Positions 1 through 64,000 of a stretch of DNA of 64,000 bases are shown here, in pieces (position 1 is the first letter of the stretch; each line of letters starts with the position of its first letter). The notes below the pieces were generated by a model. The model had not been told where the DNA came from, did not search any database, and worked only from the letters and a program-made list of their open reading frames with translations. The DNA lies in NCBI GenBank assembly GCA_963736005.1, contig CAVTNB010000001.1:1991379-2055378 (forward strand), written 5' to 3'. The position numbers and the translations under genes were made by a program. Origin of the DNA: an uncultured Pseudomonadota bacterium. Lineage in GTDB: Bacteria; Vulcanimicrobiota; Vulcanimicrobiia; Eremiobacterales; Eremiobacteraceae.

Positions 1-502
1 CGGTGCAGAGCTCATCGACAACCGCGAGCGCAGCCGTGTGCGGAAACAAGGATGCGGTATGACCGTCATTGCCGAGGCCGAGGAAATTGATATCGAAAGC
101 AGTGGGTCCTGCGAAAAACGCGCGCAGCTGTTCATTATAATCGACGGCCCCTTCGTGAGGCTCGAGCTCACCATGCATACGGTGAATGTTTTCAGCGGGA
201 AGGGAAACTTTGCTCAGCAGCGCGGCTGCTGCCATACCATAGTTTGAGTTCGCATTGTCAGGGGGCACGCACCGTTCATCCCCCCAAAAGACATGCACCG
301 CGCTCCAGTTGATATCTTCAGCGAAATCGGTTCCGGAGAGAAGCTCGAGCATGGCTTTGGGTGTGTTTCCGCCGCACAGCGCGACCGCAAAATGACCGTG
401 ATCTTTAATGGCAGCGTGCGAGCGAGTCTGGAACTCGATGGCTGCCTGAGTGGCGAGGACCTTAGTGTTCTCTAGTACGATAATGTTATGCGCACTCGTC
501 AC
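1..502 (-). CDS. pgl: 6-phosphogluconolactonase (partial, runs off window start)
   Basis: Not in ORF track. Manual minus-strand translation from GTG at 502: MTSAHNIIVLE...VALCGGNTPK...WGDERCVPPDNANSNY...LGLGNDGHTASLFP, typical Pgl/DevB motifs; last gene of the OPP operon. Confidence 0.93.
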   Translation of the reverse strand, partial: MTSAHNIIVLENTKVLATQAAIEFQTRSHAAIKDHGHFAVALCGGNTPKAMLELLSGTDFAEDINWSAVHVFWGDERCVPPDNANSNYGMAAAALLSKVSLPAENIHRMHGELEPHEGAVDYNEQLRAFFAGPTAFDINFLGLGNDGHTASLFPHTAALAVVDELCT

Positions 503-504
503 AG

Positions 505-1617
505 CTAGCTCCCCAAAGAGGATTCGAAAAGTGGATCCCGCCCGAGCGTTTGCAGGCAGCCGTCCAAGAGCTGCGCTTCCGTCAGTGTCGCTGCCCCGAA
601 GTGCCAGCGGCGAAACGCTTTGCCGTTGCGGTCGTGGGCTTGCACCTCAATTCCCGTCGGAGAACTCTGCCGAACCAACAGAAGCGACGTCTTGCTGGCG
701 CTCGCGCACAAGGTAATCGCAACGATGCGGCCCGACGACAAGTTCGCCCATGCCGTGCCTGGCGCAATCATGCTGTGCTCTCGCAAGCGCGGTAAACGAG
801 TCGAAAGCCAGCCGGCCATAAGGAGTGCCCGCGCCGAGGGCGGCTCGGCGTCGCTGGTGGCCGCAAACGTGATCGAACAACGATCGATGTCAGACAACAG
901 CGAGAGCATCTCCCGATCGTCAAAACAAGTGGCGATGGCGCCACGCCACGGCGAGGTCCGTTCCCAATTTAGATCGCGAACGCTTGCCCGCTGCCCGCCT
1001 GCCTTCACCAGCTCGCGGAGCACCTCGAGCGCAGAGGCGCCGTCACCGCGGGCGACTTTCCAGTCGCCCACCACATTGGCGCCGGCTTCGGTGCCAGCAA
1101 CAACGAAGCGGTGCGAATCGACGATGACCCGATCGCAGAGTGGTTGCAAGCCATTCCAGAGCGCGCTTCCCAGTGGCGCTCCGCCCCTCCACCACAACAT
1201 CACCGGTAGATCTGAAACTAAGAGTCCACGAACCGCTGAAACCAAGCGATCGTCTGAGTCCGGGCCGGCTTGCAGGACGATTTCCTCGCTGCAAATTGCC
1301 GCGCTGCCCTCACCCTCGCACGCCGTGTTGACCCAGGCACGCACGGTATCGCGCTCTTTGTCGCTGCGACCGACCGAGATGACTCGAATCGGATACTTGC
1401 CCGACAACTGATCGATGATGTCAAGGGCGAAACGATTGTCGCCTTCCTCTTCGACGCAGATGATCAGCGTCATTACGCACGCATGCGATTGTGGCCGATC
1501 GAGCTTAGCAGCCATCGTTCGCCACCGCTCCGCGATCGTGTCTCCGATCTGCGCCACGCGAACCGGGGTGAGACCCCGTGTCGGCGCTTGCGCCATCCCA
1601 TCACTGCCTGACATCAT
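505..1617 (-). CDS. opcA: glucose-6-phosphate dehydrogenase assembly protein OpcA
   Basis: ICSEEIVL, LLVSDLPVMLWWRG, DRVIVDS, DLNWERTSPWR motifs; directly downstream of zwf. Confidence 0.88.
   Translation of the reverse strand: MMSGSDGMAQAPTRGLTPVRVAQIGDTIAERWRTMAAKLDRPQSHACVMTLIICVEEEGDNRFALDIIDQLSGKYPIRVISVGRSDKERDTVRAWVNTACEGEGSAAICSEEIVLQAGPDSDDRLVSAVRGLLVSDLPVMLWWRGGAPLGSALWNGLQPLCDRVIVDSHRFVVAGTEAGANVVGDWKVARGDGASALEVLRELVKAGGQRASVRDLNWERTSPWRGAIATCFDDREMLSLLSDIDRCSITFAATSDAEPPSARALLMAGWLSTRLPRLREHSMIAPGTAWANLSSGRIVAITLCASASKTSLLLVRQSSPTGIEVQAHDRNGKAFRRWHFGAATLTEAQLLDGCLQTLGRDPLFESSLGS
1050..1075 (-). repeat. GTAG-type REP, family D variant, in-frame inside opcA
   Basis: TGTGGTGGGCGACTGGAAAGTCGCCC, near-identical to intergenic TGTAGCGGGCGACTGTCAAGTCGCCC; encodes NVVGDWKVAR. 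Confidence 0.8.
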
Positions 1618-3161
1618 AAACGCCGCCAGCTCCGGCCGTCTCTTGCGAGGAGTTCATCGGCAGTCGCCGGACCCCACGTACCGGCGTCGTAATTGGGGAA
1701 GGCAACATTGCGATCAGCCTCCCAGGTCGAGAGCACGGGGTCGACCAAGGCCCAGGCCGCCTCAACCCCATCGGCCCGGTCAAAGAGCGTTTGATCGCCC
1801 TTCATGCAATCCAAAATGAGGCGCTCGTACGGTGACGCATCCTCGCTTCCAAAGGTCTCGCCATAGCCAAAGTCCATCTCCACTGCCCGAATCCGCATGC
1901 TCGGCCCGGGTACTTTGGCATCAAACTTTAGCGTGATGCCTTCATCTGGTTGAATCTGGAGCGCCAACACATTGCCACCGGGCGTCTCCAGCTGCGCCTT
2001 GCGAAACGGCAAGTGCGGCGCCTCCTTGAACTGCATGGCAATCTCCGTAATGCGTTTTGGCAGTCGTTTGCCCGAACGAATGTAAAATGGCACCCCCGCC
2101 CAGCGCCAGTTGTCGATCCAGAGGTGCAGCGCCGCGTACGTAGGCGTCATCGATTGCGGGTTGACGTCCGGTTCCTGGCGGTAGCCGACGACCCGCTCGC
2201 CAGCGACGCTGCCCGGGCCATACTGCCCGCGCACGGCAACCTTCGATACCTCGGACATCTCGATCGGATGAATCGCCTCAAGCACTCGAATCTTCTCGTC
2301 GCGAAAGTCACGTGCGTCAAAGGACACCGGCGGCTCCATTGCGACAAGCGACATCAACTGCAGTGCGTGGTTTTGTATGACGTCGCGCACGACGCCGGTC
2401 TCTTCGTAAAAATTGCCTCGCCCTTCAATGCCTAAACTCTCCGCTACCGTAATCTGCACCGAGTCAACGTAGCGCCGGTTCCAGATGGGCTCGAAGATGC
2501 CGTTGGCAAAGCGAAGAACCAAAATGTTTTGAACGGTTTCTTTGCCCAAGTAGTGATCGATGCGGTAAATCTGGTCTTCGCTCATATACGTCAGCAGCTC
2601 GCTGTTGAGCGCTTTTGCCGACGCAAGATCTCGCCCGAAAGGTTTCTCCACGATCATCCGCACGAAGCTTTGGGGGCTCTCGGGTTTGACCAGCCCAGCC
2701 CCAGCCAGCTTGGCAGTAATATCTCCGTACAGACTTGCCGGCGTTGCAATGTAGAAAATGCGATTGCCGTTTGTGGCATACTGCTTGTCGTAGAGGTCGA
2801 GTTTTGTTTTGAGCTGTCCGTACGCAGCTGCGTCGTGAAAGTCTCCCGCGACGTAGTGCACCCGCTCGCAGAGGTGCTGCAACACTGCGGGATCGCGCAC
2901 GCGCACTTCCTCCGAAGCGGCCACGGCGTTGGTCAAGACTTTTCGGAAATCATCATCGCTCATGGGCTGGCGCGCGAACCCGATCACCGAGAACGCCGGC
3001 GGAGCAAGCGCCGCTTGCGCTAGGTTGTAAATAGCAGGGAGCAGCTTGCGTTGGGTGAGATCGCCGGAAGCACCGAAAATGCACAGTTGCACCGGCTGCG
3101 TAGCGCCTTCGAGCGACATGCCTTCGCGGAAGGGATTGACCAGCGGTGCTGCGGTTGCCAT
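1614..3161 (-). CDS. zwf: glucose-6-phosphate 1-dehydrogenase
   Basis: GASGDL, EKPFG, RIDHYLGKE, RWAGVPFYIRSGK motifs. Confidence 0.98.
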   Translation of the reverse strand: MATAAPLVNPFREGMSLEGATQPVQLCIFGASGDLTQRKLLPAIYNLAQAALAPPAFSVIGFARQPMSDDDFRKVLTNAVAASEEVRVRDPAVLQHLCERVHYVAGDFHDAAAYGQLKTKLDLYDKQYATNGNRIFYIATPASLYGDITAKLAGAGLVKPESPQSFVRMIVEKPFGRDLASAKALNSELLTYMSEDQIYRIDHYLGKETVQNILVLRFANGIFEPIWNRRYVDSVQITVAESLGIEGRGNFYEETGVVRDVIQNHALQLMSLVAMEPPVSFDARDFRDEKIRVLEAIHPIEMSEVSKVAVRGQYGPGSVAGERVVGYRQEPDVNPQSMTPTYAALHLWIDNWRWAGVPFYIRSGKRLPKRITEIAMQFKEAPHLPFRKAQLETPGGNVLALQIQPDEGITLKFDAKVPGPSMRIRAVEMDFGYGETFGSEDASPYERLILDCMKGDQTLFDRADGVEAAWALVDPVLSTWEADRNVAFPNYDAGTWGPATADELLARDGRSWRRL

Positions 3162-3168
3162 GTAAAGC

Positions 3169-4098
3169 TTAGCTCTTGCGCTTGCCGTCGGAGGGCGCTT
3201 CCGCCTTCACTGCATGGCCGCCAAACTCGTTGCGCAGTGCCGCGATAACTTTTGCGGAGAACGAATCAGTTTGACGCGAGCGAAAACGCATGAAGAGCGA
3301 CAACGCGAGCGTCGGCACCGGCACGGAAAGATCGATCGCATCGATCACCGTCCAGCGGCCCTCGCCCGTGTCGTCCACATACCCTGCAATCTTCTCGAGT
3401 TTTGGATCCGCTGCAAAGGCAAGCTCCGCCAGCTCGAGCAGCCACGAGCGAATGACGCTGCCTTGGTTCCAGAGATGCGATATCTTTTCCAAGTCGAGTT
3501 CGTTGCCGAACTCAGACGCTTCAAGAACCTCAAATCCCTCACCATACCCTTGCAGCATGACGTATTCAATGCCGTTGTGCACCATCTTGACGAAGTGGCC
3601 CGATCCCACGGGCCCCACGCGCAGGTAACCATCCTTGGGAGCCAGCGTCAGAAAAATCGGTTCGAGACGCTTGCAAACGTCCACCTCGCCGCCGACCATC
3701 AAGCAATATCCCTCCTTCAAACCCCAGATGCCACCCGATACGCCCGCATCGACAAACGAGATTCCCTGAGGCGCCAGGGCTTTGGCGTGCTGCTGTGCTT
3801 CTTTCCAATACGAATTGCCGCCGTCGATGATGACATCGCCACGTTCCAGCAGCCCGCTCAGCTCGTCGATCGTGCTGTTCGTTGGATTCCCAGAAGGCAG
3901 CATGATCCACACGTTGCGCGGCGGGGCAAGGGCCCGGACCAGATCGGCGAGGGTGGAACAACCCTTGGCCCCCATCGCCGTGGTGGCGGCAACCGCTTGC
4001 GCATTGCGATCGAAGGCCGCGAGATCATGACCCCCCTCGCGCAAACGCTCCACCATGTTGGCGCCCATCCGGCCCAACCCCACCATCCCGAGTTGCAT
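3169..4098 (-). CDS. gnd: 6-phosphogluconate dehydrogenase, decarboxylating (short form)
   Basis: GLGRMG, IDGGNS, GHFVKMVHNGIEY, ALRNEFGGHAV motifs. Confidence 0.97.
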   Translation of the reverse strand: MQLGMVGLGRMGANMVERLREGGHDLAAFDRNAQAVAATTAMGAKGCSTLADLVRALAPPRNVWIMLPSGNPTNSTIDELSGLLERGDVIIDGGNSYWKEAQQHAKALAPQGISFVDAGVSGGIWGLKEGYCLMVGGEVDVCKRLEPIFLTLAPKDGYLRVGPVGSGHFVKMVHNGIEYVMLQGYGEGFEVLEASEFGNELDLEKISHLWNQGSVIRSWLLELAELAFAADPKLEKIAGYVDDTGEGRWTVIDAIDLSVPVPTLALSLFMRFRSRQTDSFSAKVIAALRNEFGGHAVKAEAPSDGKRKS

Positions 4099-4103
4099 CG
4101 TTT

Positions 4104-6929
4104 CTATCCCTTCGTCGAAGCGGAAACTGCAATCTGCGATGCGACGTTGCGGAGCGCGCGCGCAACCGCCGCAAGCCCAGCATCGATGTCGTCGCCCAAG
4201 TCAATGCGCAACACGCGGCGCCCGTGCGTTTGCAACGATTGATAATCCCCAAGCGCCTGAGCATTTTTTAAAGTGCCGAAGTCAAATGGCTGCCCAGGTA
4301 TGGCGAGCGCGATCGAATCACCACCAACGAGTTGCAAAAAGACGCCTGTGTTTGGGCCGCCTTTGTGCAACTGCCCAGTGGAATGAAGGAAGCGCGGACC
4401 GTAACCAAGCGTTGTCGCCGCTTTGGTTGCATCGCGCACGAGCACGCGCATGGCTTGCAGCACTTCGTCGCGCTGTGGCGTCTGCTGAATGAATGCGGCG
4501 AAATCCACGTAGTCGCCCGGCTTCACGCTGGCGATCAGCTTCGCGAGCGCTGTCTCGTCCGTTGGCTGCGAACCTTGGGCCTCAATTTTCCCGTTCCCCG
4601 TCCCTGCGAGGATGCGCTTCGTGTTGTCCTTGCTTTCCTGCACGTTAGGTTCGTCGAACGGATCGATGCCAAGGAGCGCACCCACCGTTGCGGTTGCAAA
4701 CTCCCAGCAGAAAAACTCCTCAGCCACGTCGAGTGCGTCGCGCAAGGTGATGAGGACAACTGGATGACCGGCCTTCTCGAGCGCCTCGCACCGAGCCGCC
4801 GATGCAGCGTCGCCATCAAGCGCCAAAGACACGAAGACTCGATCGTTTCCATAAACGCCCGGATCGCCTACCGGCTCGCCGGCGACGGGTATGAGCCCCT
4901 TGCCTTCTTTCCCCGTGCTTTCGGCGATCAGTTGCTCGAGCCACAAGCCCAGTGTTTCGATTTGGCGCGAGGCGAGAAAGGTAACCTTATCACGTCTGTT
5001 CAGCAGCGCCGCTTGCGCGAGCGCGACCCCAAGTGAAACGCCCGGGTGTTGCGCGGCAGGAACGCCCGCCGCGCACGCCTCGACCATGCGCTGGGCTCGA
5101 TCGAGCAATCCGCCAACGTCGAATCCGGCAACGGCTGCGGGCACGAGTCCAAAATACGAGAGGGCAGAATAGCGTCCCCCGATATCCGACGGGTTGACGA
5201 AGACTCGCCGCACGCCACGCTGCGCTCCGAGTTTGGCCAACGCTGTGTCCGCATCGGTAATGTACACGAACTGACGAGCAGCCTTCTTGTCATCACCCAC
5301 CGCAGCTTTGACTTTTTCGAAGAAATACTCCCCGAAGCTGCGGCTTTCAAGGGTTGTTCCAGACTTGCTCGCCTCGATGAAGAGCGTGCGCCGCAGATCG
5401 AGCTTGCGCTCCAGCGCGGCAATCGCTTCCGGTACCGTGCTGTCCAAGATCAAGAGTTCGGGATGACCCGCTCGCTCGCCAAAGGTTTCACGCAGCACGA
5501 TCGGACAAAGACTGCTGCCACCCATGCCCATGAGCACGGCGTGGGTGAAGCCGTCGCGCGCGATGCCCTCGCCAAAATCGCGCAGCTCCTCAATCCGGCC
5601 CTCCATGGTTTGCGCCACCGTCAGCCAACCCAAGCGGTTTCGGATGACGGCCGCGTGGGCCGCATCGCCTTTCTTCCACAGGTCCACATCGTGCTGCCAG
5701 ACACGCGGCACAAAGCGTTCCGAGTCGAACTGCTGGAGCGTTTGATAGTGCGCCGCCTGATCAAAATTGCGCAACTGACGCCGATCCACGCCATCCGCAC
5801 GCAACGATTCGACTTTTTCGCGCAAGACGTCGAACAGCTGGTTATAGGATGTCTCAAAGATCACGAGACCATCGGCGAGCAGCTTGTCGGTAATAGCCTT
5901 GAGCGAGATCCCCGCGGCTTCAAGCGCCACCAGCGCTGCGTCCCAGCGGTCGAAATCCGAGTCGAGCGTGCGCGCGAGCTTGCCGTGGTCGCGAAAGGCA
6001 TCGATCGTTGCCGGCGGCATCGTATCGACCGTATCCGGACCGATGAGCGCCTCCACGTAATACGTGTCTGGATATTTTGGATTCTTGGTCGATGTGCTGG
6101 CCCACAGCGGGCGTTGACGGCGCGCGCCGGCGGCCGCAAGCTTGCGGAAGCGCTCGCTTTCAAGCGACGCCAAGTAGACACGATACAATCGCTTGGCGTT
6201 AGCGATGGCCGTCTTGCCGAGCAGCGCCTCAAGGGCGGGCCGAGCAGACGCGTCAGCTTTTTCTATGGCTGCCGTCAGTCGCTTATCGGCTTCCGTGTCG
6301 ACGCGGCTCACGAAGCACGATGCAACCGAAGCGATGCGATCGATCGGCTGTTTGCGCGCCAGACGATCCTCGAGGCCAGAATAAAATGCGTCGATCACGC
6401 GCTCGTAGTACTCTGCGCCGAACATGAGCGTAATGTTGACGTTGATGCCTTCTGCGGTGAGCGCGCGGATCACCGGCATGCCCTCGTCAGTTGCGGGCAC
6501 CTTGATCATAACATTGGGCCGCCCTACGGCCTTCCACAGCCGCTTGCCCTCGGCGATCGATGACCCCGTCTCCTTGGCAAGATCGGGGGGAAGCTCGATG
6601 GACACGTAGCCATCCCCGCCATCGCTTGCTCGATACAGATCGGCGAAAACGTCGCACGCTTCCCGAATATCCTCGATCGTGATGATGTCGTACATCTCTC
6701 GGGCAGACGTCACGCCGCGGTCCACAAGTTCTTTGATGCCTTCATCGTAGTCGTGGCTCTCTGAAACTGCTTTTTCGAAGATCGTGGGATTGGAGGTGAC
6801 ACCTCGCAAGCCATCATCGTCTACCATCCGGCGTAGCTCGCCCGAGCGAGTAAACCCGCGTCGAATGTTATCGAGCCAGAAGCTTTGACCGAAGTCGATC
6901 AAGCGCGCAAGTGGATTAGCCATCAACAA
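4104..6929 (-). CDS. bifunctional transaldolase / glucose-6-phosphate isomerase
   Basis: N-terminal transaldolase (GVTSNPTIF, NVMIKVPAT, RPLWASTSTKNP) fused to PGI-like domain (GMGGSS, IGGRYSALS, QLIAESTGKEG, GPRFLHSTGQLHKGG). Confidence 0.95.
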   Translation of the reverse strand: MLMANPLARLIDFGQSFWLDNIRRGFTRSGELRRMVDDDGLRGVTSNPTIFEKAVSESHDYDEGIKELVDRGVTSAREMYDIITIEDIREACDVFADLYRASDGGDGYVSIELPPDLAKETGSSIAEGKRLWKAVGRPNVMIKVPATDEGMPVIRALTAEGINVNITLMFGAEYYERVIDAFYSGLEDRLARKQPIDRIASVASCFVSRVDTEADKRLTAAIEKADASARPALEALLGKTAIANAKRLYRVYLASLESERFRKLAAAGARRQRPLWASTSTKNPKYPDTYYVEALIGPDTVDTMPPATIDAFRDHGKLARTLDSDFDRWDAALVALEAAGISLKAITDKLLADGLVIFETSYNQLFDVLREKVESLRADGVDRRQLRNFDQAAHYQTLQQFDSERFVPRVWQHDVDLWKKGDAAHAAVIRNRLGWLTVAQTMEGRIEELRDFGEGIARDGFTHAVLMGMGGSSLCPIVLRETFGERAGHPELLILDSTVPEAIAALERKLDLRRTLFIEASKSGTTLESRSFGEYFFEKVKAAVGDDKKAARQFVYITDADTALAKLGAQRGVRRVFVNPSDIGGRYSALSYFGLVPAAVAGFDVGGLLDRAQRMVEACAAGVPAAQHPGVSLGVALAQAALLNRRDKVTFLASRQIETLGLWLEQLIAESTGKEGKGLIPVAGEPVGDPGVYGNDRVFVSLALDGDAASAARCEALEKAGHPVVLITLRDALDVAEEFFCWEFATATVGALLGIDPFDEPNVQESKDNTKRILAGTGNGKIEAQGSQPTDETALAKLIASVKPGDYVDFAAFIQQTPQRDEVLQAMRVLVRDATKAATTLGYGPRFLHSTGQLHKGGPNTGVFLQLVGGDSIALAIPGQPFDFGTLKNAQALGDYQSLQTHGRRVLRIDLGDDIDAGLAAVARALRNVASQIAVSASTKG

Positions 6930-6937
6930 CCCCTTTA

Positions 6938-6963
6938 TGTAGCAGCGGACCTTTAGGTCCGCT
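6938..6963 (+). repeat. GTAG-type REP family A overlapping the tkt stop codon
   Basis: TGTAGCAGCGGACCTTTAGGTCCGCT; hairpin AGCGGACC/GGTCCGCT. Confidence 0.88.
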
Positions 6964-8980
6964 CCTTTTTCAACAACCCTAGGGCGCGCTCGGCCACGCG
7001 CTCCGGAGTAAAGCCAAACTCGCGGAAGATAACCTCAGCCGGGGCGGAGGCGCCAAAGTGGTCGATGCCGATGGCCAGACCCCGGTCGCCGATGTAGCGT
7101 TGCCACCCAAACGTCGCGGCCGCTTCAACGGACACGCGCGCGGTAACAGCCGGTGGCAGCACTTCATCCCGATATTTTTGCGTTTGACGCTCGAAGACGC
7201 TCCAGCATGGTAAGCTGACGACGCGGGTGGCGACGCCTTGCTGTTCCAAAAGTTTTGCCGCCTCCATGCACAGCGAAACTTCTGACCCGGTTCCAATCAA
7301 AATGAGGTCTGGATTGGCGCGGCTCTCGCGAACCAAAATGTAGCCGCCGTTGCGCGCTCCCGTGGTTGCCTCTGCATCAAAAATCGGGATTTTCTGTCGT
7401 GTCAGCGCCAGTCCGACCGGCCCTCCCTCGTGTTCCATGGCGAGGCGCCAGCAAATTGCTGTTTCGTTGGCGTCTGCAGGGCGCATGATTGTCATGTGCG
7501 GCATGGCGCGCAGCGACGCGAGCTGCTCGATCGGCTGATGCGTCGGCCCGTCTTCCCCGAGTCCAACGCTGTCGTGCGTCCAAACATAGATTGGACGAAT
7601 CTCCATGAGGGCGGCCAAACGCACCGGTGGCCGCATGTAGTCGGAGAAGATGAAGAAGGTTGCGCCGAAGGGGCGCAATCCGCCATGGAGCACCATACCA
7701 TTGAGCGCAGCACCCATCGCATGCTCGCGAATGCCGAAGTGAAAGTTGCGACCGCCGTAAGAGTCACGCTCAAAATCGCCCATGCCAGAAAGGTTGGTCT
7801 CGGTTGACGGAGCGAGGTCCGCGGACCCGCCGAGGAAGTTTGGGACCACTTGGGCGATCGCGTTCATGACCTTGCTCGAAGCGATGCGCGTGGCCATCGG
7901 GCCATCTTGTTGTTTGAAGCTCGGAATGCGATCTGCCCAACCATCCGGGAGCTGGTCGCTCTGCTCGGCTGCGAATTGCCGGGCAAGATCGGGGAAGCTC
8001 GCCGCGTAGGTGTCGAAGCGGGCGCGCCACTCCGCTTCGAATGATTCTCCTCGTCCGATCGCCTCGCGCGTGTATTCGAGTACCTGATCGGGCACGAGAA
8101 AGTGCGCGTCCTCCGGCCATCCGTAAAAGCGTTTTGCCGCCCGAACCTCGTCTTCTCCGAGCGGCGCTCCGTGCGCGGCTGCAGTGTCGTGTTTGTTCGG
8201 CGCGCCATAGGCAATGTGGCTGCGCACGCGAATGAGCGATGGCCGCGGATCGGCTTTGGCGGCAATAATCGCTTTGTCCAAAGCGTCGAGGTCGTTGGCA
8301 TCCTCGACGGCTTGCGTGTGCCAACCATACGCATCGAAACGCTCGCAGACGTCCTCGTCGAACGCAAGCGACGTATTGCCCTCGATTGTGATGTGGTTGT
8401 CGTCGTAGAAATAGATGAGCCGGCCAAGGCGCAGATGGCCTGCAAATGATGCAGCCTCTGAGGCGACGCCCTCCATGATATCGCCATCGCTGCAAATCGC
8501 ATACGTATAATGATTCACGACATCGAAGCCCGGCTTGTTGTAGCGCGCAGCCAGCGAGCGCTCGGCGATTGCGAACCCGACGCCATTCCCAAAGCCTTGG
8601 CCGAGCGGCCCGGTCGTCACTTCGACGCCTGGCACGACACCATACTCCGGATGCCCCGGCGTCTTGCTTCCCCATTGACGGAATTGCTTGATGTCATCGA
8701 GGGTGAGATCGTACCCAGTCAAAAACATGATCGCGTACTGCAACATACACGCGTGACCGGCTGACAGCACGAAGCGATCGCGGTCGGGCCACTGCGTGTT
8801 CCGGGGGTTGAAGCGCAGATGCCTCGTGTAGAGCACGTAGGCCAGCGGCGCGAGCGCCATCGGCGTTCCTGGATGGCCTGAGTTTGCCTTTTGGACGGCG
8901 TCCATGGCCAGCGTGCGGATCGTATTGATGCACAACTGATCGAGTGCTTTGGAATCGAGCGCCGGGGAGGTCTTGGCCAT
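6953..8980 (-). CDS. tkt: transketolase
   Basis: [41 protein letters not shown] motifs. Confidence 0.98.
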
Positions 8981-9012
8981 GGTACTCCTTGTTCAGGTTG
9001 GCAATCTAGCCA

Positions 9013-9038
9013 TGTAGCAGCGGACCTTCAGGTCCGCT
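9013..9038 (+). repeat. GTAG-type REP family A
   Basis: TGTAGCAGCGGACCTTCAGGTCCGCT between selD and tkt. Confidence 0.88.
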
Positions 9039-9066
9039 CGGTTACCTTGTCTTTTTATACCCGCTG

Positions 9067-10143
9067 TTACCTGTCGCGTACCGAGAACGTGGCTTCCGCC
9101 GTGAGGGCACCGATGAACGATACGATATCAACGCCATGGTGGTTCAACGCCGCGCGCAGTTCATCCGCAAATTGTCGCGAGACGGCGATGAGCAGACCAC
9201 CGGACGTTTGAGCATCGCACAGCGTGAGCTGCAGCGCATCCGGAATCGACGGCTCGAAGGAGACGCCCGATGCAAGCGCATTTTCGAGGTTCGAGCGCGT
9301 TCCGCCCGGTACGACCTCATGAGCGGCAAGATCGAGGACGAGGTCGAACACGGGAACGCTGCGAGCCAAAAGTTCGAAGCCCAAACCACTTCCGCGCGCC
9401 ATCTCGAGCAGATGGCCTACGAGGCCAAAACCCGTCACGTCGGTCGCGGCGTGCACGGGTGGATCGCCGTGTTTGGCATTGAGCTCGACCATAGCGGTTG
9501 ACGCTGCACGGTTGAGCGTTTCCATAGCGGCGATCGCAGGTGCTAGATCCTTTTCAGGAATAGCGTCTTTGCGCTGTGCGGTGGTCAAGATTCCAGTTCC
9601 AATCGGCTTTGTTAAGAGAAGCACGTCACCCGCTCGCCCCGTCGAGTTGCGGACGATTCGTTGTGGATGCGCGATGCCCGTGACTGCCAAGCCATATTTT
9701 GGCTCGGGGTCCTTGACCGTGTGACCGCCGATGATGTGGATCCCGGCCTCGTGTGCTTTTTCGACGCCCCCCGCGAGGATCTCAGCGAGAATCGTGGGAT
9801 CGCGATCCGCCGGAAAGCAAGCAATCGCGAGCGCGCACAACGGCGTGCCACCCATCGCGTAAACATCGGAGAGCGCGTTTGCAGCAGCAATCCGGCCAAA
9901 GGTTTTCGGTTCATCGACAATGGGCGTAAAGAAGTCAACCGTCACAACGAGCGCAGTTCGGTCGTTGAGTCGGTACACTCCAGCATCATCCGCCGTGGAC
10001 GTGCCGACGAGGACGTTGGGGTCGTCGATCGGCGGCAATCCGGCCAGCACCTGCGCGAGCACGCTCGCGTCGGCTTTAGAGGCTCAACCCGCGCAGCTTG
10101 AAAGGTGGGTGAGCCGAAAAATGTCGGTCCGTGTCACTCTCAT
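9067..10143 (-). CDS. selD: selenide, water dikinase (selenophosphate synthetase), selenocysteine-containing
   Basis: ORF track starts at 10062, but the frame extends to ATG 10143 (AGGA upstream) through an in-frame TGA at 10084-10086: MRVTRTDIFRLTHLSSCAG-U-ASK. DDAGVY, DFFTPIVD, ANALSDVYAMGG, TDVTGFGL, DAQTSGGLL motifs. Confidence 0.95.
10054..10083 (-). promoter_or_regulatory. candidate bacterial SECIS element
   Basis: 14 nt after the UGA a perfect stem CGCGAGC-GT-GCTCGCG (10054-10069) with G/U in the apical loop. Confidence 0.7.
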
Positions 10144-10308
10144 TGACTTTCCTGAGTTTTGGGGATGGCCCTGGTAACGCGTGATGGCCAACTTGTCCCC
10201 TCATGTGGACCTATAGTAAGGTACGCGGGAGCCGATAATAATGAAGAGGGGATCGCATCCACATAGTGGTCGTCTTCGTTATCCCCTTTGTGAGGAGTTC
10301 AAAGGGTC

Positions 10309-11592
10309 GTGAAAGGACTTTCCTTTTCGCTAATTTTCTGGCGACTCGCCATCGTCGCCGCGATCTTTGTGATCGCGGACCTCGCCTCAGCTCCGCCGGT
10401 TCTTGGTTCTGGCCCAACAGTTGCCGTTACCGCGTTTGCGAACGGCGCTGGAGCGCCCGCCGGCACGGTGAGCGCTCTGAGCTCGGCCCTCTACCAGTCG
10501 GTGGACCAGTCGGGCAAATATAGCGCTGTCGGCGGCGGCCCACTTACGGTACAACCGGCACTCGATGGCAGCATTCTCGGCCCAGCCATCGATGCCGCAT
10601 CGAAAGCCGGCGCCGAGGAAGTTGTCGTCAGCGAGCTCGTCAGCGCGTCAGGCGGAAGTGTGGTGTACCGGCTGAGCGCCTACCGTGTTGCCCCGCTGAT
10701 GTTCATTCGCACGCAGATTTTTTCGCAGTCGTCGCTTGCTGGCCCATCGCTAACCGCAGGCTTCGTGACCAACCTGGCTACCCTGCACCAGCCCCGCTCC
10801 GCAATCGGCACGATTTACTCGCTCGAAAATGGCGTCCATGCAGACTTAGGATCAGTCTACGGATTCCAACTCGGTCAGCAGTTCAATGTGATGCGCAGCG
10901 GCCAAAAGATGGCGCAAGCACAGATCAATGCGATTGAGGACGACTCCGCCACGGTCGAAATCACAAACCCAGCGAATGGGTACAAGCCACAAGTCGGCGA
11001 CCAACTCATTGGACTTCAACCGCTTCCGGCACTCAATCCGCCGCAGAAGAGTTCTTCAAACACCTTCACCATTTGGGGATTGGTTGTGGCAACCGGAGTC
11101 GCGCTGCTTGCGATCGGCCACCATGGCAACGCGGCAACGGCCAACACTGGACCCGCAACGTCACCGAGTCCAATTGGTGGATTCGCGGTCACAGGTGCGC
11201 AAACAAGCGGCGTGCGACCGACGGAAACCTTTACCTTCACGTTCAATCAGCCGGTCGATACAAGCACCGTTGACTTCACGGGCACAAACCAAGTGTACTA
11301 CAACATCACCGGCCTGGGGAGCAATCAGCCGTTGACGAGTCTCGGCGGTGGAACACCAACGTTCGACCCAACCAACATGATCCTCACTGTCACCACCAAT
11401 GGCGCTCCAACACCGGGCCAGCAGATCAATTTCTTCTTCACATCGTCTATCCTAGACACCCTCGGTATTGCGTTAACACCTGCAAATTTCTCGTTCACGT
11501 CATCTGCTCACCATCATCCAGCAACTCACGTCCATGCGCCGCAACCGACGCCAAGGCACGGCGGCGGCAGCCACAACCCCAACCCGAACTAA
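10309..11592 (+). CDS. secreted/membrane protein with CsgG/FlgT-like N-terminal region and Ig-like C-terminal domain
   Basis: Signal-like N-terminus, VAVTAFAN, DLGSVYGFQLGQQFNV, internal hydrophobic helix, FTFTFNQPVDTSTV. Domain names are pattern-based only. Confidence 0.55.
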   Translation: MKGLSFSLIFWRLAIVAAIFVIADLASAPPVLGSGPTVAVTAFANGAGAPAGTVSALSSALYQSVDQSGKYSAVGGGPLTVQPALDGSILGPAIDAASKAGAEEVVVSELVSASGGSVVYRLSAYRVAPLMFIRTQIFSQSSLAGPSLTAGFVTNLATLHQPRSAIGTIYSLENGVHADLGSVYGFQLGQQFNVMRSGQKMAQAQINAIEDDSATVEITNPANGYKPQVGDQLIGLQPLPALNPPQKSSSNTFTIWGLVVATGVALLAIGHHGNAATANTGPATSPSPIGGFAVTGAQTSGVRPTETFTFTFNQPVDTSTVDFTGTNQVYYNITGLGSNQPLTSLGGGTPTFDPTNMILTVTTNGAPTPGQQINFFFTSSILDTLGIALTPANFSFTSSAHHHPATHVHAPQPTPRHGGGSHNPNPN

Positions 11593-11656
11593 TGTAGGGG
11601 GCGATTGGAAAATCGCCCAACCGCCTAAATGTAGGGGGCGATTGGAAAATCGCCCC
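11593..11656 (+). repeat. GTAG-type REP family B, two tandem copies
   Basis: TGTAGGGGGCGATTGGAAAATCGCCC at 11593 and 11630. Confidence 0.9.
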
Positions 11657-11661
11657 ATTAC

Positions 11662-11700
11662 AAAAAAGAGACGCGAAGCCAAGGCCTCGCGTTTTCTCTT
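11662..11700. terminator. probable bidirectional intrinsic terminator
   Basis: A-tract, GACGCGA...TCGCGTT stem, T-rich tail between convergent genes. Confidence 0.6.
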
Positions 11701-13382
11701 TAGATAGACCATTCCCAAGGATTCCAAAAGGTCGTGACCGCATGCGCGGGCTTATAGCCCCGAACGTCCGAGTTTGCGACGTCTTGTCTCACGTCGAACC
11801 ACAGAACGATGATCGGGTCTTGCTGAGCTAAGATCTCCTGGATGCGATCGTAGGCGGCTTTTCGCTTTGCCCGATCGTAGACGCTTAGCGCGATATTTTC
11901 CGCAGCATCCAGGCGCCGGTCGCAGAAGCGGAAATAGTTGGACCCCCATGGCGGACGCTGATTGCACATAAAGATTTGGGAATCATCGGGGTCGACGCCG
12001 TTTGACCAGGAGTCAAAAAAAACGTCAAACTTTCCGGTCCGGTAAATGCCGGCTGGACCTCCAAGCACATCGGTCGGGTATTGCTTGATGTCGACAACCG
12101 CACCGACCTTTTTCCAATCGTGTTGCACGAGCACCACCACGGCCGAGCCTAATGCGGCGCCCGTCGCGCTCACAAGCGTCAGCTCTAGGGGCTGTCCATT
12201 CTTTGAACGCACGCCATCGGGTCCAAGTTTCCATCCGGCATCGTCAAGCAATTTCGCAGCGCGAGCCGGATCGTAGGGATACTGCCTAACCTTTGGATCG
12301 AACGCCCACAAAAAAGGCGGCTGGTCGCTCCCTGCCGGCAAGTACCGTCCGTGCGTGAGGGCCGTTCCCATGCGCACAATGTTGGTTGCATAGTGGAGCG
12401 CCTCGCGCACGCGAGGGTCGCTCACGACGGGCCGTTCGGTATTAAAATCCAGCGACTCGAAACTTGTAAACGGAATTTGATAGACCTTGATCCCCGGCTC
12501 GCCGGTGAGCGCCGCAATTTGATCGGCCGGCGCAGCAATTCGAAAATCAACTTCGTGCGTTCTGAACTGCGTCAAGATCGTGTCGTCATTTGGAATAATC
12601 TTGAAGATGATTTCTTTTAATCGCGGTGGGCCACGCCAATATGCGGCATTCGCGACCATGCGGATTTCTATGTCCTTTTCGTTCTCGATCACGCGAAATG
12701 GACCGGTGCCGATCGGCAAGTTGTTGAACGCCACCTGGTTGAGATCTGCGTAGCTCGAGAGCAGATGCTTGGGCAAGATGCTATACGTTGCATCCGCCGG
12801 CGCAAAGAAGGTCTCAACGAAGGGAGCGAAGGGCTTCTTCAAATGCACTCTGATGGTGAAGGCATTGAGTTTCTCGATCGACGCCACCGAGTCATAACCC
12901 ATTCTGCTTTGGACGTTGTTGCGCGGGTTGAGCACCTGCCGCCACGAGAAGATGACGTCGTCCGCCGAAAACGGTGCGCCATCTTGCCATCGCACGCGCG
13001 GACGTAAATGATACGTGATGGTCAAACCGTCTTGGCTGATGCCTCCGTCTTGCTGTGTCGGCACCTGGGTGGCTAGTTCGGGGACGAGTTCGCTACGATC
13101 GTTCCAGCGAAAAAGATAAGCGCCCCAAAACATCGAGAGGTCGGTTGCCACTTGCCCGAAGGAGAGCATCGGATTGAGGTTATCTGGTTGACGCGTGTCC
13201 GCGATCCGAAGCACTCCGCGCACGGTCCACGGGTTTGTTCCCGATCCAACGGCCGTCTCGTGCGGCCCGACCCGCGTGCAAGCAACCAACAGCACAAGCA
13301 CAACCAAATGTAGTCGCGCGAATTTATTCGCGCGCCCTTTCGCATGTAGCCGCGCGAATTTATTCGCGCGCCCTATCCTCAC
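11700..13382 (-). CDS. peptide/nickel ABC transporter substrate-binding lipoprotein (family 5)
   Basis: Lipobox LLVAC, DGLTITYHLR, WQDGAPFSADDV, PIGTGPF; GTG start overlaps the cvpA stop. Confidence 0.92.
   Translation of the reverse strand: MRIGRANKFARLHAKGRANKFARLHLVVLVLLVACTRVGPHETAVGSGTNPWTVRGVLRIADTRQPDNLNPMLSFGQVATDLSMFWGAYLFRWNDRSELVPELATQVPTQQDGGISQDGLTITYHLRPRVRWQDGAPFSADDVIFSWRQVLNPRNNVQSRMGYDSVASIEKLNAFTIRVHLKKPFAPFVETFFAPADATYSILPKHLLSSYADLNQVAFNNLPIGTGPFRVIENEKDIEIRMVANAAYWRGPPRLKEIIFKIIPNDDTILTQFRTHEVDFRIAAPADQIAALTGEPGIKVYQIPFTSFESLDFNTERPVVSDPRVREALHYATNIVRMGTALTHGRYLPAGSDQPPFLWAFDPKVRQYPYDPARAAKLLDDAGWKLGPDGVRSKNGQPLELTLVSATGAALGSAVVVLVQHDWKKVGAVVDIKQYPTDVLGGPAGIYRTGKFDVFFDSWSNGVDPDDSQIFMCNQRPPWGSNYFRFCDRRLDAAENIALSVYDRAKRKAAYDRIQEILAQQDPIIVLWFDVRQDVANSDVRGYKPAHAVTTFWNPWEWSI
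13309..13370 (+). repeat. GTAG-type REP family C, two copies, within the predicted 5' end of the substrate-binding gene
   Basis: TGTAG(T/C)CGCGCGAATTTATTCGCGCG twice; antisense encodes RANKFARLH twice. Confidence 0.88.
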
Positions 13383-13909
13383 AGATGGTGCCTAGCCAGA
13401 AACCACCGCTCCCATGGCCGCGCTCGACCGGGAAGCGAGGCGTCGATCATTGCATAGGCAGGGCTGTTGAGAGATTCAATCAGCGTCACCGTCGGCGAGT
13501 GACGGAGCGTCGTTCGAACATCCGGCGCCATTGGAAAGAACAGGCCGATAAACAAGATCAGCCACAGCGCAAGCACGGCCTTGGCGCACGCGACAATGCC
13601 GCCGCCCACACCGCTTGCCGCCTTCAAGACTGGCCGAGCAATGGTTCGTTCGGCTGCCCAACCCGCTAGTCGAGTCAACCCAAACGCAAACAAAAAGAGA
13701 AGCCAAAAGCCCGCAAGGTGCGCCGACGCTGGAGGAAGGCCAAAGCTGTGTTGGAGGCTTGGAGTCATGGTGCCGGCCAGCGCCCCGGCGATGACCCACG
13801 CCACGATAATGGATACCAAGCCAATAGCCTCGCCGACGAGGCCCACGCGATAGCCTCCCCAAAACGCGACCGCCAGAGTCAAGATGACGAGCCCGTCGGC
13901 CCAGGTCAC
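13379..13909 (-). CDS. CvpA family membrane protein
   Basis: D-x-LVILTLAVAFWGGYRVGLVGE N-terminus, four TM helices, GVGGGIV motif. Confidence 0.8.
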   Translation of the reverse strand: MTWADGLVILTLAVAFWGGYRVGLVGEAIGLVSIIVAWVIAGALAGTMTPSLQHSFGLPPASAHLAGFWLLFLFAFGLTRLAGWAAERTIARPVLKAASGVGGGIVACAKAVLALWLILFIGLFFPMAPDVRTTLRHSPTVTLIESLNSPAYAMIDASLPGRARPWERWFLARHHL

Positions 13910-13912
13910 AGA

Positions 13913-16362
13913 CTATTCACGAAGCGTAGCGCCAAAGCGATCCCGCAGGATCGCGACGATTGCATCCTTTGAAGCATTGGCTTCTTCATCCGTGATGGTT
14001 GCATCTGGTTTTCTCAAGGTCACCGTCAACGCAATGCTTTTTTTCCCAGGTCCGATCTGCGGCCCTTGGTACTCGTCAAACGCGCGCACGCTCTCACAAT
14101 ATGGCGTACCACTGGATCGTATGGCGTTCATGAAATCCCCTGCGGCAATGCTGGCGTCGACGACCACGGCGATATCGCGCTTGGTGGCCGGGAACTTCGG
14201 CAGTGGTCGATACTGAACCACGGGCTTGTATTGCGCCATATTCTCAAGATACAAAGCAAACGCATACGTGGTCTGCGGTAACTCGAATGCGCGCGCGAGT
14301 TTCGGGTGCACGCGTCCGAACTTGGCGACAACGCGATCCCCCGAACGCAACACCCCGGCCGCACCCGGATGAAAATACGCGCGCTCGCGTTGCTCGGTCA
14401 AAAGTTCGCCTTGTGTCAGCGAGTGCACAATTGTTTCGACGTCACCCTTCATTTCGAGCAGGTGTCGATCCAGCGCAGACTCCGAATCGTCTTCTCCAAA
14501 CGCAACCAGACCGGCGAGCGACGGCCACTCGATCACGCCGTTGTCGGTGTAGACGCCGGCGTGCGGCTTCGCGGCGGGTGAGTCGCCCGGGGCAATCGGA
14601 TGGAAGATGTGACCAATTTCAAAAAGCCGCAACTCACCTGCAGCGCCTGGCCACCATTTCGCAGCGGCCACCAGCAGACCGGGCAGCAAACTGGGCCGCA
14701 AGAAGCGTTGGTCTTCGGAGAGTGGGTTTCTCACCGTCACCACGTCGCTCCAATATGGAAGGCCGGAGCGTTCCCAAGCTGCAATCGTCTTGGCGCCTTG
14801 GAGCGGGATGCTCACGATCTCGTGATAACCCAGTGCGGCAACGCTTCTCGAAAGCGCGGATTCTTGGTCGTAGAGACCCTCGTCGACTACCTGCGGTGCC
14901 GCCAGCACGCGCACCTCGGGAATCGCATCGTATCCAATGCCTCTGGCAATCTCCTCGATCACGTCAACTTCTTCGCCGACATCGGGGCGCCAGTAGGGCA
15001 CCGTTACCTCGAGTTCCGCGTCACCTTGTGCTTCCAAGTCGATGGCGCGCAGTGCTTCTTTCATTTGCGCAACTGAGAAGGCTGACCCGAGCAGACGATT
15101 GACGCGCGAGGCTCGGGCACGCACGCGGCGCAGCGGCCCCGGTTGCTCGCCTACTTCGAGAACTCGGCTGGGCTTTGCACCGGCTTGGATGAGCAATTGT
15201 GCCGCACGCTTTCGACCGACTTCCGGGAGTTCGAGTGGGAGATCTTTTTCATGCCGAAGGGCGCCTTCTGTGCGCAAGCCGAGCGCGATCGAGGCTCGGC
15301 GCACGCGCTTTCCGACGAAGTTGGGAGACTCCACGACAAGCTCTTGCGTCTGCATCGTCACGCCAGAGTCCGCTCCGCCCATGATACCAGCGATGCCAAT
15401 GGGTCCTTCGCCGTCAGCGATGACCGGCGTCCCCACCGGGAGCATGCGCTCCACGCCATCGAGCGTCACAACTTTCTCACCATCCCGCGCAGCGCGCGCC
15501 ACGATCTTTCCGCCACGGATTTTCGCGGCGTCGTAGAAATGTAGTGGCTGTCCTGTCTCGATCTGGACGAAATTTGAAATGTCGACGAGCAGGTTCAAGC
15601 TGCGCACGCCCGCAGCGGCCAAGCGCAGCGCCATCCACATGGGTGCCCGACGGTTCGATATCCCTGAAAAGCACTGTCCGAGCAGCCGCCGGCAGATTGC
15701 TGGATCCTCGATGGCAACGGTAATCGCGCACGGCGCGTCGCCGGTTCCCTGATCGAGAGCGAGCGGCCGAAACGGAGCGCGCAACCCGGCTGCCGCTTCC
15801 CGCGCAAGGCCAACGATCGAAAGTCCGTCTGGACGGTTTGAGGGAACGTCCACGTCCAAAACGGCGTCACCAAAGCGCGCCACGTGCCAAAAATCTTTAC
15901 CCACTGGCGCGTCATCTTCCATGATCAGAATTCCATCGTCGTAGTCGCCTGGCAACGCGAGCTCGTCGGGCGAGCACATCATGCCGTTTGACTCGACTCC
16001 CCGCAGCGTGCTGCGTTCGATTCGTTTGGTCTCGGTGGGGACACCGTCCCCCGCCGCGCTCCACGCGCGTAGACGACCGAACCAACAACGGCAATGGGCA
16101 CTTTATTGCCCACGGCAACATTGGTTGCGCCCGTGACGATTTGGAGCTTCTCGCTCCCGATGTCGACCGTGCTGAGCAGCAGTCGATCGGCGTTAGGATG
16201 CCGGGCGAGCTTCTCAATTTTGCCGACGACAATCCGCTGCGGCGTTGGCTGAACTGCCATGCCGTCGACCGCAAAGCCGCGCTGCGTCAGCGCACTGGCA
16301 AACGCGTCGGGCGCCGCGTCGGTTTCAATGAAATCGCGCAGCCACGAAACGGGGACGCGCAT
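13913..16362 (-). CDS. pheT: phenylalanine--tRNA ligase beta subunit (one apparent frameshift near 16050)
   Basis: MRVPVSWLRDF, HPNADRL, IVTGATNV (15979-16362) continue as GMMCS...PSNRPD...GQPLHFYD...KFPATKRDIA (13913-15982). Confidence 0.95.
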
Positions 16363-17384
16363 CAGGCAAATTGCTCCACAAAGCCGGGATCGTTATCCGT
16401 GAACAGACGAATGTCATCGATGCCATTGCGCACCATCGCGATGCGCTCGATACCCAAGCCGAAAGCCCAACCCGTGTAGATCTCCGGATCGTATCCGGCG
16501 GTCTTGAGCACGTGCGGATGGACCATGCCGCAGCCGCCCATCTCGAGCCAGCCTGAGCCGCCGCAGGTGCGACACCCCGCTCCATCACACACAGGACACG
16601 AGACATCAACCTCCGCTGACGGTTCCGTGAACTGAAAATACGAGGGTCGAAAACGCGTCCGGCGCGAGTGACCGTACAGATGGCGGCACAGGTCGCTGAC
16701 AAACCCCTTGAGGTGACCAAACGTAATGCCGCGGTCGATGTGCAATCCTTCGAACTGATGGAAAGCAAAAGCGTGCCTCGCATCCAACGCATCGCGACGG
16801 TACGCCCGACCTGGCACCAAGATAGCGATGGGCGGCGGATACTCGAGCATCGCTCGCACCTGCATAGGTGAGGTGTGCGTTCGCAGCAGCGCCTCCGACG
16901 ATAAATAGAACGTGTCCATGGCATCGCGGGCGGGGTGATCGGCTGGTATGTTCATGACCTCAAAGTTGTAGTACTCGGTTTCAACTTCGGGGCCCATGAC
17001 GATCGCAAACCCTCGGCTGCGAAAAAACATCGCGACGTCATCGAGGGCCTGGCGCAAGATGTGCAACGAACCGCGCTTGGGTTCGCTGCCTGGGAACGTC
17101 ACGTCGAAGCGTCGGGCGAGCGCTTTCTCGAGGGCGGCATCAGAGAGCCGCAGCATCAGCCGTTCGAAGTGCTCCTCGATGCGCGCCTTCGTCTCGTTGG
17201 CTCGCCGGCCAAACTCGGCCCGCTCTTCCTTTGGGAGCTTGCCGACCCCAGACATAATTTGGGAAAGCCGGCCGCCTTTGCGGCCTAAAATGTCGGTTCG
17301 CAGCGCCTCGAGATCTTGCGCCGTCCGAACCTCGGCAGCTCGGCGCTCGACTTCGGCTTCCAACGCCGCTAGTTGATCGTCCAC
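16362..17384 (-). CDS. pheS: phenylalanine--tRNA ligase alpha subunit
   Basis: HPARDAMDTFY, LLRTHTS, FRPSYFQFTEPSAE, GWAFGLGIERIAM. Confidence 0.98.
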   Translation of the reverse strand: MDDQLAALEAEVERRAAEVRTAQDLEALRTDILGRKGGRLSQIMSGVGKLPKEERAEFGRRANETKARIEEHFERLMLRLSDAALEKALARRFDVTFPGSEPKRGSLHILRQALDDVAMFFRSRGFAIVMGPEVETEYYNFEVMNIPADHPARDAMDTFYLSSEALLRTHTSPMQVRAMLEYPPPIAILVPGRAYRRDALDARHAFAFHQFEGLHIDRGITFGHLKGFVSDLCRHLYGHSRRTRFRPSYFQFTEPSAEVDVSCPVCDGAGCRTCGGSGWLEMGGCGMVHPHVLKTAGYDPEIYTGWAFGLGIERIAMVRNGIDDIRLFTDNDPGFVEQFA

Positions 17385-17399
17385 ACGCGCTCCCAGCCC

Positions 17400-17433
17400 A
17401 AAAAAAGAAGAAGGCCGCGTTCTCTGCGGCCAC
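17400..17433 (-). terminator. intrinsic terminator just upstream of pheS
   Basis: GGCCGC-AGAGAAC-GCGGCC followed by TTCTTCTTTTTTT. Confidence 0.8.
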
Positions 17434-17474
17434 TTCCTATTAAAGCCCTCGCGCGCCCTGCACCGGTGTAGGTG

Positions 17475-17576
17475 CTAACGCGAATCTTGGGGTGCCATCC
17501 GCTTATAAAGCAAATAAGCCTTGATCGAACCAGTTGTAAGAAAGAGTTTCCAGAACAGTGCGGGAGAGAGTAGCAG
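17475..17576 (-). CDS. YqzL-like small protein (33 aa, CTG start)
   Basis: AAGGAGG at 17586-17592, 9 nt spacer, CTG start: MLLSPALFWKLFLTTGSIKAYLLYKRMAPQDSR; W-x-x-F-x-x-TG-x-I-x-x-YLL pattern of YqzL. Below ORF track cutoff. Confidence 0.75.
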   Translation of the reverse strand: MLLSPALFWKLFLTTGSIKAYLLYKRMAPQDSR

Positions 17577-17618
17577 TGTCGCCGACCTCCTTATGTTCCT
17601 ACTAGTTCACCGGGCATT

Positions 17619-17648
17619 AGTATATCATAGGAGGCGAAAAGGAAGCAA
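17619..17648 (-). promoter_or_regulatory. sigma70-type promoter for the YqzL-like ORF
   Basis: TTGCTT-N18-TATACT with extended -10 TG. Confidence 0.55.
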
Positions 17649-17669
17649 GGTCGCTTGGGGGCTTGACAT

Positions 17670-18503
17670 TTACGTATCATTCGTTCTCGCATGTGCGGGT
17701 CCAAGGAGCCCATGCGCACGAGCGAGCTCGTAGAGTAAAATCGCGCCGGCAACCGATGCGTTCAAAGACTCAACGGCAGTCGTTTGCGGGATAGCCAGGA
17801 TACGTTCGAAATCGCCAACGGGAATTTGTGCCAAGCCACGCCGCTCTTGGCCGACAACCAACGCAACGCGTGCGGGCAATGTGACCGACCTCACATCCAC
17901 CCCATCGGTCCCACTGCCAACAATGGCAAGATGCGCCGCTCGGGCTTGGGTAGCTAGCGCCTCCCAGGACGTAAAACCCACGATGGGAACGCGAAAGATC
18001 GAACCCATGGATGCCCGCACGACCTTGGCATTGTACGGCTCGACTGTGTGGGGTCCAAAGCAAACCGAGGCTGCCCCGAAGGCCTCGGCCGCACGGATCG
18101 AGCGTGCCGGCATTGCCGGGATCCGATAGGTTGGGCAAGACGAGCACGGTGGTTGGGTTGCTCGCGGCGACGAGGGCGGGGAGCTCCGCGATATCATGGT
18201 GGAGGAACCCGGCAACCGCGACGATTCCCTGGGGGGCTTGCGTCTGCGCAAGTGAATCGATCGTCCGTCGATCGACAACGTGGATTGGGACTTGGGCCTG
18301 GTTCAGCCGCGCAAGCAGTTCGTCTGAAAGTTCATCGCGCAGGGCAAAGACCCGTTCGACCCCCGTGCCAGCGTCGAGCGCTCGCCCAGCAGCTGCACGC
18401 CCTCAATGAGAAAGCACCGTCGTTCGTGGCGGTGCTTTTTTTGTGCAGTAGGCGCGCGGCGCGGACCGTGCGTGCTGTGAAAGCCGCGCTCGCCTCGGCC
18501 ACG
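17670..18503 (-). CDS. TrmH/SpoU family RNA methyltransferase (several apparent frameshifts)
   Basis: Fragments FLIEGV, LSDPGNAGT, RAAEAFG, KVVRASMGS, VGQERRG, ESLNASVA; usual position between rplT and pheS. Start approximate. Confidence 0.85.
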
Positions 18504-18509
18504 AACCCG

Positions 18510-18882
18510 CTACGCGCCGCGGCGTTCGCGGGCGGATGCTTCTTTGCGATCTCGAGCAACGCGGTGAACGCTGCATGGTCATTGATTGCGAGATCGGCCA
18601 GCATCTTGCGGTTGAGGTTGCAGTCCCTCTTTGCGTAGACCGCTCACGAGCCGGTTATAATTGAGACCCTCGCATCGTGCCGCTGCGTTGATGCGCGTGA
18701 TCCACAGCGCGCGGAAGTCGCGCTTGCGGACGCGCCGGTCGCGAAACGCGTAGATGAGCGAGTGCAGCAGCGCTTCGTTCGCGGCTTTGTACGTGCGGCC
18801 GCGGGCGCCGCGAAAATCCTTTGCCGCTTTGAGCACTTGCTTCGCTTCTTGAGCGCGATCACCCGCGTTTGACGCGTGCCAT
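18510..18882 (-). CDS. rplT: 50S ribosomal protein L20 (apparent frameshifts)
   Basis: MARVKRG start, [37 protein letters not shown] across frames. Confidence 0.95.
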
Positions 18883-18926
18883 GATCGTGCTCTCCTCGCA
18901 CTTGACGCGCACGGCGAACTCGCCGT

Positions 18927-19121
18927 TCATGCGTAGGCAGATGGCTGACGTCGGTCGGTATTGTCGGCCACGACCTGCTTGCGGAACTTGCGGATCCGCT
19001 TGGGGGACTTCTTGGTCAAGATGTGGCTGCATCCCGAGAACTGCCGCTCGCGCACGAACTTGCCGGTGCCCGTCACCTTGACGCGCTTCGCCGCCCCACG
19101 GTGTGTTTTCAGTTTTGGCAT
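18927..19121 (-). CDS. rpmI: 50S ribosomal protein L35 (C-terminus probably frameshifted)
   Basis: [21 protein letters not shown]...[12 protein letters not shown]. Confidence 0.95.
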
Positions 19122-19129
19122 TCGTTTCC

Positions 19130-19701
19130 TCACGCTCGGGTGCTTCGGCCTGGGGCGAGCGCTGCTTTGCGCGGTCGCGCGGCGACGACTTCCTGCTTGG
19201 GCGAGAGGATCATGAACATGTTGCGGCCCTCAAGCCGTGGCTCGCGCTCGACGACTCGCGATCTTCGCGGTGTCGGCGACCACGCGGTCGAGCAGCCGTC
19301 GTCCGTGCTGTGAATAGGAGATCTCGCGACCGCGGAACATGATCGTCACTTTCACCTTGTCGCCGTCTTGAACAGCAGCCGCTCGGCGGTGCGGAACTTC
19401 ATTTGGTAGTCGTGCTCCTCGATCTTCGGGCGCAGCTTGACTTCGTTGAGCTCCATGTTATGCGCTTTCTTGCGCGCCTCTCGGTCTTTCTTGTTCTGTT
19501 CGTAGCGTAGTCGTCCATAGTCATCAAGCCGGCAAACGGGTGGCACTGCGGTTGGCGAGACTTCGATCAGGTCAACGCCCCGTTCGCGGGCGAGGGAAGG
19601 CGCTCGCAGGTGGACATGATGCCGAGTTGTGCACCGTCGTCCGCGATAACGCGGACTTGGGGCACGCGAATCTGCTCGTTGACGCGGAAATGCCGGCTAA
19701 T
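19130..19701 (-). CDS. infC: translation initiation factor IF-3 (ATT start; apparent frameshifts; 3' end approximate)
   Basis: GGGAG then ATT at 19701: [29 protein letters not shown]; later [36 protein letters not shown]. Confidence 0.93.
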
Positions 19702-19772
19702 GGGCGACGCGCTCCCGCTGCTATCGGTTTAGGTAAGACTTCTCCCGGTAACAGCGGACCTTAGTCCGCGGC

Positions 19773-19897
19773 AAACAAAAAAGCCCGCAGACGCAGGCCC
19801 ACACCTGACGAAACAAACGAATGATTTCGCTGCCTTCGTCTTTCTAACCGAACTGGCAGCCGATGGATGCCGTCCGGTGCGAAGGGTAGTCGTTGCC
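19773..19897 (-). promoter_or_regulatory. L20-leader-like cis-regulatory RNA with terminator
   Basis: CACCGGACG...CGTCAGGTG long-range stem then GCCTGC-GTCT-GCGGGC-TTTTTT, upstream of infC-rpmI-rplT. Confidence 0.65.
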
Positions 19898-19901
19898 TCG
19901 G

Positions 19902-19929
19902 ATTATAACAAGGGGCCCCAGGCGGTCAA
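19902..19929 (-). promoter_or_regulatory. sigma70-type promoter of infC operon
   Basis: TTGACC-N16-TATAAT with extended -10 TG. Confidence 0.8.
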
Positions 19930-19946
19930 GGCAACATCGCGCAGCA

Positions 19947-20034
19947 TGTAGCAGCGGACCTTCAGGTCCGCTCCGCGTGCTTGGCGCGTCAATTCGGGAC
20001 ACCAACAAGGCGGACCTAAAGGTGCGCCGCTACA
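19947..20034. repeat. inverted pair of family A REPs (REPIN-like)
   Basis: Forward copy 19947-19972 and diverged reverse copy 20009-20034 ending CTACA. Confidence 0.8.
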
Positions 20035-20124
20035 TATGAGCGCCGATAAGCGCCAAAGGTCGGACTTGGCGGTGGCACGAAGAACGTCAGTAGTGGTAAA
20101 AGAAGACTATAACACGCCGCATCC

Positions 20125-20667
20125 ATGGCAAAAAAAGCGATCCGACGAGCGAAAGATCGGACTCGTGATGGTCAATACCGGGCCAGGGAAGGGCAAGACG
20201 ACAGCAGCGCTAGGGGTCGCCCTGCGGGCCATCGGCCACCATGCCCCGTGAAGATGATTCAGTTCATGAAGGGCGATCCTTTTTACGGCGAGATTCTCAT
20301 ACGGGAGCGCCTGCCTGACCTTGAGTCGAGCAGTACGGCCTCGACCGCTTCGTGGATCCCAAGAACCCGGAACCCGAGCAAGTCGAGCGTGCACGCGGGG
20401 CTTTAGGGTGGCGAGCGAAGCCGTCATGTCGGGCCAGTACCATGTCGTGATTCTTGATGAAATTAACGTCGCGATGTCGTTCGGCTTGGTCGACACGAGT
20501 ACCGTGCTTGACCTCCTCACCGCAAACCCGCGCATGTTGAAGTCATTCTAACCGGGCGCGACGTCCCTCCAGCGATCGCGGAGGTGGCCGACTATGTCAA
20601 TGTCGTTAAGGATGTCAAACACCCTTACGAAAAGAACGTTCCGGCTCGCGTTGGAATCGAGTTCTAG
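20125..20667 (+). CDS. cobO: cob(I)alamin adenosyltransferase CobO/BtuR type (apparent frameshifts)
   Basis: GLVMVNTGPGKGKTTAALG, MIQFMKG, VVILDEINVA, ILTGR, KHPY and GIEF* across frames. Confidence 0.88.
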
Positions 20668-20679
20668 CCGATGAATAAG

Positions 20680-20737
20680 GTAGTCGCGCGAATTTATTCG
20701 CACGCAAGCCATGTAGTCGCGCGAATTTATTCGCGCG
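20680..20737 (+). repeat. GTAG-type REP family C, two copies
   Basis: GTAGTCGCGCGAATTTATTCGC(A/G)CG twice. Confidence 0.88.
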
Positions 20738-20762
20738 GGTTCGAGGAAGAGCAGCAAAGCCC

Positions 20763-22472
20763 GTGAGTGTAAAAAAGAGCAAAACCAACGGCACGCCAGC
20801 CAACGGCGAAGCAAACCTAGGGACCAAAGGCAAACTCGCCGGTAAAGAGCTATGGCAAGAGCAGTTCGACACCGCTCCAAAGCGGGCCGGCGCGAACGAT
20901 CGCACGATTTCCGATCACCCCTCAAGCCGATGTACGGGCCCGAGGATCTCGCGGGCTCGACTACGATCGCGATCTTTCGTATCCAGGCCAGTATCCGTAC
21001 ACGCGCGGCATCCATCCGACGATGCATCGCGGCCGGCTGTGGACGATGCGCCAGTTCGCAGGCTTCGGCAACCGCCAAACAGACCAACGAACGCTATAAG
21101 TTCTTGCTATCGGCAAGGGCAGACCGGATTATCGGTCGCGTTCGACATGCCCGCGCTCATGGGATATGACTCCGACCATCCGCGCGCACTTGGCGAAGTC
21201 GGCAAGTGCGGCGTCGCGATCGCGACCTTGCAAGACATGCAAGATCTATTCGCCGGCATCGACCTTGGCTCGATCACGACCTCAATGACGATCAACTGCA
21301 CCGCGCCCGTGGCGCTTGCGATGTACATCGCGACCGCCGAGGCGCAGGGCGTGTCGCAAGAGCGACTCGGCGGCACCATGCAGGCCGACATGCTCAAAGA
21401 GTACATCGCGCAGAAGGAGTGGATCTACCCGCCCGAGCCCTCGATGCGCATCATCACCGACATGATGGCGTATTGCGCCAAACACGTGCCGAAGTGGAAC
21501 ACGATCTCCATCTCGGGCTACCATATCCGCGAAGCAGGTTCGACCGCCGCGCAAGAGCTCGCGTTCACCCTGGCTGACGGCTTCGCGTACGTCGAAGCCG
21601 GCATCGCGGCCGGTATGGACGTCGACGAGTTCGCACCGCGTCTGTCGTTCTTCTTCAATTCGCATTCGGACTTCTTCGAAGAGATTGCCAAGTTCCGCGC
21701 CGCGCGCCGCATCTGGGCGCGTCACATGCGCGAGAAGTACGGCGCCAAAGAGCCCGCGCTCGTGGGCGCTGCGCTTCCACACGCAGACCGCTGGCTGTTC
21801 GGCGACGGCGCAGCAGCCCGAGAACAACATCATGCGCACCGCCTTCCAGGCGCTGGCGGCAGTGCCTGGGCGGCACGCAATCGCTGCACACCAATTCGCT
21901 CGACGAAGTGCTCGCATTGCCCACCAAGAAGAACGTGGCGATCGCGCTGCGGACGCAGCAGATCATCGCCTACGAGACCGGCGTGGGAACGTCATCGACC
22001 CGCTGGGCGGCTCGTACTTCGTCGAAAAGCTGACCGACGAACTCGAAGCGGCCGCCGAGGATTACTTCCGGCGCATCGACGAGCATGGCGGCGTCATCCC
22101 CGCCATCCAAACGGGTTCTTCCAGCGCGAGATCGCCGACGCCGCCTACGTCTACCAGCGCGAGATCGAAAACGGCGAGCGCATCGTGGTCGGGGTCAACG
22201 ATTTCGTGGTCGAAGAAGAGCAGCAGATCTCACTGCTCAAAATCGATCGCGCCATCGAGATCGAGCAGTGCGAGCGGGTGCAGGCCTATCGTGCCTCACG
22301 CGACGCCGGCAAGGTCGAATCGGCACTGGCCGCGTTCAAGCGCGCCGCTGAAAGCGGCGAGAACCTGATGCCGCACTATCTCAACTGCGTCAAGAGCAAA
22401 GCGACGCTGGGCGAGATATCCGAAGCGCTCGTGCCGATCTTCGGCCGCTACCGCGAGCCGGCGTTCATCTAG
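20763..22472 (+). CDS. B12-dependent acyl-CoA mutase large subunit, isobutyryl-CoA mutase-like (compensating frameshifts)
   Basis: [25 protein letters not shown] (alternative frame), [41 protein letters not shown]. Confidence 0.9.
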
Positions 22473-22474
22473 CC

Positions 22475-22882
22475 GTGGCGCGCCCCATCCGTATCCTTGT
22501 CGCCAAAGCAGGGCTCGACGGTCACGACCGCGGCGCCAAGGTGATCGCGCGTGCGCTGCGCGACGCGGGCTTCGAGGTGATCTACACCGGATTGCATCAA
22601 ACGCCCGAGCAAGTCGTCGAGGCGGCGATCCAAGAGGACGTCGACGGCATCGGACTCTCGATCTTATCGGGCGCGCATCTGACGCTCTTCCCGCGCATCA
22701 AGCAGCTGCTCGACGAAGCGAACGCCGGCGACATCGTGCTCTTCGGCGGCGGAACGATTCCCAATGAGGACATCCAGCCGCTGCTCGACGCGGGCGTGGC
22801 CGCCGTGTTTACCCCCGGCACGCCCATCGCGACCATCGTCGACTTCGTGCGCCGCGAATGCGGCAAACGGGTCGAAGCGTAA
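22475..22882 (+). CDS. B12-binding small subunit of acyl-CoA mutase
   Basis: [20 protein letters not shown] motifs. Confidence 0.95.
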
Positions 22883-22896
22883 AGGGCAGCGGGTTC

Positions 22897-24466
22897 GTGG
22901 GCACGGCACCGGTCCGAGTGCGCTTCGCACCGAGTCCGACCGGCTATCTTCATGTGGGCGGCGCGCGCACAGCGCTCTTCAACTGGCTTTTCGCGCGCCA
23001 TAACGGCGGCACGTTCGTGCTGCGCGTCGAGGACACTGACAGCACCCGGTATTCGGATGAGTACGTCGACGCGATCTACCGCGCGTTGCACTGGCTCGAG
23101 CTCGATTGGGATGAGGGCCCCGACGTCGGCGGTCCGTTCGGCCCGTACCGGCAGCGCGAGCGAAACGAACGCCACCTCCAGATTGCGCGCCAACTCGTCG
23201 AACGCGGGCTAGCATATGAATGCTTTTGCGAAAACAGTGGCGCGAACTCAATCGCGCTCAACGAGACAGACGACCCCGGCGACGCGCACGTTAGCGGAGA
23301 TAATGTCGCAGGCGACCAGGCACGTGCCCGAGATAATGTAGCGGGCGACTGGCAAGTCGCCCGAAGCCAATGTTCGTGCTTGACCCTTTCAAACGAGGAA
23401 CGAGCAGCACGCCGCGAAGACAAACCACCGGCAATCCGTTTTCGCGTTCCCCCAGGTCGCGACTTTGTGGTCGACGACCTCATCCGCGGCAAGGTAACCT
23501 TTCCAGGTGAGACGCTCGGCGATTTCGTCATCGCCACGGGCGATGGGCGAGCGCTCTACAATCTCGCGGCCAGCATCGACGACAATGACATGGCAATCAC
23601 CCACGTTATTCGTGGAGAAGAACACTTGGCCAACACGCCAAAACAGCAGCTGATTTACGAGGCGATGGGTTGGAAAGCTCCGCAATTTGCTCACATTCCC
23701 ATCATCTTGAATCCGCAACGCCGCAAGCTGAGCAAACGCGACGGCGCGACCTCGCTCAACGAGTATCAGGCTATGGGGTATCTGCCCGATGCGGTGGTGA
23801 ATTTCTTGGCGCTGCTCGGTTGGTCACCCGGTGGGAACAGGGAACTTCTCCGCCGTGATGAGCTGGTTGCGGCGTTTGATCTCGATCGCGTCGTTAAACA
23901 CCCCGCCATTTTCGATACGGCAAAACTCGGCTGGCTGAACAAAGAGTACATCAAAGCCATGCCGTCTGCAGAGCTGGCCTCCCGCATCGACGCCTTGATA
24001 AGCACTGGGCGCGCAGGGGACAACTGGAAAATCACCCCAGACCAGTTGCAGAAGGTTGCTGCGTTGCTCCACGATCGCGTCAAGACGGTCGTTGAAGTTG
24101 CTCGAACTCGGTTCGTACTTTTTCACCGATGGATCCATCCAGCCAACCGAAGAAGCGATCGCCAGATATTGCGCCAACCCCGAGGTGTTGACGCGGCTCC
24201 CTGAAGTCCGAGAAGCGCTCGCCCAAGCGAGCACGTTTGAAGCACCGGATGTCGAGCGAGCAATTAGAGATCTCGCGGCAGCTAAGGCGATCAAACCGTC
24301 TGAGTACATTCACCCGTTGCGCGTTGCGGTGACCGGCCAATCGGTGAGCCCAGGAATCTTTGAAGTCTGTGCAATCTTAGGGCGCGATGTCGTGTTGAAA
24401 CGGATCGACGCGCTCGTGCGCTTTCTGAGCGGTGCAGCGTTCTCGACCGCGAAGGCGGCGCAGTAA
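22897..24466 (+). CDS. gltX: glutamate--tRNA ligase (one apparent frameshift near 24100)
   Basis: RFAPSPTGYLHVGGAR, LRVEDTD, ITHVIRGEEH, KLSKRDG; C-terminal PLRVAVTGQSVSPGIFE in next frame. Confidence 0.96.
23304..23362 (+). repeat. family D REP plus a degenerate copy, in-frame inside gltX
   Basis: TGTAGCGGGCGACTGGCAAGTCGCCC at 23337-23362; peptide DNVAGDQARARDNVAGDWQVAR. Confidence 0.87.
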
Positions 24467-25821
24467 TGGAACGCGTGCACGTTTTCGTCCTCGCGGCGGG
24501 CAAGGGAACCCGCATGAAGAGCCGCCGGCCGAAAGTGCTGCACGAACTCTGCGGCGTGTCGCTCTTATCGCACGTGCTTGAAACAGTACGGTCCTGCATT
24601 TCGGGCGACATTCGCATCATTGTCAGTCCCGAACTGCGCGAGCACGTGGAGGCGCTCGGCCATCGAGCGGTCGTGCAGGAGCCACAGTTGGGCACCGGTC
24701 ACGCCGTGCAAATGGCCTTGGCCGATCTAGCCTCTGACGCTGCACCCATCCTTATCGTTAGTGCCGATATGCCGCTCGTGCCCTGCGACTTGCTCGTTGC
24801 AGCGTGCGACACCCAGCGCGCACAGAAAGCCGCCGTCGTGCTGGGCACTGCCCGCGTACCGCTGCCTTCGGCGTTCGGTCGAATCATTCGAGATCGCGGC
24901 AAAGTGGTGGACATTGTGGAGGCTCGTGACGCGACGCCTGAACAGCTCGCGATTGACGAAGTCAATGCGGGAATCTATTGCTTCGACCAAGCCGACTTAC
25001 GACGCGCTATAGCAGGACTCAGCGCCAACAATGCGCAGCGCGAGCTCTATCTAACCGACTGCGTTACGGCTCTTGCAAGCTCCGGTAAGAAGATTGAAAC
25101 GGTCCAAGCTGCCAGTTTTGTGGATGTCATGGGCATCAACAATAGAGTTGAGCTCGCCGCTGCTCGCGCGATCATGCAGCAGCGAATTTTAGAAAGACAC
25201 ATGCTGGCCGGGGTGACCATCGTCGACCCAGCGAGTACGTATATCGACACGATGGTCACCATCGGGGCCGATACCATCATTCACCCGCAAACGCACCTTA
25301 CGGGTCGTTCGTCAATTGGCGGCGGCTGCGTCGTTGGACCCAACGCGCTTGTTGCGAACAGCTCGATAGCCGACCGCGCCGAAATTGTCCAATCGATCGT
25401 CAAAGATTCAAGCGTGGGCGAAGGTGCCACGGTTGGTCCTTTTGCCCACTTGCGCGGCAACAGCATCATCGAGTCAGACGCGCACATCGGTAACTTCGTG
25501 GAGACAAAGAACACCAAGCTGGGGCGCGGCGCAAAGGCGAGCCACCTGTCGTATATAGGCGATGCAGAGGTTGGCGAACGGGCCAATATCGGCGCGGGTA
25601 CGATCACGTGCAACTACGATGGCAAGAAAAAGAACAAGACAAAGATCGGTGCGAAGGCTTTCATCGGCTCGAACTCTTCACTGGTCGCCCCGGTGGAAAT
25701 CGGGGATAATGCCCTGACGGGCGCAGGCTCGGTCGTTTTGCACGACGTGCCGGCGGGCGAACGGGTGGCGGGCAATCCTGCGAAGGCGTTACCAAAGAAG
25801 CAAACGCTGGAACCGACGTGA
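24466..25821 (+). CDS. glmU: bifunctional UDP-GlcNAc pyrophosphorylase / glucosamine-1-P acetyltransferase
   Basis: LAAGKGTRMKS, QLGTGHAV, ELYLTD, HLSYIGDA, NYDGKKK. Confidence 0.98.
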   Translation: MERVHVFVLAAGKGTRMKSRRPKVLHELCGVSLLSHVLETVRSCISGDIRIIVSPELREHVEALGHRAVVQEPQLGTGHAVQMALADLASDAAPILIVSADMPLVPCDLLVAACDTQRAQKAAVVLGTARVPLPSAFGRIIRDRGKVVDIVEARDATPEQLAIDEVNAGIYCFDQADLRRAIAGLSANNAQRELYLTDCVTALASSGKKIETVQAASFVDVMGINNRVELAAARAIMQQRILERHMLAGVTIVDPASTYIDTMVTIGADTIIHPQTHLTGRSSIGGGCVVGPNALVANSSIADRAEIVQSIVKDSSVGEGATVGPFAHLRGNSIIESDAHIGNFVETKNTKLGRGAKASHLSYIGDAEVGERANIGAGTITCNYDGKKKNKTKIGAKAFIGSNSSLVAPVEIGDNALTGAGSVVLHDVPAGERVAGNPAKALPKKQTLEPT

Positions 25822-27173
25822 TCGCGCACAATCTTGCCTGGATCATCGCCGCCGTCTGCGCGTTCATCGCAGCGGCGGTTTTCGTCTGGCAGCGCCGCGC
25901 CACAGCGCTGGCGCTCGAGCGCGCCCAGCAAGCTGAACGCAAGCTCGCTTTGCTCGGCTCAATCGCGCCTGCCTTTACGGAAGCAGCCACTGAGTCGATG
26001 CCGTTGACGTGCGAGCGCGTGGTCGAGCGCTTTAACGCACTCGTCCGGGCGCAAACGGTCTTGTGCCTCATTGCGCGTGATGGTCGGCTCGTGCTCGGCG
26101 CCAAGTCGGACTCAGGCTATGCGGGGTTCCTGCGCATTGGTGACTCGTGCGATGGCGACTCAATTCTCGATTGGGTGGAGCAAACGGGGAGGGCAGCTAT
26201 CATTGGACCGACAGGAGTTTCCATGGGCGCGGACGCTGAGGTCGTGGACCTATCGCGCGATCCGCGAGGACTTCGACTTGGCGGCCCGCTCGTGGGCAGC
26301 CGCGACCGTGTTTGGGCGTTATGCGTTCCGATGCTTCAGCAAAGGGGACGCCAACTGCGCCCAATGTTCATAGGAGCGCTCTATGCCGAGCGCAGCCACG
26401 ATGACCCATTCACGCGCGAAGAATTGTGGACCGCCACGACGATCGCTCACCTAGCCGGCGATGCGCTCCAGCGCGCGCACTTCGCCGATGAAGTGAAGCG
26501 CGAATCGGAAATCGATCAGCTCACCCAGCTGTTGAGCGCTTCCGCATTCCGCAAACGCTTGCGTCAGGAGATCGAGGCTCGCCGTCCTCTAGCAGCGACC
26601 CATGTAGCAGTGGACCATGTAGCAGCGGACCATGTAGCAGCGGACCATGTAGCAGCGGACCTTCAGGTCCGCTCCAACCAACGCCCCGACGTCGCGCTGT
26701 TCTTCATTGATACTGATAGATTCAAATTGTGGAACGATAGCTTCGGTCATGTCGTTGGCGATATGTTGCTCAAGCGTCTCGCTGACATCTTTCGTGAGGT
26801 GGCGGGCACCGGTGGTTTTGCAGGTCGCAACGGCGGCGATGAGTTCTGCATCGCCTTGCTCGACCGGACGAAGGACAACGCGATTGAGGTTGCCGAGCGA
26901 TTGCGCGAGCGGGTAGAGCGCACGGATCTGGCCGCATCGCCCGAGGGCGTTCCTTCGCCGCGCATTCCGGTCACGATCAGCATCGGGGTAGCACATTTTC
27001 CTGTCGATGTGTCAGCGACGGCAGATGCGCCCGCTGACCTGCTGTTAGAAGCAGCAGATGCTCGCATGTACGAAGCGAAGCGGGCTGGCCGCAATCGTGT
27101 GGCCTACTCGCGCACTCGCGCGTTACCGATCAAAATCCGCTATCCGGGCGAAGGCCCGATTCCCCGCCGCTAG
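25818..27173 (+). CDS. membrane-anchored GAF-GGDEF diguanylate cyclase
   Basis: N-terminal TM, DQLTQL, FKLWNDSFGHVVGD, GRNGGDEF, AKRAGRNR. Confidence 0.9.
   Translation: MIAHNLAWIIAAVCAFIAAAVFVWQRRATALALERAQQAERKLALLGSIAPAFTEAATESMPLTCERVVERFNALVRAQTVLCLIARDGRLVLGAKSDSGYAGFLRIGDSCDGDSILDWVEQTGRAAIIGPTGVSMGADAEVVDLSRDPRGLRLGGPLVGSRDRVWALCVPMLQQRGRQLRPMFIGALYAERSHDDPFTREELWTATTIAHLAGDALQRAHFADEVKRESEIDQLTQLLSASAFRKRLRQEIEARRPLAATHVAVDHVAADHVAADHVAADLQVRSNQRPDVALFFIDTDRFKLWNDSFGHVVGDMLLKRLADIFREVAGTGGFAGRNGGDEFCIALLDRTKDNAIEVAERLRERVERTDLAASPEGVPSPRIPVTISIGVAHFPVDVSATADAPADLLLEAADARMYEAKRAGRNRVAYSRTRALPIKIRYPGEGPIPRR
26601..26673 (+). repeat. four 15-bp tandem family A REP halves, the last complete, in-frame in the GGDEF domain
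   Basis: (CATGTAGCAG[C/T]GGAC)x4 then CTTCAGGTCCGCT; encodes HVAVD-HVAAD-HVAAD-HVAAD-LQVRS. Confidence 0.92.
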
Positions 27174-27768
27174 TTTTTGCTCGCGTAAAGGCGACCGCCG
27201 GCTGGCAATTGCGGCCAACACACACCGAGAGCAACGGATGCAGCTCCATGCCCTGGCTCCCGGGCACATCATAAAAGCCTACCCCGACGACGCTCAAGAC
27301 GCTTCCGGTCGAGGGCGTGAGTGTATCCAAAGCGCTCCTGACGGCGGCGATTTGGCTCGCAAAGGCACTTCCGCGCGCGCACGATGGGTCTGTAGATTCG
27401 AGCGTGATCCTCTTTCCTGTCTTATCCCTCACAATGATATGGTTGTCCAGGTCAGGTTCGGAATACGTTCTTACAACGATGACATTTTGCAGTTCATAGA
27501 CCGTCGTCTCCGCGGGAGCAGATCGCACGCCGAGTTGCACGTTGGTCAAGCCGATCCCGTCGAGTGCAGCAATCGTTGTTATTTGCGGGGTGAGATCGAG
27601 TGCGCGAGCGGCCGGATCGAGTCCAATTTTCAAGGACCAACGATATCCAGCGCACGGGGTTAAATCACCGCGCCCATCAGTCGACATGACAGGACCACCG
27701 GAGGGACTGCACGTGAGAATACCAAGAGCGACTACAACAGTAGAGATGAGTGCAGCGATCCTTCGCAT
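27130..27768 (-). CDS. hypothetical secreted/lipoprotein
   Basis: Signal peptide ending ILTC; RWSLKIGLD, GVGFYD, MELHPLL. Function unknown. Confidence 0.7.
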   Translation of the reverse strand: MRRIAALISTVVVALGILTCSPSGGPVMSTDGRGDLTPCAGYRWSLKIGLDPAARALDLTPQITTIAALDGIGLTNVQLGVRSAPAETTVYELQNVIVVRTYSEPDLDNHIIVRDKTGKRITLESTDPSCARGSAFASQIAAVRSALDTLTPSTGSVLSVVGVGFYDVPGSQGMELHPLLSVCVGRNCQPAVAFTRAKTSGGESGLRPDSGF

Positions 27769-27899
27769 CTTGAATATCTCCGTACATTCAGCTCATCCCC
27801 CAGAAGCGGCCGGTTCTAACCTCTACACCGAAATCTTAATGCTGCTTAATGCTGCTCGTAAGTGGTCGTGGACGGTCCACCCGGTACCACCTACGGTTG

Positions 27900-28012
27900 G
27901 CAGCTCTTGCCCAACGCGCAATGAGAGCAGCGGATGCAGTTCCATCCGCCGCTCCCCCCGCGAATCACAAAAGCCTACCCCAAGGACGCTGAGAACGCTC
28001 CCCACCGGAGGC
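27900..28012 (-). pseudogene. degraded partial duplicate of the 3' end of the 27130-27768 gene
   Basis: GSVLSVLGVGFCDSRGERRMELHPLLSLRVG vs GSVLSVVGVGFYDVPGSQGMELHPLLSVCVG. Confidence 0.7.
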
Positions 28013-28020
28013 TTCTGCGC

Positions 28021-28482
28021 ATGAAACGGCTGCTCTGGCTGCTCGCCATCCTCTTCGTGATCGCCGGTGTCTATCTCGCGTGGACGGAGAAATTCGAACA
28101 CCGGGCAGGCGAAGCACTGCATCAGGCTGCTCCGGCGGCACGTCAAATCGTGCCAGTGCCCGCAAAGAGAATCTTCCGAGAGATCCTTGCACACTTGCCG
28201 GTCTATGGAGCCACCAGTTCCTGGCTGGCGCGAAAATCAGGCAGCATTGTTTACTTTGGCATCGTTGCCGGTTTTGTACTTGTCTTGCGCAAGCGCAAGC
28301 CCACCACGCTCGCCGGAACGCTGTTGGTGACAGTTCTTGCAGCCGTTGCGATGTCCGCGATGGTCGAAATTCTCGAGTTCCCGGAAGAGATCAGCGACGA
28401 AATTTTCGATCTTAGTTGCGGCGCCTGCGGCGGCGTCATTGCAGGCCTGGTCGCGTGGCCTTTTGTGAAGAAGCAAACCTAA
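28021..28482 (+). CDS. VanZ-like integral membrane protein
   Basis: Four hydrophobic segments, LARKSGSIVYFG, VEILE, FDLSCGACGG. Confidence 0.55.
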   Translation: MKRLLWLLAILFVIAGVYLAWTEKFEHRAGEALHQAAPAARQIVPVPAKRIFREILAHLPVYGATSSWLARKSGSIVYFGIVAGFVLVLRKRKPTTLAGTLLVTVLAAVAMSAMVEILEFPEEISDEIFDLSCGACGGVIAGLVAWPFVKKQT

Positions 28483-28529
28483 GCGTCGCGAACCCATCTG
28501 CAAGGAGCAGGGCGCGCTTCAAAAGGCGA

Positions 28530-28901
28530 CTATGATTTTATCTTGCTAGCGCCATTCTTTGCAAGGGCCCTTCTTGCGGCTTCAGGATAGCACGAAATAA
28601 TTTCAAGCAACGCGCGCGCTGGACCATCCGGAACCGCGCGCCCCTGTTCCCACTGTTGCAATGTTCTACGGCTTAACCCATATCGGCTAGCGAATTGAGC
28701 CTGAGAGAGCCGAAGTTTCCGACGGATAGACTTCGCGTCCACCAAGGGAGAGCCGCGGATGACTTGACCGTCCGATAGATCAAACTCATGATCGCCATCT
28801 TCTTTGATGTACTGTTGGATATCGGTCTCAGTCGTCGCCCGCAGCTTGGAGCCATTGACGCGTCCATGGCGGTTATTTTTCCTCGATGAGAGCTTGCGCA
28901 T
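28530..28901 (-). CDS. XRE/HTH antitoxin (HigA/MqsA-like C-terminus)
   Basis: IRRKLRLSQAQFASRYGLSRRTLQQWEQGRAVPDGPARALL; ATG 28901 overlaps toxin 3' end. Confidence 0.88.
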   Translation of the reverse strand: MRKLSSRKNNRHGRVNGSKLRATTETDIQQYIKEDGDHEFDLSDGQVIRGSPLVDAKSIRRKLRLSQAQFASRYGLSRRTLQQWEQGRAVPDGPARALLEIISCYPEAARRALAKNGASKIKS

Positions 28902-29181
28902 ACGCCAAGCGCTCCTTCCTGCTCGCCGGGCGGGCGGAGATGATTCGGATCCGGCCACGACGAGGCGTCCAAACAATGGTAATTACGTGGCTGGCGACCC
29001 TTCCAATACTGAGGTAGCGCATTTCACTCCGAGTGATGATCGCTTTGGGTAAATAGGTTTTGCCATCAAAGATGCGCGCCGCATAACGAAAATCGAAGCC
29101 TCGATCCCGCAGAGCGCGTTCGCTTTTCGCGGAGTCCCACTCAAACTTGGGGCGGTCTCTACCGAAGTCCATTATACTCAT
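28873..29181 (-). CDS. BrnT family (DUF497) toxin
   Basis: FEWDSAKS, RGFDF, RIRIISARPASRKER. Confidence 0.9.
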   Translation of the reverse strand: MSIMDFGRDRPKFEWDSAKSERALRDRGFDFRYAARIFDGKTYLPKAIITRSEMRYLSIGRVASHVITIVWTPRRGRIRIISARPASRKERLAYAQALIEEK

Positions 29182-29205
29182 TTAGCGTACTACGTCAATA
29201 ACGTA
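29171..29205 (-). promoter_or_regulatory. TA promoter/operator candidate
   Basis: TACGT-N5-ACGTA palindrome (29191-29205) over TTGACG, 16 nt from TATAAT; this -10 overlaps the predicted toxin start, so the start is uncertain. Confidence 0.5.
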
Positions 29206-29314
29206 TCGAAAGAAAAGGCATAGTCAGAGGCGACGCCCTCCCAATGCTGTGGCATCACGCTGGCGACGGTTAGGGTAAAGGGCGGGAGGCTCCGCAGCGA
29301 CGAAGCGCGCGCGC

Positions 29315-30136
29315 ATGACGAAAACGCAAGATTACCACTATGGGGAAATGACTTGGCCGCAGATTAGGGACGCCGCCGGACAGCAGAAAGTTGCCGTCGT
29401 TCCCGTGGCCACGATCGAGGATCACGGCCTTCACCTGCCAGTCGACACCGACGTTCGGCTGTGCTGCGCGGCGTGTGACAGGGCGGTGGCGCAGATCCCC
29501 GACAAGGCCATCCTCATACCGCCGGTGATCCACGGCTACAGTCCCCACCACATGGATTTCCCGGGCGCCATTACGATCGGATGGGATACCTTCATTAGAT
29601 ACATGCTCGACGTGTGCAAGAGTCTTGTCGCTCATGGATTCAAGCGAATTCTCATTGTCAACGGTCACGGCAGCAATACCCCGTTCGTCGACATCATCGC
29701 CAGGCTCACGGTTGTCGAAACTGGCGCCCTTGCCGCAGCGGTGAATTATTGGAATGCGCCAGGCGTGCACGAGGCCGCAGAAGCGTTACGCGAATCGGAC
29801 AAAGTCGGAGGTATGAACCACGCGTGCGAGTTCGAGACTTCAATCTATCTCGCGCTGCGGCCGGATCTGGTTGACATGTCGAAAGCCGTTCGCGAGCTTA
29901 GCCACCACCCAACGAAGAACTATTGGACAGATCTGGTCGCCGGCGATGGGCCACTTGCGATGATGGAGCATTGGAGCGCGCTCTCGAACAGCGGCGTGAT
30001 GGGCGATCCAACAAAGGCAAGCGCAGAGAAGGGTGAAAAATTGCTTGCAGCAGCGGCGCTCGGACTTATCGAGCTGATCCACGAGTTGCGCGAGCGCCGC
30101 GCCGCCCACCGCGTCGACCACCACACGCCGTTGTAG
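29315..30136 (+). CDS. creatininase family amidohydrolase
   Basis: EDHGLHLPVDTD, NGHGSN, HACEFETS, GVMGDPTKASAEKG. Confidence 0.92.
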   Translation: MTKTQDYHYGEMTWPQIRDAAGQQKVAVVPVATIEDHGLHLPVDTDVRLCCAACDRAVAQIPDKAILIPPVIHGYSPHHMDFPGAITIGWDTFIRYMLDVCKSLVAHGFKRILIVNGHGSNTPFVDIIARLTVVETGALAAAVNYWNAPGVHEAAEALRESDKVGGMNHACEFETSIYLALRPDLVDMSKAVRELSHHPTKNYWTDLVAGDGPLAMMEHWSALSNSGVMGDPTKASAEKGEKLLAAAALGLIELIHELRERRAAHRVDHHTPL

Positions 30137-30249
30137 GGGGCGATTGGAGAATCGCCCCGTGCGCGAATTTACCCGGATTTATATGTAGTCTCGCAAATTT
30201 GTATGTAGTCTCGCGAATTTGTATGTAGTCTCGCGAATTTATTCGCGAG
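30132..30249 (+). repeat. mixed REP cluster: family B, then three 20-bp family C units (last complete)
   Basis: TGTAGGGGGCGATTGGAGAATCGCCCC; (TATGTAGTCTCGC[A/G]AATTT)x3 then ATTCGCGAG. Confidence 0.9.
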
Positions 30250-30252
30250 TTT

Positions 30253-30666
30253 CTAGACGCCCATCGCCTTAAGCAGAACGCGCTTCGGCCGGCGTCCATC
30301 GAACTCACCGTAATGGATGCGCTCCCACGGACCCAAGTCGAGTTTTCCATCGGTGACCGGCACGAACACCTGGTGTCCGAGCAACATGCGCTTGAGATGA
30401 GCGTCCGCATTGTCTTCGCCAGTTTGGTGGTGCCGATAATCCGGTTTGGCCGGCGCTAGCTTTTCCAGCCATTCCATGATGTCGGTCCACAATCCGGACT
30501 CGTGATCGTTGATGAAGATGCTGGCGGTGATGTGCATGGCACTGACGAGTATGAAGCCGTCACGCAACCCCGCATGGGCGCGCGCTTGCTCAACCGCTTC
30601 GGTGATGTCGAGAATCTCGTACCGCTTTTTGGTATTCATCGTGAGGTATTCGGTGTGCGTAATCAT
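30253..30666 (-). CDS. YjbQ/UPF0047 family protein
   Basis: [38 protein letters not shown]. Confidence 0.92.
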
Positions 30667-30854
30667 GAAAATGGCTTCGGGAACGCGAACGTGGCTGACC
30701 TCCGCACAGCGGTGATATTGCTCGGAGGACTGAGTATTTTTTGGGGGAAGCTTCGGGCCGTATGAGGCGTCCGGTGGCTGTTAGCCGTCGGACGTGTTGA
30801 GCGTTTTTGGTTTCGTTGCTTTGGGAGTTAGGCTTCAAGAGGCCGGAGGTTCTT

Positions 30855-33800
30855 ATGTTGCATACCCACCGCCGCTGGGCTTTAGCGCTGGGTTTACTTG
30901 CGTTTGCCCTTGTGTCCGTGAGCGGATCTGTTCTCGCTGGTACGACCGGAGCCATCAGAGGCCGAGTCTACGACAGCGTTTCGAGCGCTCCAATCCAGGA
31001 CGTGAAGATTTCCGCGGTTTCGCCGTCGCAAAGTGGCACGCTCATGACGGATGCGTTGGGTTCGTACGCGTTTCTCTCGCTCGCGCCTGACACGTATTCG
31101 GTGACCGCCGAAAAGGCGGGTTACGACATCTCGTCGCAGCGCGGCGTCACGGTGCTCTCCGACCAGGTGCAGAATGTTTCGTTTGCGCTTGTGAAAAGTA
31201 TTACCACCCTAGGTCGGGTCAGCGTTCGTGCCTCCAACGAGCTCGTGAGACCGGGCACGACCAGTGATGTGTATTCGGTGAACGCAGCAACGCAGTCGGT
31301 AACCTCGGCGCTGGCCGGCTCGGGAAACCTCAACACCGGGTACAGCGCCATGGCATCGGTTCCCGGCGTCAACGTTCCACAAGGACAGCAAGGTTGGTAT
31401 CAACCGGTTTACATCCGCGGTGGTGACCTCGACCAAGTCGGCTGGGAGTTTGACGGCATTCCTGTCAATCGCTCGTACGACAACGCACCACAGACGTTTC
31501 TCTCGAGCTTGGGGCAGCAGGAGCTCCAAGTGTACACTGGAGGTACGCTGCCGTCAGCTGACGCGTCAGGTATTGCCGGCTATGTGAACCAGGTTGTGAA
31601 ACGCGGCACCTCACCTGGTTTTTCTAATCTGAGCTACGGCATTGGCACGCCCACCTATTACAATAAAGTTTCGATCGAAGCTGGCGGTGCCACGCAGGAT
31701 CAGAACTTCTCGTGGTACGCTGGCACGTTGGCATCCGATACGAACTATCGCTATATCAACGACAATAATGGTGCGGGCAGCCCAGGATTCTTCTACCCGT
31801 TAAATACAACTTTTTTTGGGAATTCCAAAAGCGTCTTCGATCCAGGCAACACGTATGGCATTGCCACGACCATCGATCGTGAGTCTGTCGTCAACTTGCA
31901 TTTTGGCATTCCCCATCGAGATGGCATTGGCAAGGACGATCTTCAGGTCTTGTGGATGACGGGGTATCTCCTCATGCCATACTATAGCTCGATCACTGAC
32001 CTCGGTGGACCGACGTTTGTTCAGAACAACACGGTCGGCAAGCCGCTCACCTTCAGTGACGGGGCCATCTATACCGGTCCAACCTTTGGGGCGCCAAATC
32101 CAGCGAACGTCATCACGTATCTGTATCCCAGTACGCCTCATACCTTGGACCAGGTTATTCCCACAAATCTGCGCGACTCCAACGAGAATTCTGTCGGTAT
32201 TGGCAAACTCCAATATCAGGCCAACTTTTCGCCGACTTCCTATCTTCGCGTCTTCGGCTACTCGCTATATTCCGATTGGTTTATCCACGGTCCGGTTTCG
32301 GCGGAGTTGGGGTTTTGCTGTTACGGAGGTGAAATCGCGGACTACGAGCTGCCGTCGCATACCTTCGGCGGCGTGGCCGACTATGCGAATCAGCTCAATG
32401 ATAAGAACCTCTTGACCATTTCCGCCTTTTACAACCAGATTCACATCCAGCGCTACACGACGACCCACGGTTTTCCAGGCGGGAACCTACCAGGTTATTC
32501 ATTTGCCGCAGGTTATGGGATAACGAACAACGTCGACGCGGCTGGCAATTGCTATGGACCAGGTGGGATAGCGGCGGGTCCGGTCACGTGCTTTGGGAGT
32601 CCCGCCATCTCCGCGTTTTCTGCCAATCCAAACCAAGGCACGTTTGCCCCGTATGGCGGTGGCCCCACAACTCTGGCCAATCTTGAACCCTTCGCCGCCA
32701 CGGCGGGCACGCGGTGGGCCGTGACGGAAAATGGCAACAGCGACAACTTTAACAAGGTCCGTCCGATCTTCGATGCCTTCTCACTCAACGATAACTATCG
32801 GCCGACTGACAAACTGAACTTCAACATCGGTGGTCGCGTCGAAACCTATACCATCGACATCGACGACAGTACGGTCACGGGCGCGGCCCGTCAATTCTGG
32901 TTCAACGCGTACAATCGCGAATTTTGCTTCGCGCCGGGCTACTTCCAGCCGCTCTATAAGGGTCCGACCGGAACCTGCGCGGCCAGTTTCCCCCTCACGA
33001 GCAACGTTGCGCTCGTGAACTCAAACCCCAAGAGCTTTGCGCACACGATCTTCGAGCCGCGGTTCGCGCTGAGCGACGAACTCGACTCGAACAACGTACT
33101 CCGTTTCTCTGCTGGGTTATACGCGCGACCCGCCAGCACGCGAGAAGCTTCCTGGAATACGGGCCAAGAGAATCTGGCAAGCTTCCTCGGGCAGAACTGG
33201 GTTTCGTATGGCCTCAACACGCCCAACCATGACGTGGTGCCCGATCAGTCGACAAACTTTGACCTCTCCTTCGAGCATCATTTCTCCGGTACGGACATGA
33301 GCATGAAGCTGACGCCCTACTACCGCAGCACGCAAAACCAAGTGCAACAGATCATCGTCAACGCACTGAGCGGGCTCTTCGGCAGCCTCAACACCGGCCG
33401 GCTCACTTCTGAGGGCGTCGAGTTCGCGTTGAGCAAAGGCGATTTCGCCCGCAATGGCTTGGCCTTCCAGGTTGCCTACACGTACAACTACAGCCGAATC
33501 AAGTTCAACAACTTTACGAACGGCCGCAACGTCATCGACAACATGAACGAGTATATTCAACTGTACAACTCGTTCACCAAGGCTTGTGCGACCGCAGTGC
33601 CCACGAGCAATCCCTCGTCGACCTGCGGAGTGTTTGGCAACCTCAATGCCGTTGCGCTAAATAACCCCTACTTCAACCTCGCGGCCCAACCGCTGTTTGA
33701 TCGCTCCGGATCGTACGTGCCCTATGATCTCATCCCGGTTCCGTACGCCGCAGCCAACGGATACGAAGTGCCAAGCGTGGCGTCGCTGATCATCAATTAC

Positions 33801-34334
33801 AAGCTCGACAAATGGAATATTACTCCGACCTTGGCGTACTCATCGGGAACGACCTATGGATCCCCGCTCTCATGGCCGGGCGCCGTCACAACAGGGGCGA
33901 CTCCTGGAGGGTCGCCCAATTGCACTGGCGTTGGAACGGTCGTGAGTGCCTCTTGTGGCGTTCCTTTGATGATTCCTGATCCGTACACCGGCAAGTTCGA
34001 CGGGTTCGGCGATTTCAAAGAGCCATCGCGGATTACTGTGAACCTGGGGATCGGCTACAAATTTACGTCGAACCTCAGCGCCTCTGCAACCTTGTCAAAC
34101 ATCATCGATTCATGCAACCAGCGTGGCTACGCGTGGGACCAGCCGAACATTTGCCTGTACTCGTCGCTGCCGTCGAGCTTCTTGCAGCCAACCGGCGGCA
34201 CGATCGCTCAGGCCGCGGCGGGTCCTGCTCAGCTGCGCTATCCGTACGGCATGTGGCTCAACAACAACAACACTGGCTTTGTCGGTGTGAAGTCTCCGAT
34301 GCAAACAAGCTTCCAGATCGACTGGAAGATGTAG
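30855..34334 (+). CDS. TonB-dependent outer membrane receptor with carboxypeptidase-regulatory N-terminal domain
   Basis: GGAGG RBS, signal peptide, GAIRGRVYD, plug VYIRGG..EFDGIPVN, beta-barrel-like C-terminus. Confidence 0.88.
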   Translation: MLHTHRRWALALGLLAFALVSVSGSVLAGTTGAIRGRVYDSVSSAPIQDVKISAVSPSQSGTLMTDALGSYAFLSLAPDTYSVTAEKAGYDISSQRGVTVLSDQVQNVSFALVKSITTLGRVSVRASNELVRPGTTSDVYSVNAATQSVTSALAGSGNLNTGYSAMASVPGVNVPQGQQGWYQPVYIRGGDLDQVGWEFDGIPVNRSYDNAPQTFLSSLGQQELQVYTGGTLPSADASGIAGYVNQVVKRGTSPGFSNLSYGIGTPTYYNKVSIEAGGATQDQNFSWYAGTLASDTNYRYINDNNGAGSPGFFYPLNTTFFGNSKSVFDPGNTYGIATTIDRESVVNLHFGIPHRDGIGKDDLQVLWMTGYLLMPYYSSITDLGGPTFVQNNTVGKPLTFSDGAIYTGPTFGAPNPANVITYLYPSTPHTLDQVIPTNLRDSNENSVGIGKLQYQANFSPTSYLRVFGYSLYSDWFIHGPVSAELGFCCYGGEIADYELPSHTFGGVADYANQLNDKNLLTISAFYNQIHIQRYTTTHGFPGGNLPGYSFAAGYGITNNVDAAGNCYGPGGIAAGPVTCFGSPAISAFSANPNQGTFAPYGGGPTTLANLEPFAATAGTRWAVTENGNSDNFNKVRPIFDAFSLNDNYRPTDKLNFNIGGRVETYTIDIDDSTVTGAARQFWFNAYNREFCFAPGYFQPLYKGPTGTCAASFPLTSNVALVNSNPKSFAHTIFEPRFALSDELDSNNVLRFSAGLYARPASTREASWNTGQENLASFLGQNWVSYGLNTPNHDVVPDQSTNFDLSFEHHFSGTDMSMKLTPYYRSTQNQVQQIIVNALSGLFGSLNTGRLTSEGVEFALSKGDFARNGLAFQVAYTYNYSRIKFNNFTNGRNVIDNMNEYIQLYNSFTKACATAVPTSNPSSTCGVFGNLNAVALNNPYFNLAAQPLFDRSGSYVPYDLIPVPYAAANGYEVPSVASLIINYKLDKWNITPTLAYSSGTTYGSPLSWPGAVTTGATPGGSPNCTGVGTVVSASCGVPLMIPDPYTGKFDGFGDFKEPSRITVNLGIGYKFTSNLSASATLSNIIDSCNQRGYAWDQPNICLYSSLPSSFLQPTGGTIAQAAAGPAQLRYPYGMWLNNNNTGFVGVKSPMQTSFQIDWKM

Positions 34335-34391
34335 GGGGCGATTGGAAAATCGCCCCACACAGGAGTGTAGCAGCGGACCTTTAGGTCCGCT
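34330..34391 (+). repeat. family B plus family A REP
   Basis: Copies at 34330-34356 and 34366-34391. Confidence 0.9.
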
Positions 34392-34403
34392 TGCTCACTT
34401 TCT

Positions 34404-35570
34404 ATGACACCATTCCCGCCCTTCATACAGCACATCGTTGATTCGGTCTACCCCATACCGCGTCAACTGCTGGCAGACCAGCTCGCCAGCATCACGCATC
34501 CTTTGTATTTCGTGTACGTCGCAATCGAACTGGCCTTTTTATTGTGGTTTTACTTCAGCGGTGCGTCAGCCAGTTTGCGAACGGCGCTCGAAACAACGAT
34601 AAAGAACCCGTTGCTTTGCGCAGTTGCCTTCATTGCAATCGGCTTCGCCGGGCTTTCGATTTTGATGCTGCCCATGAGTTTTTACGGCAGCTTTGTCCTC
34701 TCGCACCAATTCGGGTTGTCTGCTGAAACGGTCGGGCGGTGGCTGCGCGATTGGTTCGTGAGTCTCGTCTTGAGCGCGGCAGTTGCTTCAATTGCCGGCG
34801 CTTTGCTTCTCCGCGCCATGGCTCGGTGGCGAGCGTGGACCCTCATCGCAGCCGCAGGCGCGGCCGCGCTGCTCGTGTTTGGCAACGCTATCTTCCCCGT
34901 GTTTATCGCGCCCTTGTTCAACACGTTTACGCCGCTGCCAGCGACGCCGCTGACGCGCGCCATTCTCCACCTTGCGTCATCGCAAGGCATCAACGCGTCG
35001 GTTGTCTACGAATACAACATGAGCATCCAAACCCGTGAGGCAAACGCCTACGTCTCGGGGCTTGGAAGAACAGAACGCATTGCGGTGGGCGATACGCTGC
35101 TCGAGAGCATGCCACCCGATGAGGTGCTGTACGTCATGGCGCACGAGATGGGGCATTACAAACTGGGGCACCTGTGGCTGGGCACGTTTGAAGCATGGGT
35201 CTTTGTACTCGCTGCTCTTGCTCTCGTCGCAACGCTCGGGGCAAGACTTGCGCGCCGGAACCGGGGTCGCTCGCGCGATCTGGCAGACCCGGCAGCCGCG
35301 CCGCTGCTTGCAGCGCTCGTCTTAAGCTTCGAAATCGTCACCATGCCTGTTGCCAATGCCCTCTCCCGAAACATCGAACATGCGGCTGACGTCTTTGCCG
35401 GCGAGCATACAAACCTCGGTGACGCAGGGGTAAGAGCCCAGGCGCGCCTTGCCTCCATCGACCTCTCCCCGCTGCATCCGAGCCCGCTTGTGGTCTGGTA
35501 TTTTTACACGCATCCACCGAGCGACCAGCGGATTATGGATGCAGCCCGGCTCGCCCATCTCGTTCGATAG
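34404..35570 (+). CDS. M48 (Ste24-like) membrane metalloprotease
   Basis: NAYVSGLG, AHEMGH, EHAADVF, THPPSDQRI. Confidence 0.93.
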   Translation: MTPFPPFIQHIVDSVYPIPRQLLADQLASITHPLYFVYVAIELAFLLWFYFSGASASLRTALETTIKNPLLCAVAFIAIGFAGLSILMLPMSFYGSFVLSHQFGLSAETVGRWLRDWFVSLVLSAAVASIAGALLLRAMARWRAWTLIAAAGAAALLVFGNAIFPVFIAPLFNTFTPLPATPLTRAILHLASSQGINASVVYEYNMSIQTREANAYVSGLGRTERIAVGDTLLESMPPDEVLYVMAHEMGHYKLGHLWLGTFEAWVFVLAALALVATLGARLARRNRGRSRDLADPAAAPLLAALVLSFEIVTMPVANALSRNIEHAADVFAGEHTNLGDAGVRAQARLASIDLSPLHPSPLVVWYFYTHPPSDQRIMDAARLAHLVR

Positions 35571-35582
35571 GGCGGGCCACGC

Positions 35583-35627
35583 TTGACGCGTGCGCTCCAT
35601 GGTGCTAGGATTTTCCACATAATAGAA
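35583..35627 (+). promoter_or_regulatory. promoter with probable IclR-family operator
   Basis: TTGACG-N17-TAGGAT (extended -10), then TTCCA-N5-TAGAA imperfect palindrome at 35613-35627. Confidence 0.6.
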
Positions 35628-35648
35628 GACCTCTCGGAAGTAGGCCCC

Positions 35649-36473
35649 ATGGTGAAAGCGAGCGACCAAAGCGCAGCCGAAGGCGCGCGACGCGAGCGCG
35701 GCGGCGTGCAGTCCGTCGAGCGCACGCTGGATATTCTCGAATCGCTCGTCGAGCTCGGCTCGGAAGTCGGGCTGGTGGAAATCAGCCAGGCAGTATCGCT
35801 CCCTCTTGCCACCGTTCACCGGCTCCTGGGGACCCTGATCCAGCGTGGATACGTCAAACAAAATCGGCAGAACCGAAAATATTCACTCGGCTTCCGCGCG
35901 CTGCAAATGGGCAGCGACATGCGCCAACGTTTCAGCTTGCGACTGGAAGCGCGTCCATTCTTGCAGCGGTTGATGCAAAGCTGCGGCGAAAGTGCAAATC
36001 TCGCGGTCCTCGATGATGGTGAAGTCGTCTACATCGACCAAGCACAGTCGTCGCGCATCCTGAGAATGTTCACCCAGATAGGCAACCGCTTGCCTGCGCA
36101 CTCCACCGGGAGCGGCAAAGTGATGTTGGCGTTTGCGCCGCCTGAAGTGATGGACGGCATCTTGCGCCGCTATGCGCTCACCGAGCGAACGCCGCACACC
36201 ATCGTTGATGTGGACGAGTTCAGGAGCGAGCTCGAGCGCATTCGGCGGCAAGGTTACGCAATCGACGACCAAGAGCATGAAGAAGGCGTCCGCTGCATCG
36301 CTGCTCCGGTTCGCGACGAGTCCGGTCAAGTCGTTGCAAGCTTGTCGATCTCAGGCCCCGTGACGCGCTTGAGCGATCGAGCCGTCTCGGACATCACTCC
36401 CGAAGTGGTCGACTGCGGAATAAAACTCTCATCGCGACTAGGATACAAGCCAGAACCAGCTCCCGTCTCTTAA
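35649..36473 (+). CDS. IclR family transcriptional regulator
   Basis: VQSVERTLDILE, ATVHRLL, PAHSTGSGK, GYAIDDQEHEEGVRCIAAP. Confidence 0.95.
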   Translation: MVKASDQSAAEGARRERGGVQSVERTLDILESLVELGSEVGLVEISQAVSLPLATVHRLLGTLIQRGYVKQNRQNRKYSLGFRALQMGSDMRQRFSLRLEARPFLQRLMQSCGESANLAVLDDGEVVYIDQAQSSRILRMFTQIGNRLPAHSTGSGKVMLAFAPPEVMDGILRRYALTERTPHTIVDVDEFRSELERIRRQGYAIDDQEHEEGVRCIAAPVRDESGQVVASLSISGPVTRLSDRAVSDITPEVVDCGIKLSSRLGYKPEPAPVS

Positions 36474-36559
36474 AAAACTCACAACTCGCGTGCGCCCCAT
36501 CACTACCGTTTGGCACACGGTTGGCGGCCGGCGCTTTCGGGCATATAATGCTCTTAGCG

Positions 36560-38002
36560 ATGAAAGGAATGCGACCAGCCGGTGGTGGTCTTGCGCCCGA
36601 CCGCTCGGCCGCGGCTGTGGTTCACTATTTCACGTCCGACCCTTTGCGCATGGCGCGCGCCGACCGCATCGTCCGTGATCTCGCGCTTCCACTCTCCACC
36701 GTCCAGCCAATTCTCGATCACCTCGTGGCGCTCGGCGTCCTCGATCGCCGGAGTCCCAGCCCCACTGAACCGCCGGTCTATCTCCCCCAGGTCGCCGATC
36801 AATTTCTTGATGTGATCGAACGATTGTCAAACTATTTCAACCAGCAAATCGAAGATATCGCCGTGTCGCCGGAGCGGGCACAGCTCGCTGTCGGAGAAGC
36901 GCCCGCCGAAGGAGATCGCGTCCATCCCCTGCGCGCACGCGTCGCCAGCCTCGAGGCCGCAAACGCGCTGATGCAGCGCAAGAATCTCGAGCTCTCGTTT
37001 CTGTATGAGGCGAGTCTCCTGCTCGCAAGTTCGATCGATCTCTCGACCTTGGGCCAGACAGTCGTCAACGCCGTGGTGAACGCATCCAGATTCAAGATTC
37101 AAAAGTGCTTCGTTGCGCTGGTGGACGGCGATGCCTTTATCTTTCACGCAGGCCACGGCGTGGAGCCGTTGGATGCCGAGCAGTTCATGTTCAGGTATCG
37201 GGCACGTCTGCGACAAGGCGTCGAGCGCGGCGAGGTGATCGTCGCGAGTGTGGAAACGCTGGCGAATGAACCCAACGGCGATGCCGGCGCGTGCGTTATT
37301 ATCCCCATGGTTTCACGGCCCCCGGAGCGCGGCTACGGCTGCATCGTCATTACAGACATGGAAGAGGGCGGGCTCACCGGAGACGATTTGCGCACCCTCA
37401 CCCAGCTGGCCGAACTCGCCGGGCGCAGTCTCGCCAATGCGGCGCTGTACAGTCGAAGTGTTGCCCTTGGCATGACCGACGAGCTGACTGGCGTCCTGAA
37501 CCGGCGCTATCTCGATCGCCGCTTGGCCGACGAGGTCAAGCGTTCGCATCGCACCGGCGGCAACCTCTCCGTTATCATCATGGATCTTGATCTGTTCAAG
37601 GCGGTCAACGATCGACTTGGTCATCTCGAAGGCGACCGCATGCTCCAGGCGGTGGCGCGCACGATTTCGGCTTCGGTGCGCGACATCGACGTCGTCACCC
37701 GCTTCGGTGGGGAGGAGTTTGCGATCATCTTACCTGGCGCCACGGAGCGTGACGCGTTCATGGTGGCCGAACGCGTGCGCGCTGCGGTGGAGATGATGGG
37801 CTATGAAAGCGCGGGAGGATTGGAGATACCGATCACCATCTCCGCGGGCGTCGCGCAATTCAAGGACAGCATTCACACGCCTGCGCAACTTATCGCCGTC
37901 GCGGATCGTCGCTTGCTGGACGCCAAGCGCGGCGGCCGCAATCGCACGGTCGCTTCATCTGCGAGCGCTGTCGCGGTGGACCTCCAAGCTCGTTCGATGT
38001 AG
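36560..38002 (+). CDS. GAF-GGDEF diguanylate cyclase with wHTH-like N-terminus
   Basis: DELTGVLNRR, RDID I-site, RFGGEEF. Start uncertain. Confidence 0.9.
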   Translation: MKGMRPAGGGLAPDRSAAAVVHYFTSDPLRMARADRIVRDLALPLSTVQPILDHLVALGVLDRRSPSPTEPPVYLPQVADQFLDVIERLSNYFNQQIEDIAVSPERAQLAVGEAPAEGDRVHPLRARVASLEAANALMQRKNLELSFLYEASLLLASSIDLSTLGQTVVNAVVNASRFKIQKCFVALVDGDAFIFHAGHGVEPLDAEQFMFRYRARLRQGVERGEVIVASVETLANEPNGDAGACVIIPMVSRPPERGYGCIVITDMEEGGLTGDDLRTLTQLAELAGRSLANAALYSRSVALGMTDELTGVLNRRYLDRRLADEVKRSHRTGGNLSVIIMDLDLFKAVNDRLGHLEGDRMLQAVARTISASVRDIDVVTRFGGEEFAIILPGATERDAFMVAERVRAAVEMMGYESAGGLEIPITISAGVAQFKDSIHTPAQLIAVADRRLLDAKRGGRNRTVASSASAVAVDLQARSM

Positions 38003-38108
38003 CGGGCGAATTTATTCCTAAGTGTAGGGGGCGATTGGAAAATCGCCCCACGTCGTCGCGCGAATTCATTCGCGCGTATTGGTGTAGCGGGCGACTGTCA
38101 AGTCGCCC
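37998..38108 (+). repeat. mixed REP cluster (D/C hybrid, B, C, D)
   Basis: Four palindromic units at 37998, 38023, 38052, 38083. Confidence 0.88.
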
Positions 38109-38111
38109 ATG

Positions 38112-38696
38112 TTAGAGATGGGAAGCGACTTCCTTACCAATGATTTCCATTTGGAAGCGGGTGATGGCAGGCCGCTTTAAAGATCGATCCATGATTTGAA
38201 TCCGCACAATAGTCCCGTGACGCCGGAGGAGTAAAGAACTCGCGTGTGCGTCCGGCACCCACACGGCTCGCTCCCCAAGGTCGCCGACGACAACCGGAGG
38301 CTGGTCACTGATGATGGTTGATGGCTTCGCAAGCTGCCCATCATAAAATGCGAACTGCGGATCGCCCTGCTTCCTGACATCGATTGTGAGATCCATCGCT
38401 TGAGGTGACTCCGCTTGACCGACTGTCGTCCATTCGCACAGGGTTGGCGCGATTGGGTTTTGATCCGGAGAGATCGCCATGGGTTGATTCAATACGGCAG
38501 AGACGGTCTTGTCACTGAGCAGTCCGCAAGGGCGGCCGGATAGGGCGGTGGTGTCCGCTGTCTGCGCGACCGATGGGGATGAGGTCGCGGCATCAGTGCC
38601 CGTTTTGCTCCCGATGTCCTGTTTGCTTGTGCAGGCGAAAAGAACGCACGCACAGGTGAAGCAAACTGTCAGGGCTCTCAATTGGTGACCCTTCAT
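38112..38696 (-). CDS. lipoprotein, DUF3558-like
   Basis: Lipobox LFAC; PCGLLSDKTVSAVL, LCEW, LGERAVW. Confidence 0.7.
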   Translation of the reverse strand: MKGHQLRALTVCFTCACVLFACTSKQDIGSKTGTDAATSSPSVAQTADTTALSGRPCGLLSDKTVSAVLNQPMAISPDQNPIAPTLCEWTTVGQAESPQAMDLTIDVRKQGDPQFAFYDGQLAKPSTIISDQPPVVVGDLGERAVWVPDAHASSLLLRRHGTIVRIQIMDRSLKRPAITRFQMEIIGKEVASHL

Positions 38697-38712
38697 TCTT
38701 GCACTCCGATCT

Positions 38713-40119
38713 TCACGCACGGATAAGTTCTACCCGTCGGTTGAGCGCCCGACCCTCGAGCGTGGCGTTGGTCGCCTTTGGTCGTGACGCACCAAAGCCT
38801 CCGGTGGTCAAACGGGCCGAAGCGATGTGATATCTCGTAACGAGGGCCGCCTTTACTGATTCAGCTCGGCGACGTGAGAGCGTGAGGTTGTAGGCAGCAG
38901 TTCCTATTGAGTCCGTATGTCCATCGATCTCAAGTCGCCATTGGGGATGCTGCGAGAGCAGTTGCGCAATGGCGGCAAGCGTGGGTTCCGACTGTGGCCG
39001 AATCGTTGCCTGGTTGAAGTCGAAGTAGATCCCATAAACGTCGGCTGGTTTTTTGGCTTCGAGTGTAGAGACGAGGGCATTGGTCATCTGCGGACCCGCT
39101 TGCGAGATCTTAATGACTTGCATTTCCTCAGCTTCGATCGTGAAACGCAGCACGAGCGGGTTGTTCGGATCATTAAGTATCCACATGTCGTAACAGCCGA
39201 AGCGGATGGCCGGGGGAGTTTGCAGACACTCTGGTTGACCGCCATGGAGGTGGACTGCGGCAACCGCAACTGGTTTGTCATCAAGAATGATAGGGACGCC
39301 GCCTTGGCCGACATTCTGAACTTGCGACGAATCCGCCATCCCCATGCAAAACGTCGACGGGTAGAAGGTCATCTTTGCGGTCTTGTGCGAGCTTATCGTA
39401 GCGAGCACGTCACGCGACACCTCGAGTGTGGTCGTGCCCGGATGATCGCCCTGCACTGGCGTTTCATCCTTGGCAAAAAACTTCGGAGGCATTCCGTTGC
39501 AAAAGTCCGGAAAGAATTGCTGCGAGTGGTCGAGGTCCTCATTGCGAGTCTTTCGCAAGGTATCGATCGTGAAATACTTGGTCTTTGAATCGAAGGAAAA
39601 AGTCATGCTGCCCGAGTCAGTTGACACGACGCGCTTGATGGATTCCAAATCTCCATCAGGACTCTCGCCCGCGGTCACTATCGTCAGACCGACTTGCAAC
39701 GGAATTGACGTCTGCACTCCAGAGCCGCTCGGCGTCCACTCGGGCTGCGGTGTCGGCGCTCCAGCACTGCTTCCACTCGCTGACGGTGGACTCGAAAGCG
39801 CCTGCAATACTTGCCCGATTTGCCCCACCACGGCGCCCCCGGCTGCATTCCCGGTTGACGCTGCCGCGCTCGGGGACTCAGACTCCGCTGCTGGCGTCTG
39901 ACTCTCGGTACTGACAGATGGCTCGGTCGAGCCGACCGGGCTCGTTAATACAAGCGGAGTTTGCGTTGCAACCGCGATCGCCGATGGACCGGCGATGGTG
40001 GGCGTTGGTGTCGCCGATGTTTGTTGGTTGCCTCCATGTGCGCACGAAGCGCACATGATGGATGCAACCGCCGCAGCGAGTGCCCACGTCCCATATGCTC
40101 GACGTACGGATCTATTCAT
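38713..40119 (-). CDS. OmpA-family lipoprotein with Pro/Ser/Thr linker and unknown middle domain
   Basis: Lipobox CASC; C-terminal IYFDFNQA, IDGHTDSIG, NLTLSRRRAESV, GRALNRRVEL. Confidence 0.9.
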   Translation of the reverse strand: MNRSVRRAYGTWALAAAVASIMCASCAHGGNQQTSATPTPTIAGPSAIAVATQTPLVLTSPVGSTEPSVSTESQTPAAESESPSAAASTGNAAGGAVVGQIGQVLQALSSPPSASGSSAGAPTPQPEWTPSGSGVQTSIPLQVGLTIVTAGESPDGDLESIKRVVSTDSGSMTFSFDSKTKYFTIDTLRKTRNEDLDHSQQFFPDFCNGMPPKFFAKDETPVQGDHPGTTTLEVSRDVLATISSHKTAKMTFYPSTFCMGMADSSQVQNVGQGGVPIILDDKPVAVAAVHLHGGQPECLQTPPAIRFGCYDMWILNDPNNPLVLRFTIEAEEMQVIKISQAGPQMTNALVSTLEAKKPADVYGIYFDFNQATIRPQSEPTLAAIAQLLSQHPQWRLEIDGHTDSIGTAAYNLTLSRRRAESVKAALVTRYHIASARLTTGGFGASRPKATNATLEGRALNRRVELIRA

Positions 40120-40151
40120 TGGCTTGATCACGATTGCCCCGGTCCCCGACG

Positions 40152-41711
40152 TTATCCATCGCCCGCAGTCGCTATGTCTTTGCAACGCTGAACCGGCGGA
40201 TCGATCATGTGCCAGATTTTGAGTTTCTTGACCCCGGAATTCGGCTCCGCAAAGGTGATGCCCAGCATCTTCGCCTCCGCCCCATACTTGTAAGCAAAGA
40301 CAAGCGTCGTGATCGTGCACGGGACAACGAGCGGCTCAGCGTTGGATTCCTTGGAGAGTCCAGTCGACACAATGAATTCGACATAGACGCCGGCTTCATT
40401 GTCCAGTAGCTTCTTCACGCCACTTTTGACGAAGGTTTTTGCTTTGCCGAGGAACGTGCTAAACTTGCTTTGTTGACCGGAGCCATCGATTGCGCTTTCG
40501 CCTTCGGATTTTTGGCTTGCGGATTCGCCGTTCTCTTCTTCCTCGATCTCAAAGTTTGTCTTGAGTTCTATCTTCGGTATCGCCATCGCCACAACGATGC
40601 CAAACGAACCAATCGAAATATTGGCGTGCGTGTCAGGATTGATGGATGCCTCACCATGAACGTCCTCCTTGCCGTTGGCGCTTTGGCCGCTCGCGGAAAA
40701 GCCCGCATCGCCCGTATAGTTTATGCTGAAACTACCGTGCGCTAATTCTCCTTTGCCTGAAAAACCCGGTTTAATAATTGCAGCAGTCGAGAACTCGAGA
40801 GCAAACGGAATCTCACCGATCAGGAATGGAAATTTTGCTTTGGGAAGCCCTAATTTGATCCCGCTTTCTGCGGGGTCTAGCGTCCCAAGGCCGGGCGTGA
40901 ACTTTTGTGCAGTCCACTCGAAGTCGACGTGGCCATTCAGCCCTGACGCTGAGTATTCCATATCATTGACTTGACCATTGGCGAACTGCATGTTTGCCAG
41001 TGAGGAAAAGTTCGCGATATTACCCGTGCCTCGGACCTCCAGATCCATCCCAGCAATGTTCTCGCGCTTCAGCGTCAGGGTCATATTCATCGCATTCGGG
41101 CTTGGCGCTAGAACAGCACAAATGTGCCAGTTGCCGATTGAGATGATAGGGGTGACCGCATTTGAGCCGTTTCCCCCGCACTCACCCTCTCCCTGAGCCA
41201 TGGCAGGTTCGCCGTGACTCCGCAACCACTCGCCCACCGGGTCGTACGCAACTGTTTCCTCACCCATGGTCCCAAAATTCACGGGAATGTTCCAGGCGAT
41301 GTGCCCGTTTTGAATGGCGTCGGTGAGCGCCGCTTGACCGACCGTTACAAAAACGACATTGTTGCGCCGCTCGACGGCGGTGACTTTTCGCAGGCCGATC
41401 TTCCTGAAGAGCACCGTTTTGCCGGGCGCGAGCGCTTGGATCTGCGGCGATGAGTCGTCGAAGACAAGGATCGATCCATCATCGCTGACAGCAAGAAGTG
41501 AATCGGCAACGGTCTTTTCATCGACAAAGACCGTACTTGGTTTGAACGTCACCTGGTAGACTGAACCGGGAGCATTTGTGATATCGGTAACCGCTGCCGG
41601 CGTCGATGCCTCACCGCTCGAAGGTGAAGGATGCCCAGCGCACGAGACAACCGTCAACGACCCAAGAGCCACGATGGACGCTAGCAGCAGCTTTGAAAGC
41701 AATCGAAACAT
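40152..41711 (-). CDS. hypothetical beta-rich lipoprotein
   Basis: 519 aa ORF, lipobox VVSC; first gene of a three-gene operon. Confidence 0.75.
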   Translation of the reverse strand: MFRLLSKLLLASIVALGSLTVVSCAGHPSPSSGEASTPAAVTDITNAPGSVYQVTFKPSTVFVDEKTVADSLLAVSDDGSILVFDDSSPQIQALAPGKTVLFRKIGLRKVTAVERRNNVVFVTVGQAALTDAIQNGHIAWNIPVNFGTMGEETVAYDPVGEWLRSHGEPAMAQGEGECGGNGSNAVTPIISIGNWHICAVLAPSPNAMNMTLTLKRENIAGMDLEVRGTGNIANFSSLANMQFANGQVNDMEYSASGLNGHVDFEWTAQKFTPGLGTLDPAESGIKLGLPKAKFPFLIGEIPFALEFSTAAIIKPGFSGKGELAHGSFSINYTGDAGFSASGQSANGKEDVHGEASINPDTHANISIGSFGIVVAMAIPKIELKTNFEIEEEENGESASQKSEGESAIDGSGQQSKFSTFLGKAKTFVKSGVKKLLDNEAGVYVEFIVSTGLSKESNAEPLVVPCTITTLVFAYKYGAEAKMLGITFAEPNSGVKKLKIWHMIDPPVQRCKDIATAGDG

Positions 41712-41747
41712 AGTCGGCCTTTCAACTCAGGATCGAGTCTTTGCCCC

Positions 41748-41779
41748 ATTGTACAACGCGCCCGTCCATGGGGCGTCCA
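41748..41779 (-). promoter_or_regulatory. SARP-type promoter 1
   Basis: TGGACG-CCCCA-TGGACG-N9-TACAAT. Confidence 0.8.
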
Positions 41780-41821
41780 CCAAGATGGGCGGCAAGCGGA
41801 CCTAAGGATTCGGCCTTTACG

Positions 41822-42436
41822 TTAGATGCGTGTGAGGACGGTGCGCGCGAGCTCTTCCGAAGTCGCAAGACTGTTCGATGAGTGAGCAGCAGTGACGTCC
41901 AATCCGAAGACGATCCCCTGTTTGAGCACGGTCAACTGACCGTTTTTCCAAGCGGCTTTGTCGCCCAACCCGGTGATGTACTCTACATCTTCGGCCGTTC
42001 CGACTGCGCTATTGAACGAGCTCATTCCGGGGATGTAACCAGTCACGGCTTGTACTATCGATAAACACTGCAGCCCCTTGCAACCGGACTTGGCCGCCTG
42101 TGCCGCATCAACGGTCAATAGTACCTGTTGCGTTGGACCTGAAGTGTGCACAACGCTGGCCCACAGGCATTCGTTTGGAGTCGGGCGGGTTGGCGTGCGC
42201 ACCTGATCGATCCCTACGCCGAGGGCGGACGCAACATCCGATTGCCCCAAAAGCGCGCAAGGATCGACCCCTGGGCGTTTCGTGGCGACAGGCGAGACTT
42301 GCGGTGAAGATTGCGGGGAGGGCGCAGCTGACGGCGCGGACGTTGGTGGCGCCTGGGATGCAAAAGCCCTAGGCCCACTTACACAAAGGAGCATCACAAA
42401 CAAAAGAGCGGCGTGAAAGAAGCGGTTCGTCATCAT
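41822..42436 (-). CDS. secreted protein, DUF3558-like
   Basis: Signal peptide ending AFA; DPCALLGQSDVASALG, ECLW, LGDKAAW; resembles 38112-38696. Confidence 0.72.
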   Translation of the reverse strand: MMTNRFFHAALLFVMLLCVSGPRAFASQAPPTSAPSAAPSPQSSPQVSPVATKRPGVDPCALLGQSDVASALGVGIDQVRTPTRPTPNECLWASVVHTSGPTQQVLLTVDAAQAAKSGCKGLQCLSIVQAVTGYIPGMSSFNSAVGTAEDVEYITGLGDKAAWKNGQLTVLKQGIVFGLDVTAAHSSNSLATSEELARTVLTRI

Positions 42437-42448
42437 CGTCTGCCTCAT

Positions 42449-42480
42449 AGCATACGGCCTAGGCGTCCAAGTAGCGTCCA
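42449..42480 (-). promoter_or_regulatory. SARP-type promoter 2
   Basis: TGGACG-CTACT-TGGACG-N9-TATGCT. Confidence 0.8.
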
Positions 42481-42502
42481 GCGAAATCAAGCTTACCAAG
42501 CC

Positions 42503-45500
42503 ATGGCGATCAGTCAGGCTCAGCTCGTGTTCCGCATCTTTCTCTTTGGCCAGCCGCATTTTGCTCTTGGCGATGCGCCATTCAAGTTTGGCGCTCCCCC
42601 GAAGGCACTGCCATTGCTCGCTTATCTGCTCCTCCATGGTCGACCTGTTGCGCGCGAGAAGCTTGCCTTTTGCCTTTGGCCGGATGAAAGTGAAGAGAAC
42701 GCGCTCTCAAACTTGCGCCGCCACCTCAACCACTTGAAAAAGGCGCTCCCAGCTCTTGGGGGCGCCCCTTGGGTTCTCTCAACCGACGATACCGTCGAAT
42801 GGAATTCCGCCTCGGATGCTTGGATCGACGTCGCTGAATTTATCCGCCTCTCCGATGCCCAAGAGAGTCGGGCGCAAGCCGTCAACCTCTACGCTGGGGA
42901 TTTACTGGAGAATCTCTACGATGATTGGATTCTGTCGTGGCGAGAACGCCTTCGCGCAAAGTATCTCGAGACGCTGAACGCGCTCGTCCTCGAACAACGT
43001 AGCCGGCGCAACTTTGCCGCCGCTGGCAAGTACCTTCACAGCCTCCTCACCATCGATCCCTGGCGCGAGGACGCCGTGCGCCATTTGATGGCAGTCAATT
43101 ACGAGCGGGGCGACCGCGCGGGCGCGCTTCGTACCTACGCTGATTTCGCGCGCCGGCTGAGTGACGAGATGGGTGTCGAACCGATGCCTGAAACCGTGGC
43201 AGTACGCGACGGTATTCTCCGCAACGCTCCGCTCGGTGCTGCCCGCGAAGGACTTGCGGTCGCGGAGCGAACGCCGTCCGGCACGCTCGCCGACCCAGCG
43301 TTGCCCTTTGTCGGGCGCGACCATGAAATGGAACAATTGCGCGCGATCTGGACCCGAACCGCGCGCAACTTCGGCACGACCGTGTTCATCGGCGGTGAGG
43401 CCGGGATCGGCAAGACTCGACTCACCGAGGAGCTGCGGCTCATCGCCGAAAGCGAGGGCGCGCGGGTTATTGTTGGCACGACATCAAGCCCCGAGGCATA
43501 TCCGTATCAGGCGTTCGCCGAAGCCCTCCGATCGGCTCACGCGCTCGTCATGTCGCTCGATTTGCCGACCGCCCATCTCGCGTCTCTCGCAAGGATCGTT
43601 CCAACCTTTGGCGCCGGACCTGCAGAAACAGCAAGCCCGCCTTTGCTTGACCCCGATCGCGACCACAGCAAACTCTTGGGCGCACTCGAACGAGGTCTTA
43701 CGAGTCTCGCTCGAGCCCGACCTGTGCTTTTGGTGTTGGAAGACCTCCATTGGGCCGGCCCAGCGACCATTGCCGCACTCGAATTTGTTGCGCACCGAAT
43801 CGCCACTTCATCGTTGCTTATCGTGGCAACGTATCGCAGCGATGAACTAATGCCCCCGCATGCGCTGTTGAGCCTTCGCCGTGCCCTACTCGAACAACAT
43901 CGGGCTACCGCCGTGGGAGTCGGACAATTGTCAAGCGCCGCAGTGAGCGAACTCGTGCACCAAGTCCCCGAACTGTCCGCTCGCGCAGGCGACGACATCG
44001 CATCAACGCTCTACACGGAAAGCGAAGGCAATCCACTACTCTTGCTGCACATCGTCCGAACCATCGTTGAATCGCCGCTCGGGCTTGGCGCCCATTCTCC
44101 TTCGGGACCCGCGGAGATCCGTGCGACCCTTACGGAACGTATCGAACGCCTGCCCGCCGCGGCTCGAACCCTTGCGGAAATCGCGGCTGTCGGCGGTCGA
44201 TCGTTCGATGTCGATGTCGTGCGCGGTGTCAGCGGTTGGGAGGAGGCCGATCTCTTCGATGCGCTCGGGGTGCTGCTCGATCGCCACTTCGTGAAAGAGT
44301 TGTCGTCCGGCCAGCGTTTCTCATATGGTTTTACTCACCATCTCGTTCAAGCAACCTTGTATGACGGTGTGCCCGCCGAAGCGCGAGTTCAGCGCCATCG
44401 GCGCTTCGGGCGCGTCATGGAGGAAAGCCAAGCCGACCCCAACCGCGCGCTTGCAGGCGATATCGCTCGCCACTACGACCTCGGAGGGGAAGGCGGTAAG
44501 GCGGCGCGATGGTACCTTGTAGCCGGTCAACAGGCAGCATCGGTGCATGCGCTCGACGACGCACTGCGTCACCTCACGCGCGGAGTCGACATTGCTGATG
44601 ATGCGAGCATGCGCGTGGCGTTGCACTTGCAGCGCGAAAATGTACAGGCGAGGCGCGGCGACCGTGAGGGACAACGAGCCGACCTGGAGACGCTTAGCCA
44701 ACTTGCTGCGGCAACTTCAAACGAGGACCTTGTCGGCGAAGTGTTGTTCCGCAAGTCGCGGCTCGCAAACGTTCTCGGTGAGCGCGAGGAAGAGTCGCGA
44801 TTCGTGGATGACTTGCAAGCGCACGCTCAGACAACGGGCAACTTGCGCCAGGTTGCGCAAGCACAATATGCCGCGGCATCTCTCGCTGCCCTGCTTGATC
44901 AGTATGATGACGCGCGCACGTCCGCGCTCAATGCACTCGACATCTGGAAACGCTTGGGTTGCATTCCCGAGCAAGTCGAATGCTTATGCCTGCTCGCCCA
45001 TATCGCGCTGCATCGGGGGGCCATCGCAGATTCGGAGCCGTTTATCCAACAAGCGCGGGCGCTCGCGGAAAGCGTCGGCAGACCCGAACTCGCTGCCTTT
45101 GTCTTTTGGACTGCGGCCGGTTCTGCTCTCGCCCGGCATCAATTTACCGCCTGCATCGACCTCTGCAAGAACGCAGCACAGCTCTATCGTGCGGTCGGTG
45201 ATCGCGAGGGCGAGGCAGATGCCGCCGCGCGTGAGGCGAGCGCGCTCTCGAGATTGGAACGGTATGAGGATGCCCTAAGCGCCAACGAATCCGCAGCACG
45301 TATCTTCGAAGCAATCGGGAAACGCCAGGGGCTGGCCACCACGCAGGTTAACGCGGCCGTCATTTCGCTGCGGTTGGGCGATCTTGACAAAGCATGCGAG
45401 CTGTTGGAGTCCGCCGGCGGCTATTTCTCGGCGATGCTTGACGTTCGGGGCGAGGTGGTTTGCGAATTGAACACCGCTTTCGCCCGCTTAGTGGGTGGCG

Positions 45501-46024
45501 ACGCAACCGAGGCAAAGAGCGGCGCGCAGCGCGTGCTGAATAAGACGCGTGCCATCGGCCTGCGGGCGATGGAGGCTCAAGCCCTTGCCACGCTTGGCGC
45601 AGCAGAGCGGGAGCTCGGCGAGATCGATGCCGCGATCGACCACATGCACGAAGGACTCGCAATCGAGCGCGCGCTCGACCGAACATCCGACATCCCTAAC
45701 GATCTCGCAGACTTGACGCTTGCATACTTGCGCAAGGGCGATCTCGCAGCTGCGAAGCTCACAACTGATGAGCTCTTGCGCACGGCCGAAATGTCGGCAG
45801 CCGGCGCGCTGTGGCCGCATTGTCTGTACTGGGTCGCTGCGCGCACTTTTCATAAGGCTAGAGATTCCAAGCGAGCGGCTGCGTTGCTGGAGCGCGCATC
45901 CACGCTTTACCGAGCTGCGCTCGATTCGATTGCGGAATCTGCCACGAGGGCGAGGTTCGCCAAACTCTCGTTCAATCGCGAAATCGAAACTGCGGTGACC
46001 CGCGGCCGCTGGCCCAAAGACTAA
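42503..46024 (+). CDS. SARP-like wHTH-BTAD / STAND ATPase / TPR transcriptional regulator
   Basis: LLAYLLL..REKLAFCLWPD, BTAD (LYAGDLL, DPWREDAVRHLM), Walker A GEAGIGKT, Walker B LLVLEDLHWA, GNPL, long TPR-like C-terminus. Confidence 0.92.
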   Translation: MAISQAQLVFRIFLFGQPHFALGDAPFKFGAPPKALPLLAYLLLHGRPVAREKLAFCLWPDESEENALSNLRRHLNHLKKALPALGGAPWVLSTDDTVEWNSASDAWIDVAEFIRLSDAQESRAQAVNLYAGDLLENLYDDWILSWRERLRAKYLETLNALVLEQRSRRNFAAAGKYLHSLLTIDPWREDAVRHLMAVNYERGDRAGALRTYADFARRLSDEMGVEPMPETVAVRDGILRNAPLGAAREGLAVAERTPSGTLADPALPFVGRDHEMEQLRAIWTRTARNFGTTVFIGGEAGIGKTRLTEELRLIAESEGARVIVGTTSSPEAYPYQAFAEALRSAHALVMSLDLPTAHLASLARIVPTFGAGPAETASPPLLDPDRDHSKLLGALERGLTSLARARPVLLVLEDLHWAGPATIAALEFVAHRIATSSLLIVATYRSDELMPPHALLSLRRALLEQHRATAVGVGQLSSAAVSELVHQVPELSARAGDDIASTLYTESEGNPLLLLHIVRTIVESPLGLGAHSPSGPAEIRATLTERIERLPAAARTLAEIAAVGGRSFDVDVVRGVSGWEEADLFDALGVLLDRHFVKELSSGQRFSYGFTHHLVQATLYDGVPAEARVQRHRRFGRVMEESQADPNRALAGDIARHYDLGGEGGKAARWYLVAGQQAASVHALDDALRHLTRGVDIADDASMRVALHLQRENVQARRGDREGQRADLETLSQLAAATSNEDLVGEVLFRKSRLANVLGEREEESRFVDDLQAHAQTTGNLRQVAQAQYAAASLAALLDQYDDARTSALNALDIWKRLGCIPEQVECLCLLAHIALHRGAIADSEPFIQQARALAESVGRPELAAFVFWTAAGSALARHQFTACIDLCKNAAQLYRAVGDREGEADAAAREASALSRLERYEDALSANESAARIFEAIGKRQGLATTQVNAAVISLRLGDLDKACELLESAGGYFSAMLDVRGEVVCELNTAFARLVGGDATEAKSGAQRVLNKTRAIGLRAMEAQALATLGAAERELGEIDAAIDHMHEGLAIERALDRTSDIPNDLADLTLAYLRKGDLAAAKLTTDELLRTAEMSAAGALWPHCLYWVAARTFHKARDSKRAAALLERASTLYRAALDSIAESATRARFAKLSFNREIETAVTRGRWPKD

Positions 46025-46045
46025 CCTCGAACTCTTGTGATCGCC

Positions 46046-46077
46046 TGGACGCCCGATGGACGGCGGCTTGATACCAT
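46046..46077 (+). promoter_or_regulatory. SARP-type promoter 3
   Basis: TGGACG-CCCGA-TGGACG-N9-TACCAT. Confidence 0.8.
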
Positions 46078-46112
46078 GGTGGCGCACATGAAGCTACTGT
46101 GGGGAAGTTACG

Positions 46113-46322
46113 GTGGGTGAGGATCGCGCGAACTCTCGCCAGGAGCATGCGTTCGTCGTTCGAGTGTGGCGCGAAGAAGGCGGCCTTTCGAGTTCCTGGC
46201 GGGGATCTGTGGAACATGTCGGCACCCGTCACCGCAGATACTTTGGGGACTTGGCCGAAGTTCTCCATTTCATCCGTCAGCACGCTGCAGCCCAGGCGGC
46301 ACAGAAGGATCAACAAAGGTAG
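46113..46322 (+). CDS. small hypothetical protein (69 aa)
   Basis: AFVVRVWRE...WRGSVEHV..RRYFGDLAEVLHFI; protein-like pattern, preceded by promoter 3. Confidence 0.72.
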   Translation: MGEDRANSRQEHAFVVRVWREEGGLSSSWRGSVEHVGTRHRRYFGDLAEVLHFIRQHAAAQAAQKDQQR

Positions 46323-46451
46323 CAGCGGACCATGTAGCAGCGGACCTTTAGGTCCGCTCGACGCCCATGTAGCAGCGGACCTTTAGGTCCGCTCGCAGTG
46401 TAGTCGATTTATTCGCGCGTAAGTATGTAGCGGGCGACGGTCAAGTCGCCC
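46318..46451 (+). repeat. mixed REP cluster (A half, A, A, truncated C, D)
   Basis: GTAG-headed units at 46319, 46333, 46368, 46398, 46426. Confidence 0.9.
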
Positions 46452-46560
46452 TTCGCTCATTACGCTCCTCCAGCTGTCTTCGACCGACGGCGATCATGAG
46501 GCGCTTGTGATGCCCCTTCGCGACCTCTTGAAGCTCGTCGCCAATTCGCGCCGGAGCTTT

Positions 46561-46589
46561 GACCCCCCGCAAACCGGGGGTTGGCTACA
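46561..46589 (-). repeat. possible fifth GTAG-hairpin type (or terminator) at the RES stop
   Basis: TGTAG-CCAA-CCCCCG-GTTTG-CGGGGG; single copy in window. Confidence 0.4.
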
Positions 46590-47151
46590 TAATTTGCCGG
46601 CCCACGATTTTGGCCGCTACAGCAACTGCCGGGTTCCCCACGGTTAACGGAACCACCTCAACCACATGCAAAGCTGTGCGCGTCCAAAGACCAATACTGG
46701 ACCAACGCCCTTCATAATACGACCACCAACGCACCCCCACCCAACCGGTCGTCCTCGCTGCCTTGAATATTTTCAACGCCCAAGATTGCGTGATGGCGTA
46801 ATCGCGGGTGATGACCGTTGACGGGCGTAGCTGATGCGCAAGCAACTGACGTGGGTCATCCAGATCGCAGATCAGCGCAAGACCAGGCAAGGCATATCTG
46901 GCGAGCGCTCGTATGCTGCCAGGCAGAAGCGGAGTTCCGCGCATGGTGGCTGTTGTCCAGACCGCTGATGGAATCGGAGCCAGTGATTCAGCAACCGCAG
47001 CTTCAGGCTCGCTCGACACGTAGAGGACGTCGTAGTGCTCGGGGTTGTCGAGGCGCCCAGCTCCTTGTGGTGAAATAAAAAGAGCGCCCCCGGGTTTGTG
47101 TGCGGGAACGCCTTCGAGATAACTAAAGACCCGGTAGAGGCTCACGGGCAT
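46585..47151 (-). CDS. RES domain toxin
   Basis: GRLD, LYVSSEPEAAVAE, GVRWWS giving the R, E, S residues. Confidence 0.88.
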   Translation of the reverse strand: MPVSLYRVFSYLEGVPAHKPGGALFISPQGAGRLDNPEHYDVLYVSSEPEAAVAESLAPIPSAVWTTATMRGTPLLPGSIRALARYALPGLALICDLDDPRQLLAHQLRPSTVITRDYAITQSWALKIFKAARTTGWVGVRWWSYYEGRWSSIGLWTRTALHVVEVVPLTVGNPAVAVAAKIVGRQIM

Positions 47152-47156
47152 CCGCG

Positions 47157-47585
47157 CTACACAAATGCCCCGGCGGCGATTTGGTCAAGCGCAGCAATCA
47201 CCGGCGCGGCGCCTCGGGTGACCAGCACGTCGATGGGCCGTGCGCCGTGCAAGAACGGTTGCGGAAAAGTGAGAAACGCGCCTGCTTCATCAGGGTGAAA
47301 CACTTGCAAAGCCCTGCTCAGAACGTAGTCGAGGTCCGAAACTCGACGAGCGCTCTCTGCCCCGATCGGTTCACCGTGCAGCCAACGCGATGCTTGAGAG
47401 TTGGAAACACCGAGAATCTGTGCCGTCTGATTGTTCCCGAGCAATTTGACGAGATGGCGCAGTGCTGCTTGAACGGGGCGGTAGTCAATCAGCGGGCTAA
47501 CACCCCGGACCTTAATCTGCTGGATCGCTGTACGCCAAGATCTGGTCGGAGATCGCCGCCGAGCCTGTGATTGTCTCGATTTCAT
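47157..47585 (-). CDS. Xre/MbcA/ParS-type antitoxin
   Basis: HTH TAQILGVSNSQASRW; C-terminal FLTFPQPFLHGARPIDVL...GAFV. Confidence 0.88.
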   Translation of the reverse strand: MKSRQSQARRRSPTRSWRTAIQQIKVRGVSPLIDYRPVQAALRHLVKLLGNNQTAQILGVSNSQASRWLHGEPIGAESARRVSDLDYVLSRALQVFHPDEAGAFLTFPQPFLHGARPIDVLVTRGAAPVIAALDQIAAGAFV

Positions 47586-47591
47586 GCACAC

Positions 47592-47621
47592 ATGTTACCA
47601 CAACAGAAACTGTTGCGTCAA
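47592..47621 (-). promoter_or_regulatory. RES-Xre promoter with operator in spacer
   Basis: TTGACG-N18-TAACAT; CAACAG-N3-CTGTTG palindrome 47601-47615; ATG 6 nt after -10. Confidence 0.7.
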
Positions 47622-47694
47622 TCTTCAAGGTCTCTGAACGTGCCAATTCGCGAACTTGGCCGAATTCTGAAGAGTCTACTCGCGCGTGCCCATT

Positions 47695-47787
47695 TAGCAG
47701 CAGATCTGTAGCGGGCGACTGTCAAGTCGCCCATATAGCAGCGGACCATGTAGCGGACCTTTGTAGTAGCGGACCTTTAGGTCCGCT
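47695..47787 (+). repeat. mixed REP cluster (A halves, D, A)
   Basis: D at 47707-47732, A at 47762-47787, partial A units between. Confidence 0.88.
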
Positions 47788-47806
47788 CGAAGAACCCGCG
47801 CCTCGA

Positions 47807-48289
47807 ATGACCACCACCATTCGTCTGGCTCGCAATGACGACTTGGGCTTCATCGATGCGCTTGGCTTGCAGACGGCGCTCGACACCGTGTCACCCGTGC
47901 GCGGGCTGACCCGTAGTGCCGCGGAGCACGCCTATCAGCGGCTCGTCTCTTTTTGTCGCGAACGCGCGGGCACCGTGACCTTTGTGGGTGAGAGGGATAA
48001 CCAGCGGGCGGGATTCCTCATGCTTGTCACGGACCTACCTGACGACATCTCGCAAAGACCGCAGGCGTTCATCGCGTATGTCGCCGTGGCCGAGGAGCAT
48101 CGCGATCACGGCGTTGGACGTGCTTTGATCAAAGCAGCCATTGCAGAGGGTCTGCGCCGCAGGCTGCCGCACGTCAGTCTCATGGTGAGCGCTGAGAACC
48201 CGACCGCGCGATTGCTCTACGAGAGCGAGGGATTTTTGCCCGAGCGTCTTCTCATGACGAAGGGCCTCGACCAGGGATCAGCTCCATGA
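47807..48289 (+). CDS. GNAT family N-acetyltransferase
   Basis: IAYVAVAEEHRDHGVGRALI, NPTARLLYESEGF. Confidence 0.9.
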   Translation: MTTTIRLARNDDLGFIDALGLQTALDTVSPVRGLTRSAAEHAYQRLVSFCRERAGTVTFVGERDNQRAGFLMLVTDLPDDISQRPQAFIAYVAVAEEHRDHGVGRALIKAAIAEGLRRRLPHVSLMVSAENPTARLLYESEGFLPERLLMTKGLDQGSAP

Positions 48290-49395
48290 GCGACCGTACG
48301 GCAGCTCCTCCCGGCTGGCGGGGCATTGTGCGCCCGGCAGTGATCATTCTCGCGCTCATGCTGTGCGTGTTCGTGGCGCTTCGCATCCCAATGACCATCG
48401 AGGTCTTCATCGTCGCAACGCTCATCGCGTACGGCGTGAATCCGATCATCCGTTTTCTGTCAAAAAGGATGCCAAGGCTCGTTGCCATCGTTATTGTCTA
48501 TGCGCTGTTCTTGCTGATCCTGCTCATCGGAGCGGCCATCGTCGTGCCCACGGTTATCGAACAAATCCAAACGCTCATTGCCAGTAGCAGCGACTATCTC
48601 AGCGCGACGCAGACCTTCATTAATAACGAACAGGCGTGGATCAATAAGCACTTCGGTGCGCACATGCTTCCGCCGCAGTTCAACAATCTTGAGGACGCGA
48701 TGCTCAATCAGCTCTCTAACGGCATGCAGGCCGGGCTGACAAAGGTCGGAGGCTTCGTCGTCTCGGTGGCCAGTGCGGTGGTCATCGGCGTTACCGCCAT
48801 TATTCTCTCGTATTATCTCTTGGTCAACGCCTACTCGATTCGGCAAACGTTCTTGGATCTTTTCCCGCAGCGGTCAGAGCGCAAAGCAGAGCGGTTCGTG
48901 CATGAAGTGCAGCGAGTTTTCGGCGGCTTTGTCGGCGGGCAGATCATCCTGTGCGCGTTTTGCGGCATCTTTACGTTCTTGGGACTTGAGATCATCCAAT
49001 CACAATATGCGCTGCTGCTCGCGGTCCTCACCGGCCTCTTGTATGCCATTCCCTATTTGGGCGTGTTTGCCGCAATTCTCATCGGGGTATTGCTCGGGCT
49101 GCTGCAATCGTGGGAGGTGGCAATCTGGACGGCCGCCATCATGTTCGTGGTGACGAAGATTGCTGATACGTTCCTTGTTCCAAAGGTAATGTCCGAAAGC
49201 GTCGGCGTGTCGCCAATGGGCATAATCTTCGCTGCGTTTGCCGGAGGGGAGTTATTCGGCTTATGGGGTTTGCTGCTCGCAATCCCCGCCGCCGCGCTTT
49301 TCAAGGCCCTATGGGTGGTGTGGATTTACCCGTGGCTGACCGGCAAAGAATTGCCACCAACTCTTCCTGAAAAAAATGTAGCAGCGGATCTGTAG
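48286..49395 (+). CDS. AI-2E family transporter
   Basis: IAYGVNP, IPYLG, LVPKVMSESVGVSP, FGLWGLLLAIP. Confidence 0.92.
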   Translation: MSDRTAAPPGWRGIVRPAVIILALMLCVFVALRIPMTIEVFIVATLIAYGVNPIIRFLSKRMPRLVAIVIVYALFLLILLIGAAIVVPTVIEQIQTLIASSSDYLSATQTFINNEQAWINKHFGAHMLPPQFNNLEDAMLNQLSNGMQAGLTKVGGFVVSVASAVVIGVTAIILSYYLLVNAYSIRQTFLDLFPQRSERKAERFVHEVQRVFGGFVGGQIILCAFCGIFTFLGLEIIQSQYALLLAVLTGLLYAIPYLGVFAAILIGVLLGLLQSWEVAIWTAAIMFVVTKIADTFLVPKVMSESVGVSPMGIIFAAFAGGELFGLWGLLLAIPAAALFKALWVVWIYPWLTGKELPPTLPEKNVAADL

Positions 49396-49447
49396 CGGGC
49401 GACTGTCAAGTCGCCCAAACAGTCACGAATAAATTCGTGACACTACA
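49377..49447. repeat. REP cluster between convergent genes (A half, D, inverted C)
   Basis: Both flanking stop codons are the TAG of a TGTAG tag. Confidence 0.88.
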
Positions 49448-51134
49448 TAGCGTCTGGGGCTGAGACGCCGATCAACCCAAGGGCCGAAGCCAACACGGTC
49501 TTCGTGGCCAGGCAGAGCGACAAGCGCGCGCTCGTCAGCGAGTCGTCGTCCCCGAGCACCACGCACTCTGTGTAGAACGAGTGAAAATCAGTTGCGACGT
49601 CTTGCGTGTACTCAGCGACGCGATGGGGCGCTCGCCCTTTCGCCGCACTCGCGACCGTGCGCCCGAAGTCGGCAAGGCGGCGGATAAGGGCGATTTCAGC
49701 GTGATGGACCAGCTTCGCGACATCGAGACCCTTGCGAGCCCGCTCTAAAACCGCCAGTCGGCTCTCAGCTGCTTTGCGCAGGATCGACGAAATTCGTGCG
49801 TGACCGTATTGCACGTAGTACACGGGGTTCTTCGTCGATTGCTCGACTGCCAGTTCGAGATCGAACACCAAGTGCGACTCCGGCGCGCGGTTGATAAAGA
49901 AGTATCGCGCGGCGTCGACGCCCACTTGATCCATCACCTCCCGCAACGTGACCAAATCTCCAGCGCGCTTGCTCATGGACACGGCCTGACCGCCCCGCTT
50001 GAAGGTGACGTGTTGCGCTAAGAGCACTTCAAGTGCACCTGGATGACCCAAGGCGGCCACAAGCGCGCAAAGCCGCGCGATGTACCCATGATGGTCTGGT
50101 CCAAGAATATCGATGAGATAGCGGTTGCCCCGGCGCAACTTGTCGGCGTGATACGCGGCATCAGCGGCGAGATACGTGGGCCGCCCATCACTGCGCACGA
50201 GCACGCGGTCTTTATCATCTCCAAAATCGGTCGTACGCAGCCAGAGCGCGCCGTCCTGCTCGTAGGTATGGCCGCCGGCCCGCAAATCATCGATGGCGGC
50301 AGCAATCGCGCCCGACTCGTGCAGCGTCGCTTCGGAGGTCCAGTGGTCGAAATGAACGCGAAAGCGATCGAGATCGGCGCGCTGTTGCTCGACGATAAGA
50401 TCTCTGGCGAATCGGCCGAGCGCGCGACGCCGTTCCTCGGACGGCGCTTGCAACCACCTCTCGCCATCGCGTGCAGCGAGCGTCCGGGCAAGATCGATCA
50501 GATAGTCCCCGGCGTATCCGTCCTCTGGGAGAGGCGTTTCTTTACCGAGCAGCGTCGCATAGCGCGCGTACAGCGAGTCTGCGAGGTTATCCAGTTGAGC
50601 GCCCGCATCGTTGATATAGGTCTCAGATGAAGTGGTTGCGCCGGCGAAGCGAAACATCGCGACGAGCGAAGCGCCAAGCGCGCTCGATCGCCCCTGAACA
50701 ACGACTAGCGGGCCGGTCGGGTTCGCTGAGACAAACTCGATGTTGACGGGTCCAAGCGATCGCAGCTCCTCAGACTTACCATAGTCGGCGTCGAGGCGAA
50801 GCACGTCGCAAATGACATCGCCCCAGAACGTCGGCGCCATGGTGAGGTTCACAAACCCAGGCTTGACGGCTTCGATGCGGTTGACGTCGGGAAGGCTACT
50901 GACGCCATCCCCGGCGAGCGCTTGTGCGATCTCGAGAGGATTGCGCTTCCACGCCTTTCCCGCCGCCAGAGCCACCGATGTGGCGAAATCACCGTGCGAA
51001 ATGTCACGGGTTGGGGACAGCGCGATCGGCAGCGATGCTCCGTTGGTTGCGTTCAGAGTCGTGGCAACGCGGGCGAGACGAGTTTCAAGCTCGCTTTGGA
51101 CCGCTGCCAGCACTTCATGGTAGCGTTGGCTCAT
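49443..51134 (-). CDS. argS: arginine--tRNA ligase
   Basis: HGDFAT, EFVSANPTGPL, YINDAG, GDDKDRV, MSKRAG, YYVQYGHARI; HIGH motif reads VVVQ. Confidence 0.96.
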   Translation of the reverse strand: MSQRYHEVLAAVQSELETRLARVATTLNATNGASLPIALSPTRDISHGDFATSVALAAGKAWKRNPLEIAQALAGDGVSSLPDVNRIEAVKPGFVNLTMAPTFWGDVICDVLRLDADYGKSEELRSLGPVNIEFVSANPTGPLVVVQGRSSALGASLVAMFRFAGATTSSETYINDAGAQLDNLADSLYARYATLLGKETPLPEDGYAGDYLIDLARTLAARDGERWLQAPSEERRRALGRFARDLIVEQQRADLDRFRVHFDHWTSEATLHESGAIAAAIDDLRAGGHTYEQDGALWLRTTDFGDDKDRVLVRSDGRPTYLAADAAYHADKLRRGNRYLIDILGPDHHGYIARLCALVAALGHPGALEVLLAQHVTFKRGGQAVSMSKRAGDLVTLREVMDQVGVDAARYFFINRAPESHLVFDLELAVEQSTKNPVYYVQYGHARISSILRKAAESRLAVLERARKGLDVAKLVHHAEIALIRRLADFGRTVASAAKGRAPHRVAEYTQDVATDFHSFYTECVVLGDDDSLTSARLSLCLATKTVLASALGLIGVSAPDAM

Positions 51135-51205
51135 CGTTGGCGTATGTTGGCTTGTCTCACCGCTTATCCATCGTCGCCCGCGCAATTCGCGTGATATTCT
51201 CGTTC

Positions 51206-52333
51206 ATGCAAGACGAACGAGATCTTGGGTATCTCCTCGCGGTGGCGGGTGCGGCGGTCTGGACCCCCCGACCGCTCGTGGCTATGCTCGATGCACTTGG
51301 GAGCGCCCGAGCGCTGATCGATTATGCACGCGATGCAAGCCGTTTTCCGCCATTAGCCTGCGAACATCTGGGCGTTGAGGCGCTTGGACGCATCGCGGCC
51401 ATCGATCACCAGGCTGCACGCCACGCTCTCGCGGATGCACGAGAGGGTGAACAGCGCGTTGTTACGAGCACCGACGAAAACTATCCGGCACGCCTGCGTC
51501 ACCTGTGCGACCCGCCGCCCGTGCTCTATTACCGCGGTACCCTCGAGTCGCTCGAAGGGCGAGTTGTCGCCATCATTGGAAGTCGCGGGGCGACGCCGTA
51601 CGGCCGTGCCATGGCTCGCGCAATCGCGTCAGATTTTGCCGAGTTTTCGGCAACGGTCATCTCCGGTCTCGCCCGGGGCATCGATGCGGCAGCTCACCGG
51701 GCTGCCAATGAGGCTGACGTGACGACCGTCGCGGTTATCGGCTCGGGCCTGCTCGCCCTGTACCCAAACTATCATGCTGTGCTGGCGAATGAAATCGTGC
51801 ACAAAGGTGGTGCCATCATAAGCGAGTTTCCACCGAAGATGGCCGCGCGCACGCATCACTTTCCCATGCGCAATCGACTCGTCGCGGCGCTGGCGGACGC
51901 AACGGTCGTCGTCGAGGCAGGCTCAAAGAGCGGCGCTCTGATCACTGCGCGGCTCGCCGGAGACTTGGGCCGCCCCGTTTTTGCCGTGCCCGGTGATGTG
52001 GGGCGAACGACGAGCGAGGGCACGAATTCGCTGATCAAGGATGGAGTTGCCCTCACCACGGGTGCGGCGGATATCGCTGGGGTTTTAAGCTGGGAACCGC
52101 GCAGACGACACGCGCGAATAAATTCGCGCGGCTCCTTGGACTCGAACGATCTGGCTTCGCGACTCTTGGCCGCACTTGCCCCAGGTGGCAGCGATGTCGA
52201 CGAAGTCTGCGCAACAACCGGACTAGATACCGCCACCGTCAGTGCACAACTCACGCTCCTTGAAATGAAGGGTATCGTGGAGAGGCGGGCAGGCGGCCTT
52301 TTCTGCGCTCAACTCGAACGGTCTATGCGGTGA
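51206..52333 (+). CDS. dprA: DNA-processing protein DprA
   Basis: AIIGSR, ISGLARGIDAAAH, FPMRNRLVAAL, SGALITA, C-terminal wHTH LLEMKG. Confidence 0.96.
   Translation: MQDERDLGYLLAVAGAAVWTPRPLVAMLDALGSARALIDYARDASRFPPLACEHLGVEALGRIAAIDHQAARHALADAREGEQRVVTSTDENYPARLRHLCDPPPVLYYRGTLESLEGRVVAIIGSRGATPYGRAMARAIASDFAEFSATVISGLARGIDAAAHRAANEADVTTVAVIGSGLLALYPNYHAVLANEIVHKGGAIISEFPPKMAARTHHFPMRNRLVAALADATVVVEAGSKSGALITARLAGDLGRPVFAVPGDVGRTTSEGTNSLIKDGVALTTGAADIAGVLSWEPRRRHARINSRGSLDSNDLASRLLAALAPGGSDVDEVCATTGLDTATVSAQLTLLEMKGIVERRAGGLFCAQLERSMR
52111..52136 (-). repeat. family C REP in-frame in the DprA linker
   Basis: CGCGCGAATAAATTCGCGCG encoding ARINSR; tag decayed to GGAG. Confidence 0.8.
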
Positions 52334-52782
52334 ACATCGAGATCATCGCGGTCGACAAGCTGCGCGAGCCATATCTGCGAGATGGCTGCGCGTTGTACCA
52401 GCAGCGGCTCCAACCGCTGCTGCCGGTTTCCATCTCTGAATTGCGCCCATCCGCCAAGGACGACGGCATCCTTGCCGAGGGCGAAGCGATCCTGCGGCGA
52501 GTTGATAGCGACGTTCTCCTGTGGGCTCTCGATCAGAGCGGTCACAATATCACGTCGCACGAACTCGCCCGCAAACTGTCCGCCGCAGAGCAGTCGGGGT
52601 GCAGGCGCCTCGTGCTCGCCATCGGTGGCGCAATTGGGTTATCGCCCGCCTTGCGCAAACGAGCTGATTTCGTTTGGTCGCTATCCGAGCTTACCTTCTT
52701 GCATGAAATGGCCCGTCTCATCGTTTTGGAGCAGTTGTATCGGGCCGCGAAGATCAATCGCGGCGAGCCGTATCATCGCTGA
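52330..52782 (+). CDS. rlmH: 23S rRNA (pseudouridine1915-N3)-methyltransferase
   Basis: IGGAIGL, SLSELTFLHEMARLIVLEQLYRA, GEPYHR. Confidence 0.96.
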   Translation: MNIEIIAVDKLREPYLRDGCALYQQRLQPLLPVSISELRPSAKDDGILAEGEAILRRVDSDVLLWALDQSGHNITSHELARKLSAAEQSGCRRLVLAIGGAIGLSPALRKRADFVWSLSELTFLHEMARLIVLEQLYRAAKINRGEPYHR

Positions 52783-52789
52783 ATACAGT

Positions 52790-53744
52790 CTTACAGCACT
52801 ATGTGCGTAGCTGATGCGCTGCCGCCTGAAGAGTGGTACGTTAAAATTGCTCTCGATGTATCGCAACAAAGAATAGTGCCCCTGGCTGTAAGTAGTGGCC
52901 AGAGTCTTGCCCGCCACGCATCCCAGGCCGACACACTCCGCAAAAACTGTTTGATTTGAGCCGGCACCTTCATCGAACGTAACCCAAAGCTGGCCGTTGT
53001 GCGCCGCATTAAATGCGATAAGCGCGGGGGCGTTGTTCCTTAACCAGCGGTCGAGGTGGGCTACTCTGGTTTCCACCGCACTTATCGTGCCCATCATCGC
53101 ACTGATTGGGAGCGATGAAGGCGAAGGAAGGCACCGTATTGTTCGCTATGTCGGTGGCGAGTTGCGTGTAGGGCAACAGTATCGCCCGCAGGAGTATCCG
53201 TAAATTGGATCGTTGGGTCGTGCTTGTGACCGTATAAATCATTCCCGTCTGAATCCTTACCGCCGCCCCAACATTCGGTATTGCCCACCGAGTCAATGTT
53301 TTCGTAATAACCCTTAACAGTTAATCCTTTGGCTATAAGTTCTCCGCCCAGCGAAGGTGCGCTAAATTTCGGCGGCGTGATGCAATTGTCTGTTCCTGAC
53401 GTTCCTTGCTCAGAGCCTGAATATACAGCCAGATAGTTAGGTTGGCTGGGATGATCAATGGCGTTGTAATTACTTAACCATTCGCCTTGCGGCATGAGCG
53501 TATGGTTGATATAGGGAGCGTCTGCATTGTCGACGACATTTGATTGTGCCTCGTTTTCCTCCATGATAATTTCGATATGCTCTACTGCCTGACTAGCGAT
53601 GACCTGTGGGACTTTCGAGTATTGCACAGCCAAAGCGCTGCCATTGCCACCGCAGGCAACGCACGAAAGGGCTAGACTCAAGCAGATCGCAGCTTTCACT
53701 AAATTAGTTTCTGCGCGACCGGAGAAAAAAGCAAATAGAAACAT
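52790..53744 (-). pseudogene. phosphoesterase / acid phosphatase family lipoprotein, split by two frameshifts (ends approximate)
   Basis: IIMEEN, HPSQPNYLA, KHDP, PSFAFIAPNQCDDGHD, VTFDE, GHYSLLRYIE across three frames; may be sequencing error rather than true decay. Confidence 0.75.
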
Positions 53745-54434
53745 AGGTTCTTCCCACACCGACGAGGTTAGCTGACGGATTCGCGCCGGAAAAGTAGCGC
53801 TATGCTCGCTCTCCGCTACGAGCAACTCACCCCAGTATTGCGTCCCCCGCTTGCCGGCTCAATTAGGCGATTGTGGATGCCGGTTCGCAAACCTTAACCG
53901 GTATACTATAACTCGTGTTGGGTCCTCGTATACGAACGAACTGCCGCTAGGTTGGAAGTTGAACAGACAACCGACCATTTCTCTTATGAATCCACGATTA
54001 GACGAAAAAATCGGCAAGGGAAAAAGACTGTGAGCGGTTCACAGATTCCAACTTCAAGAGAGTTCAATAGTTTCGGCTGGATCGAACCGTGGTTGGCGCG
54101 AGGCGCCGAGCTCAGTCTTAGTGGATATTAGTGGCTTGCTAAAAAGAAATTCAAACCTGTTGTAAACGTATCGCACGAGATGTGGCCCAGGCCGTCAGAA
54201 ACTCGTCAGATGAGTTGGAGCCTATCCACATTCCCGTCAAGAAATAATCAGCCACCTGGCCACGAACAGCCCTCCAATGGCTGCAAATCTTTTCGCTCCG
54301 CGCGATGCGTCCGATCTTCGTGCATTGAGCCGCAGCACTGGTTCAAGGCCTCAAGTGATTCTTGCCTCTATACAATGCTTTTGCCCGCGCTCTCGCAGTG
54401 AGGGGCTCGCTGCCTGCGTGCAGAACGCACCGCT

Positions 54435-54890
54435 ATGCACCTCACGGCAACTGGCGACTACGCGCTGCGAGCGGTCGCAGAGATAGCAGCGGCCGCGCCT
54501 AAACATATCAAGGCCGAGCGCATCGCCCGCGTGCAGGGGATACCGCTCAAATTTGTCGAGAACATCCTCACGACGCTCAAACATGCGGGCATCGTCAACG
54601 CCATGCGAGGCCCTTCGGGTGGCTATTGGCTGGCGAGAGCGGCAGACGAGATTACTCTCGCCGATATCATTCGGGCCGTCGAGGGTCCGCTGGCCAATGT
54701 GCGGGGCACGCGGCCCGAGCGGCTCAAGTACGGCGGGGCAGCGTCGTCGCTCTCGGATGTCTGGATAGCCGTCCGCGTCAATCTGCGCGGCGTGCTCGAA
54801 GCGGTCACCATCGACCACCTCGTTAAGGGCAAACTCCCCGCGCCTGTGTCGCAACTAACCCATCGCGCGGGCGCACGGCGACCCCACTAG
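54435..54890 (+). CDS. Rrf2 family transcriptional regulator (no Fe-S cysteines; CymR-like)
   Basis: DYALRA, RGPSGGYWLAR, ADIIRAVEG. Confidence 0.93.
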   Translation: MHLTATGDYALRAVAEIAAAAPKHIKAERIARVQGIPLKFVENILTTLKHAGIVNAMRGPSGGYWLARAADEITLADIIRAVEGPLANVRGTRPERLKYGGAASSLSDVWIAVRVNLRGVLEAVTIDHLVKGKLPAPVSQLTHRAGARRPH

Positions 54891-54901
54891 CATCTGGTCA
54901 C

Positions 54902-56431
54902 CTAGAATGCGTATTCGAGTTGCGTGCGACTCGATTTGAATTCAAACGGCGCAAACGGTTGCGTGCGATCGCCATAGCGCTGCCGGATTGAGAAGCCCTT
55001 GTAAGGCTTACCAGGATGCACCGGGCTCAACCAATACTGTACGTCGAAATCGACCTCTGCGCGGGCGTCCCCGTTGCCAAGCGTCTTGATGCTGCCGGGC
55101 AACGAATAGCTATACCATGCGTCCGAAGCCATGAGCCGAAGCCGGCGATCGTTGCTCAGCCAAATCAGCGTTGCTTTGACTGCGGTGCCCGGCTTGGTAA
55201 CCTCAGACAGGCCTTGCGTGAGCGAGGTCGTGTAAAGCGGATCCGAGGTGTAGCCGTCCGTATATGGCGATGCGAGTCCACCGCCGTAACAGACGACGTC
55301 ACCCGAAGGCGCCGACTTGTCGGATGTATCCGGCAGGCCGCCAAAGATCACGCCTGGTATCGGTGCTGTCGGCGACGAAAGCGAGCCTTTGCATCGCTTA
55401 CTTGGAACAACATAGCGCGTTGCGGGAGCGGTATCATATCCCGCAGTGAACGTCAAATTGTGGTAGACGGTCGCGCCGACCAGTCCCCCGATCGTGTGAT
55501 TGTGGACCGTGCCAATCAACGATTTGCCTTCGTTGTTTTCGGCGAGGTATTGGCCTGCGACGTACGGATTTGCTTTCGCCGCCTTATCGAAGTTATATTG
55601 GCCGGTCAGCCACGTCATGTCGATGAGATCGTACGCCTGATACTGATATGCGCTCACGGCGAGCCCGCTACCGCCGAATGCATATGATGCCGATACCTGA
55701 CCGAAGCCATGAGTCGTCTCTTGCTGAGTGCAGAGATCTCCCGGCACCGTGAAAGTTCCGCTCGCGCCTTGGACGGGGCCCTTACCCGTAAAATAAGCCG
55801 TGTTGCAACTCGTCAACAGCGTGTTGGAGTTGAAGGCGGAGGTCACGCGACTTTTCCACCGAGCCATGTACATCGCCCCGATCATGAGATCTTTCATGGG
55901 GCTCGTGCTCAACAACGTTCCTTGGTACGCGGCGGGAAGGATCCGCGTGTCAGCCGAGTTGGCCCATGGTGACTGCACCGCGGTCAGCGTTTCTCGGCCT
56001 GTTTGGCCAAACGTGCCAGGGCTCTTGTACTGCAAGTATTCCTCACCGAGCACGCTGAGGGAATAACCCGGCACGGTGTTGTCTACTTCGGGATTGTATC
56101 CGATGTTGTGCAGCGGCCCCGGCCAGTTCGCTCCGAAAGGGTAGGCGCCTAAGTAGGTCGCGCCAAGCGACCATGGTGAGTGTGGTATGTTGATTTGCCC
56201 GTGCAGCGCGCCGCCGAAATTGAAGGCAGTCGCATCGGGACTGCCCTTGGTTTTGCAAGTCAAACATGTATCGCCATTCGTGCGGCCAAAATAAAAGGCT
56301 CGAACATCGCCGCTGTACGTAAAGAGCGGCGTGGGTGTCGCCTGCGGGGTCGCAGCTGGAGTCTGAGCCAACGCGCGTCCCGCGCTCGCAACGAACATCG
56401 CAACAATCGTCAAGATGATTAGTACTCTCAT
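54902..56431 (-). CDS. outer membrane porin, OprD-like
   Basis: Signal peptide, GRETL..PWANSADTRILP..YQG, C-terminal RTQLEYAF. Confidence 0.65.
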   Translation of the reverse strand: MRVLIILTIVAMFVASAGRALAQTPAATPQATPTPLFTYSGDVRAFYFGRTNGDTCLTCKTKGSPDATAFNFGGALHGQINIPHSPWSLGATYLGAYPFGANWPGPLHNIGYNPEVDNTVPGYSLSVLGEEYLQYKSPGTFGQTGRETLTAVQSPWANSADTRILPAAYQGTLLSTSPMKDLMIGAMYMARWKSRVTSAFNSNTLLTSCNTAYFTGKGPVQGASGTFTVPGDLCTQQETTHGFGQVSASYAFGGSGLAVSAYQYQAYDLIDMTWLTGQYNFDKAAKANPYVAGQYLAENNEGKSLIGTVHNHTIGGLVGATVYHNLTFTAGYDTAPATRYVVPSKRCKGSLSSPTAPIPGVIFGGLPDTSDKSAPSGDVVCYGGGLASPYTDGYTSDPLYTTSLTQGLSEVTKPGTAVKATLIWLSNDRRLRLMASDAWYSYSLPGSIKTLGNGDARAEVDFDVQYWLSPVHPGKPYKGFSIRQRYGDRTQPFAPFEFKSSRTQLEYAF

Positions 56432-56596
56432 GTCCATAAAATCTACCAAATAAGTGGTAAATACCGGAAGAACGGGAAAGCCCTAATACGTATGGGCAAA
56501 TCGGGTAAGGAAGGCTAGCTGAGCTGGCTCGCCTGGGGGTCGGTCAAAAGACCAAAGTCCCTTTTCTTTGTGGACAATATAGTATATTCTAGGGCC

Positions 56597-57364
56597 ATGG
56601 ATTATCACGTTGCACTGGGCGGGTTGATCGTTGGCATTCTTGTTGGGCTTTCCGGCGTCGGCGGGGGCTCACTCATGTTGCCGGTTCTCGTGTTGTTGTT
56701 CAACGTTTCGCCGCTAGTCGCGGTCGGAACTGACCTCGCCTACAGCGTGCCGACAAAAATCTTAGGCGCTATCGTTCATGGGCGGCAAAAGACGATCAAT
56801 GGTAAGCTCGTGCTGTTGTTGTGCATCGGCGGGCTTCCCGGAGCCATCGCCGGTCTCTTGAGCTTATCCGTCCTCAAGTCGCATATTAGCCTAGATCAAT
56901 TAAACGTGCTGATCAAACACCTCGTAGGGGGGCTGCTGATCGCCATCGCGCTCATTATCATCGGCGTACAGCTGCTTTCCAAAGAACGCGCGGCAGCGCT
57001 GGTGGCGCTACGGCCCCGCGCGCCACTTATCGTCGGCGTCGCCGCTACCGTTGGCTTCCTCGTTAGCGTGACCTCAATTGGGGCGGGTTCGATTACCCTG
57101 ACTGCCCTTGCACTCATCCTTCCAAGAATGCGGCTTCAAGAGCTCGTCGGTTCAGATATCGCGTTTGCTGCGATCATCGTACCCGTGGCGGCGCTCGGGC
57201 ATCTTAGCTTGGGTAGCGTTAATCTGCCGATGACCGGTGCGTTGCTGCTCGGCTCGCTCCCCGGAGTTTATTTGGGTAGTCGTCTGTGTGCGTTGCTGCC
57301 GAACCGTTATCTACGCCCAGCCATAGCCGGTGTCTTGGTGCTTGCCGGCGCAAAACTACTCTAA
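56597..57364 (+). CDS. TauE/SafE (TSUP) family sulfite exporter
   Basis: VGLSGVGGGSLMLP, AVGTDL, TSIGAGS, LVGSDI, GSLPGVYLG. Confidence 0.93.
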   Translation: MDYHVALGGLIVGILVGLSGVGGGSLMLPVLVLLFNVSPLVAVGTDLAYSVPTKILGAIVHGRQKTINGKLVLLLCIGGLPGAIAGLLSLSVLKSHISLDQLNVLIKHLVGGLLIAIALIIIGVQLLSKERAAALVALRPRAPLIVGVAATVGFLVSVTSIGAGSITLTALALILPRMRLQELVGSDIAFAAIIVPVAALGHLSLGSVNLPMTGALLLGSLPGVYLGSRLCALLPNRYLRPAIAGVLVLAGAKLL

Positions 57365-58068
57365 CCCAAAAGAGGCATCAGGCCCTCGAGACTCTCGATG
57401 CGCGGTGCGCGATCGAATTCGCGATACCGCCCATAGCGATCGAGCAGGACCGCTCGCAATCCTAGCGCGAGGGCTCCATCGATGTCATGCTCGGGAGAGT
57501 CTCCGACATGCATTATCTCGTCAGGGGAGGTACCGGCCCGGCGCACCGCCTCTTTGAAGATCGGTGGGTGAGGCTTCTCATGCCCAAGGTGCGCGGAATC
57601 GAGCACAAAATCGAACTGCTCGCGTAAACCAACTTTCGCGAGCACGTCTTCGAGATCGCCACTCCAATTAGAAACAATCCCCAAGCATAGCCGACGCGAG
57701 CGCAGTTCTGCGATCACACCGCGCACCTCATCGTACACGCGCCACGCAATGGACGCGGTGAAGAGACGGTACACACGCTCTGCCTTGTCTTCGTCGCTTG
57801 GTCTGCGCGCACAGACGGAGAGCAAGATTCGATTGTAGTCGGTCCAAAACTGGTCGACCGCTGCTTGGGAAAATGGCACAGGCACCTCGCGTGGATGGCG
57901 AGGTGCAAGCATCGCGTTTGCGCGCTTGACCCCGTCAGCAAGGCGTGCCTGATCGAGTTCGATACCAAGCTGCTCGCAGACGCGCAGGAAGATCGTTGGT
58001 TGGTCTGGATCCATGCACAGGAGCGTGTAACCCGCGTCGAAAAGGACTGCTTGAATGTTTCGTTTCAT
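57361..58068 (-). CDS. HAD-IA family hydrolase
   Basis: FDAGYTL, IVSN, EKPHPPIF, HVGDSPEHDIDGA. Confidence 0.93.
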   Translation of the reverse strand: MKRNIQAVLFDAGYTLLCMDPDQPTIFLRVCEQLGIELDQARLADGVKRANAMLAPRHPREVPVPFSQAAVDQFWTDYNRILLSVCARRPSDEDKAERVYRLFTASIAWRVYDEVRGVIAELRSRRLCLGIVSNWSGDLEDVLAKVGLREQFDFVLDSAHLGHEKPHPPIFKEAVRRAGTSPDEIMHVGDSPEHDIDGALALGLRAVLLDRYGRYREFDRAPRIESLEGLMPLLG

Positions 58069-58125
58069 CGCCAATGGTTTGTCCTTCGCACGAGGCCTTT
58101 GGCGTCCTGCGGTGAGCAACTAGCG

Positions 58126-58579
58126 GTGCTCTGTCCTGCGTGCCGATCGGGCGATACTCGCGTCATCGATAGTCGCGACGATGAGAATGCCGTACGGCGC
58201 CGGCGCGAATGCCAATCCTGCAAACACCGATTCACCACGTTCGAGCGGCCGGAAGCGCCGCGCCTGTACGTTGAAAAAAAAGACGGCCGTCGCGAGGCCT
58301 ACAATCGCGAGAAGATCCTCGGCGGGTTGCGCAAAGCCTCGGAGAAGCGGCCGATTTCGGAATCGGCGATCCAAGAAGTGGCGGATAGAGTCGAACGCGA
58401 GCTCTACGCACGCGGGGAAAGCGAGGTGCCTTCCACCGTCGTTGGAGATCTGGTGATGGCGAGAGCTGCGCCGCCTCGACAAGGTCGCGTACATTCGGTT
58501 TGCTTCTGTTTACCGATCGTTTACCGATCTCAACTCCTTTCAAGAAGAGCTGGCTCAATTGCTGGCAAAAAGCGAATGA
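58126..58579 (+). CDS. nrdR: transcriptional repressor NrdR (one apparent frameshift near 58460)
   Basis: [48 protein letters not shown] in next frame. Confidence 0.95.
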
Positions 58580-58588
58580 AGCCCGACG

Positions 58589-59035
58589 GTGACAGTCGAC
58601 ATCAGCGTCCTGCCGGAAGGCCAAGGCCTGCCGCTGCCGACGTACATGACCAACGGCAGTGCGGGATGCGATTTGCGCGCGGCGATCAACGAACCGGTTA
58701 CGTTGAACCCGGGAGAACGAGCGCTGATCCCGGCGGGCTTTTGCATGGCGTTGCCAGCGGGATACGAAGCACAAGTGCGACCCCGCAGTGGCCTCGCCGT
58801 CAAATATGGCGTGACGTGTTTGAACACGCCGGGGACTATCGACGCGGACTATCGTGGCCCGGTGTGCGTGCTGCTCATCAACCTCGGCCATGAGCCATTC
58901 CTGGTTTCGCGCGGCGATCGTATCGCGCAGATGATTATCGGTTCGGTCGAGCGAGCAGAATTCAATCGCGCCGACGAACTCAGCGTGACCGTTCGAGCGG
59001 CAGGCGGTTTCGGTTCGACGGGCACGCGCGGGTAG
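58589..59035 (+). CDS. dut: dUTP diphosphatase
   Basis: AGCDL, RPRSGLA, GTIDADYRG, GDRIAQ, RAAGGFGSTG. Confidence 0.97.
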   Translation: MTVDISVLPEGQGLPLPTYMTNGSAGCDLRAAINEPVTLNPGERALIPAGFCMALPAGYEAQVRPRSGLAVKYGVTCLNTPGTIDADYRGPVCVLLINLGHEPFLVSRGDRIAQMIIGSVERAEFNRADELSVTVRAAGGFGSTGTRG

Positions 59036-59041
59036 CGCGGG

Positions 59042-60057
59042 ATGCGCGGGCTGGTCATTGGCGGCGGCGCCATCGGTCAGTACATGGCTGCTCGCCTCAC
59101 GCAGGGCGGCCAAGAGGCCGTCATTATGGCGCGGCCTACGCAGGCTGACGCTATCAATGCAAACGGTGTCGCGCTGCAAGTTAACGGCTCAGCCTTTCGA
59201 TGGCCCGTTCACGCAACCGCCGAGCTCGAGCGATACGCTTCTGCGCGATCCTTTCGAACTTGTCATTGTTGCGGTCAAGGCCTACTCAACCGGCGAAGCG
59301 GTGCGGACGATCAGTAGCGTTGCCGCGTGCAGCCAAGCCTCTATCCTTACCGTGCAAAACGGGCTCGGAAACGAAGAAGAACTCGCAGAAGCGTTTGGCG
59401 CCGATCGCGTCATCGCCGGAGCGCTCACAGTGGCGGTCGACCGAGTGGACGCCACGACCGTTGCAGCCACGAAGAAAGGTGGCCTGTGCATTTCACCGGT
59501 TGGTCGTCGCCTCACAACTGGGTGATCGCAACGATGTCGAGTTCGGGGCTCCTGGTGCGCGCGATATCGAGCTGGCGAGCACTCAAGTGGTCCAAGCTGT
59601 GCATCAACATTCTTGGCAATGGCGTGTGCGCGGCGTTGGATTGGTTGCCCGAACAAGTGTACGCCGACCCAGCTCGCCTTTTCGATTGAGCGCGCATGCC
59701 TGCGCGAAACGATTGCCGTTATGGACAAACTCGAGCTACTCCCGTTAACCTCATCGACTTCCCCACAGCTCTGCTCGTCGCGCCGCGCGCTTGCTGCCAG
59801 CACCAATACTCCGCACAGTCCTTAAGCGTCGCGTCGCCAGTGGGCGCGGCGGTAAACTTCCCTCGCTGCTCATGGATTTGCGCGCTGGCAGACCACAAAC
59901 AGAGGTGATGGCGCTCAACGGAGCAGTCGCGCTCAATGCGGTGAGGACGGGGATGCCCGCTCCAGCGAATGCAAAAATCTCATCCGTGGTCAGCGCCATT
60001 GCCTCAGGTCAGACTTCGTGGGACGAGTATCGCGGCCAGCCATCGAGACTAATGTAG
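59042..60057 (+). CDS. panE: ketopantoate reductase family protein (several apparent frameshifts)
   Basis: GGGAIG, VKAYST, QNGLG, KWSKLCIN, SLLMDL..TEV..LNGAV across frames. Confidence 0.8.
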
Positions 60058-60135
60058 TCTCGCGAATTTATTCGCGAGGGAGTAGTGTCGCGAATTTATT
60101 CGCGCGAGCATGTAGTGTCGCGAATTTATTCGCGA
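60053..60135 (+). repeat. family C REP, three tandem copies
   Basis: GTAGT(C/G)TCGCGAATTTATTCGCG at about 29-bp period. Confidence 0.9.
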
Positions 60136-60151
60136 CGAACTCAGTGAGGGG

Positions 60152-60995
60152 CTAGTATTGCCCTAACGTTCCATCCATTTTGGCGCGTTGGACCGCGCGC
60201 CCAAAGCTCGATAGTGATATCGGGAGCAGCACTGCCGCCGCAATAAGCAGCCAAATCGCATCCGGAGCTAGTTGTGCAAGCGTTGCGCCGTGAACTGCGC
60301 CTCGGATCCCATCGAGCGCGTGCCTGATAGGCAGCAGCCAGGAAACATCTTGCAACACCTTAGGCAACGCACTAACCGGGAAGAGTACACCTCCGAGCAG
60401 CTGAGTCAGGCCTCCCATGACAAACCCGGTGCCAGTTGCTTGCTTAAACGTCATAATCCCCGCGGCACTCATCACGCCCAGCGGAGACATGCAAGCAATA
60501 GTGAGCAACGTGAACACGACAGCACTGAGGATATTGACATGTGTGAGGCTCAATCCAAGGCATACGGCCAAGATCATGAAGAGCGCGACCTGCATTAGCG
60601 TCAACGTGAAGGCCCATAGTCCTCTCGACAAGATAATGATAGGCAGGCTCGTGGGAGTGGCGATTATCGCTTCCAGTGTGCCGGCCAACTGGTCATCACG
60701 AATGGCGGTTTGAAAGCATTGTATGGCAGTAGCCTGAAAGCGCACAAACGCCAAGTTGACGACGATAAAATCGAAATACCGCGCAGCATGGCCACCGAAG
60801 CCAAACTTTGCGGATGGCCCAATGAGGCCGGAGATAAAGTAAAAGACCAGCACCTGCACTGCAATGCCGATCCAGGCTCGTCCAAAATGCAAAATCGTAG
60901 GACAGCGCCAACGCAGCATCTCGTTGGAACATCGCGCCGGACTTGCGCAGCACGCTGAGCCAGCCACGGGGGAGGGGGAGCGCACTAGCTCTCAT
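60152..60995 (-). CDS. ABC-2 type permease (one apparent frameshift near 60875)
   Basis: RDAALALSYDFAF, GTLEAIIATP, LGGVLFPVSALP, LLPIRHALDGIR. Confidence 0.88.
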
Positions 60996-62052
60996 CGCGA
61001 TTCCTCGTAAGACCAACAAAGACGTCCAGTGGCTGAGGCTCTTCCGATCGAAAACTCTTCACGCCTACGCCACTTGAGGCTAACGTCCGAAGGACTTCGC
61101 TGACAGGACCCCCTGTCGGGTCCAGTTCGACGCTTAACGACACGCCATCTAACGTATCGGATGAACTCACGCGAAGGACGCCACCGATTGCCCGCAGCGC
61201 GCCAATCAAATTATCAGAAGAGCCATCTATGGCGATGTGGTAGCGAATGAACGGCGCCAGCTGGCTGTCGAGCTCTCGCGGTGGACCCTTGGCGACAATC
61301 CGCCCTTCGTTCACCACGGCAACGGTATCGCAAATTGCCCAGGCTTCTTCCAAAGAGTTGGTGGCGAGCACTCCGGTCTTGCCTCGCCGAGTAACCAACT
61401 CGTCGCGAATCAAGGCTCGGATTTCACGAGCGTGGAGTGGATCGACCGCGCGCGTTGGTTCATCTAAGAAGATGATGTCGGGATCTCCAAGCAACGCTCG
61501 AGCCAACGAAAGCCGCTGTCGCATGCCTGATGAGAACCCGTCAAAGCGGCGATCCAAAGCGAAATTGAGGTCGACCATTGACGCGACTTCTTCAATGCGC
61601 TGGTCAAGAGCATTGCCAAACAAACCCGCGAGAGCTCCGAAAAAGCGTAGGTTCTTGCGCGCCGTAAGCCGGTAGTAGAAACTGCGTTCCTCACTTGTGC
61701 ACAGGCCGATTCTCCGCTTGACCGCCATCGGTCGCTTTATCGCATCAATTCCTGAAATAAAGATCTGCCCGCTGTCCGCGACGCACAACGTCGCAAGCAT
61801 CTTGAGCAACGTCGTCTTGCCGGCGCCGTTCGGGCCCAAGAGCCCAAAGAGTTCCCCCGGCCGGACCTCAAGCGAAATGTTATGGAGGACGGTGCGTCGT
61901 GGAACTGCACCGCGATACCGGACCCACGAAGCCAGGCTTAACGTGGTGGGAAACGATTTAACAACATCTCGGACGAGGACGGCTGGCTGTTCAGAGGGAT
62001 GGTCTTCGGCGGGCGAAACAATAGTGGGCCGAGTTGCGTTTAGTATGGGCAT
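60985..62052 (-). CDS. ABC-2 exporter ATP-binding protein
   Basis: GPNGAGKTT, FSSGMRQR, IFLDEPT. Confidence 0.95.
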   Translation of the reverse strand: MPILNATRPTIVSPAEDHPSEQPAVLVRDVVKSFPTTLSLASWVRYRGAVPRRTVLHNISLEVRPGELFGLLGPNGAGKTTLLKMLATLCVADSGQIFISGIDAIKRPMAVKRRIGLCTSEERSFYYRLTARKNLRFFGALAGLFGNALDQRIEEVASMVDLNFALDRRFDGFSSGMRQRLSLARALLGDPDIIFLDEPTRAVDPLHAREIRALIRDELVTRRGKTGVLATNSLEEAWAICDTVAVVNEGRIVAKGPPRELDSQLAPFIRYHIAIDGSSDNLIGALRAIGGVLRVSSSDTLDGVSLSVELDPTGGPVSEVLRTLASSGVGVKSFRSEEPQPLDVFVGLTRNRDES

Positions 62053-62400
62053 CGTGCGATTACAACTTTACGCTTTTGCGACTAAAGACCTTGGTAAGAA
62101 GGTCATGCCACGACAACGAGTGCGATGTTGACTTCAAGAATTGCGGCCAGCTTCTAATCGCGTCAGCTCTTTCCACACAGCAGCGTGGACGGTGGGAAAG
62201 CCGAGTCAACCTTCTCTATATATCGGCAACCAGAGCGCGATCTTTCATATGAGAGAAGTGTGGAGGATTGGCGGGCGGAGCATTTCTAAAGCGCAATTCG
62301 GTTGAGCTGTGAAATCATGGCACGCTCTACCAGTGATCGTGGTTGATCGTGTTCGAAGTTAATCGGTGTGACAGATTTGGGTCTGAATCGAGCGTAGATT

Positions 62401-63126
62401 GTGTCGTCTGTGAAATCTTGGTTGAAGAATCACCTGTCCGATGATGCGCAGCATTTGCTGCGTCGCGCCGTCAGCTGGCCACCCATCATCGATTTTCCGC
62501 CTGACCTCGAGCGCACCGTGTTTCTCGCAAGTCCGGGCCGAAGCGGTTCGGGTTGGGTCGCCAACATCATCAACTACAAGAACGATTACCGATACATATA
62601 CGAGCCATTCAATCCACTCCAACAAATTGCGTCTCCAGGCTTTAGCGTGGGCCGCTACCTGCGCCCAGACGACCGCGATCCGACGCTATTGAAAGTGGCC
62701 GGAAGGCTGCTCACCGGCAGGATGGGCTACAACAAATTGCTCGATGTCGACAACAAACGCTTCATCGCGAGTCGCCGTCTCATTAAGGAAGTCAGCGCAA
62801 ATCTTTGGCTCAAGTGGCTGCACGCCAACTTTCCAGAAGTGAAGATTGTCTTGCTTTTCCGGCATCCTTGCGCCGTCGTCTGCTCGCGCATCAGGCACAA
62901 TAACCCGGTCTACTTCAGGCCGTACCTCGATCAGCCCGACTTGATGGCTGACTTCCTTGCGCCATTCAAGTCCGAACTTGAACGTGCAAGTTCAGGTGAT
63001 GACTGGGATCAACGCATGTTTGCCTGGTGCATTCAGCACTATGTTCCCCTCAAGCAGTTCGCAAAGGGCGAGATTCACTTGGCCTTTTACGAGAACTTTG
63101 CCGAAAAGCCTTTAAAAGAGCAATGA
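62401..63126 (+). CDS. sulfotransferase family protein, apparently 3'-truncated
   Basis: GRSGSGW PAPS loop, YEPF, LFRHPCAVVCS, FYENFAEKP then abrupt stop. Confidence 0.8.
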   Translation: MSSVKSWLKNHLSDDAQHLLRRAVSWPPIIDFPPDLERTVFLASPGRSGSGWVANIINYKNDYRYIYEPFNPLQQIASPGFSVGRYLRPDDRDPTLLKVAGRLLTGRMGYNKLLDVDNKRFIASRRLIKEVSANLWLKWLHANFPEVKIVLLFRHPCAVVCSRIRHNNPVYFRPYLDQPDLMADFLAPFKSELERASSGDDWDQRMFAWCIQHYVPLKQFAKGEIHLAFYENFAEKPLKEQ

Positions 63127-64000
63127 TCGGCGAAGGGTAATTCCCTGCTGGGGAGATCCAACAAACACTTCATTGTAGTAATTCCACATCGTCGAAGTCA
63201 ATCCATGGGCTATAGCGTTCGGGGTGACAGGGTTGTGGCTCGTATAATTGAGTGGGTTTCCAATCACTCCACCGAATGCCAAATTGAACATAGTTCCGGT
63301 GTTATTGAAACCTGCGGAATTGAAGAAGGCTGCGGCCCATCCTACATCGACTACTGGCGCACCACCACCCGCACCAGACCATGCAGGCCCCGTTTGACCA
63401 CTAGCTGAACCTCCAAAGGTCGCTGAGATCGGGACATTTGTAGGAACGCTATTTCCCTGTGATATGTTTCGTTGAAGCTGAAAGAGACACGGGACCCCGC
63501 CTGCCGTCATGACTACGAGACTATTGTCTGTCGAGTCATACTGATTCGGGATGTATTGACCGACGGCGTAACTCGTACCATTGATGACCACGTCACCAAC
63601 ATTCCACGGATAAGAGCCTGCGTACTGACCTTCATCATATAAAGTGTTGGCCGTCCACGCCACAGGTTGCGGGTTGAGTATAGTGAACTCTGCGCTGCCC
63701 GATCCAAAAGATGATCCCGTTGTTCCTGACTTTGTGACCTGATACCAAACCCCGCCATTCTGGATGAACCCAGAAATGGAGTAGTAAGTATCCGCCTGCC
63801 ATGAGGAGAATGTAGAGTTAGTCTCAGAAGTAGTGACAGCGACAGTAGGCGCAGCAATGCCCCAATTCTGGACGTTGCTACCTCGGTTGACCCACAACAG
63901 ATTTCCATCAAGGACGAAGTTCCCGCTATCTGTACCGATACCGACAGGCGCACCCCAATATGGATTCGTGTTCGACACGTAATCTGCGTACGTTCCCCAA
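63112..64000 (-). CDS. low-GC, Gly/Asn/Thr-rich protein, phage structural/adhesin-like (5' end outside window)
   Basis: Frame is open to the window edge; WQADTYYS, WTANTLYDEG, YQVTKSGTTGS repeats resemble small carbohydrate-binding modules. Confidence 0.55.
   Translation of the reverse strand, partial: WGTYADYVSNTNPYWGAPVGIGTDSGNFVLDGNLLWVNRGSNVQNWGIAAPTVAVTTSETNSTFSSWQADTYYSISGFIQNGGVWYQVTKSGTTGSSFGSGSAEFTILNPQPVAWTANTLYDEGQYAGSYPWNVGDVVINGTSYAVGQYIPNQYDSTDNSLVVMTAGGVPCLFQLQRNISQGNSVPTNVPISATFGGSASGQTGPAWSGAGGGAPVVDVGWAAAFFNSAGFNNTGTMFNLAFGGVIGNPLNYTSHNPVTPNAIAHGLTSTMWNYYNEVFVGSPQQGITLRRSLLF

Follow-up and report, generated by a model that had tools for sequence, protein, structure and literature searches.

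Three direct-repeat boxes in the 64,000-nt stretch of DNA analysed here (the window) are, on sequence grounds, very probably bound by the large sensor-activator whose gene adjoins them. We are fairly confident, from sequence comparison and from analogy with AfsR, that this 1173-aa protein acts as a large SARP-type one-component activator of the box-bearing promoters, and that other bacteria have very probably adopted a known Streptomyces-style design for targets of another kind. SARPs have been studied almost solely as actinomycete antibiotic activators; one survey regards those outside Actinobacteria as atypical (PMC7040171), and what AfsR-like regulators control is described as unknown in a 2026 preprint. 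What is new here are the lineages, the targets, the helix/box code and the small partner protein.

The cassette and its boxes

The cassette (38112-46322) contains three sites with the exact arrangement TGGACG-N5-TGGACG-N9-TAnnnT, which our scan located just where the first-pass annotation had placed them, ahead of three units flanking the regulator gene. Box 1 (41748-41779, minus strand, ending in TACAAT; retained in genome G002) lies 36 nt ahead of the start codon at 41711 and faces a run from 41711 to 38112 with gene gaps of about 33 and 17 nt. This run encodes three predicted lipoproteins, all on the minus strand: a 519-aa DUF8402/DUF8403 protein (40152-41711; precomputed PF28444/PF28445 matches and atlas neighbours; Cys24), a 468-aa protein with an OmpA-like peptidoglycan-binding C-terminus (38713-40119; Pfam OmpA at 365-461, E 4e-22; Cys26) and, last, a 194-aa DUF3558-like protein (38112-38696; Pfam DUF3558 E 2.9e-6, below the cut-off; lipobox-like Cys22). 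Box 2 (42449-42480, minus strand, ending in TATGCT) lies 12 nt ahead of the unit 42436-41822, which encodes a 204-aa, predicted secreted DUF3558-like protein on the minus strand (Pfam DUF3558 E 2.8e-6, below the cut-off; signal-peptide-like N-terminus); on the other side of the box, the regulator gene (42503-46024, plus strand), itself faced by no box, starts divergently after 22 nt. Box 3 (46046-46077, plus strand, ending in TACCAT) is found 21 nt past the regulator stop and 35 nt ahead of the gene for a small, predicted cytoplasmic protein of 69 aa (46113-46322, plus strand) from a conserved SARP-associated family, a placement repeated in a Chloroflexota locus (L002). Sequence features support the targets predicted at first pass, namely exported proteins and a small cytoplasmic protein. 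Biosynthetic enzymes of the antibiotic-cluster kind were not found among the neighbours in 33000-52000 or among 49 scanned cargo proteins, and the exported cargo differs from locus to locus.

Within the window, three matches to the motif with at most one mismatch were found, against a shuffle mean of 0.34, and three were reached in 0 of 100 shuffles. The 2.84-Mb genome holds three exact TGGACG-N5-TGGACG pairs, every one inside the cassette and with N9-TAnnnT downstream, whereas chance predicts 0.003 full motifs per genome; allowing two mismatches in the full motif added no further site. The bare hexamer pair is unexceptional, spacers 6, 8 and 9 likewise occurring three times each in the genome (0.61 expected); what is exceptional is the clustering of the pairs together with the fixed spacing to the -10 element. 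A generic scan of the genome for any hexamer-N5-same hexamer-N9-TAnnnT revealed no enrichment (16 vs. 8-15 at neighbouring spacings), hence the boxes are local and do not represent a general promoter class. A sigma-70 consensus scan returned one site, against 2.4 in shuffles, and none at the boxes. REP-like palindromes flank the cassette, and we rejected them as its ends, since they occur genome-wide in 74-130 copies; their sequence is distinct from that of the box. The first-pass annotation had missed that this genome carries a second, paralogous cassette with a different box (SGCACG), its regulator gene lying at C1:588481-592101.

A SARP-type regulator with a STAND core

Judged by sequence and structure model, the regulator is a SARP, with an OmpR-type winged helix followed by a BTAD at its N-terminus (about residues 8-245), and also a STAND NTPase, with Walker A (298-305), Walker B (410-416), a winged-helix His within F-x-H (610-612) and a C-terminal repeat sensor of TPR-like helices from about 620; it has no membrane segment. 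The wHTH-BTAD-STAND-TPR order proposed at first pass stands for BTAD (72 bits vs. a cut-off of 22), AAA_16 and TPR_12, all above their Pfam cut-offs, while the Trans_reg_C match is weak (E 0.014, below the cut-off). The STAND residues are conserved across 76 sequences (Walker A Lys in 76, Walker B Asp in 75, His612 in 73), and the residue after this His is again His in 57 of them and Asp in 4. The earlier label "NLR-like" is loose, given that Pfam returned neither NB-ARC nor NACHT, the NTPase scores as AAA_16 and the Asp of the HD motif is absent. The SARP part matches AfsR (E 8e-12), and its model superimposes on the AfsR SARP (8k60_J) with a TM of 0.73; the whole protein stays far below the NCBIfam threshold for AfsR (NF053617, 83 bits vs. 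a cut-off of 1430), its best NCBIfam stretch being the ATPase region of a TOMM kinase/cyclase family (TIGR03903). For the whole model, the best structural match is the TPR-sensor STAND protein 6mfv, grouped here with MalT-type switches (E 3.5e-14; whole-chain TM low, 0.26/0.41), in which no SARP output module is matched.

A close parallel is AfsR of Streptomyces coelicolor. The small gene afsS lies next to afsR, and its promoter is the best-known AfsR target. In both systems a large activator of SARP-NTPase (NOD)-TPR order drives, or here would drive, the promoter of a small gene via two 11-bp repeats placed over the -35 region in the same register: the afs box covers -40 to -19, with base contacts at -38/-27 and -36/-25 (PMC10936776; PDB 8hvr, 8k60), and the geometry envisaged at first pass agrees with it. 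Taking TAnnnT as the -10 element, on which our promoter register rests, the repeats of 11-bp period overlap the -35 region, and with TAnnnT at -12 to -7 the hexamers would occupy -38 to -33 and -27 to -22. The backbone-contacting R87, R94 and K95 of AfsR align to R, K and K in the regulator, whereas at the positions of T88 and R92, which read bases in AfsR, the regulator has R and H; thus, the AfsR base contacts are not simply transferable. Moreover, AfsR differs in its NB-ARC NTPase (AAA_16-type here), its F/Y-HD motif (F-x-H-H here), its hexamer and its antibiotic targets, in place of which exported proteins are predicted here, and the present regulator is found outside Actinomycetota.

The SARP-LAL regulators SanG, PolR and PimR fuse a SARP to a LAL/cyclase-associated ATPase, to which the C-terminal half of the present regulator, with its AAA_16 and TIGR03903-region matches, may be related. 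As far as the accessible parts of the reports go, the sites of SanG and PolR are doublets of a heptamer that overlap -35 (PMC5930380, PMC10972967), the operator consensus is CGGCAAG (PMC5930380) in contrast to TGGACG here, the three regulators, unlike the present one, sit in biosynthetic clusters, and no small partner is named for any of them (PMC5930380, PMC10972967). Since the mechanism is known from AfsR-afsS and from SanG and PolR, the earlier statement that no such system had been described was too strong. A further relative, EmbR of Mycobacterium tuberculosis (PDB 2fez), shares the SARP module (E 1.4e-8) and carries an FHA domain instead of STAND-TPR. Among SARPs, EmbR controls envelope rather than antibiotic genes.

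By analogy with AfsR, the NTPase and TPR parts would hold the regulator inhibited until a signal from the cytoplasm, sensed by the TPR part, releases it together with ATP binding. Two SARP modules would then occupy the hexamers, which lie one helical turn apart, and bring in housekeeping-sigma RNA polymerase at promoters without a usable -35. The output here would be four exported proteins, as swappable cargo, and the small protein, which might in turn act back on the regulator through its SARP module. Our guess for the signal is a small cytoplasmic ligand reporting envelope or surface conditions.

Boxes and recognition helices in relatives

Of 61 relatives scanned, as proposed at first pass, 10 carry the motif, with 16 sites in total against none in the reversed control. 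The same box recurs next to homologues of the regulator, both within this class and in Chloroflexota, where 10 of 201 genomes in the class of genome G061 have it (14 sites against 2 in the control; 7 of the 14 lie no more than 1.5 kb from the C-terminal end of a regulator). In this genome's class, 100 of 151 genomes encode close relatives of the regulator itself, as do 18 of 201 in a Chloroflexota class. Across phyla, the hexamers and TAnnnT are kept while the spacers vary; over 89 loci, spacer 5 with N9 is the commonest arrangement of exact hexamer repeats (52, vs. 3-7 at spacer 4 and 12-16 at spacer 6).

The box sequence follows the recognition helix of the regulator. Loci with the "N" helix carry a GACG box in 23 of 43 cases and a CACG box in none, whereas "E" loci carry CACG in 21 of 29 and GACG in none; an exact box at N9 is absent from 20 of the N and 8 of the E loci. 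Boxes of the GTAACG/GCAACG type accompany K, V or Y where AfsR has T88. On a quick regulator tree the G-to-C switch is a single event (one change, support 82), so a Fisher P of this segregation overstates it. These co-variation data suggest that box and helix are matched and favour the adjacent regulator as the likely reader, as was assumed at first pass. Such pairing lets regulons in uncultured lineages be read off, makes operators predictable and provides activator-promoter pairs that are naturally orthogonal.

The small protein and alternative readings of the boxes

The most constant target of the boxes, as sequence comparison places it, is the 69-aa gene and not the surface proteins; its role as a conserved partner had escaped the first-pass annotation. 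The gene adjoins 58 of 80 regulators, loci picked by the small gene alone contain a SARP gene in 33 of 40 cases, and a near-perfect box precedes 38 of 64 copies. No clear box is evident where the SARP next to the small gene is a short one (L191, L193, L196, L198, L199, L201). A single-sequence search returned just two near copies, whereas a profile search returned 3011 representatives at E<=0.001; Pfam and NCBIfam gave no match, and atlas clusters carry "hypothetical protein" labels alone. The model (pLDDT 85) has three strands followed by a helix, and a fold search returned nothing at E<=0.001.

In topology it is similar to small folds that bind nucleic acids (MBD and dsRBD-like rows, both weak), an AP2/Arm-like DNA-binding fold may be considered as well, and the small-protein tree follows the N/E split (3 changes vs. 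17 shuffled). It would therefore be conceivable that the boxes are read by the small protein, or that activation cannot do without it as a co-activator, with the large protein upstream; since it co-descends with the regulator, co-variation alone cannot tell which of them reads DNA. We consider this improbable, given that ten boxed loci lack the small gene within the stretch examined, that G265 (96% complete) has regulator and box and no family member, that its fold matches are unremarkable (best Z 4.9), and that the box geometry is that of SARP dimers. A genome-wide factor, either an alternative sigma factor or an OmpR-type response regulator, is more improbable still: OmpR-family proteins too bind 11-bp repeats, and some relatives have boxed genes away from any regulator (G053, 96% complete, has five CACG boxes and no close regulator or small gene), but six genomes, this one included, carry both box types, each beside its own regulator clade. 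The word "self-contained" thus suits this genome, in which all three TGGACG and all three SGCACG sites lie in their own cassettes, and not those relatives.

Equally improbable is that the regulator binds the boxes and represses by covering the -35 region they overlap, as the same position is activating in AfsR, the BTAD is retained and, with no sigma-70 promoter with a -35 found at the boxes, there would be little basal activity to repress; box 2 occupies the expected place of the regulator's divergent promoter, so self-repression may coexist with activation. That the boxes are chance or remnants of a repeat element is barely credible: the equal frequency of bare pairs at other spacings and the flanking palindromes speak for it, and the sites in relatives and in the Chloroflexota class and the spacer-5/N9 peak refute it; against it stand also the tiny chance expectation, the conservation of hexamers and TAnnnT across phyla, and palindromes that are genome-wide and unlike the box.

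We therefore retain the large protein as the reader and tentatively propose, at somewhat less than even likelihood, that the small protein docks onto the SARP module and exerts feedback there, inhibition being the simplest form. A predicted complex of the small protein with the SARP domain, the one part of the regulator covered, scored 0.40 against 0.00 for the best control and is rated weak; no small SARP-binding regulator is described in the literature searched, and the protein offers a testable candidate. A wider and more doubtful proposal is that it is the founding member of a very large family, still without a name, whose members are dedicated to binding SARPs and regulating them by feedback, as anti-activators or as tuners, and which together with SARP-STAND sensors and the helix-to-box code would form a portable switch for interchangeable surface cargo in non-actinomycetes. 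Some family members carry an additional globin, rhodanese or EF-hand domain, which under this proposal would be a signal input.

Three direct-repeat boxes and their occurrence in relatives

The first-pass annotation placed three TGGACG-N5-TGGACG-N9-TAnnnT boxes around the regulator gene, at 41748-41779 and 42449-42480 on the minus strand and 46046-46077 on the plus strand, and we confirmed these positions exactly. The whole 2,844,058-base genome holds three exact TGGACG-N5-TGGACG pairs, all of them the cassette sites, with TAnnnT standing 9 nt past each; the full motif is far above chance in the genome scan proposed there (three observed vs. 0.003 expected). The bare TGGACG pair also occurs three times each at spacers 6, 8 and 9 and is not rare; hence, the signal lies in the clustering and the fixed spacing. 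The three-box observation is real.

Box 1 (41748-41779) precedes a unit predicted to encode three lipoproteins (DUF8402/DUF8403, OmpA-domain and a second DUF3558-like one), box 2 (42449-42480) faces the gene of a DUF3558-like predicted secreted protein, and box 3 (46046-46077) a 69-aa gene (46113-46322, plus strand). The proposed targets, secreted proteins or lipoproteins and a small protein, thus agree with the predicted genes that the boxes face, signal peptides and lipoboxes having been assigned by visual inspection and a crude hydrophobicity rule. No box faces the regulator gene itself in this cassette. Directly behind the small gene lies a RES toxin and Xre/MbcA/ParS antitoxin pair (46585-47591, minus strand), absent from this place in locus L001, where an acetyltransferase gene comes immediately. 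REP-like GTAG palindromes, whose cores recur in 74-130 copies each genome-wide, lie on both cassette flanks (37997-38108 and 46319-46451), and a GAF-GGDEF protein, with a weak HTH at its N-terminus, is encoded at 36521-38002 (plus strand), behind an IclR regulator.

Ten of 61 relatives carry the full motif (16 sites, counting the three here; reversed control, 0), as do 10 of 201 genomes in the class to which the Chloroflexota genome G061 belongs (14 sites; control, 2); in that class, seven of the 14 sites lie less than 1.5 kb from a regulator C-terminus. At the Chloroflexota locus L002, regulator (33% identity), box and small gene follow one another in the same order as here. Among 151 genomes of the regulator's own class, 100 encode a close relative of its N-terminal part, a count that takes in G008 and G011, both marked as unpublished and used for no other claim; the figure for the G061 class is 18 of 201. 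Our locus set comprised 60 regions around the top-ranked of 150 listed own-class matches, 17 from the G061 class and three from motif matches, which together with nine earlier loci made 89 loci (1.08 Mb). Exact hexamer repeats at spacer 5 numbered 16, 35, 52, 37 and 19 for N7-N11 in these loci; spacer 4 gave 3-7 and spacer 6 gave 12-16.

The regulator and its probable reading of the boxes

In the 1173-aa regulator (42503-46024, plus strand), BTAD, AAA_16 and TPR domains scored over the cut-off and Trans_reg_C weakly; a search for a membrane segment found none. AfsR aligns with residues 28-243 (E 8e-12) and EmbR with residues 14-248. The model of the regulator (pLDDT 90) has the TPR-sensor STAND protein 6mfv as its top structural match, the AfsR SARP domain superposes on the model with a TM of 0.73, and Walker A, Walker B and His 612 are kept in 73-76 of 76 full-length relatives.

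According to PMC10936776, the afsS promoter carries a pair of 11-bp repeats from -40 to -19, with AfsR R92 and T88 contacting positions -38/-27 and -36/-25. If TAnnnT is the -10 element and occupies -12 to -7, the hexamers would cover -38 to -33 and -27 to -22, in the AfsR register. By analogy, AfsR-type activation may carry over to the 1173-aa regulator, which would work in an AfsR-like manner, yet is no AfsR orthologue. AfsR-like regulators lie outside clusters in 58% of cases, as stated in a study confined to Actinomycetota (bioRxiv 10.64898/2026.09.02.748808); further background is provided by PMC10972967, PMC5930380, PMC7040171 and PMC13581612. A literature search, with most subscription journals outside its reach, returned no account of such a system.

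The same genome (G000) carries a paralogous cassette, L027 (C1:579600-592100), whose regulator is 38% identical and which further contains a homologue of the small gene, three SGCACG boxes, DUF8402 and OmpA homologues and two multicopper-oxidase genes. We kept 80 of the 89 loci, each with one regulator at at least 38% over the N-terminal part, and dropped nine. With Asn before the L-R-R of the recognition helix, a GACG box was present in 23 of 43 loci and a CACG box in none; with Glu, CACG was present in 21 of 29 and GACG in none (control geometries, 0.25-0.5 in total). Since the CACG group forms a single branch (one change, support 82 in a quick tree), the split represents one independent switch; Asn/Glu also covaries with His/Tyr. 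Six genomes (G000, G006, G015, G020, G024 and G289) have both box types, each adjoining its own regulator. Where the T88-equivalent position is Lys, Val or Tyr, the boxes are GTAACG, GCAACG or the like, with N9 or N10 (L154, L155, L195, L197, L202, L203, L212, L217, L218, L223, L225, L226), and have A at the position that T88 reads; 13 of a set of 33 loci had no clear box.

Of 151 genomes, 39 contain the SGCACG motif (79 sites; controls, nine), and 36 of these 39 have a close regulator match. Against such a link, the site in G345 falls inside a reading frame and that in G309 has no obvious target. An island with several SGCACG boxes occurs at L229 (G053 C1:1671298-1676447) and L234; the island genome G271 holds a close regulator elsewhere, and in G053, with five boxes, neither a close regulator nor a small gene was found, which likewise speaks against the link. 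Multicopper oxidases are often among the predicted targets of CACG-type regulators (L099, L106, L118, L123, L127); a metal or redox theme of this clade is hinted at.

The small protein family

We see the main value of the finding in this family of small partner proteins and in a helix/box pairing that can be read. A four-row profile collected 3011 representatives at E<=0.001; no Pfam family was common to the 120 members that were aligned. Of 201 Chloroflexota genomes, 48 encode the small protein. The predicted fold comprises three strands and a helix (pLDDT 85), and a structural search gave no clear match. The Chloroflexota genome G367 alone has 17 matches. The small gene adjoins 58 of 80 regulators, in after, before, divergent or convergent positions; a near-perfect box precedes 38 of 64 copies, and a degenerate one precedes many of the others. 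When loci were chosen by the small gene alone, 33 of 40 (among 80 matches listed) contained a SARP gene, whose product in some loci has only 310-370 aa; hence, the SARP module is its common neighbour. The small gene is dispensable in some cases, as in G265, where regulator and box are present and it is absent. The small domain is also fused to globin, rhodanese and EF-hand domains (P0036, P0138, P0147, P0154-P0156, P0158, P0159).

Over 56 pairs of non-independent kin, the pairwise identity of the small protein correlates with that of the SARP domain (rho 0.63). The predicted complex with regulator residues 1-245 scored 0.40 (best of three controls, 0.00), its runs agreeing in at least 77% of contacts with a partner pLDDT of at least 71; of 157 solved complexes, 116 attained the score mark, as did two of 215 mismatches, but only 18 of the 157, and both mismatches, did so at 0.60 or below. 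The modelling weakly suggests that the small protein may bind the SARP domain. Because box, small gene and regulator lie in line at L079-L081, L083-L085 and L133, positive autoregulation would be expected there. As a target that would always be co-induced and perhaps binds the activator, the small protein might, at a guess, most simply be a negative-feedback element.

Predicted exported cargo

A downstream frame was called for 84 boxes, of which 10 face the small gene, five the regulator and 69 other targets, 49 of these 69 looking exported (background frames, 81 of 309); frames were called automatically, several visibly wrongly. In relatives, boxes also precede predicted exported proteins where the retrieved region contains no regulator. 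The cargo varies and includes multicopper oxidases, OmpA, beta-helix, FG-GAP and C25 proteins and many without a family. The DUF8402-OmpA lipoprotein pair occurs three times in this genome, and since the third (C1:1017056-1021254) has neither box nor regulator, the cargo is modular.
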